58,640 nt of DNA, from the NCBI GenBank assembly GCA_038256525.1, contig JBBSKF010000004.1, positions 1-58,640 on the forward strand. The letters run 5' to 3'. This DNA is from Mycobacteriales bacterium (lineage in GTDB: Bacteria > Actinomycetota > Actinomycetes > Mycobacteriales > SCTD01). The position numbers and the translations under genes are program-made. Numbering within the stretch: position 1 is the first letter of the stretch; each line of letters starts with the position of its first letter. Below, one piece after another: positions 1 through 58,640 of the stretch. The notes under the pieces were generated by a model. That model searched no databases and was not told the origin of the DNA. It saw only the letters and a program-made list of their open reading frames with translations.

Positions 1-158
1 GCCGGCCTACCCATTGTGGGCAAGGTGGCGTAATCACCGTCGAGACGGGCGTGTCGCATACGTACTCGGGGGCGGCGCGGGTCAGCGGAAGTCCTCACGC
101 GGCAACGCACGCGTAAAGTCATCAGGAGATGATGCAAACCGTGCCTCTGGAGGTCCTC

Positions 159-356
159 ATGCGCACAACCCTGGTTTTGGATGACGACCTGCTCACGGAG
201 GCACAACGGCTCACCGGCACGACCGAGAAGACCGCCCTCGTCCGGCAAGCCCTGCGCGCGCTGATCGAGCGCGAGAGCGCCCGCCGACTGGCCACGCTGG
301 GCGGGACGGAACCAGGCCTGGCCATCGCGCCACGCCGCCGCCCCGAGGACACATGA
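159..356 (+). CDS. vapB: Type II antitoxin, VapB-like
   Basis: ORF 129..356. The MRTTLVLDDDLL N-terminus typical of VapB antitoxins starts at ATG 159, preceded by GGAGG (149-153). ATGA stop/start overlap with the downstream PIN gene. Confidence 0.75.
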   Translation: MRTTLVLDDDLLTEAQRLTGTTEKTALVRQALRALIERESARRLATLGGTEPGLAIAPRRRPEDT

Positions 357-730
357 TCCTGGTCGACACCTCGATCTGGGTCGATCATCTCCGGAACGGC
401 GACAGCGCGCTCGCGCGACTGCTCGACGCCGGCCTCGTGCTCGGCCACCCCTGGGTGGTCGGTGAACTCGCTCTGGGTCATCTGGCGCAGCGCCAGGAGA
501 TCCTGCGCCTGCTCCACAGCCTGCCGGCAGCGCCGATGGCCGAGGCCGAAGAGATTCTCCTGTTCATCGAACGCCACCAACTGATGGGACGAGGAATCGG
601 GTACGTCGATGCTCACCTGCTCGTCGCCGCCCGACTTGCCGCGGCGAGCGTGTGGACCCGCGACAAGCGCTTGGCCGCCATCGCGGCTGATCTGGGTCAA
701 GCCGTCGCTCCGAGTCTGGTCGAGCAGTAG
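353..730 (+). CDS. vapC: PIN-domain toxin VapC
   Basis: 125 aa starting MILVDTSIWVDHLR, the typical PIN N-terminal acidic motif. Paired with the upstream antitoxin through a 4-nt overlap. Confidence 0.85.
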   Translation: MILVDTSIWVDHLRNGDSALARLLDAGLVLGHPWVVGELALGHLAQRQEILRLLHSLPAAPMAEAEEILLFIERHQLMGRGIGYVDAHLLVAARLAAASVWTRDKRLAAIAADLGQAVAPSLVEQ

Positions 731-855
731 CCCGTCCCGAACGGCTGCAAGGAGCACCGCCCCACCCCGGCCTTGACCCTCCGAAGTGCCTGAGCAACGC
801 CGTACTTGGGCGGTTCTCGGCGCGGCGGAACCGTCGGAAGTCCGGCGTTGATCAC

Positions 856-868
856 GGGGGGGGGGGGG
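856..868. repeat. Homopolymeric G13 tract (intergenic)
   Basis: Read directly: cac-ggggggggggggg-ct, lying between vapC and the stop of the Uma2 pseudogene. Confidence 0.9.
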
Positions 869-874
869 CTGACC

Positions 875-1424
875 TCAGTCGAGCAGCGCCCGCGGGCAGA
901 GCCGGACGGGAAAGGGCAGGTCGAGCGCGAGCACCTGGTCCCCAGTGACACACCCGACCTCGACGTAGCGGCCGTCCCGCAGCTGCAGAGCCGTCACGGA
1001 GGGTTCAGCCGGGTCGACCATCCAGTACGACGCCACGCCGCTGTCCTCGTACAGGCCCCGCTTGAGCAGCAGATCCTTGGACCGAGTCGATGGCGACAGC
1101 ACCTCGACGGCCAGGAGCAACGGCGCGACGATGTTGGTCTCCCCCACGTCACTGCACCGCACGACCAGCAGGTCGGGCTGGAGCGAACGACGGTTCGTCG
1201 GCTGGAAGTCCAAGGGGGCCAGCAACACCTGCAGGTCCCGGGGGCAGGCGGCCCGCAGAAGCAGGTGCAGCTCCCCGAGAACGACCTGGTGACGCGACCG
1301 GGGCGCCGGGCTCACGAGCAAGCACCCCGTCGGCCAACTCGTACTGCAGCCCGTCGTCCGGGAGCGCGGCCAGGTCCGCCACGGTCCAGTCATCGCCACG
1401 CGGCATCACCGTCACCCGGTTCAT
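875..1424 (-). pseudogene. Uma2-family (DUF820) endonuclease, frameshifted
   Basis: The N-terminus MNRVTVMPRGDDWTVADLAALPDDGLQYELADGVL is in the frame of ORF 1149..1490 (ATG at 1424). The rest, LLVSPAPRSRHQVVLGELHLLL...KRGLYEDSGVASYWMVDP, is in the frame of ORF 875..1399. One frameshift near 1320. Confidence 0.7.
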
Positions 1425-1583
1425 TCTGCTCCCCCTCCGGCGCACGTCCACGACGGCCGAGCGGTCCGAACGGCACGACTGGCTCCGCACCGTCGCTGCT
1501 ACCCCTCCGGTTCTCGGTGCCGCGACCGCCCCGGCCGAGGCGGCGGTCCGGCACCCGGTTCACCTTGCCCGGCAGCCCAGCCC

Positions 1584-2454
1584 CTACCGATAGAGCTCTT
1601 CCAGGTCGATCAGGTGTGCATCCGACCGCCCGCGGACGGCATCGCGCAGCGCCCGGTCGAACCCGTTGCGGCCGAACAGTGCGAGGTGTGCGCCGCCGGC
1701 ATCGACGCCGCGTGCCGTCAGCGACGTGCGCAGCAGGTCCAGCCGTTCCAGGTCACGCGGCGAGCGCGGCGTGTTCGCTGCCTTCGCCTCGCCGGCGTCC
1801 AGGTCTGGGCGAGGCGCTCGAAATGCGGGCCCAGGATGTGGGCCGACACCGACGCTTGCGCTGCGGCCCAGACGTGTTCGCTCTGACGCTCTTCGAGCAG
1901 CTCGCGATAGGGCTCGATCACGAGCTGCCCGAGACGGACGATCGGATCGGCGACGAAGTAGGTCGGGCGCCGCTGCAGGAGCACGTCTTCCTCTGCTAGG
2001 CGGGGTCAGGGCCGAGCTGGATCGACCGAGGGCACGTCCGAACTCCCGCGGGCTGTGCCGTCCGGTGGCGATCACATACAAGATCGTGTCGTACAGCGCC
2101 TTGTCCTGCACGCGAGGGTCTTCCCGCAGCAGATATCCGGTCTCGTCGAACAGCGCGTGCGCCGGGTTGAGCAGGGTCCGGGACAAAGCTGCGGGCGAGC
2201 CGGAAGTCGAAGGGTCGGACCAGCAGGACGCTCGGGATCTCCGGGCTGTGGTCGAGCAGATAGGGCAGTTCGTCGAGTACGAGGAGGCGCGCCGGTCCGC
2301 TGCCGCCCGGTCCGGCGGCGCGCCGCCGCCGGTCAACCCGAGCGCGGTGCGGAAGGCGACGGACCAGTCCGGGAACTGGACAGCGCCAGGCGGCAGGCCG
2401 AGTCATTCGCCGACGACCGCGCTGAAGGGCGCTGACCCGGTCGCCAGGCGGCAC
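1584..2454 (-). pseudogene. AAA-type ATPase (DUF234-like) remnant, multiply frameshifted and N-terminally truncated
   Basis: Pieces of one protein are spread over three minus-strand frames (1584..2336, 1718..1984, 1996..2454): LLVLDELPYLLDHSPEIPSVL, LLNPAHALFDETGYLLREDPRVQDKALYDTILYVIATG, YFVADPIVRLGQLVIEPYRELLEE, ...HLIDLEELYR. No Walker A segment was found. Confidence 0.55.
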
Positions 2455-2463
2455 ACTTCATCC

Positions 2464-3975
2464 GTGCCCTCCCCCGCCGGCTCCACCTCGGCCTTCACCC
2501 AGCTGCGCGCACTCATCGCGCTCCGCCGGACGATGGTGCGCTCGCGAGGGGGCCGAGTCGGCTTCCTGCTGCTAGCCCTGATCGTGCCGCTAGGGCTGGT
2601 AGGGGCCGCGTCGGCGGGGCAGTTCATCCCAGTCGAGCAGGCCTTCGAACTGAGTCTGGTCGCTCCCACAGTGTTCCTGGGCTTCGCGATCCTGTCGCTG
2701 TTGTCTCCCCTCGCCTCCGGCGGCGGCCAGGACCTCTACCCGCCCGAGCAGCTGGTGGCCTTCCCGGTGCGCGCCAGCACCCAGTTCCTCTCCGGGCTCG
2801 CCGTGCTGCCCCTCAACCTGGCGTGGGTAACCCAGCTGCTTGCCGTCGTCGCGGCCGCGTTCCTCCTGCTGCCCTTCTCTGTCTCAGCGCTGCCGGCCAC
2901 CATCGTGCTGACGGCGTACGTGCTGGCCGTCTCGGCTGCAGGGCAGCTGGTCACGTGGTTCTCCATCGGCCTGCGGCGGAACCGGCCCGGCCGGCTGCTG
3001 GTGTGGGGACTCGTCTCGGTCCTGGCCGTCGGCGGCATCATCGCCGTGCGGTTCGTCGGCGCCACGAACCTTCTCGACGCCAGCCCGACCACCCAAGTGG
3101 TGATCGCGGTGCTGAATGCAGGGCTAGGTGCTGCCGCCGGCGAGTGGCCGACCCTGGCCGTTCTCCTCGTGCTGGCTGCAGCCGGCCTGGCGCTCGGCTG
3201 GCGCACGTGCGCCTGGGCGCTGCACCGACCCGGGGACGCGGGGGTCTTTCGCGAGTCGCGGCCGGTTCGTCGCCGGCCTGACATCTCGTTGGCCATGGTT
3301 GACCGCGCCAGCGTCTGGCGCTCCCCCTCCCTGCGCCGAGGGGTGCTGGTCCTCGGGCTCCTGCCGGGGGGCATCTCGGCCGTGCTCGGGATCGACTGGA
3401 CGACGCTGGTCATCCTGCCCGGCCTAGTCGCTGCCGGCGCGGGGCTGCTGTTCGGGGTCAACGCCTTCTGCCTCGACGGGACAGGCGCGGTATGGCTCGC
3501 CTCCCTGCCGCACGACCCCGCCTTGGCGATCCGGGCCAAGACCCAGGTGCTGGCCGAAGCCTGCCTCGGCTGCGTGCTGCTCGCCGTGGTCGCCGCCGTG
3601 CTGCGCGTCGACAGGCTCCCGACGTCCGCGGAGCTCAGCGCTCTGCTGTGCGCCGTCGTCGTCACGATCGCCTCGGTCGTCGGGACGTGCCTGCGCTACT
3701 CGACGACGCGACCGCACAAAGCTGAGTTACGAGGTTCGCGCGACACTCCGGCGCCGCCCGGAGCAATGGCGGTCTACTCACTGCGCCTAGCGATGGGCAC
3801 GACCTTCCTGGGACTCCTCCTGTCCGGCGCCGCCCAGCTCGGTGTCTGGTGGCTGCCCTGGCTCGTCGCCACCCCTGCGCTCCTGCTGGCGGCGCGACGT
3901 GTGGTTACCGCCTGGTCACGCTGGGCTGACCCGCCGACCCGAGCCTGGGTGGTGGCGACAGTGGCACAGGGATGA
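2464..3975 (+). CDS. Multi-pass membrane protein, ABC-permease-like (paralog of 54893..56389)
   Basis: C-terminal ~500 aa of ORF 1666..3975, strongly hydrophobic with 10 or more TM-like segments. Shares LPGLVAAGAGLLFGVNAFCLDG and VDRASVWR with the paralog. Start set at GTG 2464 because paralog similarity (TSAxxQL) extends upstream of ATG 2533. The start is uncertain. Confidence 0.6.
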   Translation: MPSPAGSTSAFTQLRALIALRRTMVRSRGGRVGFLLLALIVPLGLVGAASAGQFIPVEQAFELSLVAPTVFLGFAILSLLSPLASGGGQDLYPPEQLVAFPVRASTQFLSGLAVLPLNLAWVTQLLAVVAAAFLLLPFSVSALPATIVLTAYVLAVSAAGQLVTWFSIGLRRNRPGRLLVWGLVSVLAVGGIIAVRFVGATNLLDASPTTQVVIAVLNAGLGAAAGEWPTLAVLLVLAAAGLALGWRTCAWALHRPGDAGVFRESRPVRRRPDISLAMVDRASVWRSPSLRRGVLVLGLLPGGISAVLGIDWTTLVILPGLVAAGAGLLFGVNAFCLDGTGAVWLASLPHDPALAIRAKTQVLAEACLGCVLLAVVAAVLRVDRLPTSAELSALLCAVVVTIASVVGTCLRYSTTRPHKAELRGSRDTPAPPGAMAVYSLRLAMGTTFLGLLLSGAAQLGVWWLPWLVATPALLLAARRVVTAWSRWADPPTRAWVVATVAQG

Positions 3976-4374
3976 GCGAGCCGCGATCCCTGTGATTCGG
4001 CCTCAGCAGGGGGTCACCCTGCGTAGGCTTACCGGATCGAGGAGACAGCGATGCAGGGGGCGCACGTCAGGGTGGGACGAGGGATGCGGCACGGAGGCGG
4101 CGAGCGAGGCGCGAACGGCGGTCCGGCGACCCGTCGAAGCAGCGGACCCCCGATGTTGGAACGCGCCAGGAGCATCGCGTGCTCTGCCGCCGCTTCGACG
4201 GCTGCAACGCCGTAAGTCGTACGTTTCAGGAATGAGCAGGTACTCAAGAATGAGGAGCAACGCCCCGATGGCACGTCAGGAAGTCAGCAAAGTCTCGGCC
4301 GGCGAAACGTGCAGGACTTCAGCCGCGGTCCCCCCAATCTGGGTGACGCATGCTCGAGAGGGACAGGACCGCAC

Positions 4375-5097
4375 GTGAATCGCCGCATCGCCCTGCTGTT
4401 GGCCGCCGTTCTCATTGCCGGCCTGGGCACGACACTGGTCTTCCTTTATGTGAAATCTGCCGACGACCGAGCGATCGAGGCACAGGCCCCGGTGACCGTC
4501 CTCGTCGCCAAACTGCCGATTGCCGCGGGGACCAGGGTCCAAGATGCAGCCAACGCCGGATCGTTCGAGGCACAAGAGTTTCCGGCTGGGTCCGTGACAC
4601 CTGGGGCGCTTTCCAGCGTGGATGCCCTGAGCGACTCTGTGGCTGTGACCTCGATCTTCCTCGGCCAGCAGATAATTGGGGCCATGTTTGCCGCCGCAGG
4701 CACAGCACCAGCCACTGGGGGCGCCGGCGTGGTGCTCCCTGCCGGCCAGATCGCCGTCACCGTTGAGATTGCGGTCCCTGAGCAGCGGGTCGCCGGATAT
4801 GTCGTGGCCGGGAGCGAGATCGTGGTCTTCATGTCGGCGCCGGATGCGACCCGCGTGCTCATTCCGCGCGCAACCGTCTTGAAGACAGTGCCACCAACGC
4901 CACAAACGAACCCTCCGACGGCCGCCGTTGAGACGTTCCTGGGAACACTGTTCACCTTGGCCCTGACCCAGGCGGACGCCGAGAAGATCATCTTCGCTTC
5001 GGACGACGGCAGGGGCACCCTCCACTTCGGCCTACTCGATGATGCCTCACAGGTTGCCCCCGGCCCCGGTGCCAACGCCGACAACCTGTTCCCCTAG
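4375..5097 (+). CDS. cpaB: Flp pilus assembly protein CpaB/RcpC
   Basis: GTG 4375. N-terminal TM (RRIALLLAAVLIAGLGTTLVFLYV) followed by a SAF-like segment (VTVLVAKLPIAAGTRV). First gene of the tad assembly block. Confidence 0.8.
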   Translation: MNRRIALLLAAVLIAGLGTTLVFLYVKSADDRAIEAQAPVTVLVAKLPIAAGTRVQDAANAGSFEAQEFPAGSVTPGALSSVDALSDSVAVTSIFLGQQIIGAMFAAAGTAPATGGAGVVLPAGQIAVTVEIAVPEQRVAGYVVAGSEIVVFMSAPDATRVLIPRATVLKTVPPTPQTNPPTAAVETFLGTLFTLALTQADAEKIIFASDDGRGTLHFGLLDDASQVAPGPGANADNLFP

Positions 5098-5108
5098 ATC
5101 GGAGCCCC

Positions 5109-6314
5109 GTGACCGTCATCGTCAGTCTCGACCGCTCTGCGGCGGAGACGCTGCGCACCGCCATCGGCCCTGACACCGACGTGCTGGACTCGGTCCAGGA
5201 TGTGACACGCCACCTCACCGATCACCCAGCCGAGTCCGTCATCGTCGTTGCTCCCTCGGTCGACATGGGCGCTGCCCTCTCCCTCGCCGAGTCGCTGCGG
5301 GTCTCCAAGCCACACATCGGTGTCGTGCTGGTGCGGCAGCGCGTCGACAGCACCCTGCTTGCCGAAGCGCTGCGCTGCGGTGTCCGCGATGTCGTCGGTG
5401 ATCGGGACCTGTCCGCCGTCAGCGACGCCGTCCGACGCGCCCGTGAGCTGGCCGCGCGGATGCGGCAGCACAGCGACGAGGACATCAGCGAGCAGGAAGC
5501 TCGCCGAGGCAGGGTGATCACCGTCTTCTCGGCTAAGGGCGGATGCGGCAAGACCACCCTGTCCACCAACCTCGCCGCCACACTCGCTGACGGTGGCAAG
5601 CGCCAGGTGTGCCTGGTCGACCTTGACCTTGCCTTCGGTGACGTCTCCATCGCGCTCCAGCTCTTTCCTGCCCACACGATCGCCGACGCCGTGCCGCTGG
5701 CGGACACGCTCGATGTGAGCGGCCTGCGAGCCCTGCTGACGCAGCACTCCCCCGGCCTGTCCGCGCTGTCCGCGCCGTTGGAACCAGGGCAGGCCGAGCA
5801 CATCCCCGCCTCTCTGGTGAGCGATCTGTTGCACATCCTGCGCGACCAGTTCGACTTCGTCGTGATCGACACCCCGCCAGCCTTCACCGACCACGTGCTG
5901 GCAGCCTTCGACATCAGCGATGTGGTCGCTCTTCTGGCTACCCTGGACATCCCTGCAGTCAAGAACCTGAAATTGTCTCTGGAGACGCTCGAACTGCTCA
6001 ACTATCCGAAGGAGAAGTGGCGCGTGATCCTCAACCGTGCCGACTCCAAGGTGGGACTGGACATCGGTGAGGTCGCGAAGAGCTTGCACCTGACGATCGC
6101 CGCCCAGATCCCCTCGTCCCGCGCCGTGCCGGCCAGCATCAACCGAGGTGTCCCGATCGCGCTCGATGAGCCCCAACACCCAGTCAGTCAAGCGATCCGG
6201 CTGTTCGCCGAGCAGCATGTCCTGACCATGGTCGGGACAGGCGCCTCCGTCATTCCGGCGTCGCTCCGCAACGACCGGCGCGGGCTTCTACGCAGGAAGG
6301 CCAAGCAGACATGA
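5109..6314 (+). CDS. tadZ: TadZ/CpaE-type ATPase (atypical receiver domain + MinD/ParA-like ATPase)
   Basis: Deviant Walker A VFSAKGGCGKTTLSTNLA, with an N-terminal receiver-like domain. ATGA overlap with tadA. Confidence 0.8.
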   Translation: MTVIVSLDRSAAETLRTAIGPDTDVLDSVQDVTRHLTDHPAESVIVVAPSVDMGAALSLAESLRVSKPHIGVVLVRQRVDSTLLAEALRCGVRDVVGDRDLSAVSDAVRRARELAARMRQHSDEDISEQEARRGRVITVFSAKGGCGKTTLSTNLAATLADGGKRQVCLVDLDLAFGDVSIALQLFPAHTIADAVPLADTLDVSGLRALLTQHSPGLSALSAPLEPGQAEHIPASLVSDLLHILRDQFDFVVIDTPPAFTDHVLAAFDISDVVALLATLDIPAVKNLKLSLETLELLNYPKEKWRVILNRADSKVGLDIGEVAKSLHLTIAAQIPSSRAVPASINRGVPIALDEPQHPVSQAIRLFAEQHVLTMVGTGASVIPASLRNDRRGLLRRKAKQT

Positions 6315-7705
6315 CACTCGCCGACCGGCTGGCCAAGGCCAAGCGTGAGCGTGTCGACTCGACGACTCACGACGCGACCGAGAGCATGGGCGGTGCTACC
6401 CCGGCCAGGCAGAAGCGCAGGACAACCGATCCCTTCGGAGAGCTCAAGCGCACCGTGCACATATCGCTGCTCGAGGCACTAGGGCCCAAGCTCTACGACT
6501 CGAAGATGACGCAGTCCGAGCTCGAGACGAAGGTGCGCAGCACCTTGCAGGAAGTCCTGTCCCGCGAGGAGACACCACTCACGGTGTCTGACCGCACGCG
6601 GATCTCGCAGGACATCGCGGACGACATCCTCGGTTACGGTCCGCTGGAGCCGTTCCTGCGCGACGCGGAGGTCACCGAGGTGATGGTCAACGGGCCGCAC
6701 TCGATCTACATCGAGCGTTCCGGTCGGATCACCGCTGTGGATGCGGGCTTCACCGACGAGGCACACCTGCGCCGGACGATTGAGAAGATCGTGGCCCGGG
6801 TCGGGCGGCGGGTGGACGAGGCCAGTCCGATGGTCGACGCGCGCTTGCCTGACGGCAGCCGCGTCAACGCTGTCGTCCCGCCGCTAGCGCTCGATGGCTC
6901 GCTGCTCACCATCCGCAAGTTCGCCACCGACCCCTACCAGATCGAGGATCTGATCAGCTTCGGGACGCTGACCAGGCAGGTCGCGGACTTCCTCGACTCC
7001 TGCGTCGCCGGACGCCTCAACGTGCTGGTCTCCGGCGGCACCGGCACCGGCAAGACGACGACGCTCAACGTCCTCTCTTCCTTCATCCCAGCGGAGGAGC
7101 GGATCGTCACGATCGAGGACTCCGCCGAGCTCCAACTCCACCAGGATCACGTCCTGCGGCTCGAAACCCGCCCGCGCAACGTCGAGGGGCGCGGCGAGGT
7201 CACGATTCGCGATTTGGTCCGCAACTCGCTGCGCATGCGGCCCGACCGCATCGTGGTGGGTGAGATTCGCGACGCCGCCGCCCTCGACATGTTGCAGGCG
7301 ATGAACACCGGCCATGACGGGTCGATCTGCACCGTCCACGCCAACAGCCCACGGGATGCGCTCGCCCGGGTCGAGACGATGGTCCTGATGGCCGGCATCG
7401 AGCTGCCGATACGCGCCATCCGCGAGCAGGTAGCCAGCGCACTGGACCTGATCGTGCACTTGACCCGCATGAAGGACGGGAGCCGCCGGATCACCCACAT
7501 CACCGAGGTCGTCGGCATGGAGGGCGACATCATCACGTTGCAGGATCTGTTCGTCTTCGACCACTCCGAGGGCTTCGACGAAGACGGCCGCGTTCTGGGA
7601 CAGCTGCGCTCGATGGGCCTGCGACCCAAGTTCCTGGACCATCTGGCTGCGAACAATGTCCAGGTCGACCCAGGCGCCTTCCGGATGGAGATGGGCCGTC
7701 GATGA
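6311..7705 (+). CDS. tadA: Tad secretion ATPase CpaF/TadA
   Basis: Walker [15 protein letters not shown], plus the [12 protein letters not shown] and [20 protein letters not shown] motifs of the VirB11/CpaF family. Confidence 0.95.
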
Positions 7706-9642
7706 GGTCAGGGCGCGCAGTAGCCGTCCTGCTCGCCGCGGGCTGCCTTGCTCTGGTTTCAGCCGGGCCGGCGTCCGCAGAGGCCAAGGGACGCATCGTC
7801 GGCATCCAGCCCGCGAACGGCGAGCTCAAGCTCTCCTTCAGCGTCGCCGGCCTGCTGCCCGGCGAACAGATCGACCTGTCGAGCGTCGGGGTGACCCTGG
7901 CCGGCCAGGCGCTGGACGTCACCGCCGAGACGGCGGCCGCGGCGGCTGGTCCTCCGGTCGCCCGCAGTGTCATCCTGACCATCGACACAAGTGGCAGCAT
8001 GGTCGGCGCCGGCATCACCGGTGCGCGGGCGGCGGCGGCGGCCTACTTGGCGAGCGTGCCCGCGGACGTGCAGGTCGGCCTGGTCACCTTCGCTAGCACG
8101 GCCCAACTCGTGATCCCCCTCACGATCGACCGTGGGCCGATCGGCGCCGCCGTGGCGGCTCTTCAGGCGACAGGGGAGACCGCCCTCTACGACGGCACAG
8201 CGCTCGCCGCCAACAGCTTTCCTGACAGTGGCGACCGACAGATCCTGTTGCTCAGTGACGGAGCGGACACGGTCAGCAAGACCTCCCTCACGCAGGTGAC
8301 CGACCTGCTGGCGCAGGGCGACGTCGCGTTCAACGCGGTTGTCTTTAGGACCGCCGAGGTGCAAAACACCCTGGAGCAGCTCGCCGTCGCTGCCGGTGGC
8401 CGGGTCGTCTCCACCGAGCAGACCGCCGAGCTAAGCGCCGCCTTTACTGCGGCGGCGACCGACGACAGCAACGAGATTGTCTTGACCGCCGCGATCCCGG
8501 CCGGCTTCACCGCGCGCGAGGGCACGGTCGTCGTCACGGCAATGGCAGCCGGGCAACGGCTCAGCGACTCGGCGCTCGCCGTCGGCCTGACCGCTCCGCC
8601 GCCGGAGGCAGCGCCGGTGCCTGTTGGACCGCGTCCGGCCGAGCTGGCGCCCGCCTTCCTGCGCACTCCCGTGACGCTCTACCTCGCGTTGACCGCAATG
8701 TTCTTCGGCCTGCTTTTCCTGGTCGGCACCGCGGTTGCTGGCCTTCGAGGTCGCGACTCCGTGTCGGGTCAGCTGGCCATCTACACCCTTGGCAGTCGAG
8801 GCGGCAGGGGCAAGCAGGCCGTGCCAGAGGACGGTCGCAACCCGATCGCGCGATCGATGATGGGCGTCGCGGAGAGCGTGGTGAAAAGCAGAGACCTCGA
8901 GGCCCGGCTGGGCCAGCGCCTGGACGCCGGCGGCATCCCGCTCAAGCCGGCCGAGTGGCTGCTCCTGCACGTCGGCATCGCGTTCTGCGTGCCCCTGCTG
9001 GTCCTGTTCATCACCAACGCCAACATCGTCCTGACCGTCCTCGCTGTGTTCCTGTCCGTGTTCGGTCCTTGGGGTTACCTCAAGCTCAAGAAGCGCCTTC
9101 GCACCCGCGCGTTCCTCGCCCAGCTGCCCGACGTGCTTCAGCTGATGTCGGGGTCGCTCAGCGCCGGCTACTCCCTTCCACAAGCCGTCGACGCTGTCGT
9201 TCGCCAAGGCAATGAACCGGTCGCCACCGAGTTCAACAAGGCCCTGGTCGAGGCCCGGATCGGTGCACCGATCGAGGACGCCTTGGACGACGTAGGCACG
9301 CGCATGGGCAGCGTGGACTTCGGCTGGGTAGTCATGGCGATCCGGATCCAGCGCGACGTCGGAGGCAACCTCTCCGAGATCCTGTCCACCGTCGCTGCCA
9401 CCTTACGGGAGCGCGAGCGGTTGCGTCGCCAGGTGCAGGTGCTGTCGGCCGAGGGCAAGCTCTCCGCCTACATCCTGGGTGGTCTGCCGGTGGCGTTCGG
9501 CTTTTATCTGCTCCTGACCCGGCCGGAGTACCTCAAGCCGCTGGTCACTGATCCGATCGGCTTCATCCTGCTCGGCGGCATGGCGATGCTCATGACCGTA
9601 GGCTCGTTGTGGATGAAGAAGGTCGTCACGGTGGAGGTCTGA
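7702..9642 (+). CDS. tadB: Fusion protein: secreted VWA domain + TadB (T2SS-F) platform domain
   Basis: Signal peptide (AVAVLLAAGCLALVSAGPASAEA). MIDAS-type VWA motif (ILTIDTSGSM ... LLSDGADT). TM segments, then a C-terminal T2SSF domain (LPDVLQLMSGSLSAGYSLPQAV...). Confidence 0.85.
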   Translation: MRSGRAVAVLLAAGCLALVSAGPASAEAKGRIVGIQPANGELKLSFSVAGLLPGEQIDLSSVGVTLAGQALDVTAETAAAAAGPPVARSVILTIDTSGSMVGAGITGARAAAAAYLASVPADVQVGLVTFASTAQLVIPLTIDRGPIGAAVAALQATGETALYDGTALAANSFPDSGDRQILLLSDGADTVSKTSLTQVTDLLAQGDVAFNAVVFRTAEVQNTLEQLAVAAGGRVVSTEQTAELSAAFTAAATDDSNEIVLTAAIPAGFTAREGTVVVTAMAAGQRLSDSALAVGLTAPPPEAAPVPVGPRPAELAPAFLRTPVTLYLALTAMFFGLLFLVGTAVAGLRGRDSVSGQLAIYTLGSRGGRGKQAVPEDGRNPIARSMMGVAESVVKSRDLEARLGQRLDAGGIPLKPAEWLLLHVGIAFCVPLLVLFITNANIVLTVLAVFLSVFGPWGYLKLKKRLRTRAFLAQLPDVLQLMSGSLSAGYSLPQAVDAVVRQGNEPVATEFNKALVEARIGAPIEDALDDVGTRMGSVDFGWVVMAIRIQRDVGGNLSEILSTVAATLRERERLRRQVQVLSAEGKLSAYILGGLPVAFGFYLLLTRPEYLKPLVTDPIGFILLGGMAMLMTVGSLWMKKVVTVEV

Positions 9643-10577
9643 TGAATCCGGACCTGCTGCTCGCCGTCGGTCTCGGCGGCATCTTCATGTCCGTCGTCAT
9701 CGTGCTGGGCACCGTCGGGGTGATCACCGCCGAACGGGACCAGGTCAGCCGGTCACTGAAGGCGCTGCGCTCCATCGAGGGGCTGCCAGCCGACATGCGG
9801 GCGGAGTACGACCGCCCCTTCAGTGAGCGGGTTCTCAAACCGGGGCGTGGGCGCTTGGTCGCCATCGGCCATCGACTCACTCCCACCGGACGAATCGAGA
9901 AGCTGAGACAGCGACTCGAGGCTGCCGGCAGCCCTCCCGGGTGGGACGTCGAGCGCTTGCTGGCGGTCAAGGTGCTGTCCGCCGTCGTCGGCTTCCTGCT
10001 GGCAATGGTCGTCTACCTGGTCTTCGACGCCTCCCCCCTGGTAGCGATCGGCGCGACGGTGGCGCTGGTGCTCGTCGGCTTCTTCGCCGCGGACCTGGCG
10101 ATCTACCAGAAGGCCTACAACCGGCGTGACCAGGTGCGCAAGGACCTGCCGGACGCCTTGGACTTGCTGACGATCACCGTTGAGGCCGGCTTGGCGTTCG
10201 ACGCGGCGCTCACCCAGGTGTCCCGCAACACCGAGGGGCCGCTGAGCGAGGAGTTCACCCGCGTCCTGCAGGAGATGCAGATCGGCAAGAGCCGGGGCGA
10301 GGCCCTGACTTCCGTGTCCGAGCGTGTCAACATCCCGGAGCTGGCGAGCTTCGTGACTGCCGTGGTGCAGGCCGACGCTCTTGGCATCCCGATCGCCACC
10401 GTGCTGCGCATCCAGGCGAAAGAGATGCGCACCAAGCGCTCTCAGCGCGCCGAAGAATCAGCCATGAAGGTGCCGGTGAAGATCCTGTTTCCGCTGATCT
10501 TCTGCATCATGCCGGCGCTGTTCGTCGTCATCATGGGCCCCGCCGGGATCGGCATCTTCCGTTCCTTCACCGGCTGA
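9642..10577 (+). CDS. tadC: TadC platform protein (T2SS-F family)
   Basis: ATG 9642 overlaps the tadB stop (TGATG). Contains LPDALDLLTITVEAGLAFDAAL and a C-terminal TM pair. Confidence 0.85.
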   Translation: MNPDLLLAVGLGGIFMSVVIVLGTVGVITAERDQVSRSLKALRSIEGLPADMRAEYDRPFSERVLKPGRGRLVAIGHRLTPTGRIEKLRQRLEAAGSPPGWDVERLLAVKVLSAVVGFLLAMVVYLVFDASPLVAIGATVALVLVGFFAADLAIYQKAYNRRDQVRKDLPDALDLLTITVEAGLAFDAALTQVSRNTEGPLSEEFTRVLQEMQIGKSRGEALTSVSERVNIPELASFVTAVVQADALGIPIATVLRIQAKEMRTKRSQRAEESAMKVPVKILFPLIFCIMPALFVVIMGPAGIGIFRSFTG

Positions 10578-10583
10578 CCGCGA

Positions 10584-11585
10584 CTACTCTGCCGTCAGGC
10601 GTCCGTCGACGAGCTGTTCGCCGACGAGGTTGCCGAGCGGGTCGAACCGGCAGTACTCGAACTCCTTGCGGAACTCCATGTGCAGGTCCGAGAGGCCGGT
10701 CCGGTTCTTCTCGACGCTCAGGACCGCCACCTGCCGGAACCGCTCGGCACTGCGAGGGTCATACGCCAGGTGGTGCTTGGCGACGATGTCGTGCTTCTCG
10801 TTGAAGAGCAGGATCACGTCGGCCTCGTAGGCCAGCGCCGAGGATCCGCGCAGCTCGTGCACCCGCAGGCGGTGGCCGGGCGCGATCCCCGCCTGGGTGG
10901 CGGCCACGATCGCGACGACCGGCACCTGCGCCTCGATCGCCAGGTCCTTCAGCGCCTCAACCACCAGCGTGACGCGCTCGTCCTCCCCCAGACTGGAAGC
11001 GACGCTGACCTTCTGCAGGTAGTCGACCACCACGACCGGTGACCGGCCGGCCGAAACCGCCTCCAGCACAAGCTCGCGAATGACCTCCGCGGTCGTATTC
11101 CGGGTGCTGGACGCGTGCACAGACAATCTCTTGCCGTATCTCCGCAGCGCCCCCTGCGCAACGATCATCCCCGGAACCGGCCCCAGGACTCCGCTGAGCC
11201 CGTCGTCCTCCCGCCCGGGCGCAGACTCCTCCAGCCGCGCCCGCAACTGCCGCAGTGTCGGCGCGTTGGCCCCGGCGCTGTCGTACGCCTCCTGCACCAG
11301 CAGGCGCTCGAGAAGGTTGGCCTCGTCCAGCTCGTAGGAGAAGCAGGCGGCATCGCCCCCCGCCGCGGCCACATGACGCAGCAGCTGGAGCGCAAACGTC
11401 GTCTTGCCCAGCCCTTGTGGTCCGCCCACGAGAATGAGCTCGCCTGCGCGGATGCCTCCTGACAAGATCTCGTCGAGCGGTGTGAAGCCGGTGGGCCAGA
11501 CCCTCGCCACGGCGCTCTGTCCGCCGAAGACGCGCTTCTCGGCCATCGTGAAAACGTCGGTCAGGGGCGTGAGGCGTTCCGGCAT
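10584..11585 (-). CDS. RecA-superfamily ATPase, DnaB C-terminal/KaiC-like single domain
   Basis: ATG 11585 (MPERLTPL). Walker A GGPQGLGKTTFALQLL, Walker B VVVVDYLQKV, and VEKNRTG resembling the DnaB C-terminal motif. No N-terminal helicase domain. Confidence 0.7.
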   Translation of the reverse strand: MPERLTPLTDVFTMAEKRVFGGQSAVARVWPTGFTPLDEILSGGIRAGELILVGGPQGLGKTTFALQLLRHVAAAGGDAACFSYELDEANLLERLLVQEAYDSAGANAPTLRQLRARLEESAPGREDDGLSGVLGPVPGMIVAQGALRRYGKRLSVHASSTRNTTAEVIRELVLEAVSAGRSPVVVVDYLQKVSVASSLGEDERVTLVVEALKDLAIEAQVPVVAIVAATQAGIAPGHRLRVHELRGSSALAYEADVILLFNEKHDIVAKHHLAYDPRSAERFRQVAVLSVEKNRTGLSDLHMEFRKEFEYCRFDPLGNLVGEQLVDGRLTAE

Positions 11586-11656
11586 GGGCCCATCGAAGCA
11601 CCCGAGCATGCCCCGCGGCGTTTGTCCGACGTCGGCGGGTGTGCGACGGTCGCCCG

Positions 11657-13339
11657 ATGAGGGCGGCGTACGACGACCTGCGCCAGTCGGCAAGCAAGGT
11701 CGGGCTCGTCGCCCGCGGGGTCCTCCTGGTGCTGTGCGCCTCGCTCGCCGCAGCCAAGACGACGCCGGGCGACCTGCTCTGGCTGACAGCCCTGGTGCCG
11801 GTCGCCGTCCTGGCGGCCCTGCCCAAGCGCAGCCGGTTGGGAACCCTCATAGCGCTGGCTCTGGAGAGCAGCGCGTGCGGGATCGCCGTCCTCGGCACCG
11901 GCTCGGAGAGCAGCGTCTTCCTGCCCTACCTGCTTGCTCCCGCCTTCTGCGGCGCCCTTCTGGTCGGGGTCAAGGGCGCTGTGGTCCCGCCCGGTGCGGC
12001 CGCGTTCACCCTGCTGCTCGGCCGGGCCGTCCGCAGCGACGTCACCCCGCTGCGGGACTTCACCGCCGAAACCGCCCTGTGGGTGCTGCTCAGTGCCTTC
12101 GTCGGCCTCGTCACCGCCTGGGTCAGCCACCTGGCCGTGACTGCCGCCCAGACGGACCCGCAGGCCGCGCAGAAGGCGGCGTACGACCTGCTGAGCCGGC
12201 TGCGCACCGTCGCCCGGCGGCTGCCCGGCACCCTGGATCCGACCTCGACAGCGGAGGCCCTCCTGCGATCGGTGCGCGACCTGGCGCCGTACAGCGAAGG
12301 CGCCGTGTTGGTGCGCTCCTCAGGCTCCCGGCTGGTGCCGCTGGCCCGGGCCGGTGCGGAGCGGCCGGAGTGGGACCTGGCGCTGTCCGGCGACAGCTCC
12401 GTCGCCGAGGCCTGGGCCACCCAGGAGCCGCAGGTCCGTGATCGGCGGCTGCGCCGCACCGAGGGTGCCCCTCCCGCCGGGTCGTCGCTCGTCGTTCCCC
12501 TGGCTCTGGGCCTGCGCACCCTCGGCCTGCTCGTGCTCGAGAGCGATCGGCCGCGGGTGTGGTCAGCGGCGACGGCCGCAGAGATCGCCGGCCAGGCCGG
12601 TGACGTCGCGCTGCAGCTCGAGAGCGGGCTGCTTTTTGACGAGGTACGCACCCTCGCCACGATGGAGGAACGCAACCGGGTCGCGCGAGAGATCCACGAC
12701 GGGATCGCGCAAGAACTGGTGTTCCTGGGTTACGCGCTGGACAACCTTGTCGTTGAGGCAGGTGGGCCGCAGCCGCGCCTGGAAGGCCAGCTGCGAGGGT
12801 TGCGTGACGAGGTCACCCGCCTGGTCAGCGAGCTGCGCCTGTCGCTGTTCGACCTGCGCTCAGACGTCGACACCAACGCCGGGCTGGGGACGGCGCTCAG
12901 CGACTACGTCCGGACCGTCGGCACCCAGACCGGGCTGACCGTGCACCTGAGTCTCACCGAATCGGCCATCCGGCTGCCGTCCTCCATCGAGGTCGAGCTG
13001 CTCCGGATCGCGCAGGAAGCCGTGGCCAACGTGCGCAAGCATGCGCGGGCGAGCAACCTCTGGGTCACCTGCGTCGTGGAGCCACCGCAGGCATCGATCA
13101 CCGTCGAGGACGACGGCATCGGAATGAGCGGTGAGACGCGGTCCGGCAGCTACGGCCTCACCATCATGCGCGAACGCGCGGACCGGTTACAGGCGCGGCT
13201 TCGAGTGCAGCCGACCAAGTCTGGCGGGACCCGGGTCGAGGTGCTCCTTGGTAGCGTCGGAAGTCTCCCCAGGCTCGATGTCGGGGACGAGGAACGGGGG
13301 GCCGCACGCGATGCCGACGACGGTGCTGCTCGTCGATGA
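11657..13339 (+). CDS. Membrane sensor histidine kinase (TM region + GAF-like + HisKA_3 + HATPase_c)
   Basis: N-terminal TM helices. H-box ERNRVAREIHDGIAQEL (HisKA_3, NarX/DesK class). C-terminal DDGIGM ATPase motif. Divergent from the KaiC-like gene across a ~71 bp spacer. Confidence 0.85.
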   Translation: MRAAYDDLRQSASKVGLVARGVLLVLCASLAAAKTTPGDLLWLTALVPVAVLAALPKRSRLGTLIALALESSACGIAVLGTGSESSVFLPYLLAPAFCGALLVGVKGAVVPPGAAAFTLLLGRAVRSDVTPLRDFTAETALWVLLSAFVGLVTAWVSHLAVTAAQTDPQAAQKAAYDLLSRLRTVARRLPGTLDPTSTAEALLRSVRDLAPYSEGAVLVRSSGSRLVPLARAGAERPEWDLALSGDSSVAEAWATQEPQVRDRRLRRTEGAPPAGSSLVVPLALGLRTLGLLVLESDRPRVWSAATAAEIAGQAGDVALQLESGLLFDEVRTLATMEERNRVAREIHDGIAQELVFLGYALDNLVVEAGGPQPRLEGQLRGLRDEVTRLVSELRLSLFDLRSDVDTNAGLGTALSDYVRTVGTQTGLTVHLSLTESAIRLPSSIEVELLRIAQEAVANVRKHARASNLWVTCVVEPPQASITVEDDGIGMSGETRSGSYGLTIMRERADRLQARLRVQPTKSGGTRVEVLLGSVGSLPRLDVGDEERGAARDADDGAARR

Positions 13340-13958
13340 CCACGATCTCATCCGCCAGGGGCTGCGCCGCAGCTTCGAACTCGATTCCGCCTTCGAGGTG
13401 GTCGGCGAGGCGGGCTCGGTAGCGGCGGCCCTGGACCTGGCTGACTCCCTCACGCCGGATGTGGTCGTCATGGACATCCGGTTGCCGGACGGGAGCGGCA
13501 TCGACGCCACAGCCACGCTCCGCGGCCGGCACGCCACTATGGGTATCGTCGTCCTGACGATGTACGCAGGGGACGACCACCTCATGGGCGCGCTGGAAGC
13601 CGGCGCTTCGGCCTTCGTGCCCAAGAACGCGCCGGCAGCAGAGGTGTTGGCCGCGGCCAAGCATGCCGCCGCCTCACCGTCGGCCTTCGCGGCAGCCGAC
13701 CTCGCCGGGGCTATGCGCCGCCGGATGGCGACGGACCGGATCAAGCTGACCGACCGGGAGATGCAAGTCCTGACGCTGCTGGCCGACGGTCTCAACGTGG
13801 CCGCGTTGGCGAAGGCGCTGTTCATCAGCGAATCGACGGCCAAAAGCCACATCGCCAAGATCTACGAGAAGCTCGGGGCGGCCAATCGCACGCAGGCGCT
13901 GATGACCGCCCTGCGGCTGGGTGTGCTGCCAGGAAGCGCTGAGACGCCCACGGTCTGA
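13311..13958 (+). CDS. Response regulator, NarL/LuxR family
   Basis: ATG 13311 (MPTTVLLVDDHDLIRQGL). REC domain with VVVMDIRLPDGSG. C-terminal LuxR HTH (LTDREMQVLTLLADGLNVAALAKALFISESTAKSHI). Overlaps the kinase 3' end by 29 nt. Confidence 0.9.
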   Translation: MPTTVLLVDDHDLIRQGLRRSFELDSAFEVVGEAGSVAAALDLADSLTPDVVVMDIRLPDGSGIDATATLRGRHATMGIVVLTMYAGDDHLMGALEAGASAFVPKNAPAAEVLAAAKHAAASPSAFAAADLAGAMRRRMATDRIKLTDREMQVLTLLADGLNVAALAKALFISESTAKSHIAKIYEKLGAANRTQALMTALRLGVLPGSAETPTV

Positions 13959-14100
13959 GGCAGCTCCCTACTCCCGCTGGCCCCCGACGTCAATAGGTTG
14001 ATCAGCCCAAATCCGAGGTCGTCCCGGCCGATATCCCGAGCGGTAACGCTGGGTCATCATCTACCCAGAACCCGACGCCGTCGGGGCCTAGTCACCGACA

Positions 14101-14118
14101 CCTCACCCTGCGGTGAGG
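14101..14118 (+). promoter_or_regulatory. Short 5'-leader hairpin upstream of flp1
   Basis: cctcacc-ctgc-ggtgagg, a perfect 7-bp stem, located 28 nt upstream of the flp1 ATG and just before the GGGAGGA RBS. Confidence 0.3.
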
Positions 14119-14145
14119 GTCAATACTGTCTCGGGAGGACACGTC

Positions 14146-14352
14146 ATGCTCGCTTCGATCCGCAAGCACTTGGTCACGCAGAAGAACAACGACGAGGGCG
14201 CGTCGGCGGTCGAGTACGGCCTGCTCGTCGCCGCCATCGCTGCCATCATCATCCTGCTCGTCTTCGCGCTTGGCGGTTTCGTCAAGGACGCCTTCCAGAC
14301 AACTTGTGATGCGTTTGACGATAACTCTACCTCTACAGCTGTTTGTCCATAA
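14146..14352 (+). CDS. flp: Flp/Fap family type IVb (Tad) prepilin 1
   Basis: ATG 14146 after GGGAGGA. Leader MLASIRKHLVTQKNNDEG, then the ASAVEYGLLVAAIAAIIILLV Flp processing motif and hydrophobic core. C-terminus is C-x12-C. Confidence 0.85.
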   Translation: MLASIRKHLVTQKNNDEGASAVEYGLLVAAIAAIIILLVFALGGFVKDAFQTTCDAFDDNSTSTAVCP

Positions 14353-14378
14353 GTCGTCGCTCGCGGAGAACGGTTTCT

Positions 14379-14567
14379 ATGGGTATGGCTGAAGCCCGCG
14401 ACCTAGGCGCCTCAGCCGTCGAGTATAGTCTTCTCGTCACCGGCATAGCGGCGATCGTCATTCTCGTGGTTTTTTCACTTGGGGGCTTCGTTGCGGACAT
14501 GTTTCGGGATACCTGCCGAACGATAGACATAGCGACCACAATCACGGGCGCGAGTTGCGGCCCATAG
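14379..14567 (+). CDS. flp: Flp/Fap family prepilin 2
   Basis: MGMAEARDLG followed by ASAVEYSLLVTGIAAIVILVV. C-terminus is C-x13-C. Start ATG 14379 (alternative 14385). Confidence 0.75.
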   Translation: MGMAEARDLGASAVEYSLLVTGIAAIVILVVFSLGGFVADMFRDTCRTIDIATTITGASCGP

Positions 14568-14588
14568 CGGCGGGCTAGGATGGGATGG

Positions 14589-14630
14589 GGGACCGAGACC
14601 TCAAAAGGTCTTGGTCCCTCTTCTTGTTTG
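14589..14630 (+). terminator. Intrinsic terminator/attenuator after the flp genes
   Basis: gggaccgagacc-tcaaaa-ggtcttggtccc: a 12-bp stem with one G-U pair, followed by the T-rich tract tcttcttgtttg. Confidence 0.6.
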
Positions 14631-14688
14631 CCCTAGGCGCGCCGCGGCCCTTCGACGCCTCGCGGGAAGCAAACCTTTGACCAATGTG

Positions 14689-16572
14689 ATGACGGGCCCA
14701 ACTCGATCAACTGCGCCGGAGCGGCAGCGGGCACAATACGAGCTTCCGCGGTCTATCGCCCGAGTTGCGGTCATTGTAGGCCTTCTCATGATAGCCCTCG
14801 ACCTAAATGCGGGCGCAGTGACTCTGGCTCTGGGCCTTCTCTCTCTGCTCCTTCCTGTTACGACTCGCATCTCCGGAGTGATGCTCGCGTTTCCGGTGCT
14901 ATTCGGAATCGTGACATGTGTGTTGACTATCACGTCCCTGCTCGGTGTATTTGTGAGTGCTCGCGTATTCTTTGCAATTCTCTTGGTCACTTTCGCGATT
15001 CTCTGCGAACTGCGCTCGCCAGTAATGCCACGAACGCTATTCTCCACGTGTGACCTATGGGCGCTAGCTACGGCTGGCCTAATTTTTTTGGTTTTTTACT
15101 GGCCCTTCATCGGCAAGTCGACCGGTCAAACCCTAGCCTTGCTTTCGCAAACTACGGATGCGGGCACTCATCTATCAATAGCTCGGGCGGTGATGCGCGA
15201 AGGCGGCTATGTGACGCTTGTGCCAGGCGCAAGCGAGTCCCTGCTCGGAGGTTCTCAAGGCTATCCCCCGGGGCTGTCCGGGAACCTCGGGACGCTGATG
15301 CAGATGTTCGCGGGGCCAGACCCCACGATCTCCAATTTTGTCGGTGCATCTACGCCGCTTCTTATTGGCTCCTACGCCATGCTTTCATGGTTGGCGACAT
15401 GGCTAGCGCTGCATCTTGTGGGTGCCGTTACTGGCCGATTAACTACACTCTCAGCCCTTAGCACAGCCACAGCTAGCGGGCTGTCCTTCACCCTCGGCTA
15501 CGCCGTGCTGTTGATTCGAGGCGCATCGTATGCGCAAATAGCTGCGACGGCACTCACCCTAGCCTTTCTTACTGTTGTTGTCATGAACCGTGCCGACGCA
15601 AGGCTTAGTGTAACGTTAGCTTTATCAGCATTGTCGGTAGGAGTAGCACATTCTTGGTATCTGCTAACTCCGCTGCTCGCAATACCTTGGATTGTGCATC
15701 TAAGTAGAAACCGCTACCGACGGAAAGCACGACTGGCCCTTCTTACCGCAATTCTCCCATTCCTTCTCTTTCCTCTGATACAGGGGCCTGACCCGATCAA
15801 GCAGGTTGGCATGGCAGGGTATGCAGCCGTGCCGTCAGTGACTGGACTTCTGATTGTCTTAGCCTTGGCAACGTGGTCGATGTACTTTCTTATCGCGAGA
15901 CAGAAGGGGGCCCGATTCGACCGATTATTGTTAGTGTCGTCACTAATTTCCGCTTTAGTATTGTTGATTGGTGTCGGTCTGCTACAGGTCCGTACCGGCG
16001 GCCAGGTTTCGTACTATTCTGCGAAGCTCTTCTATAGCTTCTTAGTTTTTGTTGCAGTGGCGGGGTCTGCGGCCACCGGCATACTTTTTCGCCACCGATC
16101 CATTAGTTACTTGCAACTGCATCCCGCCATGCGTCTCGGCGCGGCGTGCCTTTCCCTCTTTCCACTCGCCGGTGCGGCCTCCGGCATCTTGACGATGCCG
16201 TCCATGATTGCCCCGTTCCTTCGAGGCGAGTCGGCGACGCAAAATAGTAGCCTCTTGCAGGCAGCTTTTGACGCGCATCCTCGTGGGATCCCGCAGGACA
16301 GCGACGTATGGATCGTTGATGGTTGTGGCCGAGGGGCCAACAACATCTCAAACAAGTGGCTGTACGATCTCTCCCTGGGTTGGAACTCGGATCGCGAACG
16401 AGCGATTGTGGAGTTTATCAATCGGCGAAACGACGACTGGAGTCCGGTTCTTCGTCGTGCGTCAGACCCGAAGGTTCGAGCGATCACGTTGTATGTTGGT
16501 AAACCGTGCAGAGGCGACGGAATCTCCGAGATTCTCAACGAGCCCAAGGTGCGGGTTGTGAACGTGTCCTGA
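14689..16572 (+). CDS. Large polytopic membrane protein, candidate GT-C-type glycosyltransferase
   Basis: ~627 aa with many TM segments along most of its length and a ~110-aa C-terminal soluble domain. Start ATG 14689 (GTG 14686 possible), chosen downstream of the terminator hairpin. The family assignment is inferred from architecture and context only. Confidence 0.55.
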   Translation: MTGPTRSTAPERQRAQYELPRSIARVAVIVGLLMIALDLNAGAVTLALGLLSLLLPVTTRISGVMLAFPVLFGIVTCVLTITSLLGVFVSARVFFAILLVTFAILCELRSPVMPRTLFSTCDLWALATAGLIFLVFYWPFIGKSTGQTLALLSQTTDAGTHLSIARAVMREGGYVTLVPGASESLLGGSQGYPPGLSGNLGTLMQMFAGPDPTISNFVGASTPLLIGSYAMLSWLATWLALHLVGAVTGRLTTLSALSTATASGLSFTLGYAVLLIRGASYAQIAATALTLAFLTVVVMNRADARLSVTLALSALSVGVAHSWYLLTPLLAIPWIVHLSRNRYRRKARLALLTAILPFLLFPLIQGPDPIKQVGMAGYAAVPSVTGLLIVLALATWSMYFLIARQKGARFDRLLLVSSLISALVLLIGVGLLQVRTGGQVSYYSAKLFYSFLVFVAVAGSAATGILFRHRSISYLQLHPAMRLGAACLSLFPLAGAASGILTMPSMIAPFLRGESATQNSSLLQAAFDAHPRGIPQDSDVWIVDGCGRGANNISNKWLYDLSLGWNSDRERAIVEFINRRNDDWSPVLRRASDPKVRAITLYVGKPCRGDGISEILNEPKVRVVNVS

Positions 16573-16885
16573 TCGCTGTGACCGTATCTTGTCACCGCTC
16601 ACTGATAGTTGGCCCTACTCTCGATGCCGGGCGTGCCGACCGGTCCGGGTCGCCAGAACGGCTGCCGGCAAGACATGCTCAGGCAGTTCGACCTGGACTT
16701 CGAATCTGCGCTTCGATTCGCGGCCGACTTCGAGCTCAGTCCCCACGGACGGCCTTCCCTCCTCGGCGACATGCCGGCTCCCTCTCGAGTTTGAAGTGCC
16801 GTCTCCGGCTCAGGCGCGAGCAGGATCGTGCGATCCTCCACTGGGCGGCAGAGGGCCGCGAAGCGGTGCCGGTAAGGAGACGCTC

Positions 16886-17503
16886 GTGACTGAGGACCAC
16901 GGCTACGCGCAGCGCCTGCAACGACTGGAGTCGGTCTGGTGGAAACGCTCGCTCCATGTCCAGGGACCGTATCGATTCAATGTCAGGCGCCTCTGTCAGG
17001 GTCGTGTCCTCGACGTCGGGTGCGGGGTGGGCCGCAACCTGTCCCACCTGAGCGGGCGCGGTGTCGGCGTCGACCACAACGCCACGGCCGTGTCGCTCGC
17101 GCGAAAGCGTAGCCTGACGGCATTCACCCCCGAAGAGTTCGGCAAGCGTGCTCTGCTGGGTTCATTCGACACCTTGCTGGTTGCTCATGTGCTCGAGCAC
17201 CTCGATGCGGTCGACGGCGAGGCCCTGCTGCGTACCTACCTGCCCTACCTGCGAACTGGCGGCCGAGTCGTCCTGATCACGCCCCAGGAGCGGGGCTGGC
17301 ACAGCGACGAAACGCACGTCCGGTGGATCGGGCCAGCGGAGCTGCGGAGTGTCGGTAAGCGGCTCTTGCTCCAGGAGCATCGCCTCCTGTCTTTCCCGTT
17401 CCCCCAATGGATGGGAAGATTCTTCACTTACAACGAGTTCATTTTCGTCGCAACAGCGCTGCCAAGCGGAACACCGGAGCCCGCCTCTAACGTTCGTGGC
17501 TGA
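16886..17503 (+). CDS. Class I SAM-dependent methyltransferase
   Basis: GTG 16886 after AAGGAGA. Motif I VLDVGCGVGRNL, plus FDTLLVAHVLEHL. Confidence 0.75.
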   Translation: MTEDHGYAQRLQRLESVWWKRSLHVQGPYRFNVRRLCQGRVLDVGCGVGRNLSHLSGRGVGVDHNATAVSLARKRSLTAFTPEEFGKRALLGSFDTLLVAHVLEHLDAVDGEALLRTYLPYLRTGGRVVLITPQERGWHSDETHVRWIGPAELRSVGKRLLLQEHRLLSFPFPQWMGRFFTYNEFIFVATALPSGTPEPASNVRG

Positions 17504-18773
17504 CTTTCCGGAGCGAGGGCGGCGCCTCCCCGCCGGCGCATTACCAGTGGGTGCCGGCCTTTCGATCCTCGGCGTCACGACGTTCATCTACCTGGCCCTT
17601 GCTGGGCGCGCACTCGGACCGGAGCAGTTTGGCATTTTCGCCGCCTTCTGGATGCTCTTGTACACGGTTGGTCCCGGAACCTTTCTTCCCCTAGAGCAAG
17701 AACTCGCGCGGACGGTGTCGACGCAGCAGGCGGTTGCAGTCGGGTCCCGGGACGTCACCCGTCAGGCCGGCATCGTTGCCCTCTGGATGACGCTCGCCCT
17801 CGTGCTTCTGATGACCGCGGCGGGCCCCTTCGTCGCGCGACAGCTCCTCGGGGGCGCGACCGGGCTCCTCCTTGCTCTCCAGGCTGGCGTAGCTGCCATG
17901 GCTGTCTCCTATTTGGCGAGAGGGCTCCTGGCCGGACTGCAGTCCTGGGGTCACTACGGTTCGCAACTCGCTCTTGATGGGGCTCTACGCCTGCTCGCCG
18001 TGATTCTGCTTATTGGGAAGGGCAGCGAGGCACCGACCTCGTACGCCGTCCCGCTTGTCGCCGCGCTGGCCATCTCGTCGGCAGTCACAGTGTTCGGGCC
18101 CCTGCGCAGGCTCAAGCGCGGTCCGCGAACCAATTGGCGAGACCTCGCGGGCGCCCTGGGTTGGCTGCTTATCGGCTCGCTCGCTGGACTGTTCCTGCTC
18201 AATGCGGCTCCGCTCGCGGCCCAGTACCTAGCTGACGCTGGGGAGCGCGCCGCCGCTGGCAACTTCGTCGCCGCGCTCGTGGTGGCGCGGGTGCCGCTTT
18301 TCCTGTTCGCCGCCGTGCAGGCGGTCCTGCTACCGGCATTAGCCGGTTACGTCGCTGTCGGACGGAGAGGACCATTTGTGAGGGCCCTGTTCGGCCTCAG
18401 CTTCGGTGTGGCCGCCCTCGGGATCCTCATGGTGTCGTTGGCCGCGCTGGGAGGCCTGGAGCTGCTTAAGCTCGTCTTTGGGGATGCGTACCGGACCGAC
18501 CGGCTGGACCTGGTGTTGCTCACAGCGTCGACGGCAGGATTCATGCTGACTACTGTTCTGAGCCAGGCGTTGATCGCGCTTAGGGGTTTCGGTTCAGCTG
18601 CAGCAGGACCGGTCGTAGGTGTCGTGATCTTCGTTGCGGGATGCGTCGCGTCCGACGAGCCCCTGTCCCGGCGCGTGTCAATAGCCCTGACAGTCGCCGT
18701 GTTGGGATCGGGACTGGTCCTCGGCCTGCTACTCCTGCGCCAGGTAAGGCGCTGGGGGCTGCGAGATGCCTGA
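17496..18773 (+). CDS. Polysaccharide/oligosaccharide flippase-like membrane protein (MOP/Wzx-type)
   Basis: ~425 aa with ~12 TM-like segments. GTG 17496 overlaps the methyltransferase stop. Sits between a methyltransferase and a GT2. Confidence 0.6.
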   Translation: MADFPERGRRLPAGALPVGAGLSILGVTTFIYLALAGRALGPEQFGIFAAFWMLLYTVGPGTFLPLEQELARTVSTQQAVAVGSRDVTRQAGIVALWMTLALVLLMTAAGPFVARQLLGGATGLLLALQAGVAAMAVSYLARGLLAGLQSWGHYGSQLALDGALRLLAVILLIGKGSEAPTSYAVPLVAALAISSAVTVFGPLRRLKRGPRTNWRDLAGALGWLLIGSLAGLFLLNAAPLAAQYLADAGERAAAGNFVAALVVARVPLFLFAAVQAVLLPALAGYVAVGRRGPFVRALFGLSFGVAALGILMVSLAALGGLELLKLVFGDAYRTDRLDLVLLTASTAGFMLTTVLSQALIALRGFGSAAAGPVVGVVIFVAGCVASDEPLSRRVSIALTVAVLGSGLVLGLLLLRQVRRWGLRDA

Positions 18774-19854
18774 CGCCCGCCCATTCTCTGTGAGCGCGAT
18801 CGTTCTGGCCTACGGGGCGGAACCCTGGTTGCGAGAGTGCATAAGGGCTCTGCTCGCATCGGCGCACGTGGATGTGGAGGTTCTTCTCGTCGACAACGGC
18901 TGCACGAGCATCGACCTGACGGTGCTCAGCTCGCTAGAGCGAGTTCGGATGCTGCGGCCCAGCAAGAACCTGGGCTACTCCCTTGGCTGCAACTTGGCGG
19001 CATCAAGGGCAGCAGGCGAGGTGTTCGTCTTCGTGAACTCAGACTGCATCGTGACGCCTCTTGCGCTGGCCACGCTCGCGCGTGCCGTGTGCGAACAGGA
19101 GGGTCTGGTCACTGCGTCTGTTCGCCTGGGCAGTCAACCGGACCTACTGAATTCTTCGGGAAACCCTGTCCACTTCCTTGGCTTCTCGTGGGCCGGTTGT
19201 CACGGTGAACCGGCGCCGAAGACTGGGGCGATCAGAGAAGTCACCAGCGTGAGTGGTGCCTGCTTCGGGGTTTCCCGCGAAGTATGGATGCAGCTAGGCG
19301 GTTTCGCCGAGGGCTACTTCGCCTATCACGAGGACGTCGAGCTGAGCCTTCGGTGCTGGCTCTCGGGACGTACGGTCCGGTACGTCCCAGAGGCGATCGT
19401 TCATCATCACTACGAGTTCGCACGTAACCCAGAGAAGATGTACCTGTTGGAACGCAACCGGCTGATCACCTGGCTGAGTCTTCTGGAGCTCAGGACCTTG
19501 GTCCTGCTTGCACCGATGATGTTGTTCGCCGAGGTCGGGGTCTCGCTCGTGGCTGCCCGTCAAGGCTGGCTGAGACACAAGGCCCGCGGCTGGCTGTGGC
19601 TGATGGGCAACGCCGGCTGGATCCGAGCGCGGAGACGGGAGATGCTCCGGCAGCGTGTGGTGTCCGACCGGGTCCTGTCGCGGCACCTCTCTGGCACGCT
19701 CAACCCGGGTGGTACCGCGATGCCGCCCGCGGCCGCGCTGGCGAACGCGCCCCTCGCGGCCTATTGGTGGATCATCCGACGGCTATTGCGAGCTACTCCT
19801 CCGGCCCAGGTGGGTGAGATTCGCGGTGGTTCTGCGCCTCCAGCCGGAGGATAG
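18766..19854 (+). CDS. Glycosyltransferase family 2
   Basis: FSVSAIVLAYGAEPWL...VEVLLVDNGCT...VFVNSDCIV, typical GT2 (GT-A) N-terminal motifs. Confidence 0.85.
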   Translation: MPDARPFSVSAIVLAYGAEPWLRECIRALLASAHVDVEVLLVDNGCTSIDLTVLSSLERVRMLRPSKNLGYSLGCNLAASRAAGEVFVFVNSDCIVTPLALATLARAVCEQEGLVTASVRLGSQPDLLNSSGNPVHFLGFSWAGCHGEPAPKTGAIREVTSVSGACFGVSREVWMQLGGFAEGYFAYHEDVELSLRCWLSGRTVRYVPEAIVHHHYEFARNPEKMYLLERNRLITWLSLLELRTLVLLAPMMLFAEVGVSLVAARQGWLRHKARGWLWLMGNAGWIRARRREMLRQRVVSDRVLSRHLSGTLNPGGTAMPPAAALANAPLAAYWWIIRRLLRATPPAQVGEIRGGSAPPAGG

Positions 19855-20161
19855 CCACCTCCTCGGCTAGGGCTCGGGTCTCGTCCTCCAGCCGGCTCAC
19901 CTCCCAGCTGAGCTGGACGCAGACGATCAGCAGGACGAGCGCGGCGACGAAAAACAGAAGGTTCGACGGGGTCTGCACGCCCGTCAGCCGGGCGCCGAAG
20001 GACAGGACCCCCGGGAAGACGGCGATGACAAGCACCGCCAGACTGACGAACAGCCAGAGAATCGCGTACTTCTCCCTAAGCTGATGGCGCCGGAGTAGAT
20101 CGATTATGATGAATAGGGTGAATCCTGCGGCAAACAAGGGCAGGATACGCGCGCTGGTCAT
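19793..20161 (-). CDS. DUF2304-type small membrane protein
   Basis: 122 aa with 3-4 TM segments and LRRHQLREKYAILWLFVSLAVL. ATGA overlap with the upstream GT2, the usual partner arrangement. Confidence 0.7.
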   Translation of the reverse strand: MTSARILPLFAAGFTLFIIIDLLRRHQLREKYAILWLFVSLAVLVIAVFPGVLSFGARLTGVQTPSNLLFFVAALVLLIVCVQLSWEVSRLEDETRALAEEVAILRLEAQNHRESHPPGPEE

Positions 20162-20913
20162 ACCGGCTCGCGAGCTGATACGACCCGCTCGCGCTCGTCC
20201 TCGGGCCAGCGTCGGATGAAGGCCAGCGACAGGGCTATGGAGGCCCGGAGCAGGTAGAGGGTGGCTCGGAGCGAGCCCTGCGAGGAGGACCCGTGCAGGC
20301 GGGGGTTCATGACGACTGCGACCTGCTCGACGCGAAGTCCCGCCCTGGACGCAATGAGCAGCGCCTCAACCGTGTCGCCCAGGTACTCAACGGGGTAGTG
20401 GCGGGCGAACAGCGTCATGGCTCGCCGGTCACACGCGCGGAAGCCTGATGTCACGTCGGATAGAGGCGTCCCCACCGCGCGCGACAGGACCCCCGCCAGG
20501 ACGCGCATCGCTCCCCTGCGGGCGCCGCCCACTTCGAACTCGCCCTCGCCAGCAAAGCGCGCGCCAATAACGATCTCGGCCTTTTCCAGTTTGGCCAGCA
20601 GCACAGGGACGTAGGCCGGATCGTGTTGGCCGTCGGCATCGACCTGGACCGCCGCGTCATAGCCGTTGCGAAGGGCGTACTTGAACCCCGCCCTCATGGC
20701 CCCGCCGACGCCGAGGTTGTACGGCAGGGTCAGCACCAGCGCGCCCGCGCTTGCTGCAGCGGCGCCAGTCCCGTCGGTGCTCCCGTCGTCAACGACGAGG
20801 ACGTCGACGCCTGGTGCCTCCTGAAGCAGTGCCGCCACCACTTGCCCAACAGACTTGCGCTCGTTGAGCGCTGGCACGATTGCGACTGCCCTAGCAACGC
20901 CGGGATGCGCCAT
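20158..20913 (-). CDS. GT2 glycosyltransferase, polyprenyl-phosphate (DPM1/GtrB-like catalytic domain, soluble)
   Basis: ATG 20913 (MAHPGVARAVAIVPALNE). Contains VLVVDDGSTDGT and VQVDADGQHDP. Confidence 0.85.
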   Translation of the reverse strand: MAHPGVARAVAIVPALNERKSVGQVVAALLQEAPGVDVLVVDDGSTDGTGAAAASAGALVLTLPYNLGVGGAMRAGFKYALRNGYDAAVQVDADGQHDPAYVPVLLAKLEKAEIVIGARFAGEGEFEVGGARRGAMRVLAGVLSRAVGTPLSDVTSGFRACDRRAMTLFARHYPVEYLGDTVEALLIASRAGLRVEQVAVVMNPRLHGSSSQGSLRATLYLLRASIALSLAFIRRWPEDERERVVSAREPV

Positions 20914-21178
20914 AGCAGTCAGCCTAACGGCGCGGCGAACTCCTTCGGCTACGCAAGAAGCACGCAAGACGGACGGTCGTTCCAAGTCGCGAGACTGTGC
21001 GAGTTGCGGGTCGAGCCGGAAACAACGCCCGACGAAGGCGCACCTGGCTGGCGGGCGTGGCTCTTGTCCCTAGCGAGCTAGTGAACGCCGCACGGCTACT
21101 CCGATGCCGACTCGGGCGCCAACCGGCGGGCCCGTTGCCAGCAGCCAGCGCTGCTGCAGGACTGTTCAGGCCACTAGG

Positions 21179-23471
21179 TCACAACAGCGCCCCCAGCACG
21201 TTGGAGAAGTCGTCGGTCCACGGCCGCTGCCCGGTCCGGCGCTCCTGCAGGTCCTGCCAACGCCCATCGGCATGCAGACTGCTCAGCCGCTCGCCGACCT
21301 GGCTGAGAACGACCCACGTCGATGCGGATTTGCCCACCGCAGCATCGCTGAGCTGATCAACCTGGATGAGTCCCTGCAACTCAACGTCGTCGGCGATCTC
21401 GGCCAGCACCGGCGCCAGGTCGAGGTAGCGGTTGCTGATGTGTAAGACGAGCAGGCCGTCCGGGCGCAGCCGCGAGAGGTAGAGCTCGACTGCCTCACGG
21501 GTCAGCAGATGGACGGGGATCGCGTCGGAGCTGAACGCGTCGAGCACGAGGAGATCGAAACGTCCCGGCGGCTCGTCGGCCAGCGACAGCCGGCCGTCCC
21601 CGAGCACCACCTCCACTCGCGCTGCGCTGTCCGACAGGTAGGTGAACAGCTTCGGGTCCCGGGCGATGTCCACGTTCGCTTGGTCGATCTCGAAGAACGT
21701 GATCGCCTGGTCCGGCTGGCCGTAGGCCGCCAGAGCGCCGCTCCCCAGCCCGACGAAGCCGAGCTCGGCCCCGGCCAGCCGCGCGGACTGGTCGGCGAGC
21801 AGCTGCCCGATCGGTCCGGTGCGGTGGTAGTAGCTGCGCGGCTCGCGCTGCCTGCCCGGCCGCCGATCCTGCGTGCCGTGCACCGTGCTCCCGTTCGTGA
21901 GCGTGTGCACCCCGCCGGACGCCGACACCTGTGGACGCCGAAGAAGGTGCGGCTGGTCGCCAGGCTCCCGGTCAGCAGCAGCGGCACCACGAGCACCAGC
22001 ACCAGGCCGAAGGCCTACGGACGCGGGCTGCGCGCGCCGACGACGCCGAGCAGTCCCATCAGCAGCACCGTCAGCGCGGCCAGCGCAAGGCCGGAGTCGA
22101 GGGCCGGGACATCATCGAGCAGGGGCCAGAGCCGGTATGGCGGCGAGGCCGGCGACAACCAACAGGATGGTGCCGAGCAGCCCGTACCGCGGCTCGAACC
22201 AGGTCTTGCGCCCGCCCAGGCTCGGGACGAGCAGCACCGCGAGCGCGATGGCGATGGCGATGGCGATGGCGATGGGGTATTCGTAGAACCGATCAAAAAC
22301 GACCGGCCCGATCAGCGCGTTGACCGCCCCGCCGAGCGCGCCGCCGAGCGCCAGCAGCATGTAGAAGCCGGTCAGCCCGTCGACGCCGGGCCGGTCGGTG
22401 GCCAGGCGGGTGTGCGCGACCAGGGCCACCGCCGTGAACAGGGCGAGGTGGGTGACCACCTGGACCGCCCGCGGCAGGGGGGTCCCGATCGCCCCAAGGA
22501 CCACCGGGACGACCAGCGCGGGTAGCAGCAACGCCAGCCCGGCGGGACAGCGCCGCCGCGGACGGGCGGACAGCGCAAACGCGACGATGAACGTCACGAG
22601 GTAGAGCGAGAGCGGCACCACTACAGCAGCGGCACCGGCGCCAGATCGGTCGAGAGTACGTCGTCGTGCCCAGCATGAACGAGGACGCCAGGGCCGCCAG
22701 CGCCACCCAGCGCAGCCGCCGACCCATCGTTGGTGGGGCGGCGGCGAACACGTGCTGCGCGGGGATCTCCGCGGGCACGCATACGGCGGAGCGTCGCAGC
22801 ACGATCGCGCAGACGATGACGAGCACGACGAAGGCGACATAGCCCCGTGACCACAGCCGGAGCTGGTCGTCGAGGGCAGGCGCGGCTCGACGAGCGTGGG
22901 ATAGCTGAGCAGGGCCAGCAGGCTGCCGGTGTTGCCTGCGGCGAACAGGAAGTACGGGGCCTTGGCGCGAGGGTGCGAGGTCGCGCCGAACCAGCGCTGC
23001 AGCAGCGGACCGGCGGTGCTCAGCACGAAGAAGGGCGCCCCGACCGTGGCGGCCAGGACGACCAGCAGCCACAGGACCGGAGCCGCCCTGTCCGGAGTCT
23101 CAGGCTGACCAGGGATCCCGATCGGCAGGACGAGCAGCGGGAGCAGGACCAGGGCCGACCTGAAGGAGCGACTGCCGCCGGACCCCGAACCGGCGGATGC
23201 TGAGGTGCGTCAGGACGTAGCCGGCGAGCAGGCTGATCTGGAAGAACAGGTTGGAGGTGTTCCACACCGACGGCGAACCGCCGAACAGCGGTAGGACGAG
23301 CTTCGCGACCATCGGCTGGACGAGGAACAGCAGGCCTGCTCCGGTTAACGAGGTGCAGGAGAAGAGCACTGCCGCGGCCAGCAGGCGCGGGCGACCACCC
23401 AGTGGCGTCCCGGCGGGCTGTGGTTGGGGGGCATCGATGCTGACCGGACCGACGTGGACCGGTGTGCTCAC
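21179..23471 (-). pseudogene. Fused polytopic-membrane/spermidine-synthase-like protein, multiply frameshifted
   Basis: Recognisable segments run across at least 6 frame changes: 23100..23471, 22112..23026, 22293..23072, 22621..22854 (ends in TAG), 22015..22296, 21502..22002, and 21179..21928 (the C-terminal spermidine-synthase-like domain, LLVLDAFSSDAIPVHLLT). Confidence 0.7.
22245..22274. repeat. (GCGATG)x5 hexanucleotide tandem repeat
   Basis: Read directly. Encodes (AI)n on the minus strand inside the pseudogene. Confidence 0.9.
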
Positions 23472-23705
23472 CCGGGCTTACTACCACCGGGGAGGCGGGC
23501 GCTGTGGGCGATCGCCGCAGAACGGGGCATCCGCTGACCGAGACCGCCCAGCCACGGGTCGCCGATCGCGCAGGCTGCTGGTCATCCGCAGACCAGGCAC
23601 CAGATGGCAAGTTCCTCGGCCAGCCGCCCGCGATCGTGGTTCACTCTGAGTGATGCGGCGGCGGTTCACGCTGCCCGGTGACGGTTCGAGCAGCTTGGGG
23701 GGCTG

Positions 23706-24260
23706 ATGACGCGTATGCGCCGCGACCCCCGGCGCGCAGACGATGGAGCGGCTGCCGTCGAGTTCGCCCTGCTGTTCCCGATCTTCATCATCGTTTTGAT
23801 GGGGACAATCAGCGCAGGCACTGCCTTCAGCAAGCAGATCAACATCACGCAGGCTGCCCGCGAGACGTCCCGTTTCGGTGCAACCTTGACGTACAACGCC
23901 GCCAAGGGAGCGCCTGGGGGCACCGTCAACGACTGGTTGAACAAGGTGTCGCCAGTTGGCCAGGCAGCGGCGGGGCCACCGACGGACCCGATCGGTGGTC
24001 ACGATAATCTGTGTGTCGCCATGATCGATGTCACCGTCCCGGCCACTCCCCTTCTCAGTCGGATCCAAGACGGAGTCATTGAGGCGGGAAAGACGTGTGA
24101 CGATGTCGCACCGATTGTCGGCCTGGGACCGCGGTACGTCCAGGTCGTGGTGAAGCGAAAGGCAAACTTCTTCGCGGTCTTTCTGAACAAGGATCTGACC
24201 CTGCGATCGGCGTCCACGACGCCGTACGAGCCTGGCAACGCACCGGCTCCGACCCCGTGA
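23706..24260 (+). CDS. tadE: TadE-like pseudopilin/pilus assembly protein
   Basis: N-terminus DDGAAAVEFALLFPIFIIVLMG, the TadE signature. Confidence 0.8.
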   Translation: MTRMRRDPRRADDGAAAVEFALLFPIFIIVLMGTISAGTAFSKQINITQAARETSRFGATLTYNAAKGAPGGTVNDWLNKVSPVGQAAAGPPTDPIGGHDNLCVAMIDVTVPATPLLSRIQDGVIEAGKTCDDVAPIVGLGPRYVQVVVKRKANFFAVFLNKDLTLRSASTTPYEPGNAPAPTP

Positions 24261-26149
24261 CCAGGCCCCGAGTCATGCGGCGCCTGCGAGGCGACGATGG
24301 CGCCTACGCCATTCTCTACGGGATCACCATTGTCCTCGTCCTTGCGTTCGCTGGCATCGTGGTCGACATCAACAGTGCACGGGCTGATCGACGTCTTAAT
24401 CGCACAGCAGCTGACGCCGCGTCACTCGCTGCGGCCACGCAACTACGGTCTGACGCACCGAAACCGCGGGAAGCCTGCATAAAGGCCGTCGCCTATCTCA
24501 ACGACAACCTTCGCGGCGCGACGCTCGCAGCCACGGTTTGCGACCCGTTTCCTGTCGTTGTCAGCGCGGCCAGCCCCTGCCCACCTAGCGCTGTCATCTT
24601 CACGCCGATCGTCAGCGGCGACTTTCGCGTGACCATGACGTGGCCCGTTGTGAGCACCTCACCGCTCCTCGAGAAGCCCGATGTCCGTCCCGGCAATGCC
24701 ACCCAGACAGAGGACACTGTTTTCGATGGAACCGCTGATGATCGCTGTCAGCGTTTCGCGGTGTCGGTCGCCCAGGACCGGGACTTCCTGTTCGGACCAG
24801 TCGTCGGCGGGCCCGCCGGCACCACCACCGGCGTCAGCAGCGTTGGCCGATCTGCCCCGATGGGTGAGTCAGGAGATGCGGCGGCAGCACTCATCCTCCT
24901 GGAGCGCATGGAGTGCAATGTGCTCGAGATCCCCAACACCGGCCCCACTGTTGTCGTCCAGGGCAACATGGATCGCCCGGGCATCATTCACGCGGACAGC
25001 GACGGCAGTGGCGGCTCATGCGGTGGCTCCAAGATCTTTCACGTGCAGCAGGACAACGTGGACATCATCAAAGCTGCCCATGCAGAGACTGGGGCGACGC
25101 CCAGGGCACAAGGCATCATCAGTACGGTCGCACTGAACGGTGGCGCGAGCGCTGTCCCGGCCAACGCATATACCGGCACTCCCGGCAGGCGGGTCAAGGC
25201 AGCCGGTGACCCGCTCGCGTCCCCCCCTCTCACACTGGCGCAACAAACTCCCATTGGGCGCCCCCTGGTGACCCGTGGCCCCGTCGACAAGCGCTATCGA
25301 CTCCCCGTGAAGGACCTCATCGGCGAAGCACAGGCTGCCTGGGGTTTGTCTGCCGCGGCCGCGGCAACGGCCGGCTACACAGTGAAGCCTACCTGCAATT
25401 TGAAAGACGGCAGCTTCACAGAACAGAAAATATTTGTCGACTGCGACAAGGGTCCGGTGAATATCAATAATTTCACCTTCTCCGCTGGAGATGCCACGGT
25501 GGTTTTCAATAAGGCTGTCTCGGTGGGGTCCGGAAACTTTTTTAATATCCCGGACGCCAGAAAGGTCTTCATTCGCGGGGAGCTAGAAAGCAAAGGACCA
25601 GTAAACATCAATGCCGGGGCCGAGGCCAGTTGCGCCGCCCGCCAGGCAGCGTCTCCCCTCAGAACGGCCGCAGTTGTCCTCGACGGTGGCCTGGCGTCTT
25701 CGGCTGCTGCAGCCTACCGCTTGTGCAGCACGACTGTTGTGTTCGCCAAGTGCGCGGTGCCAACGAGTGACGCCACGCTGCCGACGACGAACGCATGCAC
25801 CGACAACATCAGAACGAATGGTGGCGCTATCGACTGGTCGGCGCCCAACACTGTCTCCGGACCCCCCACGCCGGCAGATTTTCTGAAACTGGAGGACCTA
25901 GCCTTGTGGGGGGAGGCCAGCGAGGACATGAAGATGAACGGCAACGGCGGCCTTAAGCTCAGCGGGATTTTCTTCCTACCGAACGCCGATCCCTTTGATC
26001 TCGGTGGAACCGGGAGTGTCGACGTCGTAAATTCACAGTTGATCGTGCGTCGCCTGAGCGTGAGCGGGGACTCCGAGTTCAGTTTCAAACCCAACCCCAA
26101 TGATGTCGTGAACATCCCGTTCTTCGGTGGCGTGTCGCTCATCCGCTAG
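24257..26149 (+). CDS. tadG: TadG-like pilus assembly protein (large, 630 aa)
   Basis: N-terminus GAYAILYGITIVLVLAFAGIVVDINSARADRRLNRTAADAASLAAA (TadG N-terminal domain). GTGA overlap with tadE. The long C-terminal region has the family-typical GIFFLPNA...QLIVRRLSVSGDS ending. Confidence 0.7.
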   Translation: MTRPRVMRRLRGDDGAYAILYGITIVLVLAFAGIVVDINSARADRRLNRTAADAASLAAATQLRSDAPKPREACIKAVAYLNDNLRGATLAATVCDPFPVVVSAASPCPPSAVIFTPIVSGDFRVTMTWPVVSTSPLLEKPDVRPGNATQTEDTVFDGTADDRCQRFAVSVAQDRDFLFGPVVGGPAGTTTGVSSVGRSAPMGESGDAAAALILLERMECNVLEIPNTGPTVVVQGNMDRPGIIHADSDGSGGSCGGSKIFHVQQDNVDIIKAAHAETGATPRAQGIISTVALNGGASAVPANAYTGTPGRRVKAAGDPLASPPLTLAQQTPIGRPLVTRGPVDKRYRLPVKDLIGEAQAAWGLSAAAAATAGYTVKPTCNLKDGSFTEQKIFVDCDKGPVNINNFTFSAGDATVVFNKAVSVGSGNFFNIPDARKVFIRGELESKGPVNINAGAEASCAARQAASPLRTAAVVLDGGLASSAAAAYRLCSTTVVFAKCAVPTSDATLPTTNACTDNIRTNGGAIDWSAPNTVSGPPTPADFLKLEDLALWGEASEDMKMNGNGGLKLSGIFFLPNADPFDLGGTGSVDVVNSQLIVRRLSVSGDSEFSFKPNPNDVVNIPFFGGVSLIR

Positions 26150-26415
26150 TTTTGGCTAGCCACACCGCAGTTCCCTGGTCGCCCCCACGCACTCCCGACC
26201 CCGCCGACTCGTGTGCGCGCCACAAATATCCGCACCTGGCGGATAACTATTGTGGATCTTGAAAGGCGCTAGCATCCACGGGGGCGGGGTCGCTGGCTCG
26301 TCTGTTGCGCGGCCTTGTCGCAAAGGCCGACCTGCCAAAGCTCCGTGCGTGGTGAGGGGCCCACTTTCACCCTCGGCATAGCTCCGCCGTCAGGTGCGCG
26401 TGGAATTTGGGCAGG

Positions 26416-26676
26416 TCAGTGGGACCGCGACTCTTTGCTCCACGCCGACGTACCGTCCTCCGTCTTGCGTCGCAGACCACCGAAGATGACCTGGAGGATG
26501 CCGATGATCGCCACCAGCGCACCCATGATCTCCTGACCCAGGTTCTCCCCGAAGAAGATGGCCGCGAGGCCCAGGACCACCAGGGCCACTCCGAAAGCGG
26601 CGAAGATGTACGACGGCAGCGTGTTCAACGCGTGCTCCTCAGGTTGTGGATCGGTGGGGCTCACCTTCCTCGCCAT
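26416..26676 (-). CDS. Small hypothetical membrane protein (2 TM)
   Basis: 86 aa with two hydrophobic helices (YIFAAFGVALVVLGLAAIFF, GALVAIIGILQVIFGGL). No recognised family. Confidence 0.4.
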   Translation of the reverse strand: MARKVSPTDPQPEEHALNTLPSYIFAAFGVALVVLGLAAIFFGENLGQEIMGALVAIIGILQVIFGGLRRKTEDGTSAWSKESRSH

Positions 26677-26748
26677 CTGACCATGGTCAACGCCCGTGTG
26701 TACGCGATTCGCGCCCCTTGACCTGACGTCGGCGCAAAAGCGGACAAC

Positions 26749-28061
26749 ATGGCCCGCAGCGGACTAGTGCCGCTGCTGCCAATGTTTGCCCTGTGAGCAA
26801 CACGCCGGTCAAGATCCGCCGCTCGTGGGCTTGATCGTTTGATGCTGTTCTCGTCTGATCCTGACTTCCCCCAGGAGATGCGAGATGGTGCAACGCGTGC
26901 AGGTCCGGACCATCACCAATGACGAGGGCAACAGGCTGCTGCGCATCGTGCGTCGAAGCAGCGGATCGGTCGTGACCTGGCGGCGGGCTCAGATGGTCCT
27001 GTTGTCCGCGCAGGGCATGGACGTCGCAGGGATCGCGAACGTGACGTTCACCAGTGCGGATCGGGTTCGGGATGTGCTGCACAATTTCAACGCCGACAGG
27101 TTCGACTCGCTGCTGCCGAAGTACGGCGGTGGCCGGCCGCCGAAGTTCACGTTGCCGCAGCGGCAGCAGATCAAGAAGACCGCGCTGGCCAGGCCGACCG
27201 ATCACGGTCTGCCGTTCTCGACCTGGAGCCTGCCCAAGCTGGCCGATTTCCTGGTCGCTGAGGGGGTGGTCGACGACATCAGCCACGAGGGCCTACGCCT
27301 GCTGCTCCGCGAGGAGGGCGTGAGCTTTCAAGCCGTGAATACCTGGAAGACCAGCACCGACCCGGACTACGAGGCCAAGAAGAACCGGGTGCTGGAGCTG
27401 TACGCAATCGCCGACGGCAAAGCCGAACCCGGAGCCGGCGATCCGACGGTGATCTTTTGCATGGACGAGTTCGGGCCGTTGAACCTGCAGCCGCACCCGG
27501 GTAAGCAGTGGGCGCCGGTCGCGGCCGGCAAGGGTGACCCGGTCGCGCCGCGGCGGCGGACCCGGCGGGCGACCTACAAGCGCCCGCACGGCGTGCGCCA
27601 CCTACTGGCCGGCTACGACCTGAGCAAGGACAAGCTCTACGGCCATATCACCAAGCGCAAGGGCCGCACCCACTTCCTGGTCTTCTGTCGCCACCTGCGC
27701 TCGCTGTACCCGACCGAGGTGCGGATCGCGATCGTGCTGGACAACTTCAGCCCGCACCTGTCCACCAAGACCGACCGTCGTGTCGGCGACTGGGCCGCGG
27801 CGAACAACGTCGAGTTGGCCTACGTCGCGTTCTACGGCAGCTGGCTGAATCGGATCGAGGCCCAGTTCACCGCCCTGCGCTACTTCGCGCTCGACGGCAC
27901 CGACCGCAACAGCCACGCCGAGCAGGCCCTGATGATCCGCCGCTACATCTCCTGGCGGAACCGGCACGCCCACGACAAGCTGCTACGTCACGTCGTCACC
28001 AAGGCCGAGACAATCAAAAGGGCGAAGGTTGCTTGATGCGGCACTAGTCCGAACGGGCCAT
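26749..28061 (+). mobile_element. IS630-family insertion sequence (~1.3 kb)
   Basis: Terminal inverted repeats: left ...atggcccgcagcggactagtgccgc (26749-26773) and right gcggcactagtccgaacgggccat (28038-28061). The core GGACTAGTGCCGC is a perfect 13-bp match. They enclose a single transposase. TA lies on the right flank only. Confidence 0.8.
26885..28036 (+). CDS. IS630-family transposase
   Basis: 383 aa with an N-terminal HTH region, a DDE-type core (FCMDEFGP ... VLDNFSPH ... NRIEAQF) and typical IS630 sequence features. Confidence 0.9.
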   Translation: MVQRVQVRTITNDEGNRLLRIVRRSSGSVVTWRRAQMVLLSAQGMDVAGIANVTFTSADRVRDVLHNFNADRFDSLLPKYGGGRPPKFTLPQRQQIKKTALARPTDHGLPFSTWSLPKLADFLVAEGVVDDISHEGLRLLLREEGVSFQAVNTWKTSTDPDYEAKKNRVLELYAIADGKAEPGAGDPTVIFCMDEFGPLNLQPHPGKQWAPVAAGKGDPVAPRRRTRRATYKRPHGVRHLLAGYDLSKDKLYGHITKRKGRTHFLVFCRHLRSLYPTEVRIAIVLDNFSPHLSTKTDRRVGDWAAANNVELAYVAFYGSWLNRIEAQFTALRYFALDGTDRNSHAEQALMIRRYISWRNRHAHDKLLRHVVTKAETIKRAKVA

Positions 28062-28134
28062 ACCGGCCTCGTCCGAACGGCTGACCGGCCGTCCGCCCGT
28101 ACCGGCCCACCGGCCGGGAGACAAGGGAGATCTC

Positions 28135-29775
28135 GTGCACAGATCACTACGACGACTCGCGGTCCTCGTGACCGCGGCAGGCACGGCGACGGCGCTGGCC
28201 GTGGTGCCGGCCGGCACCGCGTACGCCGGCCCGGACAACGCCAACAACAACACCTCCCGCAAGCTCACCCAGGCCGTGAGCGCCGAGGGCATCCTGGAGC
28301 ATCTGCAGGCGCTTCAGGCGATCGCCGACGCCAACGGCAACACCCGGGTCAGCGGCTCGGAGGGCTACGACCAGTCCGCCGACTATGCCGAGCGGATCTT
28401 CCGCGAGGCCGGCTACGACGTGACCCGCCAGGACTTCACGTTCAACACCTTCATCACGACCTCGCCGACGGTGTTCCGTCAGGTGGCTCCCGCACCGGCC
28501 CGTGACCTGCCCAGCGTGATCATGAGCTATTCCGGCAGCGGGAACACGACGGCGCCCGCCAGCCTGCCCACCGGAGCGCAGACAGGCTGCGTCGCGGCCG
28601 ACTTCACCGGGATCCCCGTCGGCAGCATCGTGCTGGTCAGCCGCGGCGGCTGTACGTTCGCGGCCAAGGCGACCAACGCAGCGGCGGCCGGAGCGGCAGG
28701 CGTCGTGATCTACAACAACGCTGCCGGGCCGCTGAACGGCACCTTGAGCGAGAGCTTCACCGGAAACTTCTCGGTCGTCGGCGTCACCCAGGCGCTCGGC
28801 CAGGAGCTGGTCGCGCTGGTCCCGAGCGGCCTGCAGCTGCAGCTCGTGACCGAGACCCGCCGAGGACCGGCCGTCTCCAGCAACGTGCTGGCCGAGACCA
28901 AGGGTGGCAACCCCGACAACGTCGTCATGGTCGGCGGGCACCTCGACTCGGTCAACGCCGGCCCGGGCATCCAGGACAACGGCTCCGGCAGCGCCGCGGT
29001 GCTCGAGCTGGCCCAGCAGATGGCCAAGACCAAGACGGCCAACAAGGTGCGCTTCGCCGTGTGGGGCGCCGAGGAGTCCGGCCTGGTCGGCGCCACGCAC
29101 TACGTCACGACGCTGAGCCCGGCCGAGCGGGACCGCATCGCGCTCTACCTGAACTTCGACATGATCGCCTCGCCGAACTTCGTCCGCTTCGTCTACGACG
29201 GTGACGACTCGGTCGGCGACGGCAACGTCGGGCCGGCCGGCTCGGAGGTCATCGAGGACGTCTTCACCGACTACTTCGCCGGCCGGGGTCTTGCCTCCGA
29301 CCCGACCGACTTCAGCGGCCGCTCGGACTACGGACCGTTCATCGCGGCCGGCATCCCGTCCGGCGGTCTGTTCACCGGCGCCGAAGGGCTCAAGACGCCC
29401 GCGCAGGCCGAGATCTACGGCGGAGTCGCCGGCGAGGCGTACGACCCCTGCTACCACCTGGCGTGCGACAGCCTGCGGCAGGACTTCGGCGCCGACACTG
29501 CGCAGGCCACGCTGTACGCCGCGTTGCGCGCCGAGTATCCGCTGGTCGGCAACGTGAACATGCTCGCGCTCGAGCAGATGTCGGACGCGGTCGCGCACGC
29601 GACCCTGACCTTCGCCCTCGACACGAGCAGCGTGAACGCGGTCGCCGGGGCGCCCGGCAAGCGCACGGGGCAGACCAAGACCGGCGACGCCGGTGGTACG
29701 GGCGGCGCGTCCGGCACCTCCGACGGCAGCGGCGGCGGGCTGCACGACGACGACCACGAGCTCGACGCCGCCTAG
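28135..29775 (+). CDS. Secreted M28-family aminopeptidase with PA domain
   Basis: Signal peptide. Zinc-ligand motifs GGHLDSVNAGPGIQDNGSGSA and WGAEESGLVGA. PA-domain insert (IVLVSRGGCTFAAKA). Confidence 0.9.
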   Translation: MHRSLRRLAVLVTAAGTATALAVVPAGTAYAGPDNANNNTSRKLTQAVSAEGILEHLQALQAIADANGNTRVSGSEGYDQSADYAERIFREAGYDVTRQDFTFNTFITTSPTVFRQVAPAPARDLPSVIMSYSGSGNTTAPASLPTGAQTGCVAADFTGIPVGSIVLVSRGGCTFAAKATNAAAAGAAGVVIYNNAAGPLNGTLSESFTGNFSVVGVTQALGQELVALVPSGLQLQLVTETRRGPAVSSNVLAETKGGNPDNVVMVGGHLDSVNAGPGIQDNGSGSAAVLELAQQMAKTKTANKVRFAVWGAEESGLVGATHYVTTLSPAERDRIALYLNFDMIASPNFVRFVYDGDDSVGDGNVGPAGSEVIEDVFTDYFAGRGLASDPTDFSGRSDYGPFIAAGIPSGGLFTGAEGLKTPAQAEIYGGVAGEAYDPCYHLACDSLRQDFGADTAQATLYAALRAEYPLVGNVNMLALEQMSDAVAHATLTFALDTSSVNAVAGAPGKRTGQTKTGDAGGTGGASGTSDGSGGGLHDDDHELDAA

Positions 29776-29799
29776 CAGCGGCACGGTCACGATCCGGGC

Positions 29800-29825
29800 G
29801 GGCCGGCTCCCTGGGGAGCCGGCCC
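29800..29825 (+). terminator. GC-rich hairpin downstream of the peptidase gene
   Basis: gggccggctcc-ctgg-ggagccggccc, a perfect 11-bp stem with no clear U-tail. Confidence 0.45.
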
Positions 29826-29923
29826 GTTCCAGCTGCCCAGCCGCAGTCGTTGCCCGCCCGCCCCGGGTGCCCGGCGGCCCGGGGGGCCTGCCCCGTCCGG
29901 ACGCCCAGTCGCCTCGCTGCCAT

Positions 29924-29984
29924 GATCATCAGGAGGTTGCCGTCAGGACACAGCAGCGTGTTGGACGGCAACCTCCTGATGATC
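29924..29984. repeat. Perfect 21-bp inverted repeat (long hairpin/palindrome)
   Basis: gatcatcaggaggttgccgtc (29924-29944) and gacggcaacctcctgatgatc (29964-29984), with a 19-nt loop that is itself partly palindromic (acac...gtgt). Confidence 0.9.
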
Positions 29985-30060
29985 TCTGCGTCGAAGCCGT
30001 GCCGCGAGGCTGGGCCGGTGGTCGGGCGGCGGCCAGTTCGTACAAGGTGTCTTAGGCCTA

Positions 30061-30087
30061 CCTACGGGCACCGCGCAGGCCTGCGAC
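30061..30087 (+). repeat. 27-bp perfect direct repeat, copy 1
   Basis: cctacgggcaccgcgcaggcctgcgac, identical to 31322..31348. Extends to 32 bp with one mismatch. Confidence 0.95.
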
Positions 30088-30309
30088 CTGCCGACGCGAT
30101 GACGCGACCCCCCCCCCTCATCTCGACGCATCTGCTCGAGGGTTTCGATCAGGTCATCCCGTTCGAGCCAGATTGCGTCCACCAGAGGGCGGTGGACCTC
30201 GTCGGGCAGGCATGTCGGAGGCCGTGGCTAGCGTCGCCACGTCAAGGATCCGCAGCACGGTTGGAAGGAACGTCCAGTGCTCCAAACCCTGTAAGCTGTT
30301 GTCATCGCT

Positions 30310-30924
30310 GTGTTCGCAATTTTGCCTGGTGCTCTCTACACATGGACGTTCGAGCAACAAGCCGGACGTTGGGGGGCCACCGCCAGCGACCGTGTGCAGC
30401 GGTTCCTGGGAGCTTCGTCGGTGTTCCTTGCGGCCGAACTGCCGATCCTCTACGAGTTCTACCGCGACTTCGTGGCTAGCGGCGTCCTACAACGCGGCGA
30501 AGCGCTTCCCTCGTTGGTGTGGCTCATCCCGATCGTGCTGGTGATCGTCCCACTTGCTCTCGGCCGGATCGCGGGCCGAGCGGCCTATCTCCGCAAGAGT
30601 TGGGTCAAGATCCTCACCGGTCCTTCACCTGCGCCGCGGGCATGGGATGACCTGTTCGCAACCCCCGACCTCACCGGATGGCTCATCCTGAAGCTGAAAG
30701 ACGGCACGTGGGTTGGCGGCTTATGGGGCAAGTCTGCGTCGACCGGTCATCGGAGTTATGCCGCTGGCTATCCCGAATCCCAAGACCTCCTCGTCGCTGA
30801 CCTGGCTGAGGTGGATTCCGATGGCGACATGCTTGTGGGCACCGACGGTGCCCCGACCTTGACCGGCGTCTCGCTCCTCGTCCGCTGGGACGAAGTCGCG
30901 TACGCTCGCTTCACGCCCGCCTAG
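30310..30924 (+). CDS. Hypothetical membrane-associated protein (possibly DUF6338-like)
   Basis: 204 aa with N-terminal TM segments (LVWLIPIVLVIVPLALGRIAG) and a soluble C-terminus. The family name comes from memory of similar proteins and is unverified. Confidence 0.5.
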   Translation: MFAILPGALYTWTFEQQAGRWGATASDRVQRFLGASSVFLAAELPILYEFYRDFVASGVLQRGEALPSLVWLIPIVLVIVPLALGRIAGRAAYLRKSWVKILTGPSPAPRAWDDLFATPDLTGWLILKLKDGTWVGGLWGKSASTGHRSYAAGYPESQDLLVADLAEVDSDGDMLVGTDGAPTLTGVSLLVRWDEVAYARFTPA

Positions 30925-30933
30925 GAGAGAGCA

Positions 30934-31074
30934 ATGCCCGAAAACAAGATCCACCCCGCCGCTCACAATGGTGAGAAGAAGGGCGGTTATCCGGCCGGCA
31001 GCAAACCGATAGACCAGTTCAAGCCGCCGCCGCCTGCGATGTCGAAGCCGAAAGACCGGCCCGCCAGTCGTTGA
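30934..31074 (+). CDS. Small Pro/Lys-rich ORF (46 aa)
   Basis: ATG 30934, 5 nt after GGAGAGA. MPENKIHPAAHNGEKKGGYPAGSKPIDQFKPPPPAMSKPKDRPASR. Not in the ORF track because it is under 60 aa. Coding status is uncertain. Confidence 0.3.
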   Translation: MPENKIHPAAHNGEKKGGYPAGSKPIDQFKPPPPAMSKPKDRPASR

Positions 31075-31316
31075 AGCACGGCTATTCGTGCCGCATTGGG
31101 CCCCGCGATTCGTACGAGGCGTCGAGACGGCTCGCGCCTGTTGGGTGCCATGCGGTGCGACGGCCACCACCTATGTCTCACCGCGGGAGAAGGCCACGGC
31201 CGCGCGGTCGGCGCCGTGCAGGTGCTTGACACACCATTGGGACAAGGGGGGTCGCCGGTCAGTCGATAGCCCAGCCAGGGCTGTGCGCCCCCATCAACCA
31301 ACAGCAGGCGGCAAAC

Positions 31317-31482
31317 GCCTCCCTACGGGCACCGCGCAGGCCTGCGACGACAGTAGCGGCGGCGGACACGACGAGCACGAGCTCGACGCCGCTTAGCACC
31401 CGGGCAAGTCACGATCCGGACGCCGTCCGCTGCCCCCACCCCTCAGCCGGCCCGCCGGCCCGCCTGCCATGATCATCAGGAG
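31317..31482 (+). repeat. Degenerate second copy of the M28 peptidase 3' end and downstream region (includes 27-bp direct repeat copy 2 at 31322..31348)
   Basis: Encodes ...GKRLPTGTAQACDDSSGGGHDEHELDAA*, compared with the peptidase C-terminus GKRTGQTKTGD...GSGGGLHDDDHELDAA*. Downstream similarity continues to ctgccatgatcatcaggag (31464-31482 versus 29917-29935). Confidence 0.7.
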
Positions 31483-31667
31483 TAGGCGCTGGCTGCGGGA
31501 GGTCTCCGGCCTTACCGAGTCGCACGGCTGTCGGCTTACTGCTTCCCGTCAGAGCGGGCTGGGGTCCCCACCCCGACCCGGCTGAGCATTCCAACCCAGG
31601 TCAGCGATGCGCGTTGTGCTGGTCTCGGACCTGGCGCAGCAGCCGTAGACAGCGGCAATCGAGCCTG

Positions 31668-31696
31668 TTGACGGTTTCGATTTCTGTGGCCATATT
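31668..31696 (+). promoter_or_regulatory. Putative sigma70-type promoter for the 31720 gene
   Basis: TTGACG (31668-73), 17-nt spacer, CATATT (31691-96), ending 24 nt before the ATG. Confidence 0.35.
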
Positions 31697-31719
31697 GGTA
31701 AGAGAGACAGGGGACCCGA

Positions 31720-32142
31720 ATGACGCTCACCCAGGAGACTGAGCAGGTGCTCGGCGCGCTGGAGCGCGTCGAGGCCGTCGAGCGCGTCGTCGCGACCTTC
31801 GCACCCGACGACGCACGCAGGCTCGAGCTCCTCAGAGTCGTTGCTGACAGTCTTGCCGCCGTTCCACCGGTGCGCCCCGTCATCGCCGCGGAGTGGCTCG
31901 GTCTGAGCGAGCCGACGATTCGCTCGTGGGTCCGTCAAGGCGTTCTCGTCGCCGTGGTGAGCAAGCCTCGACTTCTTCTGGACGCCGAGCGGCTGCACGC
32001 TGTAAGGCATCTTCTCGAGGACCTCCGCTCGGCCAACAAGACCGAGGGACTACTCGACGCCGTGTACCGACGGCTTGTCGACGCGACCGTCGAGTCGCCC
32101 GAGTCGACAGGGTCTACGCACGGTATACTCGGGCATGGCTGA
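31720..32142 (+). CDS. Helix-turn-helix (MerR/excisionase HTH_17-like) DNA-binding protein
   Basis: AAEWLGLSEPTIRSWVRQGVL, an HTH typical of excisionase/MerR-like small regulators. Confidence 0.6.
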   Translation: MTLTQETEQVLGALERVEAVERVVATFAPDDARRLELLRVVADSLAAVPPVRPVIAAEWLGLSEPTIRSWVRQGVLVAVVSKPRLLLDAERLHAVRHLLEDLRSANKTEGLLDAVYRRLVDATVESPESTGSTHGILGHG

Positions 32143-32151
32143 ACCACGACC

Positions 32152-32379
32152 GTGAAGGTCCGGATCACCACCCGGACCCGGTTGAACGAGATCGCAGCGG
32201 CAACCAGGCGCACGGCGGACGAAGTGATTCTCGCCGGGCTGGCCGCGCTGGATCGCGAGCGATGGCAGCAACTGCGCCTGTTGGCCGCCGACCAAGCGGC
32301 GGCTTTGGTGGACGACGAAAAAGACCTGGCCGAGGCCAAGGCGATCCAGACCGACCTGGCGGCGCTCCGTGCGTGGTGA
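32152..32379 (+). CDS. Putative antitoxin (MazE-position partner)
   Basis: 75 aa immediately upstream of the MazF-like gene and overlapping it. Called from position and size only. Confidence 0.5.
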   Translation: MKVRITTRTRLNEIAAATRRTADEVILAGLAALDRERWQQLRLLAADQAAALVDDEKDLAEAKAIQTDLAALRAW

Positions 32380-32707
32380 CGTGCACCGCCTCTCGCCTCC
32401 CCGCGCCTCCGGCCACGAGCAGCAGGGCCCCCGCTACGCGGTCGTGGTGATGGCGGACTGGCGGTCGCTGTCGACCGTGCTGGTCGCACCGACCAGTGCG
32501 AGCGCTGCGAGCACCGTCTATCGGCCCGAGATCGAGTTGCAGGACCGTACAACGAAGGTGATGTGCGAGCAGGTCGCCGCGGTCGATCTGCAGCGGCTGG
32601 GACCGCCGGTCAGCCACCTGACCTACGACGAGCTCACGCAGGTCAGCGACGCGCTGCGCCTGGTCCTGGACCTGGGGCCATCGCCGTCGAGCCTGCCGGC
32701 CTCTTGA
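32369..32707 (+). CDS. mazF: MazF/PemK-family toxin
   Basis: GTG 32369. RGDVHRLSPPRASGHEQQGPRYAVVV...LVAPTS matches the MazF/PemK N-terminal pattern. Confidence 0.75.
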   Translation: MRGDVHRLSPPRASGHEQQGPRYAVVVMADWRSLSTVLVAPTSASAASTVYRPEIELQDRTTKVMCEQVAAVDLQRLGPPVSHLTYDELTQVSDALRLVLDLGPSPSSLPAS

Positions 32708-33129
32708 TGGCGTCCCCCGTGGAGGCAGTGCTGCTGCTCTGTGACGCTGCGGTCGCTGACTCCGCCGGCAAGGTGCACATCCTGGGCGCCGGCTGGTCCC
32801 AGACCGGCTCCCCCACCGCGCCTTCCGCCGTCGTCGCCATCATCAAGGTGCCCTGGGACAGGGCCAACCAGCGGCTGCGCCTCTCACTGTCGCTGCGCGA
32901 CTCAGATGGCGGCCAGGTCAGCGTCGTGACGCCGAACGGCACCTCCGATCCGATCCGGCACGAGGGACACCTCGAGGTCGGGCGCCCACCCGGGGTCGCG
33001 GTCGGAAGTCCCCTGGACTCCTCCTTCGTCCTGAGCATGCCGCCCCTCCCCCTGGCCCCGGGTCGTTACGAGTGGCTCCTCACGGTGGCCGAGCAGGACT
33101 TCCACGTCGCCTTCCAGGTGCGCCCGTGA
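32707..33129 (+). CDS. Hypothetical protein (beta-rich, unknown function)
   Basis: ATG 32707 overlaps the mazF stop (TGATG). 140 aa, MASPVEAVLLLCDAAVADSAGKVHILGAGW... No family assigned. Confidence 0.5.
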   Translation: MASPVEAVLLLCDAAVADSAGKVHILGAGWSQTGSPTAPSAVVAIIKVPWDRANQRLRLSLSLRDSDGGQVSVVTPNGTSDPIRHEGHLEVGRPPGVAVGSPLDSSFVLSMPPLPLAPGRYEWLLTVAEQDFHVAFQVRP

Positions 33130-33214
33130 CGCGCCCACGGCCCGGGAATGTCGTCCGCCAGGGTGAAGTGTCCGCCGTTCAGGGGCAGCTGCCGCTACGC
33201 GGTCCCGCTGCCCG

Positions 33215-34402
33215 ATGTGCCCGGGGCTGTGGTTCATGCCGTCTACACGGCAAACGCCCGCCCTCCGCGCGCGTCCCAGTCGATGCCGTGGATCCGGCGG
33301 CGCCCCAGTCCCCGCTGATCATGGAGTTGTTGCCCACCTGCTGAGCCTGAGGGGTGTGCAACAAGTCCATGATCAGCGCGGGGTTCGGGGGCGGGCCAGA
33401 GCGGGGGAGCTGGGGTACCTCCTTGGTGACGATGAGCTCACCCTCCTGCTGGCGGTCGGCGGGGATGCGGTCGGTGACGTGCAGGTCGTTCCGGAGGGTC
33501 AGCCTGCCGACGCTGTCATCCCTGCCGTGACGGTGGCCGCCTTCGACCAGGTGCGGTTCGCCGACCTGTTCGCGGCCGAAGGCGTCCTGATCGACCGCAC
33601 CGGCATACCAGGGGTGCAGGACAAGGTGAGCGCGGCGATGCTCAGCCTGCCCGTCGCCAGACGGTCCGAGCGTTATCTGCTCAAGCTCAGTCCGCCCGAC
33701 TTCCCGCTGCTGGTCGAGGACGAGGCCTTCTGCCTCGGCGCCGCCAGACTGGCCGGCATCTCGACGCCGTCCTTCCGGCTCGTCCTCGACGCCGACGGCC
33801 GCTCCGGCCTGCTGGTGACCCGCTTCGACCGCACTCCCGGCGGACCGCTCGCCTTCGAGGACACCCTGCAGGTGCTCGGTCGATGGCCGTCAGACACATA
33901 CCTGCTGACCAGCGAGCAGGTCTGCGCCGCCCTGTCAGCGGTCTGCGGCGCTCCGGTCGTGGCGCGGCGGGAGCTGCTGCGTCGGCACGTCTTCGCCTAC
34001 CTGACCGGTAACGGCGATGCCCACGCCCGCAACTGGGGGGTGCTGCAGGACCGCGAGGGCGAGTGGCGGCTGAGCCCCGCCTTCGACCTGCCGTCGTCGC
34101 TGCCCTACGGCGACACGACCATGGCCACCTCGCTCGGTGGTCGGCGGCAGGATCTCACCAGGCGGATCTTTCGCACCTTCGGGGCGTTGATGGGCCTTCC
34201 GGAGCGGTCCGTCGACAAGGCGATCGACGAGCAGTGCGCGGCCGTCGAACGATGGCTGCCCGGGTTGGCCGGTTTGCCGTTCCGTGACCAGGTGCTGGAT
34301 CGGTGGCACCGCTCAGTCCTGCACCGGCGGCGTCGCTCGGGACGGCGGATCGTATGTAGACGCTCGGTGCTGTCGCCCCGTGCAGCTATACACATTTCAT
34401 GA
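33215..34402 (+). CDS. HipA-like Ser/Thr kinase, 5' region apparently degraded (possible pseudogene or short form)
   Basis: Kinase core motifs GIPGVQDKVS and GNGDAHARNWGVL. The first ~60 codons of the ORF are Arg/Gly-rich and unlike the HipA N-domain. An ELLP-like piece lies in another frame (33072..33344). Confidence 0.55.
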   Translation: MCPGLWFMPSTRQTPALRARPSRCRGSGGAPVPADHGVVAHLLSLRGVQQVHDQRGVRGRARAGELGYLLGDDELTLLLAVGGDAVGDVQVVPEGQPADAVIPAVTVAAFDQVRFADLFAAEGVLIDRTGIPGVQDKVSAAMLSLPVARRSERYLLKLSPPDFPLLVEDEAFCLGAARLAGISTPSFRLVLDADGRSGLLVTRFDRTPGGPLAFEDTLQVLGRWPSDTYLLTSEQVCAALSAVCGAPVVARRELLRRHVFAYLTGNGDAHARNWGVLQDREGEWRLSPAFDLPSSLPYGDTTMATSLGGRRQDLTRRIFRTFGALMGLPERSVDKAIDEQCAAVERWLPGLAGLPFRDQVLDRWHRSVLHRRRRSGRRIVCRRSVLSPRAAIHIS

Positions 34403-34483
34403 CAACCACAGTAGGCAGTTCTTGAGTGCTAACGTTGATGAACAACATAGACCTGCCTAACCCTGTGAACAGAGGGATCCGAC

Positions 34484-34777
34484 ATGCGGCTCTTGAGTGT
34501 GCGAGACCTGGGACTACTCATCCGTGATGCGCGACGTGGCCGCGGACTCAATCAGCATGAGTTCGCGGAGCTTGTAGGCGTTTCACGCCAGTGGGTCGCC
34601 AACTTGGAGACAGGCCGCACCAACCCAAGCCTCCTCCTTGTGCTTGATGCCTTGGATGCGCTGGACTTACAACTAGAGGTCGTTGGACCCGAGAGCAGCA
34701 CTTCCTCCCTGACGAACGGTGGCAGCTCCACTCTTGCCGATGTCTTGGCGCACGTACGCCGAGACGACTCCGCATGA
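34484..34777 (+). CDS. hipB: XRE-family HTH antitoxin HipB
   Basis: LLIRDARRGRGLNQHEFAELVGVSRQWVANLETG. ATGA overlap with hipA. Confidence 0.8.
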   Translation: MRLLSVRDLGLLIRDARRGRGLNQHEFAELVGVSRQWVANLETGRTNPSLLLVLDALDALDLQLEVVGPESSTSSLTNGGSSTLADVLAHVRRDDSA

Positions 34778-36447
34778 GTGAGTCGCTGCGCGTCCTCCTC
34801 TACGGCCAACTCGTGGCCAACCTCATACGCAACGGCAAAGATCTCCGTCTGCGATACACCGACGAGTACCGCCGAAGCTCAGACCCGACACCGATCTCAC
34901 TGTCAATGCCAGTGATCTCCCCAGATCACCCGACCTCGATCGTTGAGCCTTGGCTCTGGGGGCTGCTGCCGGACAACCAGGAGGTCTTGAAGCGATGGTC
35001 GCAGGACTATCAGGTCTCTGCCAGCAATGTCTTCGCGTTGCTCTCACACGTTGGCGAAGACTGCGCCGGCGCCGTCCAGTTTGTCTGCCCTGATCGCATC
35101 GACTCACGTGCACCTGGCGACGTCCAGTGGCTTACCGAGCAGGAGATTGCGGATCTCCTGAGCCAGTTGCGTATCGACCCGACTGCATGGCACGCCGCCG
35201 GAGCTACTGCTCAGTTCAGCCTCGCCGGAGCGCAGCCGAAGACAGCGCTGCACTTTGACGGCCAGAGATGGGGACTGCCGACGGGCAGCACCCCCACAAC
35301 GCATATTCTCAAACCTGCTCTCACGGGCTTGGACGACCACGACTTGAATGAGCATTTGTGCCTGAGAACTGCGCGATACTTGAATCTGGACGCCGCGAAA
35401 TCAGAGGTCAGGAGATTCGGTTCTGAGGGTGCCCTGGTTGTCGAAAGGTACGACAGGCTCCCGATTCACGACGGATACTCTCGTATTCATCAGGAAGACT
35501 TATGCCAAGCATTAGCTGTTCACCCCGACAAGAAATACCAATCAGATGGCGGTCCTTCACCAGCCCAGATTTCTACCCTTTTCCGAGCAACCACTGGCCG
35601 CCGGGCTGCCATCAGGTTGACCCAGCATTTCATCGACGGCCTAGCCTTCAACTGGCTGATTGCCGGTCCAGACGCCCACGCCAAGAATTACTCACTCCTG
35701 CTGAAAGGAAGAGAGATCGCGCTCGCGCCGCTCTATGATGTCGCAAGCATCCTCCCTTACGACAACTTCGACATACACAAACTGCGTTTGGCTATGAAGA
35801 TCGGCGGCGAATACAAACTTGCGTGGATCTCACGTGAGAACTGGGCACGACTTGCAGTGGAGGTCGGGCTCCCTCCGGCGGTGGTCATCGCGCGGGTGGC
35901 AGACCTGGCAACTCGCCTGCCAGACGCACTCGATCGGGCATGCACGGATCCAGCCCTGGAAGAACTCGGAAGCGCCTTGCCGGCCACTCTTCGAGACCGC
36001 GTCTCCGAACGAGCAGCCGCCTGCTTGCAACGACTAGGTCCCCCTGAAGCAGTCCGCGTAAAATCTAGGGGCACGAACACTGTTGATACCGGAAATGGGG
36101 CACAGGCCACTCCAGAGACAGGAGTAGAGTGGACGACCGAAACTGCTAGGCAGCTGATAGGTGCGCTCGCCGCACCGCAGGTTGCCCTCATCAAAGCGCT
36201 GACAGTCCACGAAGGTGAGCTTTCAGCGGCAGCCGTCCGGGCTGCTATTGGACGTGACCCACATTCAAGTCTCCGTGGATCAACTGGGCCAATTACGAAG
36301 GCGATCCGGCACTTGGGCAAGAGGGGAAATATCGATCCCGAGCTCGGTAATCCAATTGAAACTGTATATGCGAAGTCCGTGAAGGCCGAAGGGTTCCGCA
36401 TGACGCCAGGCGCACAGAATGCCTTTCGGGAAGCGTTCGAGCAGTAG
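34774..36447 (+). CDS. hipA: HipA-family kinase toxin with ~120-aa C-terminal extension
   Basis: N-domain (LRVLLYGQLVANL, WLWGLLPDN), AGAQPKTAL, GPDAHAKNYSLL. At 557 aa it is well above the ~440 aa typical length. Confidence 0.85.
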   Translation: MSESLRVLLYGQLVANLIRNGKDLRLRYTDEYRRSSDPTPISLSMPVISPDHPTSIVEPWLWGLLPDNQEVLKRWSQDYQVSASNVFALLSHVGEDCAGAVQFVCPDRIDSRAPGDVQWLTEQEIADLLSQLRIDPTAWHAAGATAQFSLAGAQPKTALHFDGQRWGLPTGSTPTTHILKPALTGLDDHDLNEHLCLRTARYLNLDAAKSEVRRFGSEGALVVERYDRLPIHDGYSRIHQEDLCQALAVHPDKKYQSDGGPSPAQISTLFRATTGRRAAIRLTQHFIDGLAFNWLIAGPDAHAKNYSLLLKGREIALAPLYDVASILPYDNFDIHKLRLAMKIGGEYKLAWISRENWARLAVEVGLPPAVVIARVADLATRLPDALDRACTDPALEELGSALPATLRDRVSERAAACLQRLGPPEAVRVKSRGTNTVDTGNGAQATPETGVEWTTETARQLIGALAAPQVALIKALTVHEGELSAAAVRAAIGRDPHSSLRGSTGPITKAIRHLGKRGNIDPELGNPIETVYAKSVKAEGFRMTPGAQNAFREAFEQ

Positions 36448-36624
36448 CCGACTACCATTTCGCGCTGGAGTCCCACATCCCGACCGCGCTGTGAGCAGGA
36501 TCCGGAAGTCGCCTGCCGGTGTGGTCGTCGAGGGCGATTGCACCCACTCCGAGGCGGAACTCGTCGTACGCCCGCACCGGCGCCGGGCCCAGTGGACACC
36601 GCCCTTGGTGCTACGCTGTCGCAC

Positions 36625-36867
36625 ATGGACGTCGGCGTCAGGGAGCTTCGCAATGACACGGCCCGCGTGATCGACGCCGTGCGCGCCGGCGAGCGGGTCA
36701 CGCTGACCGTGCGCGGCGAGCCGATCGCCGACATCGTTCCCCACGGTGGTCGCACCCGGTGGCTCTCGGGGGCAGCCCTGCACGACCAACTCGGACACCG
36801 TGCCGCGGACCCCGGCTTGCGGACAGACCTCGACGAGCTCGCCGGTCAAACGCTGGCTGACCTGTGA
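36625..36867 (+). CDS. Phd/YefM-type antitoxin
   Basis: ATG 36625. MDVGVRELRNDTARVIDAVRAGERVTLTVRGEPIADIVP. Confidence 0.8.
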   Translation: MDVGVRELRNDTARVIDAVRAGERVTLTVRGEPIADIVPHGGRTRWLSGAALHDQLGHRAADPGLRTDLDELAGQTLADL

Positions 36868-37262
36868 GCTCGGGGCTGCTCGACACGTCGGTGTTCATCG
36901 CCAAGGAGTCAGACCGGCCGCTCGGCCCGTTGCCCGCGCGCGTGGCGGTGTCGGTCATCACGATCGGCGAGCTGGAGCTGGGTGTCCTTGCCGCGACCGA
37001 CGAGGACGTCCTGGCCCGGCGCGCGGACACCCTCGCTCTTGCCCGGGAGTCCGACCCGATTCCGGTCACCGAGCCGGTGATGACAGCGTGGGCACGGCTC
37101 GTCATCGATTGCCGGCGTCGTGGCGTGCACCGCACGGTCAAGCTCACCGATGCTCTGATCGCCGCCACCGCCGTCGTGCACGGTCTGCCAGTCGTGACGC
37201 AGGATGCGGCCTTCGACCAGATCGCCAGCGCTCACCCCGCGCTTCGCGTGCTCAGGGTCTGA
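36864..37262 (+). CDS. vapC: PIN-domain toxin VapC
   Basis: GTGA overlap with the antitoxin. LLDTSVFIA...ELELGVL...TDALIAATAVVHGLPVVTQD. Confidence 0.85.
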   Translation: MSSGLLDTSVFIAKESDRPLGPLPARVAVSVITIGELELGVLAATDEDVLARRADTLALARESDPIPVTEPVMTAWARLVIDCRRRGVHRTVKLTDALIAATAVVHGLPVVTQDAAFDQIASAHPALRVLRV

Positions 37263-37433
37263 GCCACGCGGCCAGGCACGGACTCACGGTTCTTTTCAGC
37301 AGCCATAGGATCATGTGGTGACCCCTTCACGCGCGCTCCCACAGGGGTGCCCGGGCGTTCGTCACCACAGACAGGCAGGGGCATGGTTCGCGCCATCGGG
37401 TGAGTGGGCGATGCGGTGCGAGGAACGCCTCGC

Positions 37434-38528
37434 GTGACGATCCAGCTCAACGACCTCGGCCGGGGATATGCCGCTCAGGCGGAGGCGCTGCTGGGTGCAG
37501 CTCGCCGGGTCCTCGACAGCGGGTGGTACGTGCATGGCGCTGAACATGCGGCGTTCGAGAAGGAGTTCAGCGAGTTCGTCGGGGCCGGGGTCGCGTGCGT
37601 AGGCGTGGCCAACGGCACCGACGCCCTCGAGATCTGCTTACGAGCGCTCGACCCGGCTCCTGGATCGGTCGTCGTCACGGCTGCCAATGCCGGCATGTAC
37701 GGGTCGACTGCCATCCGGCGCGCCGGACTGCGGCCACGTTATGCCGATGTCGACCCGGACACCCTCCTGCTGACGGCCGAATCGGTCGAGACGGTCATGG
37801 ACGACGCCGTCTCGGTCGTCCTGGTCACGCATCTTTACGGTCGGCTCGCTGACGTGCCCGCCATCCACGGCGTGTGCACCCCCCGCGGCGTCGCCGTGGT
37901 CGAGGACTGCGCACAGGCCGTGGGCGCGAGTGCCCTCGGCTCCCGCGCCGGCAGCCTGGGCGATGCAGCAGCCTTCAGCTTCTATCCCACCAAGAACCTG
38001 GGCGCGCTCGGTGACGCGGGCGCCGTCACGAGTGTCCATGCCGAGGTGGCCGACCGGGCCAGGCGCTTACGGCAGTACGGCTGGGACACGAAATACACGG
38101 TGGGTCTCGACGGTGGTTGCAACAGCAGGCTCGACGAGTTGCAGGCGGCGTTCCTGCGCGTGCGCCTCCCCCACGTCGAGCGATGGAACGCGGCTCGGCG
38201 GGCCGTCATCGCCCGCTATGTCGACGCGGCGGACGGCACGGCCGTGCGCGTCCTGCCAGCGGTCGGCGACGGGCACGTCGCTCACCTCGCGGTCGCCGTC
38301 GCAGAGGATCGCGACGCTGTCCGGGCGGCCCTGCGCGACGCGGGCGTCTCGACCGACGTGCACTATCCCGTGCCCGACCATCGCCAGAAGCCCTTCGCCG
38401 CTGACTATGCGGACGTCCAGCTGCCCGTGACCGAGCAACTGTCGGCTCGAATCTTCTCGCTCCCCTGCTTCCCGGAGCTCGCCGAGGAGGAGATCGACGA
38501 GGTCTGCTCCGTGCTGGCTACCTTGTGA
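37434..38528 (+). CDS. DegT/DnrJ/EryC1/StrS-family sugar aminotransferase (FdtB/QdtB-like)
   Basis: GANGTDALEICL, and FSFYPTKNLGALGDAG with the PLP lysine. Start GTG 37434 (37404 possible). Confidence 0.85.
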   Translation: MTIQLNDLGRGYAAQAEALLGAARRVLDSGWYVHGAEHAAFEKEFSEFVGAGVACVGVANGTDALEICLRALDPAPGSVVVTAANAGMYGSTAIRRAGLRPRYADVDPDTLLLTAESVETVMDDAVSVVLVTHLYGRLADVPAIHGVCTPRGVAVVEDCAQAVGASALGSRAGSLGDAAAFSFYPTKNLGALGDAGAVTSVHAEVADRARRLRQYGWDTKYTVGLDGGCNSRLDELQAAFLRVRLPHVERWNAARRAVIARYVDAADGTAVRVLPAVGDGHVAHLAVAVAEDRDAVRAALRDAGVSTDVHYPVPDHRQKPFAADYADVQLPVTEQLSARIFSLPCFPELAEEEIDEVCSVLATL

Positions 38529-38529
38529 G

Positions 38530-39489
38530 ATGACCTCCGCCCGCTACTCGGTCGTCGTCCCGGTCTACGGCAACGAGGCCTCGATCCCGGCTCTGCTCGA
38601 GCGTCTCGAACGACTTGCCGAGCGACTGGACGCGCCCATGGAAGCGGTGTTCGTCGTCGACGGGTCACCCGACGGCTCGCTGCTCGTCCTGAGGCGACTG
38701 CTGCCCGATGCCTGCTTCGCTTCGCAGCTGGTGGCACACTCGCGCAACTTCGGATCCTTCGCCGCGATCCGAACCGGTTTTGCGACCGCCGTCGGTGAGT
38801 TCGTCGCAGCCATGGCGGCTGACCTGCAGGAGCCACCCGAGCTGGTGGAGGACCTGTTCCTCCAGCTCTCCTCCGGCTCGTACGACGTCGCCGTCGGCAC
38901 CCGGGAAGGCCGCGAGGACCCGCGGACCACCATGCTGCTCTCGCGCACGTTCTGGTCGCTCTACCGGCGATGGGTGGCCAAGGAGATCCCCGCCGGCGGC
39001 GTCGACATCTTCGGCTGTACGCGCCACGTCGCCGCTCAGCTGGTCGCGCTGGACGAGTCCCACTCGAGCCTGGTCGGCCTGCTCTACTGGCTCGGCTACC
39101 GACGCGCCGAGGTGCCCTACCGCCGGGCACCTCGCGCCGACGGGCGCAGCGGCTGGTCGTTCCGGCGCAAGCTGCGTTACTTCCTCGACAGCGTCTACTC
39201 CTTCACCGACGTGCCGATCACGATCCTCACCTTGATCGGAGCCGTCGGCGGGGTCGTCACGTTGGTGGCCGGTGTCTTCCTCGTCGTCGCTCGGCTCACG
39301 GGCATCATCACCCAGACGGGCTACACCCCACTCATGCTGGTGATGCTGCTCTCGACGTTCACTCTGCTGTTCGGCCTGGGCGTCGTCGGGTCCTATGTGT
39401 GGCGCACGTATGAGAACAGCAAGGGACGGCCAGGTGCCGTCGCCATGTCGCACGAGCAGTTCTCGAGGAGCGATCGCTCGGATGGGTGA
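38530..39489 (+). CDS. GtrB/ArnC-like polyprenyl-phosphate glycosyltransferase (GT2 with 2 C-terminal TMs)
   Basis: YSVVVPVYGNE, VFVVDGSPDGS, MAADLQEPPELV, and two C-terminal TM helices. Confidence 0.85.
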   Translation: MTSARYSVVVPVYGNEASIPALLERLERLAERLDAPMEAVFVVDGSPDGSLLVLRRLLPDACFASQLVAHSRNFGSFAAIRTGFATAVGEFVAAMAADLQEPPELVEDLFLQLSSGSYDVAVGTREGREDPRTTMLLSRTFWSLYRRWVAKEIPAGGVDIFGCTRHVAAQLVALDESHSSLVGLLYWLGYRRAEVPYRRAPRADGRSGWSFRRKLRYFLDSVYSFTDVPITILTLIGAVGGVVTLVAGVFLVVARLTGIITQTGYTPLMLVMLLSTFTLLFGLGVVGSYVWRTYENSKGRPGAVAMSHEQFSRSDRSDG

Positions 39490-39886
39490 CCTCCAGGACC
39501 AGTCGATGCGCTTCCTGCTCGTCGGCGCCACGAACACGGCCGTCACCGGACTGCTCCTGCTCCTGCTGGCCGGGCCGATCGGACTGGAGCTCGCCTACAC
39601 GATCGTCTTCGTCCTCGGTCTGGCTTTCACCACGGTGTTGACCGGCCGCTACGTGTTCTCGACCACGACCTCGTGGCGGAGATCAACGCTCTTCGTCCTG
39701 TGGTACCTCGGGGTGTACGGGCTGGGTCTCGGCCTGATCTCGGCCCTCGACACAAGACTGTCCAACGCGTGGACGGTGCTGGTGATCCTGCTCGTGACCG
39801 TTCCCACGAACTTCCTGGGCGGGCGGCTCATCTTCCATGGGTCGGCGCACCCCGCCCGGACTTTCCACCAGGAGAGAACCTCATGA
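39482..39886 (+). CDS. GtrA-family small membrane protein
   Basis: [21 protein letters not shown] plus 4 TM segments. Overlaps both neighbouring genes. Confidence 0.8.
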
Positions 39887-40818
39887 ATCACTTTGTCCAC
39901 GACAAGGGTCTCTGCGAAAGTGATGCCGTCGGCGACGGCACCCGGATCTGGGCTTTCAGTCACGTGCTCGCGGGCGCACAGATCGGCGCCGACTGCAACA
40001 TCTGCGACCACGTGTTCATCGAGAACGACGTCGTCATCGGTGACCGGGTGACCATCAAGAGCGGTGTGCAGCTCTGGGACGGGACGCGGCTCGCCGACGA
40101 CGTGTTCGTCGGCCCCAACGTCACGTTCACCAACGACCGCTTCCCGCGAAGCAAGCTCTACCCGTCCTCCTTCCCGCAGACGGTCATCGGTCCTGGCGCA
40201 TCTCTGGGGGCAAACGCCACGATCCTCCCGGGGGTCAGGATCGGTCGCCGCGCAATGGTGGGCGCGGGTGCCGTGGTCACCAAGGACGTGCCACCACATG
40301 CCATCGTCGTGGGAAACCCAGGTCGGATCGTGGGCTACGAGGATGCGACGGGCGACGACCCCGACGTGACCCGGACCCGCAACGACGCGCTTCCGGACAG
40401 CCGCGTGCCGGGCGCCACCCTGCTCAGACTCACGCGCGCCGAGGACCTGCGGGGCAGTCTGGTCGCCGCGAACTTCGAACAGGACCTGCCGTTCATACCG
40501 CGCCGCTTCTTCACCGTCTTCGACGTCCCGTCGAGCGATGTCCGTGGCGCGCATGCGCACCGCCGCTGCCACCAGCTGCTGATCTGCGTTCAGGGGAGTG
40601 TCAATGCCCTCGTGGACAACGGGGACACCCGCCAGGAGTTCACGCTCGACCGCGCCGACGTCGGGCTGCATGTGCAGCCGATGATCTGGGGCACGCAGTA
40701 CCGATACACCGCCGATGCCGTGCTCCTCGTGCTGGCCTCGGACCCCTACTCCGCCGACGACTACATCCGCGACCACGACGACTTCCTCGCCGAGGTGGCG
40801 CGGAGGCGACAGGGCTGA
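39883..40818 (+). CDS. Bifunctional WxcM-like protein: N-terminal LbH acetyltransferase + C-terminal FdtA-like cupin (3,4-ketoisomerase)
   Basis: Hexapeptide repeats ([28 protein letters not shown]...), then [37 protein letters not shown], the FdtA/WxcM cupin signature. Confidence 0.75.
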
Positions 40819-40831
40819 GTGCCCACACCTC

Positions 40832-41437
40832 TCACGCCTTCCGTGCGCTCCACGGCGCATCCACGGCCCGCAGCGCCGCCCCACCCCGCAGCGCCGCGAA
40901 CGCCGCGAGCAGCCCCGCCACCGTGATGCCGTTCTCGATCTCCCCGGCCAGCACCCGCGCCACCGCCTGCTCCAGCGGCACCCGCGTCAGCTCCATGTCG
41001 GCCTCCTCGTGGAAGGCGACGTGCCGCTCCCCCGCCGGCACGTCGACCAGGTCGCGGGCCAGCAGCAGCCGGATCGTCTCGTCCGTCATCCCGGGCGAGG
41101 TGAGGATGTCGCACAGGCAGTCCCACCGCCCGGCGGTCACGAAAGCCTCCTCCGCCAGCTCCCGCCGCCCCGCCTCCAGCGCCGACTCGGTCGTCGAGTC
41201 CAGCAGCCCGGCCGGGATCTCCCACAGGTGCCGGCCGACCGGGTGGCGGTACTGCCGCACCAGCAGCACCCGCTCCTGGTCGTCCAGCGCCACGATCCCG
41301 ATCGCGCCCGGCAGCTCCACCACGTCGCGCTGCGACACCGCCTCGCCCGGCATCGCCACCTGGTCCGAGCGCACCGCCAGCACCCGGCCGTCGAACACCC
41401 GCCGGGAGGCCCGGACCTCGTACGCGTGGTCGGCCAC
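40832..41437 (-). CDS. NUDIX hydrolase
   Basis: Nudix box GLLDSTTESALEAGRRELAEEAF. GTG start at 41437. Confidence 0.85.
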   Translation of the reverse strand: MADHAYEVRASRRVFDGRVLAVRSDQVAMPGEAVSQRDVVELPGAIGIVALDDQERVLLVRQYRHPVGRHLWEIPAGLLDSTTESALEAGRRELAEEAFVTAGRWDCLCDILTSPGMTDETIRLLLARDLVDVPAGERHVAFHEEADMELTRVPLEQAVARVLAGEIENGITVAGLLAAFAALRGGAALRAVDAPWSARKA

Positions 41438-41440
41438 GGG

Positions 41441-42775
41441 TCAGGCGATGCCGGCCATCGCGCCCGCCGGGTCGGCGATGTACTCGCGTACGCACGAGAT
41501 GACGTAGTCCAGCATCTCGTCGGTCAGCCCCGGATAGACCCCGAGCCAGAAGGTCTGCTCGGTGACGATGTCGGCGTTGTGAAGATCCCCGACCACCCGG
41601 TGCTCGATCCCGGCATAGGCCGGCTGGCGCAGCAGGTTGCCACCGAACAGCTGGCGGGTGGCGATCTTGCGGACGTCCAGGAACTGCACCAGCTCGTGGC
41701 GCTTCGCGACCGAGCCGGGCCGGATCGTCACGCAGAAGCCGAACCAGCTCGGCTCGCTGTGCTCGGTCGCCCTCGGCATGATCAGGCAGTCGAGGTCGGC
41801 CAGGCCGTCGTGCAGCGTCTGCCAGTTGCGGTTGCGGGCCTTGATGAACCCGTCCAGCTTCGACATCTGCGCGGCCCCCACCGCAGCCTGCATGTCGGTC
41901 GCCTTGAGGTTGTAGCCGATGTGGCTGTAGGTGTACTTGTGGTCGTAGCCGTGCGGCAACGTGCCGAGCTGCCAGTCGAAGCGCTTGCCGCAGGTGTTGT
42001 CCTTGCCCGGCTCACACCAGCAGTCGCGGCCCCAGTCGCGGAACGACTCGACCAGCGGCTTCAGCTTCGCCCGCTTGATCATGACGGCGCCGCCCTCGCC
42101 CATCGTGATGTGGTGGGCCGGATAGAAGCTGACCGTCGAGACGTCGCCGAAGCTGCCGGTCATCTTCCCCTTGTACTTCGCGCCGAGCGCGTCGCAGTTG
42201 TCCTCGAGCACCCAGAGCCCGTGCTCCTTGGCGAGCTGCATGACAGCGCCGAGATCGAACGGGTTGCCCAGTGTGTGGGCCATCGAGATGGCCCGAGTCT
42301 TCGGGCTGATCGCCTCGGCGAGCCGGTCGACCTGGACGTCGTAGGTGCCGAGCTCGATGTCGAGGAACACCGGCACCAGCCGGTTCTGGATGATCGGGTT
42401 GACGGTGGTCGGGAAACCCGCGCCGACGGTGATGACCTCGTCGCCCGGTTTCAACGCCCGCTCGCCCAGCTTGGGCGAGGTCAGCGCGGACAGCGCGAGC
42501 AGGTTGGCCGACGATCCGGAGTTGCACAGGAACGCATGCCGTACGCCCAGGAACTCCTCCAGCTGGCGCTCGAAGCTGGCGGCGTAGCGGCCGGTGGTGA
42601 GCCAGAAGTCGAGCCCGGAGTCGACGAGCGACGCCATCTCGTCACCGTCGAAGACCTTGCCCGACACCGGGATCGGGGTCTGTCCCGGCACGAAGTCGCG
42701 GACCGGGAAGGCCTCGACGTGGTAGTCGCGGACCAGCGCGAGGATCTGCGCGCGCAGGTCGCCGGCCCGGCTCAT
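41441..42775 (-). CDS. rfbH: CDP-4-keto-6-deoxy-D-glucose-3-dehydrase (E1, RfbH/DdhC)
   Basis: DegT fold with His in place of the PLP lysine ([14 protein letters not shown]) and the C-x-C-x7-C iron-sulfur motif ([11 protein letters not shown]). Both are hallmarks of E1. Confidence 0.9.
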
Positions 42776-43725
42776 CCGGTCGTGCCGCCCGGCCGCATCC
42801 CCGCTGCTGTCTGCTCGACGAGCTCGGCCAGGGGCGCGAAGTCCAGACCGCAGTGCTCGGCCAGCTGGGCCATCTGCCCAGGCTTCCCGACGTAGCGGTC
42901 CTCCGGCGCGTCCGGGTCGAACGAGCGCTCCACCGCCTCAGGGGGGAGCCCGTGCAGCTGCGCGACCAGCGCGGCCAGCTCGCCGATCTCGACGACGTGG
43001 CCACCGCTGTCGAACACCAGCGGGATCTGCGACAGCAGCGACCACAGCCCGACGGTGAGAACCTCGGCCACGCCGACGTAGGAGCGGATCACCGGCGCCT
43101 TCGAGCGCACGCGCAGCGGCCCCCCCGCCTGCGCCATCGCGATGAAGGCCCCGAGCGCGTAGACCTCGTGCTGGGTGATACCGCGTCCCGCCACGCTGAA
43201 GACCCGGGCGACGACAGACGTCCCGCCGATGTCGGCCATCGCCTGGCGCAGGGCCAGCTCGTCGAGATGCTTGAGCGTGCCGTACGGATTGCCGGTCAGG
43301 TCGCAGGACATGTGCCGCGCCTTGTCGTAGACCGCACCCGAGGAGGTCGTGAGCAGGCCGCGCGGATGCAGCCGGGAGATCGCCCCGAGCACCGTCGCGG
43401 TGATCTGCAGGTTCTGCTCGAGGTAGTCGGGCAGACCCAGCTTCGCCGCGTGGTTCCGGGTGAGGAATGCGAAGTGCAGGACGTGTGTCGCGCTGCCGAT
43501 GCTCCCCGCGAGCTCGGACAGGGCGTGCACCTGCACCGTGCGTCCGCGGGTGGTCTGCACGGTGCGGGGGCGGCTGGCGTAGGCCGTGACGCGCTCGCCG
43601 GCCTGCTCCCCCAGCAGCTCGTCGAGCAGGTCCAGGGCGGTGACGCCGAACCAGCCTGTCGCACCCGTGACGGCGAAGTGCTCGTCGCCCCGCAGGAGCG
43701 GACGAAGCACCTCGGTCGGTGTCAT
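42772..43725 (-). CDS. NAD(P)-dependent sugar epimerase/reductase (SDR)
   Basis: ATG 43725 (MTPTEVL). Rossmann motif VTGATGWFG and catalytic YGTLK. The upstream part of the 613-aa ORF-track entry is not coding. Confidence 0.75.
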
Positions 43726-44525
43726 GAGCCACCGCTCAGGACGCGCCAGCGGCTCTCCAGCATGTCGATGCGTCTGGCGTCCTCCTGGAAGATCCGGCCG
43801 TAGTACTCCCGCTTGTTGATCAGCCACAGCAGCTCGAAGTGGACGGCGTTGAGCAGCCCCTGCTTGACGTCGTCCCGGTCCAGCGCTTCGGCCAGGAAGA
43901 CCACCTTGCGCGTCTCGAATCGGGTCAGGTGCACCGCCCGGACCCGCTGGAGCACGTCGATGCTGTCCATCGACACGCCCCCGCCCACGACCAGGTCGAG
44001 CCCGTGGGCCTTGCACACCTCGGCGGTTCGCAGGACGTAGTCGGTGATCGCCTCGTCGTTGATGGAGTCGCGGGTGCGCCCGATCGAGCCCGAGAAGTCG
44101 ACCCGGCCGAAGACCATCCCGTCGACACCGGGAACGCCGGTGGCGACCTTCGCCATCTCGTCGAGGTGCTCGAAGCCGGTGATCGTCTCGATGTTGAACA
44201 GGAAGTCGGTGTCCTCGGCCTCGTCCGCGCTGTAGACGAGGTCCTTGGCCGCGACGTACTTCGACAACGCGTACGGCGTCTCGATCATCGGCGCGACGAT
44301 GTAGCGGACGCCCACCTGCTTGGACTCCAGCAGGTCCCGGATCGCCTCGCAGCCACCGATCTTCACCGTGAGCAGCAGGCCGGCGGCGTGGGCGATGTCG
44401 ACGAGCCGGAGCAGCTCGTCCATGCGTGTGCCCTCGGCCTCGAACTCCGCCTTGACGGCGCCGTAGCCGTACAGCTCGCGGCCCTGACGCAGGATGTCTG
44501 TCATCTGGCGCTCGATCTTGTTCAT
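43722..44525 (-). CDS. HpcH/HpaI aldolase / citrate-lyase beta-like family protein
   Basis: 267 aa with [26 protein letters not shown] and [14 protein letters not shown]-barrel aldolase-like motifs. Assigned by resemblance only. Confidence 0.6.
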
Positions 44526-44681
44526 TGCACTGTCCCTTCACACAGAAAGCGCGGCGCCCGGGTAGATCAGCTCGACCGCAGCGATGACCGAAGGTCGACT
44601 GGCAGGGCGTCACGGTGCGGTCCGGACGTCCAGGTGGCGTTGCAACCTAACGGTATCCGGCCGGGCTGCCCGGGAGGACAC

Positions 44682-45470
44682 TCACCGGTCGAGCAACGCG
44701 TTCGTGAAGTCGGCGAGACTGCGGTAGCCCATCGCCGGGTCGGCGATGAGCACCCCCGGCACACCCGCTGCCGCAGCCATTCCCAGGTCGGCCTCGACGC
44801 TGTCACCGACGACGAACCAGTCGCTGTGTCCCGTGCCGGTGAGGTCCCACAGGTCAGTCAGCATCTGCGGGGCGGGCTTGCCGACCACGACGTCAGCGGT
44901 GCGGCCGGCCGCCGACTCCACCGCCGCGAGCAGGGGGCCACAACCAGGCAGCAGCGTGCCGCCTGCGCCGGGGTAGCTCCGGTCACGATTGCACCCGATC
45001 AGCGGCACGCCACGCCTGAGCGCGGCCAGCGCGGCGGCCAGGCGCAGATAGCTGAACCCCACGTCCAGGCCGACGATGACGGCGCCCGCCTCCTGCGGAT
45101 CGTCGGTGCCGACCAGCCGGAAGCTCTCGCACTCCTGCACCAGACCCGCACTTCCCAGCAGCAGGATCGGCTGACCATCAGGCAGCAGCCGACTGGCCGC
45201 CCGCGCGGCGAGATACCCGGATGTGGTGACCTGGTCGACCGTGCAGGGCACCCCCAGCCGCCTCAGCTTGGTGGCGACGTGCGCTCTGGTCGCGGCGGAG
45301 GAGTTCGTGACGAAGCGGACGGTCCGGCCCGACGCACGCAGGTCGCGGACCGCCTCCACCGCTCCCGGTAGGGCCGCCGGCCCGTGGTAGAGCACGCCGT
45401 CCAGGTCGAGCGCCAACCAGCGCCGGCCGGCCAGATCGGCCGTGGTCGCGCTCACCGCCGACGGGCTCAC
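44682..45470 (-). CDS. HAD-IIA family hydrolase (sugar-phosphatase-like)
   Basis: GTG 45470 overlaps the stop of the ThDP gene. LALDLDGVLY (DxDG), FVTNSS and VGDSVEADL. Confidence 0.75.
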   Translation of the reverse strand: MSPSAVSATTADLAGRRWLALDLDGVLYHGPAALPGAVEAVRDLRASGRTVRFVTNSSAATRAHVATKLRRLGVPCTVDQVTTSGYLAARAASRLLPDGQPILLLGSAGLVQECESFRLVGTDDPQEAGAVIVGLDVGFSYLRLAAALAALRRGVPLIGCNRDRSYPGAGGTLLPGCGPLLAAVESAAGRTADVVVGKPAPQMLTDLWDLTGTGHSDWFVVGDSVEADLGMAAAAGVPGVLIADPAMGYRSLADFTNALLDR

Positions 45471-47293
45471 TGCTCGAGCAGTGGCACGAGCATGTTTGCC
45501 TGGAGCTCGGTCCGGTCCAGAAACGGCGCGAGGTCCTCCAGCGGCGCCGAGACCATGCGTCCGTCGGGCAGCATCCGTGAGGCCGACTTGGGCGCAAACG
45601 GCTGGTCGAGATCGAGGATCACCTCGCACAGCTGCGGCCCGACCGCAGCGAGAACGTCCCCCAGCACCTGATCGAGCTCGTCGTGGGTGGCCACCTGGCT
45701 GAAGGGGATCTCGAACGCCGCGGCCAGGCGCTCGAAGCGGGGGAACCACACGCCGGTGTCGCTGCCGCAACCGACCTCACGACCCGGGAAGTAGGTGTTC
45801 TGGGTCTGGCGGATGGAGTGGTAGCCGGCGTTGTTGAGCACGAAGATCTTGACGTTGAGGTCGTGCCCCCGAATCGTCGCCAGCTCCTGCACATTCATCA
45901 TCAGGCTGCCGTCGCCGGCCAGGCACACGACCGAGGTGTCACGGCCGAGGGCGACGGCCGCCCCGACGGCTGCCGGGAGGTCATAGCCCATCGACGCGGC
46001 GCCGGAGTTGGTGTAGAGGCGCTGCCCCCGCTTCACCCGGGCTGCCTGGAAGGTCACGACGCACGCGGTGCCGTCGCCGCACACGGTGACCTGGTCCTCG
46101 GGCAGGGCCGCCGTCAGCCGGTCGACGAAGACGTAGGGGTTGACCGCCGAGCTCTCGGCGTATTCGGGCAGCACGACCGGGTAGTCCGCCAGTCGCTGCC
46201 GGCACCAGGCGAGCCACGGCGCATGCCGGCCGATCGACTCGGTCGGTCCCGCCGCGACAGCGCAGACGAGGAACTCACTTAGCTCGGCATGCACCGGCAC
46301 ATCGACGTGCAACGTGGGCTTGGCGAGCTCGGCAGGGTCGATGTCGACCATGACCACCCGCGCGCTACGGGCCCAGGTGGCCCAGGCATAACCGACCTGA
46401 CGCACGTTGAGCCGGCTCCCCAGCACCAGCAGCAGATCGGCGTTCTGCACGGCGAAGTTGCCGGGCCGCGTGCCGACGGTGCCGGGTCGGCCGGCAAAGA
46501 GCTCGTGGTCGTCCCAGAGCAGGTCATGGGCGTTCCATGCCGTCACGACGGGGACACCGAGCGCGTCCACGAAGCGCAGGAAGTCGTCGTAGGCGCCCGC
46601 CGACCGGATGCCACCGCCGGCCAGCACGACGGGACGCTCGGCCACGGACACCGCCGCCAGCACGCTGGCCACCTGGGCTTCCAGGTCGGCTCCGGTGATG
46701 GGTGCGGGACCGCCTTCCCGCATCGCGGCCGGGTCGAAGCCGTCGAGCTCGGCTGACGTCACCGGCGCAGCCTGCACGTCGATCGGGATGTCGAGCCACA
46801 CCGGCCCTGGGCGCCCCTCCTCCGCCGCCCACAACGCGCGCTCGAGCTGCATCCTGACATCACCCGGCTCGCGGACCAAAGCGGCGTACTTCGTGACGCT
46901 CGCCATGATCCGGACGATGTCGATCTCCTGGTCGCCCAGCTGCCGCAGGGGGAGGCCGGTGCTCTCGACCATCGTCTCCCGCTTCACCTGGCCGGAGATC
47001 ACGATCAGCGGGACCGAGTCGGTCCAGGCGCCGAAGATCCCGGTCAGGGTGTTGGTCCCCCCCGGGCCCGTCGTCACGTTGACCGCGCACAGCCGCCCGG
47101 TCAGGCGGGCATAGCTCTCCGCCGCCATGGCACACGCCTGCTCGTGGTGACAGGGGACGACCGTGAGCCCAGGGTGTGCGCCCAGCGCGTCGTTGAGGTG
47201 CATGGCCCCACCGCCGGTGACCATGAAGACGTGCCTGACACCGTGCTCGACCAGGCGCTGTGCGACGTAGTCGGCGACGCGGGCGCCACTCAT
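45467..47293 (-). CDS. Thiamine-diphosphate enzyme, acetolactate-synthase large-subunit-like (YerE-like candidate)
   Basis: 608 aa. N-terminal Pyr domain (HVFMVTGGGAMHLNDAL) and ThDP motif GDGSLMMNVQELATI...VLNNAGY. Confidence 0.9.
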   Translation of the reverse strand: MSGARVADYVAQRLVEHGVRHVFMVTGGGAMHLNDALGAHPGLTVVPCHHEQACAMAAESYARLTGRLCAVNVTTGPGGTNTLTGIFGAWTDSVPLIVISGQVKRETMVESTGLPLRQLGDQEIDIVRIMASVTKYAALVREPGDVRMQLERALWAAEEGRPGPVWLDIPIDVQAAPVTSAELDGFDPAAMREGGPAPITGADLEAQVASVLAAVSVAERPVVLAGGGIRSAGAYDDFLRFVDALGVPVVTAWNAHDLLWDDHELFAGRPGTVGTRPGNFAVQNADLLLVLGSRLNVRQVGYAWATWARSARVVMVDIDPAELAKPTLHVDVPVHAELSEFLVCAVAAGPTESIGRHAPWLAWCRQRLADYPVVLPEYAESSAVNPYVFVDRLTAALPEDQVTVCGDGTACVVTFQAARVKRGQRLYTNSGAASMGYDLPAAVGAAVALGRDTSVVCLAGDGSLMMNVQELATIRGHDLNVKIFVLNNAGYHSIRQTQNTYFPGREVGCGSDTGVWFPRFERLAAAFEIPFSQVATHDELDQVLGDVLAAVGPQLCEVILDLDQPFAPKSASRMLPDGRMVSAPLEDLAPFLDRTELQANMLVPLLEQ

Positions 47294-48024
47294 GCAGCAG
47301 CGCCGATCTCGCGGGTCACCAGCAGCGTGAGAGCCGAGGCGGTGGCCCCGAGGTATTCGACCGCGCCGGTCGGAAGCACCAGCTCGTCGAGAACTCTACG
47401 TTCGTCGTCATCCATCGCCTCATCGAAATAGAGCAGGTCACCGGCGCGCAACCAGGGCGCGACGTGACGCCACGCCGCTGCGGTGGGCTCGTAGATGTCG
47501 AGGTCGAACAGCACGATGCGCCGGGGGCCCGCCAGGTCTGCATCCGGCAGTTCCCCCAGCGTCTGTTCGACGTCGCCGATGTGCCAGCGCACCCGAGCGT
47601 CCCTGATCTGCGGAGGGTGCCCGGCCGCATCGAATTCCCCTTTCGGTAGGCCGCGCCAGGCCCGGGGCAGACCGGTGAACCGGTCGAAGCCGTGCCAGAT
47701 CAGCGAGGGATTGCCGACGCGGTCCAGCCACCATGTCGTGGTGTAGCCCCACGCCACGCCGAACTCCAGCACGGTCACCGGCTCCCCCGGCGGGAGCCGT
47801 CGAACCAGGCTGTCCCAGAGGTCCTCGCGTCGCGACGTGATGCGCACAGCCCCGAAGCTGTCGATCTGCCACTCGACGAAGTCGGCGATGTCCCCGGCGT
47901 TCTTCATCTTCTTGCGCAGGGTGGACGACGAGGCGGAAAGCCGGGCGAACACCGCCTGAGCGCGCAGGGTCGCGACCGACGGTGCCCCGGCCGGAACCGC
48001 GGACGCCGAAGAACGAGGAGACAC
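47290..48024 (-). CDS. TylF/MycF-like class I methyltransferase-fold protein
   Basis: VLEFGVAWGYTT and VLFDLDIYEPT, which resemble macrocin-O-methyltransferase motifs. ATGA overlap with the ThDP gene. Confidence 0.55.
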   Translation of the reverse strand: MSPRSSASAVPAGAPSVATLRAQAVFARLSASSSTLRKKMKNAGDIADFVEWQIDSFGAVRITSRREDLWDSLVRRLPPGEPVTVLEFGVAWGYTTTWWLDRVGNPSLIWHGFDRFTGLPRAWRGLPKGEFDAAGHPPQIRDARVRWHIGDVEQTLGELPDADLAGPRRIVLFDLDIYEPTAAAWRHVAPWLRAGDLLYFDEAMDDDERRVLDELVLPTGAVEYLGATASALTLLVTREIGAAA

Positions 48025-48029
48025 AGTCC

Positions 48030-48482
48030 CTACTTCCGTCGAAAGGAGAAACGCTGATGGAGCGCATAGGTCACCACCGCTGAGACGGCCAGAAAGCCCG
48101 CCTGTGCGGGGATGACCGGCACCTGCAGCACCTCGACGAGCAACGGCAGCACCACGAGGTTGACCGCGAAGGCGCCGAGGTAGACCGACCAGAACCGGAG
48201 CAGGTCGGGCAGGATCCTGCCGTGCACGCGAAACACCCAGATGCGTTGCACGGCAAAGGCCTCCAGCACGGCGACGACATGGCTGAGGGCGAGCACGATC
48301 AGGTAAGGAAGGGCGTCGCCCCAGAGCAGTTCCAGCGCGCCGAACACGGCGAAGGCGAACGCGGTGTTCACCAGTCCGACCGCGATGAAGCGCATCATCC
48401 GCCGGTAGTCCCGACCCTGGGGGATGTCACCGCTCGGTACGACAGCATCCGTCTCCGCCACGGCAGTCCTCCGCACGGTCAC
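48030..48482 (-). CDS. GtrA-family small membrane protein
   Basis: MMRFIAVGLVNTAFAFAVFG core. A GTG at 48482 gives a GTGA overlap with the upstream gene (alternative start ATG 48398). Confidence 0.75.
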   Translation of the reverse strand: MTVRRTAVAETDAVVPSGDIPQGRDYRRMMRFIAVGLVNTAFAFAVFGALELLWGDALPYLIVLALSHVVAVLEAFAVQRIWVFRVHGRILPDLLRFWSVYLGAFAVNLVVLPLLVEVLQVPVIPAQAGFLAVSAVVTYALHQRFSFRRK

Positions 48483-49771
48483 GTCAGCGACATCGCGGCA
48501 CGTCCGGGGCCGGTGGCTGCCTCGGGCTGGATGCTCGCGCCGGAGCCGGCTGGCTGGCGGAGCGCCACTGACGACAGCCCGACCACCAGGATCAGCAGCA
48601 AGATGGGGTTGACCAGGGCGCTGAGCCCCACATCGCCGTAGAGGGTGGGGAGTGCTTTGGGCACGAGCAGCAACCCCAGCACCAACAGTGCCGGGAACCG
48701 AAGCAGACCGGGTGGCTGACCCAGCATCAACAGCAGCGGAACGACGAGAAGCACGAGCCGATAGTCGAAGGCCACGGGCAGAGCGACGACGGTCAACGCG
48801 GCGACAATCGCGCACGACTGCCAGGCGAACAGGCGTCCGGACAGCACGGCGACCGCGCCCACGACGACCAGGGCGAGTGAGACCACCGTGGCGACCCCAC
48901 CCAGGGACGGCCAGGTCGGTAGGAGCTCTGCGAGGGCACTGGCCAGGCCGCGAAGACTGCTTCCGTGCTGGACACCGAACTCATTGTCGGCGATGGAGTT
49001 GAACCCACGTCCGGCAGCGAGCATGGCCTCGACGTTGTTGACCAGGCCCCCCGAGAAGCTCAAGAGGCTCAGCAGCGTGAGAAGGCCTGCCGTCCCGACG
49101 GCGATCATGCTGTCCCGATATCTCCGGGCGCCGAGCAGGACCAGCACGAACAGCACCGGATAACCCTTCATGGCGGCGGCCGCACCGATCAACACGGCGC
49201 TGATCGCCCACGCCTCGCGGCGGGCGAGAAGGATGGCGGCCGCCAGGAAAAGGAGAATCAAGCCTTCCACGTTGCCCCGGTCGAGCATCAGCAACACGGG
49301 ATAGTTGAGCAGACCCAGCACGCCGGCCGCCAGCAGCCGTAACGGCATGTCCAGATAGGACAGCTGCGCGCCGAGCAGGCCCACGACCGCCACCGCCAGG
49401 CCGATGAGGAACAGGGCGAGCACCAGGGTGTAGGGGAGCCAGGTGAATGGCCGGAGCAGAAGGTGGGTGAAGGGGAGGTAGTTGCTGGAGAGGAACACAC
49501 CCTGGCCGAGATCGAGGTAGGGACTCGGATCGCCGGACAGGCGCAAGGTGAGGAACAGATCCCCGAAACCGTGCACTCCGACGACATCCTGGCTGCCCGC
49601 GAACTCCCCGTCATCGGGGCGGAACAGGAAGGTGTTGTCCGGATAGGGCTTACCGCGATACACCCCCTGCACGTAGTGGGAGACGACGGCGATGAAGAAG
49701 CCGGTCAGCATGAGCAGCACCAGCCACCACACCTCGTTCACGTCCCGTCGCAAGCGCTCTGGTCGGCTCAC
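48479..49771 (-). CDS. Polytopic GT-C-type glycosyltransferase (DUF2029/GT87-like)
   Basis: GTG 49771 (GTGA overlap). ~430 aa and almost entirely TM, with GAAAAMKGYPVLFVLVLL and an early acidic loop (RPDDGEF). Family assigned by resemblance and context. Confidence 0.6.
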   Translation of the reverse strand: MSRPERLRRDVNEVWWLVLLMLTGFFIAVVSHYVQGVYRGKPYPDNTFLFRPDDGEFAGSQDVVGVHGFGDLFLTLRLSGDPSPYLDLGQGVFLSSNYLPFTHLLLRPFTWLPYTLVLALFLIGLAVAVVGLLGAQLSYLDMPLRLLAAGVLGLLNYPVLLMLDRGNVEGLILLFLAAAILLARREAWAISAVLIGAAAAMKGYPVLFVLVLLGARRYRDSMIAVGTAGLLTLLSLLSFSGGLVNNVEAMLAAGRGFNSIADNEFGVQHGSSLRGLASALAELLPTWPSLGGVATVVSLALVVVGAVAVLSGRLFAWQSCAIVAALTVVALPVAFDYRLVLLVVPLLLMLGQPPGLLRFPALLVLGLLLVPKALPTLYGDVGLSALVNPILLLILVVGLSSVALRQPAGSGASIQPEAATGPGRAAMSLT

Positions 49772-50814
49772 AGACCGACCCGCCCCCGGACGACGTAGTT
49801 CGGACGCTGTTTCACCTCCTCGTAGATGAGCCCCACGTATTCGCTCACGACCCCGATCATCGAGAACAGGATGCCGAACAGCAGAAGGGTGAAACCGATG
49901 ATGCTTCCGAAGCCTGCGAAGGGGACACCGAACAGCACGAACCGCAGCGCGAGAACCACGAGCGTGAGAAACGACAGGGCGGAGACCGCAAAACCACTGA
50001 TCGTGATGAGTCGCAGCGGGACGTAGGAGTGCGCGAAGATCCCCTTGAAAGCAAGGTCGATGACCTTCAGGCTGTGCGCGTTCGAGACGCCCCCGAAGCG
50101 CGGTGGGCGCTCGTGCTCGATGCCTATCGAGCGGTAGCCGACCCAGGCGAACAGACCCCGGACGAAGCGGTTCCGCTCCTCCATCGTGTTGATGGTCTCG
50201 TAGACCCTGCGGTCGACGAGCCGGAAGTCGCTGGCATTGCGCGGGATGCGGTCGTCGGTGAGCTTTCCGGCCAGCCAGTAGAAGGCCTTGGAGTTGAACG
50301 TGCGCAGCGGGCCGGTCCCCTGCCGCTCGCTGACGACCATGTAGATGTTCTCGTAGCCCTCCTCCCACTTGCGCAGGAAGGTCGAGATCAGCTCGGGCGG
50401 GTCCTGCAGGTCGGCGGTCATGACGACCGCGGCGTCGCCGGTCGCGTGCGCCAGCCCCGCGGTGAGCCCGCCGTCCATCCGGAAGTTGCGGGCGAGCTGC
50501 ACCACCTTGAAGCGGGGGTCGCGGTGGTGGATCGCCAGCAGCTTGTCCCAGGTGTCGTCGATCGAGCCGTTCTCGACGACGATGATCTCGAAGTCGTACG
50601 CCGGCTCGGCGGCCATGAGCAGCGTCAGCCGGCGGGCGAGCTCGTCCACGCAGTCGGTCTCGTTGTAGGCCGGGATGACGACACTGACGAGCTGTCGACC
50701 GGCTGTGGGAGGTCGCCGGGTCGAGGGCTCGGGCACCTGCTCCGGCACGAGGACCGGGTCGTGCAGGTCCGGCGTGCGTCCGCTCGCGGGCCGGATCGGG
50801 CTCGCGTCGCTCAC
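49768..50814 (-). CDS. GtrB/DPM1-like polyprenyl-phosphate glycosyltransferase (GT2 with 2 C-terminal TMs)
   Basis: VSVVIPAYNE, IIVVENGSIDDT, MTADLQDPPELI, and a C-terminal TM pair. Confidence 0.85.
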   Translation of the reverse strand: MSDASPIRPASGRTPDLHDPVLVPEQVPEPSTRRPPTAGRQLVSVVIPAYNETDCVDELARRLTLLMAAEPAYDFEIIVVENGSIDDTWDKLLAIHHRDPRFKVVQLARNFRMDGGLTAGLAHATGDAAVVMTADLQDPPELISTFLRKWEEGYENIYMVVSERQGTGPLRTFNSKAFYWLAGKLTDDRIPRNASDFRLVDRRVYETINTMEERNRFVRGLFAWVGYRSIGIEHERPPRFGGVSNAHSLKVIDLAFKGIFAHSYVPLRLITISGFAVSALSFLTLVVLALRFVLFGVPFAGFGSIIGFTLLLFGILFSMIGVVSEYVGLIYEEVKQRPNYVVRGRVGL

Positions 50815-51791
50815 CCTGCCGACGCCAGGAGCCGCCGGTACCAGGCCACGGTGTCGGCGAGCCCCTGCTCCAACGACCAGCCGGCGCTCCAGTCGAGCTC
50901 CTTGCGGGCCTTGGCGGAGTCGAGGTACTGGTCCCGGATCTCCTGCTTCGCCTGCCCCAGCACGAGCGGCTCGACCGGTCCGCCGACGACCGCGTCGCAG
51001 ACGGCGGTGTAGATGTGCATCACCGACAGCGGCTCCTCGGCACTGAAGTTGAAAGCCGCGCCGGGCGCGATGGTCCCGTCGAGCGCTCGGGCCGTCACAA
51101 GATAGGCGTCCACCACGTCCTCGACGTAGAGGTAGTCGCGCAGGAACGTGCCGTCCGAGCGCAGGACCGGCTGGTCACCGCGCAGCAGCGACCGGATCGT
51201 GCCCGGCACGATGCGACTCCAGTTGAGGTCGCCACCCCCGTAGATGTTGCCGCAACGGGCGATGGCGACGGGGGTGCCGTAGGTGAGCGCGTAGCTGGCG
51301 CTGATCAGGTCGGTGCAGGACTTCGACACTTCGTACGGCGCCGTTCCGCGCAGCGGCATGTCCTCGGTGTAGGGCAGCTCGGGCACCGCGCCGTAGGCCT
51401 TGTCGCTGCTGGCGACGACGACCCGGCGTACGAGCTCGGGGTGGATCCTGGCCGTTTCGAGGACGTTCCATGACCCGGCGACGTTGGCCTGCAGGGTCGC
51501 GAGGGGCGAGCGGAAGGCGGTGCCGACGATGGTTTGCGCGCCCAGGTGCAGGATCGTGTCGACGTCGTGCTCGTTGACCGCACGCTCGACCGTCTCGTAG
51601 TCCTCGAGCCGGCCGTTGACGACCGAGGTCTGGGCGATCGTCCCGCTGCGCAGCAGTTCGGACTGGGGGTCGGCGTCGCGAACCAGCACCACGACGTGGG
51701 CGTTCTCGTCGACCAGCCGCCGGGTCGCCCAGGCGCCGACCATGCCGGTGGCGCCGGTGACCAGGACGCGCTTGTCCGACCAGTAGCTCAC
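50811..51791 (-). CDS. rfbG: CDP-glucose 4,6-dehydratase
   Basis: VLVTGATGMVGAW and YEVSK. GTG 51791 gives a GTGA overlap with rfbF. Confidence 0.85.
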   Translation of the reverse strand: MSYWSDKRVLVTGATGMVGAWATRRLVDENAHVVVLVRDADPQSELLRSGTIAQTSVVNGRLEDYETVERAVNEHDVDTILHLGAQTIVGTAFRSPLATLQANVAGSWNVLETARIHPELVRRVVVASSDKAYGAVPELPYTEDMPLRGTAPYEVSKSCTDLISASYALTYGTPVAIARCGNIYGGGDLNWSRIVPGTIRSLLRGDQPVLRSDGTFLRDYLYVEDVVDAYLVTARALDGTIAPGAAFNFSAEEPLSVMHIYTAVCDAVVGGPVEPLVLGQAKQEIRDQYLDSAKARKELDWSAGWSLEQGLADTVAWYRRLLASAG

Positions 51792-52573
51792 TCCCACACC
51801 TTCCAGGGCGCGTTGCCGCGGCTCCACAGCTCGTTGAGCATCGTGGACTCGCGGTAGGTGTCCATCGGCTGCCAGAAGCCGTCGTGCTGGTAGGCCACCA
51901 GCTCGCCGCGGGCGGCGAGCTCCGCGAGCGGTTCCTGCTCGAGCACCAGGTCGTCGCAGTCCTGCCCGAGCACGTCGAGCACGCTGCGCTCGAAGACAAA
52001 GAATCCGGCGCTCACCCAGTCGTCGACCTGCGGCTTCTCGCGAAAGCGCTGGACGACCGCGGCGGCATCGAGGTCCACCAGCCCGAAGCGCGACAGCGGT
52101 CGGACCGTGGTGATGGTGGCCAGCTTGCCGTGGGCTTCGTGGAAGGCGAGCAGCTTGCCGATGTCGACGTCGGCGAGGCCGTCGCCGTACGTCACGATGA
52201 AGCGCTCGTCCTGCTCGACGTAACGCCGGATGCGCGCGACCCGCCCCCCGGTCTGCGTGGACGGCCCGGTGTCGGCCACCGTCACCCGCCAGTCCGACTC
52301 GAGGTGCTGGTCGTGGAAGACGATCTCGTGGGAGCGGCCGAGGGTGATGGTGAAGTCGTTGTTGCGTGCCTCGTAGTCGAGGAAGTACTCCTTGATGATC
52401 TCGCCCTTGTAGCCGGTGCAGACGACGAAGTCGTTGATGCCGTGAGCCGAGAAGATCTTCATGATGTGCCAGAGGACCGGCTTGCCGCCCACCTCGACCA
52501 TCGGCTTGGGACGGAACTCGGTCTCCTCGCGCATCCGGGTGCCCAGCCCACCCGCGAGCAGGACGGCCTTCAT
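51788..52573 (-). CDS. rfbF: Glucose-1-phosphate cytidylyltransferase
   Basis: MKAVLLAGGLGTRMREETEFRPKPMVEVGGKPVLWHIMK, the canonical RfbF/DdhA N-terminus. Confidence 0.9.
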   Translation of the reverse strand: MKAVLLAGGLGTRMREETEFRPKPMVEVGGKPVLWHIMKIFSAHGINDFVVCTGYKGEIIKEYFLDYEARNNDFTITLGRSHEIVFHDQHLESDWRVTVADTGPSTQTGGRVARIRRYVEQDERFIVTYGDGLADVDIGKLLAFHEAHGKLATITTVRPLSRFGLVDLDAAAVVQRFREKPQVDDWVSAGFFVFERSVLDVLGQDCDDLVLEQEPLAELAARGELVAYQHDGFWQPMDTYRESTMLNELWSRGNAPWKVWE

Positions 52574-52722
52574 GTCTGCAGTCCCCACTTTCCGCATCCG
52601 CTCAGCGTGGTCGCTCGTCCTCGGGCAGGCTACCTACACCGACCACCCCAGAGCGGTTGCCACACCCGGTCCTGTGTCTGCCTCGCGCTATACCCTCGCC
52701 CTTGCCCCGCCGAAGGAGAACC

Positions 52723-53427
52723 GTGGAACCCGTGCTCCTGGCCCGCCAGCTCGTCGTCGACTTCGGCGACGTCCGCGCGGTCGACGGCTTCGACCTGTCG
52801 GTCGGTGCCGGTCGCAGCGTCGCACTCGTCGGCCGCAACGGCGCCGGCAAGTCGACCACCATGCGGGTGCTGGCCGGGGTGCTGCCGCCGAGCAGCGGCT
52901 CGGTCATCGTCGCCGGGATCGACGCGGCGAAGGACCCCTCTGGCGTCCGCGCGGTCGTCGGCTACTGCCCCGATGTCGGCGGGCTGATCCCCCGCGCCAC
53001 CCCGTGGGAGCACCTGCAGCTGGCGGCCAAGCTGCGTGGCATGAAGGGCTGGCAGGACCGGGCGACCGAGCTGCTCGACCGCTTCGACCTGGCCGGCGTC
53101 GCCGACCGGGTCACCGCCGGGTTCTCGCACGGCATGGGCCGCCGGTTGTCGGTGGTCCTCGCCACCTTCCACGAGCCGCGCCTGCTGCTGCTCGACGAGC
53201 CGTTCGACGGCGTCGACCCCCTCGGGGTGGACGCCACCCTCGAGGTGGTGGCCGAGGCCCGGGCCACCGGCGCCGCCGTGTTCGTCTCGACCCACCTGCT
53301 CGGCCTGGCCGTCCGCGCCTGCGAGGAGGCCGTCGTGCTCAAGGGCGGGCGCGTGGTCGGCGCCGCGCCCGCCGCTGAGCTGACCGGGAGCGAGGGCGAC
53401 ATCCGCTACCGAGCGCTCATCACGTGA
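52723..53427 (+). CDS. ABC transporter ATP-binding protein
   Basis: GTG 52723 after GAAGGAGA. Walker A GRNGAGKST, signature FSHGMGRRLS, Walker B LLLLDEPFDGVD. Confidence 0.85.
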   Translation: MEPVLLARQLVVDFGDVRAVDGFDLSVGAGRSVALVGRNGAGKSTTMRVLAGVLPPSSGSVIVAGIDAAKDPSGVRAVVGYCPDVGGLIPRATPWEHLQLAAKLRGMKGWQDRATELLDRFDLAGVADRVTAGFSHGMGRRLSVVLATFHEPRLLLLDEPFDGVDPLGVDATLEVVAEARATGAAVFVSTHLLGLAVRACEEAVVLKGGRVVGAAPAAELTGSEGDIRYRALIT

Positions 53428-53439
53428 GCCCCGGTCGCC

Positions 53440-54705
53440 TCAGGGGCCGAGCGCCCCGAGGGCGATGACGTTCACCCCGTCGGTGCGGCGGTAGGACGGA
53501 CCGGTGGCCACGACGATCCCCAGGCCCGCGGGCGGTGTCCTCATGGCGGCCCCGAACCGCACCAGCCCCTTGGCCGCCGCATCGAGCACCGTGTCCGACC
53601 CGGAGAGCTTGATCTCGAGCCCGACCCACTGGCTCCTCGGTCCGACGACGATCGCGTCGACCTCCACATCCCGGTCGTCGCGGTAGGCCCGCACCTGGCC
53701 GCCGAGCGCGTAGGCGTATGCGCACAGGTCCCGGTGGACCAGGCTCTCGAACTGGAAGCCGAACATCTCGCGGTCCCTGAGCAGCGCGGTCGGATCAGCT
53801 CCGAGAGCAGCAGCGGCCAGCGACGGATCGATCAGGTGGCGCTTGGGTTTGGACCGGACCTGCGCGCCCGGGCGGAGATGGCCACCCCATGCCAGCTGCT
53901 CGTCGACGACCCAGAGGCGCAGCAGGGGGTCGAGGTAGCTGCTGACCGTCTTGGCCGTCACGGGCTCGCCCTGACCGGTCGCGTCGGCGGCGAGCACCTT
54001 CAGGTCGGTGTACGTCGAGGTGTGACGGGCCAGCGAGAACAGCAGGGCCTTGACCTTGCGCGGGTCGCGCCGAACCTGGTCCACCTCGACGATGTCGGTG
54101 CCGGCGATCGTGTCGAGATAGTCCCGCGCGGCCTGCTGGGCATCGTCGATGTCACGCCGGAGGGTCGCGGGCCAGCCGCCCCGACAGGTGAGCTCCGCGA
54201 TGGCCGTCAGGTCGTGCACCGGCGGCGCGGCGGTGCTGTCCGCACCGGCAAGCAGGCCGGCGAGAGAGACTGCACCGGTCGAGTCCCCCGACTCGTACAG
54301 GCTCATCGGACGCATCCGCAGGCGCGAGATGCGCATCGCTCCCGAATGTCGCGTCAGGCTCTCGGACGGAGAGGCAGATCCGGTGAGGATGAACTGCCCG
54401 TCCTGCTGGCGATCGTCGACGGCCGCACGCACGGCGTCCCAGACCTCGGGGACACGCTGCCACTCGTCAATCAACCGCGGGGTCGCTCCGTCGAGCAGCA
54501 TGGCGGGATCTGCGAGCCCCGCGCGCCGCATCGCGGGATCGGCGTCCAGGCGCACCTCGCTGCCAGCCTGCTGCCGTGCGGTCGAGGTCTTACCGCACGC
54601 CTTGGGTCCTTCGAGCAGGACTGCGCCATGGGACCGCAGCCGCTGGCGCAGTACGTCGTCGACAAGGCGCGGGAGGTACTGCGGTCGGCGCGGTCCTGTG
54701 GTCAT
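53440..54705 (-). CDS. AAA-type ATPase (DUF4143-like)
   Basis: 421 aa with Walker A LLEGPKACGKTSTA and LIDEWQRVPEVW. Sits on the opposite strand between the ABC ATPase and the permease. Confidence 0.8.
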   Translation of the reverse strand: MTTGPRRPQYLPRLVDDVLRQRLRSHGAVLLEGPKACGKTSTARQQAGSEVRLDADPAMRRAGLADPAMLLDGATPRLIDEWQRVPEVWDAVRAAVDDRQQDGQFILTGSASPSESLTRHSGAMRISRLRMRPMSLYESGDSTGAVSLAGLLAGADSTAAPPVHDLTAIAELTCRGGWPATLRRDIDDAQQAARDYLDTIAGTDIVEVDQVRRDPRKVKALLFSLARHTSTYTDLKVLAADATGQGEPVTAKTVSSYLDPLLRLWVVDEQLAWGGHLRPGAQVRSKPKRHLIDPSLAAAALGADPTALLRDREMFGFQFESLVHRDLCAYAYALGGQVRAYRDDRDVEVDAIVVGPRSQWVGLEIKLSGSDTVLDAAAKGLVRFGAAMRTPPAGLGIVVATGPSYRRTDGVNVIALGALGP

Positions 54706-54892
54706 GAAGGGACGACTTCTCTGCGCTAGACGAGTAATAACGGCGTTGCGCTTCCGATATTACCGGAAGCTCGCATCTCCCGCGGGTGGACACAGCCCGA
54801 GCAGGAGTGGCGGGCCGGTTCGCGGATCGGCCTGTAGCCTCGGCGTCGCGGCGCCGAAGAAGGAGTGTGGACCCCCTGCCCCTGCCCGGCCG

Positions 54893-56389
54893 GTGACCTC
54901 GGCGCCCGCCCAACTGGCCTGCCTGCTCGGCCTGCGCTGGCGGCTGCTGCGGGGGGCCGGCCCGCGGGCGGCCCTGGCGGCGACCGCGGTGCTCGTCGGC
55001 TGGCTGGTCTGGCTCGTGCTGAACAGTGGCAGCGTCCTCGATGCGCCGACGCTCGCGACCGCGATCGAGCTCGCCCCGTCGGCCTACCTCGGCTTCGGCG
55101 TGCTCGCCGTCATCGCGCCCCTCACCTCAGGGGGCGGCAACGAGGTCGTCCCGCCGGACCAGCTGGTTGCCTACCCCGTACGCCCCACCACCCACTTCCT
55201 GGGCGGTCTGCTGCTGGCGCCGCTCAACCTGGTCTGGGTGGTCCAGCTCCTGGCGCTGGCCGCGATGACGGCCTACCTCACGCACGACACGAGCCTGCCG
55301 CGCGGGGCGCTGACGACCGTGGCGTACGTCGGCTGCCTCACCGTGCTCGGCCAGGCCGTCGCGTGGCTCGTGGTGGGGCTGCGGCAGACCCGGCGTGGTC
55401 GTCGGGCGGTGTTCGTCACCTGCGCCGCGCTGCTGGCGGCGGCCGTCGTGGCGGTGCAGAGCGGTTCCGGCCCGGCGGTGCTGGCGCTGTCGCCGACGCA
55501 CCCCGTCGTCCAGGCGGTCGGTGCGGAGGACGTGACGCGGTGGGCCGTCACGACAGGGGTGCTGCTGGGGCTGGTCGTCCTCGGGCTGCTGGCGGGCGCG
55601 CGGCTGTGCGGGTGGGCCCTCAGCCGGCCGGGTGACGCGGGCAGCTCCCGGCACCTGCAGCCGGTACGCCGGCGCGCCTCCCGACGCAGCACCCTTCGTG
55701 AGCTGGTGGCGGTCGACCGGGCCAGCGTCTGGCGCGCTCCCGCGCTGCGCCGCGGCGGGCTGGTGCTCGCGGTGATGCCCGGCCTGATCGCCGCGGGTGC
55801 GGCGGTGCCGTGGCAGTCCCTGGTCGTACTGCCCGGGCTGGTCGCGGCCGGCGCCGGCCTGCTGTTCGGGGTGAACGCCTTCTGCCTCGACGGCTCGGGG
55901 GCGCTCTGGCTGGCCTCGCTGCCCTCCGAGCCGCACCTGGTCGCGCGGGCGAAGACCCTGGTGCTCGGCGAGACGGTCCTCGGGGCGGTGACCGTCGCCG
56001 CGGTGGCTGGGTCGCTGCGCTCACCGGGGACTCCTTCTGCTGCGGAGGTGGTCGCCATCATCGCCGCCGGGCTGGCCTGCACCGCCGTCGTGGTGGCGCA
56101 GTGCATGCGGGCATCGGTACGGCGTCCGCACCACGCCCTGCTGGGCGGGGTCCGGGACGCGGTGGCCCCGCCGGGGGCGCTCGCCTTCGCCAGCGTGCGC
56201 CTCGCGATCCCGACCGCCAGCGTGGGTGTCGTGATCGCCTCGGCGGCGGCGACCGGGCTGTGGTGGCTGCCGCTTGCGATCGGGGTGCCTGTCATCCTGG
56301 CGGCCGGGCTGTCCCTGGCTCGGACGCTGCGGCGCTACGACGACCCGGTCGTGCGAGCGCGGGTGGTGGCGGTGGTCGCGGCGGGGTGA
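54893..56389 (+). CDS. Multi-pass membrane protein, ABC-permease-like (paralog of 2464..3975)
   Basis: C-terminal ~500 aa of ORF 54149..56389. Hydrophobic throughout. Start GTG 54893 chosen by alignment with the paralog and is uncertain. Confidence 0.6.
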   Translation: MTSAPAQLACLLGLRWRLLRGAGPRAALAATAVLVGWLVWLVLNSGSVLDAPTLATAIELAPSAYLGFGVLAVIAPLTSGGGNEVVPPDQLVAYPVRPTTHFLGGLLLAPLNLVWVVQLLALAAMTAYLTHDTSLPRGALTTVAYVGCLTVLGQAVAWLVVGLRQTRRGRRAVFVTCAALLAAAVVAVQSGSGPAVLALSPTHPVVQAVGAEDVTRWAVTTGVLLGLVVLGLLAGARLCGWALSRPGDAGSSRHLQPVRRRASRRSTLRELVAVDRASVWRAPALRRGGLVLAVMPGLIAAGAAVPWQSLVVLPGLVAAGAGLLFGVNAFCLDGSGALWLASLPSEPHLVARAKTLVLGETVLGAVTVAAVAGSLRSPGTPSAAEVVAIIAAGLACTAVVVAQCMRASVRRPHHALLGGVRDAVAPPGALAFASVRLAIPTASVGVVIASAAATGLWWLPLAIGVPVILAAGLSLARTLRRYDDPVVRARVVAVVAAG

Positions 56390-57573
56390 GGGGTGTACGT
56401 CGGCGCGATTGACGGAGCCGCGTCGGGCCCGACACGCGGCCGCGGAGGGCGCGCCCCTGGATGCCGGCCCCCGCCGAGGCGGTCGCGAAGAAAGGTCTGG
56501 GCGGGTCGTTCGATCAGCAGGTGAAGTGTGACGGCGACCAGCATGGCCACGCAGACGCCCCACACCGTCGCCGTGACCGTCTGTGCCGTCACCCGGTCGT
56601 AGGCATCCTCCCCCATCACCTCGATGGTGAGCTTGTGGGACAGGTAGAAGGCGTATGAGGCCTCTCCCAGAAAGACCACGGCAGGCGCTGACAACAGCAG
56701 TCCCGCCGGGTCACGCGGGGCCAGGGCCAGGCCGAGGATCAGAGCCGCCGCGGGCACCGCATAGGCGACGTCCCACGACCAGGCAGAGAACAACATCGCG
56801 GGGCGGGTCGCGATGAACGCGATCGAGCAGGCACCACCCCAGATGAGTAACCAACCGCACCGGGCGAGCTCATGATCCCGGAGACGGTCGTACAGCTTGG
56901 CGGCGATGATGCCCAGCAGGAAGTCCCCCACCCGGGTCAGTGGTGACCGATACAGCCACCGATGATCCGAACCGGCTTCGTCCCAGGGGAGCTGGTCGCG
57001 ACCCACGTGGATGAACCACCAGGTGAGCCCCGCCATGACGACGAGGACGGCGACGGTCCCGAGCAGCAGCGAGAACATCGAGCTGTGTCGCGCCAACGCC
57101 AGGATCAGCAGCGGCAGAAGGACATAGAGAAAGGCTTCGACGCCGATGGACCACCCCGGCCCGTTGTACATGTACGCCACGCCCACAGCCGGGTCCCACG
57201 CCTGCAGCGCCAGCAGGTGCTGCATGAGGCGGCCCTGATAGCCGTAGATGGCGACCGCAGCGAGCAGGCACACGAGGTACAGAGGATAGACCCGAGCGAT
57301 CCGCGCGACGGTGTACGACCACAGGTCCTGACGGGACCGAAGCCGGTGCGAGTAGTTCAAGGTGAGCACAAAGCCGGACAGGACGAAGAAGACGGTCACG
57401 CCGTAGTAGCCGGCCTGCATGGCCGTGGCCAGCCAGACCGGAGCTCCGGCTGGCGGCGCGACGTGCGAGAAGTACACAGCCAACGCCGCGAAGACGCGCA
57501 GCCCGGTCAGCGAGGACACATGGCCGGGAGGCCGGGAGGGACGCCGGGTCAGTTGCGGCACGGCTGCACCCAC
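56335..57573 (-). CDS. Acyltransferase family 3 (OafA-like) membrane protein
   Basis: LTGLRVFAALAVYFSHV and GVTVFFVLSGFVLT, with ~10 TM segments. Its 3' end overlaps the permease 3' end by 55 nt. Confidence 0.8.
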   Translation of the reverse strand: MGAAVPQLTRRPSRPPGHVSSLTGLRVFAALAVYFSHVAPPAGAPVWLATAMQAGYYGVTVFFVLSGFVLTLNYSHRLRSRQDLWSYTVARIARVYPLYLVCLLAAVAIYGYQGRLMQHLLALQAWDPAVGVAYMYNGPGWSIGVEAFLYVLLPLLILALARHSSMFSLLLGTVAVLVVMAGLTWWFIHVGRDQLPWDEAGSDHRWLYRSPLTRVGDFLLGIIAAKLYDRLRDHELARCGWLLIWGGACSIAFIATRPAMLFSAWSWDVAYAVPAAALILGLALAPRDPAGLLLSAPAVVFLGEASYAFYLSHKLTIEVMGEDAYDRVTAQTVTATVWGVCVAMLVAVTLHLLIERPAQTFLRDRLGGGRHPGARPPRPRVGPDAAPSIAPTYTPHPAATTATTRARTTGSS

Positions 57574-57769
57574 ACCCCTGACTCCTGATGGCGGACGATG
57601 ACGGGGTCAGGCTAGGTCAGGTCCACGATGTGGTGTGCGAAGCGGCGCGCGGCCGTCCCGGGACGGAGTTCGCTACGGCAGTCGGTCGGTCGGGCGGCGC
57701 AATCGCCAAAGGGTCGGCGGGGAATCGACGGGCGTAGGTGATGCCTCGAGACACGTTTGTCGATCGCTC

Positions 57770-57905
57770 GCACCACGCCCGGCTGAGCGGGGTCCGTGAC
57801 GCGGTGGCCCCGCCGGGGGCGCTCGCGTTCGCCAGCGTGGGTGTCGTGATCGCCTCGGTGGCCGCGACCGGGGTGTGGTGGCGGTCGTCGCGGCGGGGTG
57901 AGGGG
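57770..57905 (+). repeat. Degenerate duplicate of the permease 3' end (copy of 56128..56393 with two internal deletions)
   Basis: Nucleotide alignment by eye. Both copies share gcaccacgccc...gtggccccgccgggggcgctcgc...ggtgtcgtgatcgcctcgg...gcggggtgagggg. The deletions are bounded by gccagcgtg and gtggtgg microrepeats. Confidence 0.75.
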
Positions 57906-58309
57906 CGAGAATCGAGCCCAGGGCAAGGCCTGCTCGTTGTCACGGCTCAGGGACGGTCGCGCGAGCTGGTCCTGTCCGCCGTCGCTGCGCAGCAGGGCCG
58001 CATCGTGGAGGAGGTCCCGCAGACCGAGACCTACCTCATGGAGGTCGTTCCGGAACGGCAGCAGGCAGCCCTGCGCGCGTTCATCGACGCCGGCTCGGAC
58101 GCGATGCCGCTGCCGGGGGGCAACCCGATCGGCACCGGCGAACCGGACAGGCCGAGGTAGCCGGGCGCCAGAGGAGGTCCAGCAATTCTCCACAGGAGGT
58201 ACGAGACGGCTCGCGTTCTCCACAGACCGCCCGAGCCGTCTTGACATTTGACCGCGGCGAGGAATGACGAAAGCATCTGCAGAGAAGCAGAATTGACCCT
58301 GTACGGGGG

Positions 58310-58338
58310 TTGCCAGACCGGTCCTGACCCGGTACTGT
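58310..58338 (+). promoter_or_regulatory. Putative promoter giving a leaderless transcript for the DUF222 gene
   Basis: TTGCCA, 17-nt spacer, TACTGT, then 7 nt to ATG 58346. No RBS is apparent. Confidence 0.3.
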
Positions 58339-58345
58339 CTAGAAC

Positions 58346-58640
58346 ATGAGTTCGAACGCCTGCGAGGCGCTGGTCGCCGCGGTCGACGCCCTCGCCGGCG
58401 TGGCCGTCGACGACCTGTGCGTGTCCGAGTTGCAGGAGCTGACCGCCGTGCTGGCCCCGCAGCTTGGCCGGCTGGCCGGGGTGCAGATCGGCCTGCTCGG
58501 GGAGCTGAACGCTCGCTCCGGCGGTCAGGTGCCGTCCTCGCCCGGTCCGGACGGCAAGCCAGGGCCGGTGATCTCGGTGCGGCACTGGCTGCGGGACCTG
58601 ACCAACATGGGCGGATCCGCCGCCGGCAGCGCTCTGCGAA
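58346..58640 (+). CDS. DUF222-domain (HNH-endonuclease-associated, 13E12-type) protein, 5' partial, runs off the window
   Basis: MSSNACEALVAAVDALAGVAVDDLCVSELQELTAVLAPQLGRLAGVQIGLLGELNARSG, a typical DUF222 N-terminus. No stop before the window end. Confidence 0.6.
   Translation, partial: MSSNACEALVAAVDALAGVAVDDLCVSELQELTAVLAPQLGRLAGVQIGLLGELNARSGGQVPSSPGPDGKPGPVISVRHWLRDLTNMGGSAAGSALR

Follow-up and report, generated by a model that had tools for sequence, protein, structure and literature searches.

A GT-C-fold membrane protein encoded beside flp in an actinobacterial Tad locus, and its possible role in Flp glycosylation

The window analysed here, a whole stretch of 58,640 nucleotides from a Mycobacteriales bacterium, contains a Tad locus whose features are listed in Table 1. 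Apart from RcpC, for which a partial match at 55% was obtained, its Tad core shares 83-95% protein identity with the related locus L002 (relatives are designated by such numbers throughout). A regulatory module lies between tadC and flp, and its order is kept in six relatives (L002, L004, L010, L011, L012, L013). Neither a prepilin peptidase nor an initiating phosphoglycosyltransferase was seen in the window. A second large sugar cluster, made of sugar-nucleotide and glycosyltransferase genes, is found at 37-57 kb. An earlier note on this DNA had tadE and tadG follow the glycan genes. Both do, but an MFS/spermidine-synthase-like gene intervenes, whose reading frame is broken by frameshifts and a single in-frame stop, as seen from its translation and from comparison with L001, and which is probably not part of the glycan system. 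The L002 orthologues of tadE and tadG (69% and 55% identical) come directly after the GT-C gene.

Table 1. Features of the Tad locus and of its glycan genes
Feature	Position	Strand	Evidence and remarks
RcpC/CpaB-like	4309-5097	+	Pfam RcpC
TadZ-like ParA ATPase	5109-6314	+	Pfam AAA_31/ParA
TadA/T2SSE ATPase	6311-7705	+	Pfam T2SSE, 1.7e-65
vWA-TadB fusion	7702-9642	+	Pfam VWA and T2SSF
TadC	9609-10577	+	Pfam T2SSF
KaiC/DnaB_C-like ATPase	10584-11693	-	Pfam; regulatory module
GAF-HisKA_3 histidine kinase	11639-13339	+	Pfam; regulatory module
LuxR-type response regulator	about 13311-13958	+	Pfam; regulatory module
flp1	14146-14352	+	Prepilin, 68 aa; cleavage motif G/ASAVEY; mature peptide ~50 aa
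flp2	14379-14567 (ATG 14379)	+	Prepilin, 62 aa; leader MGMAEARDLG/ASAVEY
Terminator- or attenuator-like hairpin	14587-14620	+	15-bp stem, 4-nt loop; between flp2 and GT-C gene
Polytopic GT-C-fold protein, putative glycosyltransferase (family A)	14689-16572	+	627 aa, ~15 TM helices
SAM-dependent methyltransferase, class I	16886-17503	+	205 aa; Pfam Methyltransf_23/25/11/12 (Methyltransf_23 E 2.7e-11)
Highly hydrophobic membrane protein	17496/17565-18773	+	402-425 aa; ~12 TM by crude hydropathy count
GT2	18766-19854	+	362 aa; Pfam Glyco_tranf_2_3 3.1e-18, Glycos_transf_2 1.3e-17
DUF2304 small membrane protein	19793-20161	-	Pfam DUF2304, E 4e-24
GT2b, polyprenyl-phosphate GT type (PpgS/AglJ/ArnC/GtrB-like)	20158-20913	-	Pfam Glycos_transf_2 2.2e-21
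Fused MFS/spermidine-synthase-like gene	21179-23471	-	NCBIfam MFS_SpdSyn 2.2e-14
tadE-like pseudopilin	23706-24260	+	Pfam TadE 9.5e-14
tadG-like pseudopilin	24257-26149	+	Pfam Tad 2.2e-4, just under cut-off

The reading of flp1 and flp2 as tandem Flp prepilins with the G/ASAVEY motif held, and both frames carry it. The product of flp1, a gene preceded by the ribosome-binding site GGGAGGA, matched Pfam Flp_Fap with an E value of 8.7e-11 and 41.9 bits, above the 32.2-bit cut-off. That of flp2 stayed below it (4.7e-6, 26.7 bits), but the protein is clearly a paralogue of Flp1. Two flp genes in tandem are also seen in L002, L003, L004, L006, L010 and L012. The C-termini end, as described earlier, in loops bracketed by cysteines, C-DAFDDNSTSTAV-C-P for Flp1 and C-RTIDIATTITGAS-C-GP for Flp2. 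Such a loop had been taken to be unusual for Flp. It is present in both proteins, but 117 of the 120 closest Flp homologues have a C-x(8-25)-C tail as well; the loop is therefore not a chance feature, and judged by sequence it is the norm in a large actinobacterial Flp subfamily rather than an oddity of the source genome. Across 112 distinct loops, 79% of residues are Ala, Ser, Thr, Asn, Asp or Gly, and no loop is without Ser or Thr. The N-terminal half of these homologues, unlike the loop, is nearly invariant.

The terminator-like hairpin announced after flp2 was found, its stem being followed by the T-rich tail TCTTCTTGTTTG, and the 60 nt around it have a folding energy of -38 kcal/mol. Strong hairpins occupy the equivalent position in L002, L007, L009, L011 and L012. 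In L003, L004 and L006, the next gene begins only 11-26 nt after flp. The gap between flp and the GT-C gene is 22-26 nt in L003 and L006, from which co-transcription of the two genes is deduced in these loci.

The polytopic protein encoded after the hairpin had no sequence match in Pfam, NCBIfam or the PDB, and 63 homologues, here called family A, were retrieved among 1.84 billion representatives. Its start is uncertain (ATG 14689, or later as in a 594-aa gene call). An AlphaFold model built from a 54-sequence alignment reached a pLDDT of 91.8 and a pTM of 0.93. When it was compared to the PDB with Foldseek, the seven best matches were all GT-C enzymes, each at probability 1.00: AftA (8if8, E 4e-5), STT3A (8b6l_I and 8pn9_A) and ArnT (5f15). 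EmbB came at rank 9 (probability 0.98), with EmbA also slightly lower down. TM-scores were moderate, between 0.34 and 0.43. The GT-C-like architecture proposed from the sequence, and left to a comparison with known GT-C enzymes, is thus borne out by the fold. The model also has a C-terminal extracytoplasmic alpha/beta domain of ~100 aa with a conserved Cys pair (C546/C607). Eight residues, D157, H161, Y192, W323, G377, Y442, Y443 and K446, are invariant over the 38 full-length members of the family, and all are at extracytoplasmic membrane-interface positions on the predicted outer face. The classical DxD/DDx motif is absent. The conserved acidic loop that the earlier note asked for is there in the model: D157 lies, with H161 and Y192, in a predicted extracytoplasmic loop. 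We propose, on a predicted structure and without biochemical evidence, that this protein is the founding member of a family of membrane glycosyltransferases with a GT-C fold that has so far gone unannotated.

The enzymes named earlier in the downstream cassette were largely recovered by family searches. The methyltransferase most likely starts at GTG 16886, with the ribosome-binding site AAGGAG ahead of it, and it probably methylates the glycan. Orthologues of it follow the GT-C gene in L001, L003, L005 and L009, and the same four loci encode orthologues of the ~12-TM protein. The latter had been labelled a Wzx-like flippase. It is indeed very hydrophobic, but the label could not be verified: no match was found in Pfam, NCBIfam or PDB sequences, nor with hhalign to the MurJ-family protein that holds its place in the cassette of L002. 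It remains a candidate flippase or polymerase of unverified function. The first GT2 has a hydrophobic segment near residues 236-265, and in NCBIfam it weakly resembles MftF and AglG. The pairing of a DUF2304 protein with a polyprenyl-phosphate GT2 stood. For GT2b, whose frame can be extended to 20985, the best NCBIfam models were PpgS (6.7e-24), AglJ (3.5e-19) and ArnC (2.5e-8), none of which reached its equivalog cut-off. On sequence grounds, the DUF2304 protein would be an Rv3632-like partner of a polyprenyl-phosphate glycosyltransferase. It is 84-92% identical in L001, L002 and L005, and 7 family-A loci have its gene in their cassette, L004 having GtrA instead and L012 both.

We then asked how these genes are arranged in relatives, a comparison that the earlier note had left to be made. 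In all 11 actinobacterial family-A loci (window included), flp is upstream of the family-A gene, either directly (window, L001, L002, L003, L006, L007, L009, L012) or, as in L004 and L005, at a distance of one or two polytopic genes that are not flp. This adjacency is seen again in each related actinobacterial locus that was compared, and it is not due to chance. All loci compared are variants of one Tad locus type, so the synteny may be partly inherited rather than selected. In these loci the glycan genes were not found unlinked from tad. Their location between pilin and pseudopilin genes is true of the window, but is not the conserved pattern: the order in L002 is flp-flp-GT-C-tadE-tadG, with the GT-C gene alone in the interval and a non-homologous cassette (methyltransferase, GT4, MurJ-like protein and GT2) after tadG. 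The conserved unit is flp followed by the GT-C gene, unlike the remainder of the cassette, which is relocated or exchanged between loci. Where the sequence runs far enough downstream, in 8 out of 8 family-A loci, a PpgS/GtrB-type GT2 together with DUF2304 or GtrA was present within ~9 kb; L003 and L009 are left out, as their sequence ends early. L008, a distant member with 26% identity that comes from an organism of low GC content, is placed among other polytopic and GT4-like genes, and no flp was seen in the 0.9 kb available upstream.

Divergence is very uneven along the locus. The GT-C protein is 30% identical to its counterpart in L002 and 39% to that in L001, whereas TadA, TadC and TadZ are 90-95% identical to those of L002. 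In L005, the methyltransferase, 12-TM protein, GT2, DUF2304 protein and GT2b are 83-92% identical to those of the window; its pair of family-A proteins reaches no more than 31-32% identity, and its Flp loop is of another type. The GC3 of the GT-C gene is 0.58, against 0.83-0.87 (about 0.85) in the Tad core. We propose that the flp loop and the GT-C gene form a fast-evolving, laterally replaceable part of the locus.

A precedent for a GT-C gene downstream of a pilin gene is found in Pseudomonas, where tfpW, directly 3' of pilA, is needed for Ser/Thr glycosylation of group IV pilins (bioRxiv 10.1101/2020.04.19.049825), and the flp-GT-C arrangement is analogous to it. We lean, with somewhat more confidence than doubt, towards a GT-C-dependent O-glycosylation of Flp from a polyprenyl-phosphate sugar, a reading supported by fold and gene context only, in the absence of mass-spectrometric, genetic or biochemical evidence. 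GT2b, aided by the DUF2304 protein, would load a sugar onto polyprenyl phosphate at the cytoplasmic side. The second GT2 may extend this lipid-linked sugar and the methyltransferase may methylate it before flipping, for which the ~12-TM protein and the DUF2304 protein are candidates. The GT-C protein would then transfer the sugar to Ser/Thr of the disulfide-bracketed C-terminal loop of Flp, on the outer side of the cytoplasmic membrane, either before the Tad pilus is assembled or while it is being assembled. Flp as acceptor, the O-linkage, the donor sugar, the order of steps and the flippase are all inferred. Several observations count against this reading: the solved Caulobacter Tad pilus has no glycan density (PMC10710030), in the window a strong hairpin stands between flp2 and the GT-C gene, and envelope-glycan genes abound in the region as a whole. 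So do the moderate TM-scores, the flp-less context of L008 in the available sequence, and the prepilin peptidase and initiating phosphoglycosyltransferase that were not seen in the window.

Alternatively, though we find it rather unlikely, the GT-C protein and its cassette may decorate a cell-wall glycopolymer, arabinogalactan-like or teichoic-acid-like, as AftA or PpgS-Rv3632-Rv3779 do, with the proximity of flp reflecting envelope-gene clustering or local wall remodelling where the pilus passes. The closest fold match, AftA, is an arabinogalactan enzyme that acts on a cell-wall polysaccharide and on no protein, and EmbA and EmbB match too. The PpgS/Rv3632 pair, which the window's GT2b and DUF2304 protein resemble, serves the GalN modification of arabinogalactan in mycobacteria and corynebacteria (PMC9671496), which counts against the pilin reading. 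The additional sugar cluster of the window and the flp-less context of L008 in the available sequence point the same way. Against it, the GT-C gene keeps its link to flp in 11 of 11 actinobacterial loci while other glycan genes are moved, swapped or absent from that side; judging by the short gaps in L003 and L006, it is co-transcribed there with flp; and the GT-C protein keeps pace with the exposed Flp loop in its rate of evolution, far ahead of the wall-type DUF2304 and GT2b proteins. These two being 81-92% conserved between relatives and similar to a cell-wall system, in a window that holds a second sugar cluster, dedication of the cassette to Flp is unproven.

We consider it improbable that the main acceptor is not Flp but another Tad component (TadE/TadG) or exported proteins generally, as for the actinobacterial Pmt, a GT-C protein glycosyltransferase with broad targets. 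The position of the L002 gene between flp and tadE/tadG, the large size and secretion of TadG-like proteins, and the structural match to STT3 would all be compatible with it. Most loci, however, have no called tadE/tadG downstream of the GT-C gene (L001, L004, L012; L003 and L009 are shorter) while flp is always upstream, and the low-complexity, Ser/Thr-rich loop between two cysteines is a conserved feature of Flp. That the polytopic protein is no enzyme but a structural or assembly component of the Tad system (for instance a platform or an accessory that spans the wall, with a GT-C-like fold left over as a relic) seems very improbable, for although it belongs to no recognisable sequence family, lacks the DxD/DDx motif and is always within a Tad locus, it has, at the outer membrane interface, an invariant Asp/His/Tyr/Lys set of the kind that catalytic sites typically show, it constantly co-occurs with a polyprenyl-phosphate sugar synthase and DUF2304 or GtrA, and it diverges extremely fast compared to structural Tad proteins.

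Returning to Flp glycosylation, we infer that the cassette most likely decorates the exposed Flp tail with strain-specific sugars in a group of soil actinobacteria. Such decoration is not known to have been described so far for a Tad-type pilus. If the inference is correct, the fast-changing flp loop and its GT-C protein would together give rise to strain-specific pilus surfaces.

The window is high-GC DNA (67.6% GC overall) in which TadA, TadB, TadC, TadZ, RcpC, TadE and TadG were all found. Coordinates of the features are collected in the table below. The sequence features from which the earlier note read a dedicated Flp-pilin glycosylation system within the Tad locus were found in place, both Flp proteins having the G/ASAVEY cleavage motif and a Cys-bracketed C-terminal loop. 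Its remark that tadE and tadG follow the glycan genes stood in part: both genes are downstream, not directly however, as a frameshifted gene on the opposite strand lies between.

Features of the window, in order of position
Feature	Coordinates	Strand	Remarks
Uma2-family putative restriction endonuclease	875-1399	-	Pfam 9.3e-24; upstream of the Tad locus
ORF with polytopic C-terminal half	1666-3975	+	half of about 450 aa
Tad assembly core	4309-10577		RcpC/CpaB-like, TadZ-like ParA ATPase, TadA ATPase, vWA-TadB fusion, TadC
TadB	7702-9642	+	fused N-terminal von Willebrand factor A domain (VWA_2 5.8e-14) plus T2SSF
Regulatory module	10584-13958		KaiC/DnaB_C-like ATPase (-), GAF-HisKA_3 kinase, LuxR-type response regulator; after the Tad core
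flp1	14146-14352	+	prepilin
flp2	14379-14567	+	prepilin
Hairpin	14587-14620	+	15-bp stem, T-rich tail
Polytopic ORF (GT-C by predicted fold)	14689-16572	+	627 aa
SAM methyltransferase	16886-17503	+	
12-TM protein	17496-18773	+	402-425 aa, very hydrophobic
GT2 (GT2a)	18766-19854	+	
DUF2304	19793-20161	-	
GT2 (GT2b)	20158-20913	-	nearest PpgS, AglJ, ArnC
Fused MFS/spermidine-synthase-like gene	21179-23471	-	NCBIfam MFS_SpdSyn 2.2e-14; disrupted by several frameshifts; in-frame stop 22112-22114
tadE	23706-24260	+	
tadG-like	24257-26149	+	
Membrane-protein gene	26416-26676		86 aa
Segment without counterpart in L001	26687-52700		about 26 kb
IS630 transposase	26885-28036	+	
M28 peptidase	28135-29775		
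HipA-like kinase	33215-34402		
HipA-like kinase	34774-36447		
ABC ATPase	~52723-53247		
ORF with polytopic C-terminal half	54149-56389	+	half of about 450 aa

Several observations on this layout are reported for themselves, with reference to the comparison loci (L001-L013, the genomic surroundings of homologues of the polytopic protein or of close Flp homologues). Both Flp prepilins and the TadE/TadG pseudopilins need a prepilin peptidase, yet no A24-type enzyme (TadV/CpaA) was detected among the scanned ORFs of the 58.6-kb window. In each of the loci with this type of Tad system (the window, L002, L004 and L010-L013), tadC and flp are separated by the regulatory module, which looks like a dedicated control of pilin expression. 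The vWA-TadB fusion was also seen in L004, L010 and L012. The MFS/spermidine-synthase-like gene is either a pseudogene or affected by assembly indels; its L001 orthologue is also split, into ORFs of 148 and 625 aa. In L001, a related contig, the 86-aa membrane-protein gene and the ABC ATPase are neighbours, and the extra segment that separates them in the window contains, with the IS630 transposase, the M28 peptidase and the two HipA-like kinases, a sugar cluster made of two DegT aminotransferases, a hexapeptide-acetyltransferase/FdtA fusion, two GT2 genes, a NUDIX gene, an HpcH aldolase, a TPP enzyme and a nucleotidyltransferase. Finally, the C-terminal halves of the ORFs at either end of the window are paralogous polytopic proteins, 48% identical and without Pfam match. 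That of the second ORF is 61% identical to a 500-aa protein encoded downstream of an ABC ATPase in L012, and these halves may be permease partners of the ABC ATPase that lies near the glycan genes.

The 627-aa polytopic protein gave no Pfam or NCBIfam match even at E-values up to 10 and no PDB sequence match. Profile searches of PDB sequences with alignments A1, A2 and A5 returned nothing meaningful. A word-indexed search found nothing beyond the window's own protein and a single relative, and a 38-sequence profile search added nothing. When 1.84 billion representative proteins were searched exhaustively with HMMER, 63 relatives were obtained, 37 of them at E below 1e-30 and most of them full length, at about 600 aa. 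The protein and its homologues, hereafter family A, form a small but real, unannotated family.

Structure prediction against GT-C enzymes, the glycosyltransferase fold class, had been proposed in the earlier note as a check on its assignment of a GT-C-like architecture, and bore it out. An AlphaFold2 model built from a two-sequence alignment was discarded (pLDDT 41.9), and the model built from 54 family members was confident (pLDDT 91.8, pTM 0.93). Its seven best Foldseek matches in the PDB were all GT-C enzymes at probability 1.00: AftA (8if8) was matched by two of its chains, at E 4e-5 and 1e-4, and the others were four entries that contain STT3A, and ArnT (5f15); EmbB and EmbA came next among the GT-C matches, interleaved with low-probability transporter matches. 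TM-scores were moderate (0.34-0.43), so that we regard the protein as a divergent GT-C. From the DSSP helices of the model and the positive-inside rule, about 15 TM helices are predicted, with the N-terminus inside and the C-terminus outside, where about 100 aa form an alpha/beta domain carrying a conserved Cys pair. A large loop predicted outside (residues 141-213) contains two short helices and carries D157, H161 and Y192. It comes after the fifth TM helix, not the first, and its motif is TTDxxxH, not DxD.

In the 38-sequence alignment of family A, residues D157, H161, Y192, W323, G377, Y442, Y443, K446 and C546 were invariant, D122 and C607 nearly so, and D157 remained more than 90% conserved over 54 sequences. 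The invariant polar and aromatic residues all lie at the predicted outer membrane interface. The features of the superfamily are satisfied: a polytopic domain of at least 8 TM helices, structural likeness to solved GT-C enzymes and an acidic residue that is conserved in a large loop outside the membrane. Membership of the GT-C superfamily is therefore supported, by the fold of the predicted model, and the putative use of a polyprenyl-phosphate sugar rests on gene context only.

Other identities were tried and set aside. A PglL/TfpO/WaaL-type OTase was rejected, since no Wzy_C match was found (Pfam/NCBIfam, E up to 10) and the structural matches are GT-C enzymes. Identity with STT3/PglB/AglB was rejected as well, in the absence of an STT3 Pfam match, of a WWD motif in the sequence and of any sequon enrichment in the Flp loops (see below), which leaves a likeness at the level of the fold only. 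We do not claim homology to DUF6541, for which hhalign aligned the TDxxxH and YP motifs at E 0.0085 and a probability of 4.7%. Comparison of family A with the 551-aa and 511-aa polytopic proteins of neighbouring genes gave nothing by hhalign.

We then turn to the putative acceptor. Flp1 matched Pfam Flp_Fap with 41.9 bits for a cut-off of 32.2, and Flp2, an evident paralogue of Flp1, scored 26.7 bits, under this cut-off. Both are short and have, besides G/ASAVEY, a hydrophobic stretch of about 30 aa; mature Flp is a 5-kDa peptide. The idea that these Flp-like peptides are RiPP or glycocin precursors was considered and set aside, as they match Flp_Fap, have the G/xxxxEY site and come with a tad locus. 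Flp pilins elsewhere are usually without cysteine. A search with Flp1 yielded 1174 homologues, and in 117 of the best 120, from which the tail statistics were drawn, the C-terminus was of the form C-x(8-25)-C-x(0-4). The Cys loop thus characterises the actinobacterial Flp clade to which the window pilins belong, and is no peculiarity of the window genome. The N-terminal half of Flp (GASAVEYGLLVAAIAA...FALGGFVKGAFK.TC) is almost invariant and the loop hypervariable. The 112 distinct loops analysed were 12-20 residues long; 79% of their residues were Ala, Ser, Thr, Asn, Asp or Gly, Ser and Thr alone made up 30%, and each loop had at least one Ser or Thr. Sequons of the N-x-S/T type were present in 47 loops, compared to 43.8 expected from shuffled loops, and 25 loops had no Asn at all. 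This lack of enrichment, together with the many loops devoid of Asn, makes an O-linkage likelier, if the loop is glycosylated. N-glycosylation, considered in view of the N-S-T sequon of Flp1 and the STT3 structural match, was dropped as the main model on these grounds. The hairpin that follows flp2 is strong (about -38 kcal/mol, 60 nt folded) and a hairpin 3' of flp recurs in six loci, which agrees with strong expression of the pilin and a partial read-through to accessory genes.

Conservation of the adjacency between flp and the polytopic gene, also put forward in the earlier note as a check, was examined in loci sampled by taking family-A members on their rank in the homologue list only, plus close Flp homologues. 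Gene orders are reported below.

Gene order in comparison loci (percentages, identity to the window protein; (-), opposite strand)
Locus	Gene order
L001	Flp, GT-C (39%), methyltransferase, 12-TM protein, GT2, DUF2304(-), GT2b(-), further 551-aa polytopic gene
L002	Tad core (TadZ 90%, TadA 95%, TadB 83%, TadC 92%), regulators, Flp1 (84%), Flp2, GT-C (30%), directly tadE (69%), tadG (55%); then methyltransferase, GT4, MurJ-family protein, GT2, DUF2304(-), GT2b(-), epimerase(-)
L003	Flp, Flp, GT-C (22-nt gap), methyltransferase, DUF2304, 12-TM protein, GT2
L004	TadB, TadC, regulators, Flp, Flp, 511-aa polytopic, DUF6541, GT-C, GtrA, acetyltransferase, aminotransferase, oxidoreductase, GT2
L005	Flp, 516-aa polytopic, DUF6541, GT-C, GT-C, methyltransferase, 12-TM protein, GT2, DUF2304(-), GT2b(-)
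L006	response regulator, Flp, Flp, GT-C (26-nt gap), GT-C
L007	Flp, GT-C
L009	kinase, response regulator, Flp, GT-C, methyltransferase, DUF2304, 12-TM protein
L012	Tad core, regulators, Flp, Flp, GT-C, PpgS-like GT2, DUF2304, GtrA(-), GT2

The adjacency proved to be conserved: flp was found upstream of the family-A member in all 11 of the 11 actinobacterial loci (window included), and directly adjacent to it in 8-9 of them. Other polytopic genes lie between the two in L004 and L005, and the GT-C gene of the window begins 121 nt after flp2. The exception is L008, from a low-GC organism, in which a 26%-identical member is placed between another polytopic gene and a GT4-like gene, with no flp in the 0.9 kb available upstream of it. 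In three Flp loci without family A (L010, L011 and L013), flp was still followed by other unannotated polytopic proteins, together with GT2, methyltransferase, Mannosyl_trans2, GT87-like, DUF6541 and GT4 genes. As the order of flp and polytopic gene is kept while the cassette is reshuffled across loci, we conclude that the conserved unit is flp followed by a polytopic glycosyltransferase, and that the remaining sugar cassette is mobile. The compared loci are all of one Tad locus type, which means that this synteny is partly inherited.

One group of the polytopic proteins found in relatives, family B, has 450-516 aa and an invariant D-P-D followed by W-W-H (alignment A6); the D-P-D resembles the acidic DxD/DDx motifs of GT-C enzymes. 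Polytopic proteins following flp, either of family B or of the DUF6541 type (about 650 aa), are encoded in L004 (6508-10001), L005 (262-3746), L010 (10713-12065), L011 (4833-7657) and L013 (11992-13203). Tandem paralogues of family A follow flp in L005 (3743-7664) and L006 (890-4344), and may correspond to one enzyme per pilin paralogue or per sugar.

For the GT-C, conservation of position was not accompanied by conservation of sequence. Compared to L002, a metagenome-assembled 'Mycobacteriales bacterium' which is the nearest named relative of the window in the genome collection, the Tad core was 83-95% identical, and the GT-C only 30%. In L005, the methyltransferase, 12-TM protein, GT2, DUF2304 and GT2b were 83-92% identical to those of the window, its two family-A proteins only 31-32%, and its Flp loop was longer and of another type. 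Base composition varied along the window, GC3 being 0.58 in the GT-C gene (GC 55.5%), 0.63-0.74 in the flp genes, about 0.75 in the cassette and 0.83-0.87 in the Tad core. A pattern of this kind is what one typically sees in laterally replaced surface-antigen genes. The flp1-flp2-GT-C segment (14146-16572) as a whole is compositionally foreign, with a GC of 55-58% and a GC3 of 0.58-0.74. No repeats that would mark the borders of a mobile element were found flanking it.

In the cassette, the product of the second GT2 gene, GT2b, matched NCBIfam PpgS (6.7e-24), AglJ (3.5e-19) and ArnC (2.5e-8), all under the equivalog cut-offs; with 84.6 bits for a PpgS cut-off of 370, it is no PpgS equivalog. 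The DUF2304 gene (E 4e-24) overlaps its 3' end. Judged from sequence, the features of a PpgS-type polyprenyl-phosphate glycosyltransferase with its partner are met by this putative pair, and sugar specificity cannot be assigned from scores under cut-off. A PpgS/AglJ-like GT2 with DUF2304 or GtrA was present in all family-A loci with enough downstream sequence. The 12-TM protein, which the earlier note had called a Wzx-like flippase, could not be supported as such: every test was negative, with no match in Pfam, NCBIfam or PDB sequences (Polysacc_synt, MurJ and MATE-type families) and an hhalign probability of 0.5% with the MurJ-family protein of L002. The sole hints that it might act as a flippase or polymerase are its many TM segments and where its gene stands in the cassette.

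On computational evidence only, we incline towards a three-component, Gtr/PpgS-like pathway directed at the Flp pilin. GT2b with DUF2304 would make a polyprenyl-phosphate sugar at the cytoplasmic face, as inferred from the PpgS/AglJ/ArnC homology and the PpgS-Rv3632 precedent (PMC9671496). GT2a and the methyltransferase may then extend and methylate the lipid-linked sugar, and the glycan would be flipped by the 12-TM protein or by DUF2304/GtrA; all this is inferred. Last, the GT-C would move the glycan outside the membrane to Ser/Thr of the Flp loop, a step inferred from gene linkage, acceptor features and the pilA-tfpW precedent (bioRxiv 10.1101/2020.04.19.049825). We propose that Flp, being held by its N-terminal helix before polymerisation, is accessible to the GT-C. 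We cannot exclude a variant in which the GT-C would use a housekeeping donor, for example decaprenyl-phospho-arabinose, like AftA and TfpW.

By analogy, the functionally nearest known system is that of TfpW in Pseudomonas aeruginosa group IV strains (Pa5196, PA7), a GT-C adding D-arabinofuranose oligomers to Ser/Thr of type IVa pilin (bioRxiv 10.1101/2020.04.19.049825). Like the window protein, TfpW is polytopic, at about 640 aa, and has its N-terminus in the cytoplasm and its C-terminal domain outside the membrane; it relies on a polyprenyl-monophosphate sugar donor and a small GtrA-like membrane partner, and its Ser/Thr target is on an exposed region of the pilin (bioRxiv 10.1101/2020.04.19.049825). 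Its gene is immediately downstream of the major pilin gene, as the window GT-C is downstream of flp. The differences are that its pilin is of type IVa with a globular head, whereas that of the window is a 50-aa Flp/Tad (type IVc) pilin; that it ends in TPR repeats, where the window protein has its small alpha/beta domain with a Cys pair and no TPR Pfam match; that it has a DDx motif in loop 1 in place of T-T-D-x-x-x-H, the window protein having no DDx in the conserved loop and a sole DD/DE/ED/EE pair at residue 582; that no arabinose genes of the DprE1/DprE2 type were seen near the window GT-C; and that the host is Pseudomonas, not an actinobacterium. Pilin-directed O-glycosylation is also carried out by TfpO/PilO and PglL on Pseudomonas and Neisseria pilins, but these differ by a WaaL/Wzy_C fold and family and by en bloc transfer of undecaprenyl-pyrophosphate-linked oligosaccharides. 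The C-terminal Ser glycosylated by TfpO adjoins the disulfide loop of the pilin. The tfpO gene is directly downstream of pilA, and it is on the C-terminal Ser of pilin that group I strains of P. aeruginosa have their sugar (bioRxiv 10.1101/2020.04.19.049825).

The archaeal Agl system (AglJ, AglG, the methyltransferase AglP, the flippase AglR and the OST AglB), which acts on type IV pilins, has a similar part list, for which the window offers GT2b as putative Dol-P/polyprenyl-P hexose GT2 with its AglJ match, GT2a with a weak AglG match, the SAM methyltransferase, a multi-TM flippase candidate and the GT-C, with STT3A among its best structural matches. It differs in that the window GT-C has neither STT3/AglB sequence match nor WWD motif. 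Tad pili have their nearest relatives in the archaeal Epd pili (PMC6668835), and the Epd major pilin of Methanococcus maripaludis carries an N-glycan (PMC3875500).

The donor logic would be, again by analogy, that of the Gtr (GtrA/GtrB/GT-C) and PpgS-Rv3632-Rv3779 systems, in which a GT2 and a small membrane partner (DUF2304 is the Rv3632 family) make a polyprenyl-phosphate sugar that is flipped, and then transferred outside by a GT-C (PMC9671496). PpgS-Rv3632-Rv3779 is responsible for the galactosamine modification of arabinogalactan in Mycobacterium/Corynebacterium (PMC9671496). Its known acceptor is therefore a cell-wall polysaccharide, and its GT-C, Rv3779, is unlinked to pilin genes, whereas the window GT-C is of a different, unannotated family and fixed beside flp. 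AftA (Rv3792), the priming arabinofuranosyltransferase of mycobacterial arabinogalactan and the best structural match, is of similar length and also combines a GT-C membrane domain with a C-terminal extracytoplasmic domain, and the window lineage is labelled Mycobacteriales; sequence identity is however 13-14%, with a TM-score of about 0.4 and no detectable sequence homology, and AftA belongs to the dprE/emb genomic region, in contrast to the flp/tad context of the window GT-C. These similarities to AftA and PpgS, and a second sugar cluster at 37-57 kb in the window, are what speaks for the decoration of a cell-wall glycopolymer by the GT-C and its cassette, an explanation we hold to be unlikely in view of the strict flp linkage and antigen-like divergence of the GT-C. 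Still less probable, in our estimate, is that the GT-C glycosylates TadE/TadG or many exported proteins. A non-enzymatic assembly role of the polytopic protein has very little chance of being correct.

In the literature searched, no description of a Flp/Tad pilin glycosylation machinery in actinobacteria was found, in line with the earlier note, which was aware of no such system for Tad pili of Gram-positive bacteria, nor was any paper found that mentions DUF6541. One review went no further than to speculate that Flp pili might be thickened by glycosylation (PMC6370729), and no modification was seen in the Caulobacter Tad pilus structure (PMC10710030). Glycosylation of the Flp loop being inferred, our preferred reading, of moderate confidence, is that the window system represents pilin-adjacent GT-C glycosylation transferred to Tad pili by a new enzyme family. 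More tentatively, and with the balance tipped slightly against it, a whole clade of soil actinobacteria could glycosylate its Tad (Flp) pilins. The Flp Cys loop and the adjacent GT-C(s), of family A or, in relatives, of family B/DUF6541, would then form a 'pilus serotype' cassette whose parts diversify jointly and can be exchanged laterally. It would be the first system known to glycosylate Tad pilins, and would bring new families of protein O-glycosyltransferases.

Tad/Flp pili are widespread organelles of adhesion, biofilm formation and DNA uptake. Flp pilins are very small, and how surface diversity is presented on them is not obvious. If the proposal is true, a function would be given to a GT-C family of about 60 clusters without Pfam family, as well as a lead for DUF6541 and for the second polytopic family, and the 'pilin gene plus adjacent glycosyltransferase' rule would extend from type IVa to the type IVc pili of Gram-positive/mycolate bacteria. 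The Cys-bracketed loop of 12-20 residues and its enzyme would make a compact pair of acceptor tag and enzyme, testable for actinobacterial glycoengineering. Pilus glycans, and not the peptide, would be the variable surface, possibly under pressure from phages or predators, as has been shown for pilin glycosylation in Pseudomonas.

Follow-up and report, generated by a model that had tools for sequence, protein, structure and literature searches.

Organization of the operon

Twelve genes, all on the minus strand, exactly fill positions 40832-52573 of the window, the whole 58,640-nt stretch of DNA that was analysed. They are listed from rfbF downstream, together with the single sizeable intergenic gap in the junction table.

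51788..52573, minus strand: rfbF, glucose-1-phosphate cytidylyltransferase, makes CDP-glucose, 261 aa (TIGR02623 equivalog, PF00483)
50811..51797, minus strand: rfbG-like extended SDR, 328 aa (TIGR02622, PF01370, PF16363)
49768..50814, minus strand: GtrB-family polyprenyl-phosphate glycosyltransferase (GT2), 348 aa (GtrB match)
48479..49771, minus strand: GT87-family membrane glycosyltransferase (GT-C type), 430 aa, about 10-11 TM segments (PF09594, hydropathy)
48030..48482, minus strand: GtrA-family small membrane protein, 150 aa (PF04138)
47290..48024, minus strand: TylF/CalS11-like class I methyltransferase-fold protein, 244 aa (PF13578)
45467..47293, minus strand: YerE/JanthE-like ThDP-dependent carboligase, 608 aa (PF02776, PF00205, PF02775)
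44682..45470, minus strand: HAD-IIA phosphatase, 262 aa (TIGR01460)
44526..44681, minus strand: intergenic gap, 156 nt
43722..44525, minus strand: HpcH/HpaI-superfamily class II (metal-dependent) pyruvate aldolase-like protein, 267 aa (PF03328)
42772..43725, minus strand: extended SDR, 317 aa (PF01370, 53 bits)
41441..42775, minus strand: rfbH/E1, CDP-6-deoxy-L-threo-D-glycero-4-hexulose 3-dehydrase, 444 aa (NF011936)
40832..41437, minus strand: NUDIX hydrolase, ADP-ribose-pyrophosphatase-like, 201 aa (PF00293)

The rfbF gene starts with an ATG at 52573, preceded by GGAAAGTGGGGA. The successive junctions from rfbF downstream measure -10, -4, -4, -4, +5, -4, -4, +156, -4, -4 and +3 nt, with 4-nt overlaps predominating. 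The 156-nt gap is possibly an internal promoter, and an Rfam search of it gave zero matches. Coordinates, strand and junctions, together with the family and motif assignments, confirmed the twelve-gene operon of the original prediction, to whose rationale the GtrB-like GT2, GT87 and GtrA genes are now added. The block of ThDP, HAD, aldolase, SDR, NUDIX and E1 genes, along with rfbF, GT2 and GtrA, was also found in loci L001, L002 and L006 from three other organisms at 51-89% protein identity, indicating that these genes are not together by chance. Furthermore, the mycobacterial loci L087 and L088 hold the same rfbF, E1, GT2, GtrA, ThDP and methyltransferase-fold genes together.

Genes for the CDP-keto sugar

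RfbF scored 357.2 bits against TIGR02623 and E1/RfbH 711 bits against NF011936, exceeding the cutoffs of 300.25 and 423, respectively. E1/RfbH contains the [2Fe-2S] motif C194-X57-C252-X-C254-X7-C262, and its PLP lysine is replaced by His (SFYPAHH). No E3 reductase of the DdhD/AscD type was found within the operon or the 58,640-nt window. The top NCBIfam family of the RfbG-like protein was TIGR02622 (CDP-glucose 4,6-dehydratase), at 177 bits and short of the cutoff of 278; the protein shared 86% identity with its counterpart in L002, a Frankiales MAG locus, and by sequence is a probable CDP-glucose 4,6-dehydratase.

The ThDP-dependent carboligase

The ThDP enzyme has all three TPP domains and the HHEQ and GDG...NN motifs. 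Its best PDB match was JanthE (8rph) with 425 bits at 40% identity; PpYerE (248 bits), the sole YerE-named enzyme placed in the comparison, and ALS (232 bits) scored far lower. In the phylogenetic tree, it fell with JanthE and with sugar-cluster ThDP enzymes adjoining aldolase genes, in a separate clade, A, that has a C-terminal PLEDLxP motif like that of JanthE. That it is instead a plain acetolactate synthase, or some other ThDP enzyme of central metabolism placed in a glycan locus by chance, is scarcely credible. Although acetolactate synthase large subunits were its top-scoring NCBIfam families, at about 340 bits, and its relatives are named 'acetolactate synthase' in metagenome sources, the scores fell widely short of every ALS equivalog cutoff (343 against 738 and 340 against 538), and in the tree, the split between it and the pair of E. 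coli ALS I and Arabidopsis AHAS was supported at 100/100. Moreover, it comes without a small regulatory subunit gene, it is translationally coupled to sugar genes, and its linkage to aldolase and E1 genes is conserved. The enzyme is not an acetolactate synthase, and the phylogeny suggested as a check on the original prediction came out in that prediction's favour. It would place an acyl branch onto C-4 of a CDP-4-keto sugar.

The aldolase and the length of the branch

The aldolase matched PF03328 (HpcH_HpaI) with 34.4 bits, exceeding the cutoff of 25. Foldseek with its AF2 model (pLDDT 92.9) retrieved SbnG, HpaI and HpcH at a TM of about 0.6, while its identity to solved structures was 12-20%, making it a distant HpcH relative. 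Residues E113 and D143 align with stretches of YfaU that we take to hold metal ligands. Homologues with 60-85% identity occurred in at least 452 genomes, and a ThDP gene adjoined the aldolase gene in 77 of 86 fetched loci, which contained E1 in 55 cases and rfbF in 47. The aldolase may make the alpha-keto acid donor for the ThDP enzyme, from substrates that can be guessed at.

The succession of aldolase, ThDP enzyme and reductase is the scheme published for erwiniose, caryophyllose and gastriose, in which the donors for ErwE, MMAR_2332 and MyGE in these long-branched sugars are aldolase-made alpha-keto acids (Steitz et al. 2022, PMC9306805). Thus, the aldolase, previously regarded as an extra outside the known pathway, belongs to the published long-branched scheme, which makes a long polyhydroxyalkyl branch likelier than the two-carbon branch of yersiniose. 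A CDP-activated, C-4-branched 3,6-dideoxyhexose made by a YerE-like ThDP enzyme and an SDR reductase was upheld as the best reading; its yersiniose-like C2 branch was not, and the product probably bears the long one. A yersiniose-like product, for which the ThDP enzyme would add a two-carbon unit from pyruvate, the SDR would reduce it, and the aldolase, HAD, NUDIX and methyltransferase-fold proteins would serve later tailoring or be unrelated, is unlikely. RfbF, the RfbG-like protein, E1, the ThDP enzyme and the SDR do match the DdhA-C/YerE/YerF parts list, and pyruvate is accepted in vitro by JanthE and MyGE. However, the ThDP enzyme has its most constant companion in the aldolase, as the 77 loci show, and the operon enzyme is far from PpYerE (248 against 425 bits for JanthE). 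In addition, pyruvate is rejected by ErwE, whose donors are exclusively aldolase-type keto acids, and that study argues against aldol extension once the branch is attached (PMC9306805).

The HAD-IIA phosphatase

The HAD-IIA protein scored 111 bits against TIGR01460 (cutoff 100, exceeded) and carries the motifs DLDGV, TNSS, K198 and GD; its PDB relatives act on small phospho-metabolites. Genes within 5 kb of the aldolase were counted in 54 full related loci, where a DHQS-like gene alone was present in 37, HAD alone in 14, both in 1 and neither in 2 (Fisher p=5e-10). The short contig of Mycobacterium sp. OTB74 (L088) has neither gene. The DHQS-like genes belong to PF01761, and their best NCBIfam family was TIGR04425 'sugar phosphate phospholyase', under the family cutoff. 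This near-exclusion fits two alternative routes of phosphate removal and suggests that the aldolase product is phosphorylated, in which case the phosphatase variant of this operon would retain a terminal CH2OH. We propose a phosphorylated 3-deoxy-2-ulosonate, or its aldehyde precursor, as the phosphatase substrate. Pairs of an ulosonate-phosphate synthase and an HAD phosphatase are established, as in KdsA/KdsC and in the Neu5Ac-9-P and KDN-9-P synthases with their phosphatases. What is new here is the HAD phosphatase in place of the DHQ-synthase-like enzyme typical of most relatives.

Reductase, methyltransferase-fold and NUDIX proteins

The SDR contains the motifs GATGWFG and YGTLK and had homologues in 49 of the 86 fetched loci, while a sequence search found no PDB relative of it; it probably reduces the C-1' ketone of the branch as a YerF/ErwF-type enzyme. 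The methyltransferase-fold protein scored 24.7 bits against PF13578 (Methyltransf_24), slightly under the cutoff of 26.3. Its nearest structure by sequence was CalS11, a TylF-family sugar O-methyltransferase (E 1e-5), and Foldseek with its AF2 model (pLDDT 86.5) placed CalS11 (E 1.7e-6, TM 0.48) and M. hassiacum MeT1 at the top. It carries the motifs VLEFGVAWG and DLDIY, homologues with 54-57% identity lie within mycobacterial branched-sugar loci, and it is a probable O-methyltransferase of the sugar or branch. The NUDIX protein exceeded the PF00293 cutoff (46 against 21 bits), matched the ADPR pyrophosphatase chain 1mk1 over its full length (160 bits, E 4e-46) and has an intact REx2EE box; copies with 66-68% identity lie within the L001, L002 and L006 cassettes at differing positions. 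The HAD, NUDIX and methyltransferase-fold genes are absent from the published scheme, as had been anticipated.

HAD and NUDIX might also act upstream of the aldolase. The NUDIX enzyme would free a sugar phosphate from a nucleotide sugar (e.g. ribose-5-phosphate from ADP-ribose), HAD would convert it to the free aldose, and the aldolase would add pyruvate to give a C8 acid and an O-methylated, gastriose-like C7 branch. The full-length relationship to ADP-ribose pyrophosphatase and the company of NUDIX and the HAD-IIA cassette in four organisms speak for this route, as do the methyltransferase-fold gene and gastriose itself, which has a C7 branch, a CH2OH terminus and two O-methyl groups (PMC9306805). 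Nevertheless, it is distinctly unlikely: the aldolase shares 76% identity with its counterparts in DHQS-type cassettes, implying the same phosphorylated product, HAD occurs without NUDIX in HAD-IA loci and M. seoulense, and ribose-5-phosphate is plentiful without ADP-ribose hydrolysis.

Probable delivery genes

The GT2 protein matched Synechocystis GtrB (5ekp) over its full length (242 bits, E 8e-71), followed by ArnC and DPMS. It has an 'ADLQDPPE' motif and 2-3 C-terminal hydrophobic segments, two of them overlapping in the Kyte-Doolittle scan. Its identity was 78-86% in L001, L002, L006, L008 and L018, and 63-86% with L087 and L088 included; the gene directly follows rfbG in L002 and rfbF in the other six loci (L001, L006, L008, L018, L087 and L088). 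The GT87 protein exceeded the PF09594 cutoff (66.4 against 25 bits), and GT87-like genes were present in 13 related loci, 9 of them within the 54 full loci. GtrA scored 57.8 bits against PF04138 (cutoff 26.1, exceeded), has about four TM segments (the scan gave six hydrophobic windows that overlap in part) and is a putative flippase for the lipid-linked sugar, with copies of 43-54% identity in L001, L002, L006, L087 and L088. The operon has no glycosyltransferase genes besides GT2 and GT87.

Delivery probably proceeds via polyprenyl phosphate, with GtrB, GtrA and GT87 acting together. The branched CDP-sugar could be made as proposed while these three proteins carry a common sugar (glucose, mannose) and a Leloir glycosyltransferase elsewhere transfers the branched one, as the dedicated MMAR_2333 does in M. 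marinum. The characterised GtrB, ArnC and DPMS use UDP- or GDP-sugar donors (to our knowledge, UDP-sugars for all GtrB-type enzymes characterised to date), and just 20 of the 54 related loci have both GtrA and GT2. Still, we find a different cargo rather unlikely, given that the three genes, overlapping by 4 nt, are flanked by rfbG on one side and by the branch genes on the other, that GT2 keeps its place beside rfbF or rfbG in those seven loci, and that the operon offers no other glycosyltransferase.

Proposed pathway

It is fairly likely that the operon makes and exports a CDP-activated long-branched 3,6-dideoxyhexose of the caryophyllose/gastriose kind, which is attached extracellularly via a lipid carrier. 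Beside the observed gene identities, motifs, synteny, tree position and HAD/DHQS-like exclusivity, we infer all substrates, the order of aldolase and phosphatase, the CDP donor of GT2 and the acceptor. Points that weigh against this reading are the missing E3 gene, the sub-cutoff scores of the RfbG-like and methyltransferase-fold proteins, the distant kinship of the aldolase to HpcH, the locus with both HAD and DHQS-like genes, L088 with neither, the UDP-sugar preference of characterised GtrB-type enzymes, and a NUDIX gene that falls outside the proposed steps. RfbF would form CDP-glucose, which the RfbG-like dehydratase and E1, with an electron donor, would convert into CDP-4-keto-3,6-dideoxyglucose. 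The HpcH-like aldolase may condense pyruvate with a phosphorylated sugar aldehyde, for which erythrose-4-phosphate is the simplest guess, and the HAD-IIA phosphatase would strip the phosphate from the resulting 3-deoxy-2-ulosonate phosphate. The YerE/JanthE-like ThDP enzyme would then decarboxylate the keto acid and transfer the acyl group onto the CDP-keto sugar at C-4. The SDR would reduce the ketone so formed, and O-methylation of a hydroxyl is the probable role of the TylF-like protein. Finally, the GtrB-like GT2 would move the finished sugar from CDP to polyprenyl phosphate, GtrA would flip it, and outside the membrane GT87 would hand it on to a glycan of the cell envelope.

Comparison with known systems

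Among solved and characterised enzymes, JanthE from Janthinobacterium sp. HH01 (PDB 8rph, 8rpi, 8rpj) is most closely related to the ThDP enzyme. JanthE takes both ketones and C3-C6 keto acids as substrates. The 40% identity is full-length, and both share a C-terminal extension with PLEDL(A/S)P (PLEDLAP in the operon), whereas the ThDP motif is CDG in JanthE and the canonical GDG here. With yersiniose A of Yersinia pseudotuberculosis (DdhA-D, YerE, YerF), the operon shares the route from CDP-glucose to CDP-4-keto-3,6-dideoxyglucose and the ThDP-dependent C-4 branching followed by reduction. It differs in lacking E3/DdhD in operon and window, in a probable donor made by the aldolase, a long keto acid in place of pyruvate, and in a ThDP enzyme distant from the YerE-named PpYerE (248 bits).

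Caryophyllose, from the lipooligosaccharides of Mycobacterium marinum, and gastriose, from M. gastri, are both long-branched (PMC9306805), so the notion that such sugars are uncharacterised in actinobacterial surface glycans was mistaken. The published genes are ErwI/J/E/F for erwiniose, MMAR_2331 (aldolase family), MMAR_2332 (ThDP) and MMAR_2333 (GT) for caryophyllose, and MygI/E/F for gastriose (PMC9306805). The operon has in common with this scheme the CDP-4-keto-3,6-dideoxyglucose genes, an aldolase for a hydroxylated 2-keto acid, a ThDP carboligase resembling YerE and a reductase that uses NAD(P)H, the MMAR genes being compared by description. Actinobacterial hosts are shared with the caryophyllose and gastriose systems, and a methyltransferase gene is found in the operon and the R. 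palustris cluster and is expected for O-methylated gastriose. On the other hand, the HAD-IIA phosphatase and NUDIX hydrolase have no counterpart in the scheme, the pair of DHQS-like and short-chain SDR genes of most relatives is missing, the ThDP enzyme forms the separate clade A, and delivery relies on GtrB/GtrA/GT-C instead of a Leloir glycosyltransferase.

The KdsA/KdsC (Kdo), Neu5Ac-9-P and KDN-9-P pairs offer an analogy to the proposed aldolase and phosphatase steps, with a C3 unit joined to a sugar phosphate before an HAD enzyme removes the terminal phosphate. Their condensing enzyme is a PEP-dependent synthase rather than an HpcH-type pyruvate aldolase, and their product is activated as a CMP-sugar, whereas here it would be a ThDP donor. 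With the three-component Gtr systems (Shigella phage GtrA/GtrB/GtrC; Gram-positive CsbB/GtcA/YfhO; pentofuranose, PMC11127046), the operon shares a GtrB-family GT2 loading polyprenyl phosphate, a candidate GtrA-family flippase and a polytopic GT-C protein that acts outside the membrane. The proposed cargo, a CDP-activated 12-carbon branched dideoxyhexose, differs from the glucose, GlcNAc and pentofuranose of known Gtr-type systems, and unlike them the operon uses as its GT-C a member of GT87, a family otherwise known for mycobacterial mannosyltransferases.

Organization of the operon and its flanks

The twelve genes at 40832-52573 all lie on the minus strand in a nearly gapless array with a G+C content of 0.66-0.70, similar to the remainder of the window. 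From rfbF they run through an rfbG-like gene, GT2, GT87, gtrA, a TylF/CalS11-like methyltransferase-fold gene, the ThDP enzyme, a HAD-IIA phosphatase, an aldolase, an SDR, E1/rfbH and a NUDIX gene, with successive junctions of -10, -4, -4, -4, +5, -4, -4, +156, -4, -4 and +3 nt. Eight of these junctions are overlaps, nearly all of them 4-nt stop/start overlaps, and we therefore regard the array as one translationally coupled operon; the twelve-gene operon of the original prediction is confirmed. The following features interrupt or flank it.

44526-44681, 156-nt gap between the HAD and aldolase genes, the operon's sole sizeable non-coding gap
52657-53427, ABC-transporter ATPase gene, divergent from rfbF
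53440-54705, minus strand, AAA_14/DUF4143 ATPase
54149-56389, long ORF with no Pfam match
56335-57606, Acyl_transf_3 gene

A gap at the HAD/aldolase junction was also found in two of the closest related loci, L001 (62 nt) and L006 (74 nt), and the 156-nt gap may hold an internal start upstream of the aldolase gene. It contained no consensus promoter, and an Rfam scan of 40500-52900 gave no match, so neither a TPP riboswitch nor any other known RNA was detected there. Scans for sigma-70 promoters and intrinsic terminators found none at either operon end, a result that is uninformative for a high-G+C actinobacterium. The 5' end lies about 85 nt from the divergent ABC-ATPase gene starting at 52657, and the region 52657-57606 may serve glycan export and O-acylation.

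At the 3' end, 14 nt separate the NUDIX stop codon from that of a convergent plus-strand gene (39673-40818). This gene is the last of a second, four-gene operon (37404-40818, plus strand), whose products are a DegT-type aminotransferase, another GtrB/ArnC-like GT2, another GtrA, and a protein that joins a left-handed beta-helix acetyltransferase to an FdtA-like isomerase domain. The set has the look of a pathway for a 3-acetamido-3,6-dideoxyhexose that supplies another lipid-carrier glycosylation module. The pili mentioned in the original prediction correspond to Tad/Flp pilus assembly genes at 5043-10577 (plus strand), which encode a CpaE-like ParA ATPase, a CpaF-type T2SSE ATPase and a TadB/C-type T2SSF protein and show no link to the sugar operon.

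Proposed synthesis of the CDP-activated sugar

RfbF was identified as glucose-1-phosphate cytidylyltransferase (DdhA/RfbF) by TIGR02623, with 357.2 bits against an equivalog cutoff of 300.25. The best family for the putative 4,6-dehydratase was TIGR02622 (CDP-glucose 4,6-dehydratase) at 177 bits, below its cutoff of 278; the enzyme is of a divergent type and shares 86% identity with the copy in the related Frankiales MAG locus L002. E1 3-dehydrases are recognized by a C-X57-C-X-C-X7-C iron-sulfur motif and by a histidine where the PLP lysine would otherwise stand. The E1/RfbH protein (NF011936, 711 bits against a cutoff of 423) carries both, with the [2Fe-2S] motif C194-X57-C252-X-C254-X7-C262 and the histidine within SFYPAHH.

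No E3 reductase of the AscD/DdhD type was found among the twelve operon genes or the flanking genes scanned. Since SpnQ, the Saccharopolyspora E1 homologue, functions with general ferredoxin or flavodoxin reductase pairs, this absence weakens the 3-deoxygenation step and does not refute it. In L001, a 79%-identical relative, a thioredoxin-reductase-like flavoprotein (Pyr_redox_2) and a small 4Fe-4S ferredoxin are encoded at 17548-18952, just downstream of the E1 and dehydratase genes, and these could be stand-ins for the missing E3.

The ThDP enzyme and its aldolase partner

The ThDP enzyme has three TPP domains, a catalytic HHEQ and a canonical GDG...NN motif. It missed every equivalog cutoff for acetolactate synthase (ALS) by a factor of about two (343.5 against 738 and 339.6 against 538 bits). 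Its nearest solved structure is JanthE (PDB: 8rph), a YerE-like carboligase that takes ketones and C3-C6 keto acids, with 40% identity and 425 bits; PpYerE (248 bits) and ALS (232 bits) scored much lower. In a maximum-likelihood tree with ALS as the outgroup, PpYerE branched first, followed by JanthE and then by two well-supported aldolase-linked clades, with a 100/100 split between the window's enzyme and ALS. An ALS identity was ruled out by the missed cutoffs together with this placement, and the original reading of a sugar-acting carboligase, which clustering with true ALS would have contradicted, survives. The enzyme is YerE-like in the broad sense, yet distant from PpYerE by both bit scores and tree.

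Clade A, which holds the window's enzyme, comprises 14 rows with 55-81% identity (100/100 support) and has the Mycobacterium seoulense enzyme as its sister (97/89). The majority of aldolase-linked ThDP enzymes, including that of Mycobacterium sp. OTB74, fall into clade B, with 32-40% identity to the window's. JanthE, the M. seoulense enzyme and the members of clade A have in common a C-terminal extension bearing PLED(L/M)xP, which none of the 62 clade B rows has, nor PpYerE or ALS.

The aldolase matched HpcH_HpaI (PF03328) at 34.4 bits, above the cutoff of 25. Its predicted structure (pLDDT 92.9) is the barrel of HpcH, HpaI, SbnG and CLYBL, with a TM-score of about 0.6 at 12-20% identity. E113 and D143 are invariant in 39 homologues and align with the two stretches of YfaU, VES and ADLS, that contain its metal ligands. 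The protein is thus a distant but real member of the HpcH/HpaI superfamily. A search of species-representative genomes, a collection without the window's own species, placed the aldolase at 60-85% identity in at least 452 loci from Actinomycetota, Acidobacteriota, Pseudomonadota and other phyla, from which we took the 80 closest, a set without M. marinum. Among the 86 loci examined, a ThDP gene stood beside the aldolase in 77, E1 in 55 and rfbF in 47. Because the aldolase is so constant a partner, the ThDP enzyme probably takes a donor longer than pyruvate. The gene directly after that of the aldolase encodes an extended SDR, a candidate NAD(P)H-dependent reductase of the branch ketone; its GxxGxxG and YxxxK motifs are intact, and a sequence search returned no PDB relative for it.

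This arrangement resembles the single scheme into which Steitz et al. (PMC9306805) fitted erwiniose, caryophyllose and gastriose: a hydroxylated 2-keto acid is formed by an aldolase and joined to CDP-4-keto-3,6-dideoxyglucose by a YerE-like ThDP enzyme, after which a reductase completes the branch. ErwE, one of these ThDP enzymes, rejects pyruvate (PMC9306805). The addition of caryophyllose in M. marinum requires MMAR_2331, of the aldolase/citrate-lyase family, as well as MMAR_2332 and MMAR_2333; papers mentioning MMAR_2329-2332 yielded no annotation of the genes around them. Given the aldolase scheme and the linkage to the ThDP gene, a long branch is much more likely than the two-carbon branch of yersiniose. 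The ThDP-branched CDP-3,6-dideoxyhexose of the original interpretation stands as the best reading in kind, while two elements of that interpretation fall: the aldolase, described there as foreign to known pathways, is part of the aldolase-ThDP-reductase scheme of PMC9306805, and actinobacterial precedents exist in caryophyllose (M. marinum) and gastriose.

The supplier of the keto acid appears to be interchangeable, since a locus of a Thermoanaerobaculia MAG (L004, 8010-12624) pairs a clade A ThDP enzyme, 63% identical to the window's, with a NeuB-family synthase and lacks the HpcH aldolase. An SDR and a TylF-family methyltransferase also flank the ThDP gene of this locus.

HAD phosphatase and DHQS-like cassettes

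When all ORFs of the related loci were clustered, the cassette usually consisted of the aldolase, a short-chain SDR, a DHQ-synthase-like (DHQS-like) protein, the ThDP enzyme and an extended SDR. PF01761 and PF24621 both match the DHQS-like gene, for which the best-scoring NCBIfam model is TIGR04425, 'AroB-related putative sugar phosphate phospholyase' (253 bits, below the cutoff of 400). The DHQS-like gene occurs together with the short SDR in 58 of the 61 loci having either gene. Neither has a homologue in the window, and both are absent from all HAD-IIA loci. In their place, the window and the three loci closest to it (L001, L002 and L006) carry a HAD-IIA gene coupled to the ThDP gene by a 4-nt overlap. 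The window's phosphatase scored 111.1 bits with TIGR01460 (cutoff 100.15) and retains all its motifs (DLDGV, TNSS, K198 and GD).

For the 54 distinct loci whose flanks were long enough, we then recorded which HAD (IIA or IA) and DHQS-like genes lie no more than 5 kb from the aldolase. The DHQS-like gene alone was present in 37 and a HAD gene alone in 14, with both in one and neither in two (Fisher p = 5e-10). This count takes the place of the strict exclusivity suggested by clustering (0 of 60), since the more sensitive jackhmmer detected distant HAD-IA genes in three DHQS loci.

DHQ synthases strip phosphate by elimination and HAD enzymes do so by hydrolysis. The simplest reading is that the highly conserved aldolase would produce a phosphorylated 3-deoxy-2-ulosonate. 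With erythrose-4-phosphate as the acceptor, the product would be a DAHP-like acid. The DHQS-like and SDR route would then yield a branch that ends in a methyl group, like the 1,3,4,5-tetrahydroxyhexyl of caryophyllose, and the HAD route a pentahydroxyhexyl branch that ends in CH2OH. Both branch ends and the order of aldolase and phosphatase are inferences, and erythrose-4-phosphate is a candidate acceptor.

Pairs of a synthase and a HAD phosphatase have precedents in the pathways of Kdo, Neu5Ac-9-P and KDN-9-P, and the NeuB-like synthase and HAD enzyme beside the ThDP gene of M. seoulense fit the same logic. In that locus (L087, 883-13761), a NeuB-cupin fusion replaces the aldolase in a branched-sugar gene set that includes the ThDP enzyme sister to clade A, a HAD phosphatase, three methyltransferase-type genes, rfbF, E1, a GtrB-like GT2 and GtrA; a heptose-like gene set (SIS, GHMP kinase, nucleotidyltransferase, transaldolase-family and HAD) lies next to it. 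The locus of Mycobacterium sp. OTB74 (L088, 412-12643) has an aldolase-type cassette with an aldolase 64% identical to the window's, a clade B ThDP enzyme, a GtrB-like GT2 and GtrA. Its 14.8-kb contig has no DHQS-like gene and no HAD gene, and the locus may be an exception to the HAD-or-DHQS-like rule.

Two other products were considered for the window. A carbocyclic sugar was ruled out by the absence of the DHQS-like gene. A CMP-sugar resembling Kdo or sialic acid was rejected as well, since the operon encodes no CMP-ulosonate synthetase and its sole nucleotidyltransferase is RfbF.

Proposed tailoring and delivery of the sugar

The methyltransferase-fold protein scored 24.7 bits in Pfam, just below the cutoff of 26.3. 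The structures closest to its model (pLDDT 86.5) were CalS11, a TDP-rhamnose 3'-O-methyltransferase and the top Foldseek match with a TM-score of only 0.48, and MeT1, a mycobacterial sugar methyltransferase. Across 45 homologues, its SAM motif and the acidic motifs DLDIY and DE are preserved, with E87, G89 and G93 invariant and D174 and D176 nearly so. M. seoulense and Mycobacterium sp. OTB74 have homologues with 54-57% identity within their branched-sugar loci. Sequence and model together suggest that the protein likely O-methylates the sugar or its branch, as in gastriose.

The NUDIX protein is a full-length relative of an ADP-ribose pyrophosphatase (PDB: 1mk1, 160 bits) and keeps the REx2EE box. 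Its gene lies within the cassette of all four HAD-IIA organisms, in three different positions, which argues that it is part of the system. The protein is a candidate regulator of the CDP-sugar pool, analogous to the GDP-mannose hydrolase of colanic acid clusters, or a candidate supplier of a sugar phosphate.

The genes for GT2, GT87 and GtrA sit between rfbG and the branch genes. GT2 gave a full-length match to Synechocystis GtrB (PDB: 5ekp, 242 bits), followed by ArnC and DPMS, and has an ADLQDPPE signature and C-terminal hydrophobic transmembrane segments. GtrA matched PF04138 at 57.8 bits (cutoff 26.1). The GT-C protein matched the GT87 family PF09594 at 66.4 bits (cutoff 25), is polytopic with about 10-11 transmembrane segments and weakly resembles GPI mannosyltransferase 1, a GT-C enzyme, in the PDB. 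The three proteins form a complete three-component glycosylation system of the type reviewed in PMC11127046. GT2 is 63-86% identical in the related loci; its gene directly follows rfbF in L001, L006, the further relatives L008 and L018 and both mycobacterial loci, and comes after rfbG in L002.

The order rfbF-GT2-GtrA is conserved in related loci, and the operon has no glycosyltransferase besides GT2 and GT87. Together with the 4-nt overlaps, these features suggest that the lipid-linked sugar would be the branched sugar, and we think, from this gene arrangement, that it would take the GT2/GtrA/GT87 lipid-carrier route: it would pass from CDP to polyprenyl phosphate, be flipped and then be transferred outside the membrane. 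A CDP donor for a GtrB-type enzyme, as is putative here, would be new. Characterised GT87 enzymes act on lipoglycans, and a wall polysaccharide or lipoglycan is therefore a likelier acceptor than the Tad pilin.

Discussion

Long-branched 3,6-dideoxy sugars are rare surface antigens, and the caryophyllose lipooligosaccharides of M. marinum influence macrophage uptake and cytokine release. To our knowledge, the aldolase, ThDP and reductase steps are the only ones assigned in their synthesis. The most useful outcome of this analysis is the comparison of the HAD and DHQS-like enzymes, as their near-exclusivity beside a highly conserved aldolase is a simple, testable rule for the roles of both, and would aid the prediction of branch structure from sequence.

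We tentatively put forward a joint reading, which we hold to be possible but rather less than probable. A conserved HpcH-like aldolase would make a phosphorylated 3-deoxy-2-ulosonate, and bacteria would choose between a DHQS-like phospholyase with an SDR, giving a CH3 end as in caryophyllose, and a HAD phosphatase, giving a CH2OH end. The sugar of the window would be an undescribed, omega-hydroxylated, probably O-methylated, branched 12-carbon sugar, and its handling would be the first loading of a CDP-activated branched dideoxyhexose onto polyprenyl phosphate by a GtrB-family enzyme for extracytoplasmic transfer by GT87.

The operon suggests that GtrB-type carriers can handle very bulky CDP-activated sugars, which would widen the scope of three-component glycosylation. 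The ThDP clade with a JanthE-like C-terminus is also of interest for biocatalysis, as a possible source of ketone-accepting carboligases with long functionalised donors. Compared with known systems, the operon is a new version of a known pathway type, distinguished by its phosphatase-type cassette, a clade A, JanthE-like ThDP enzyme, a methyltransferase-fold protein, a NUDIX protein and a probable Gtr-type lipid-carrier route.
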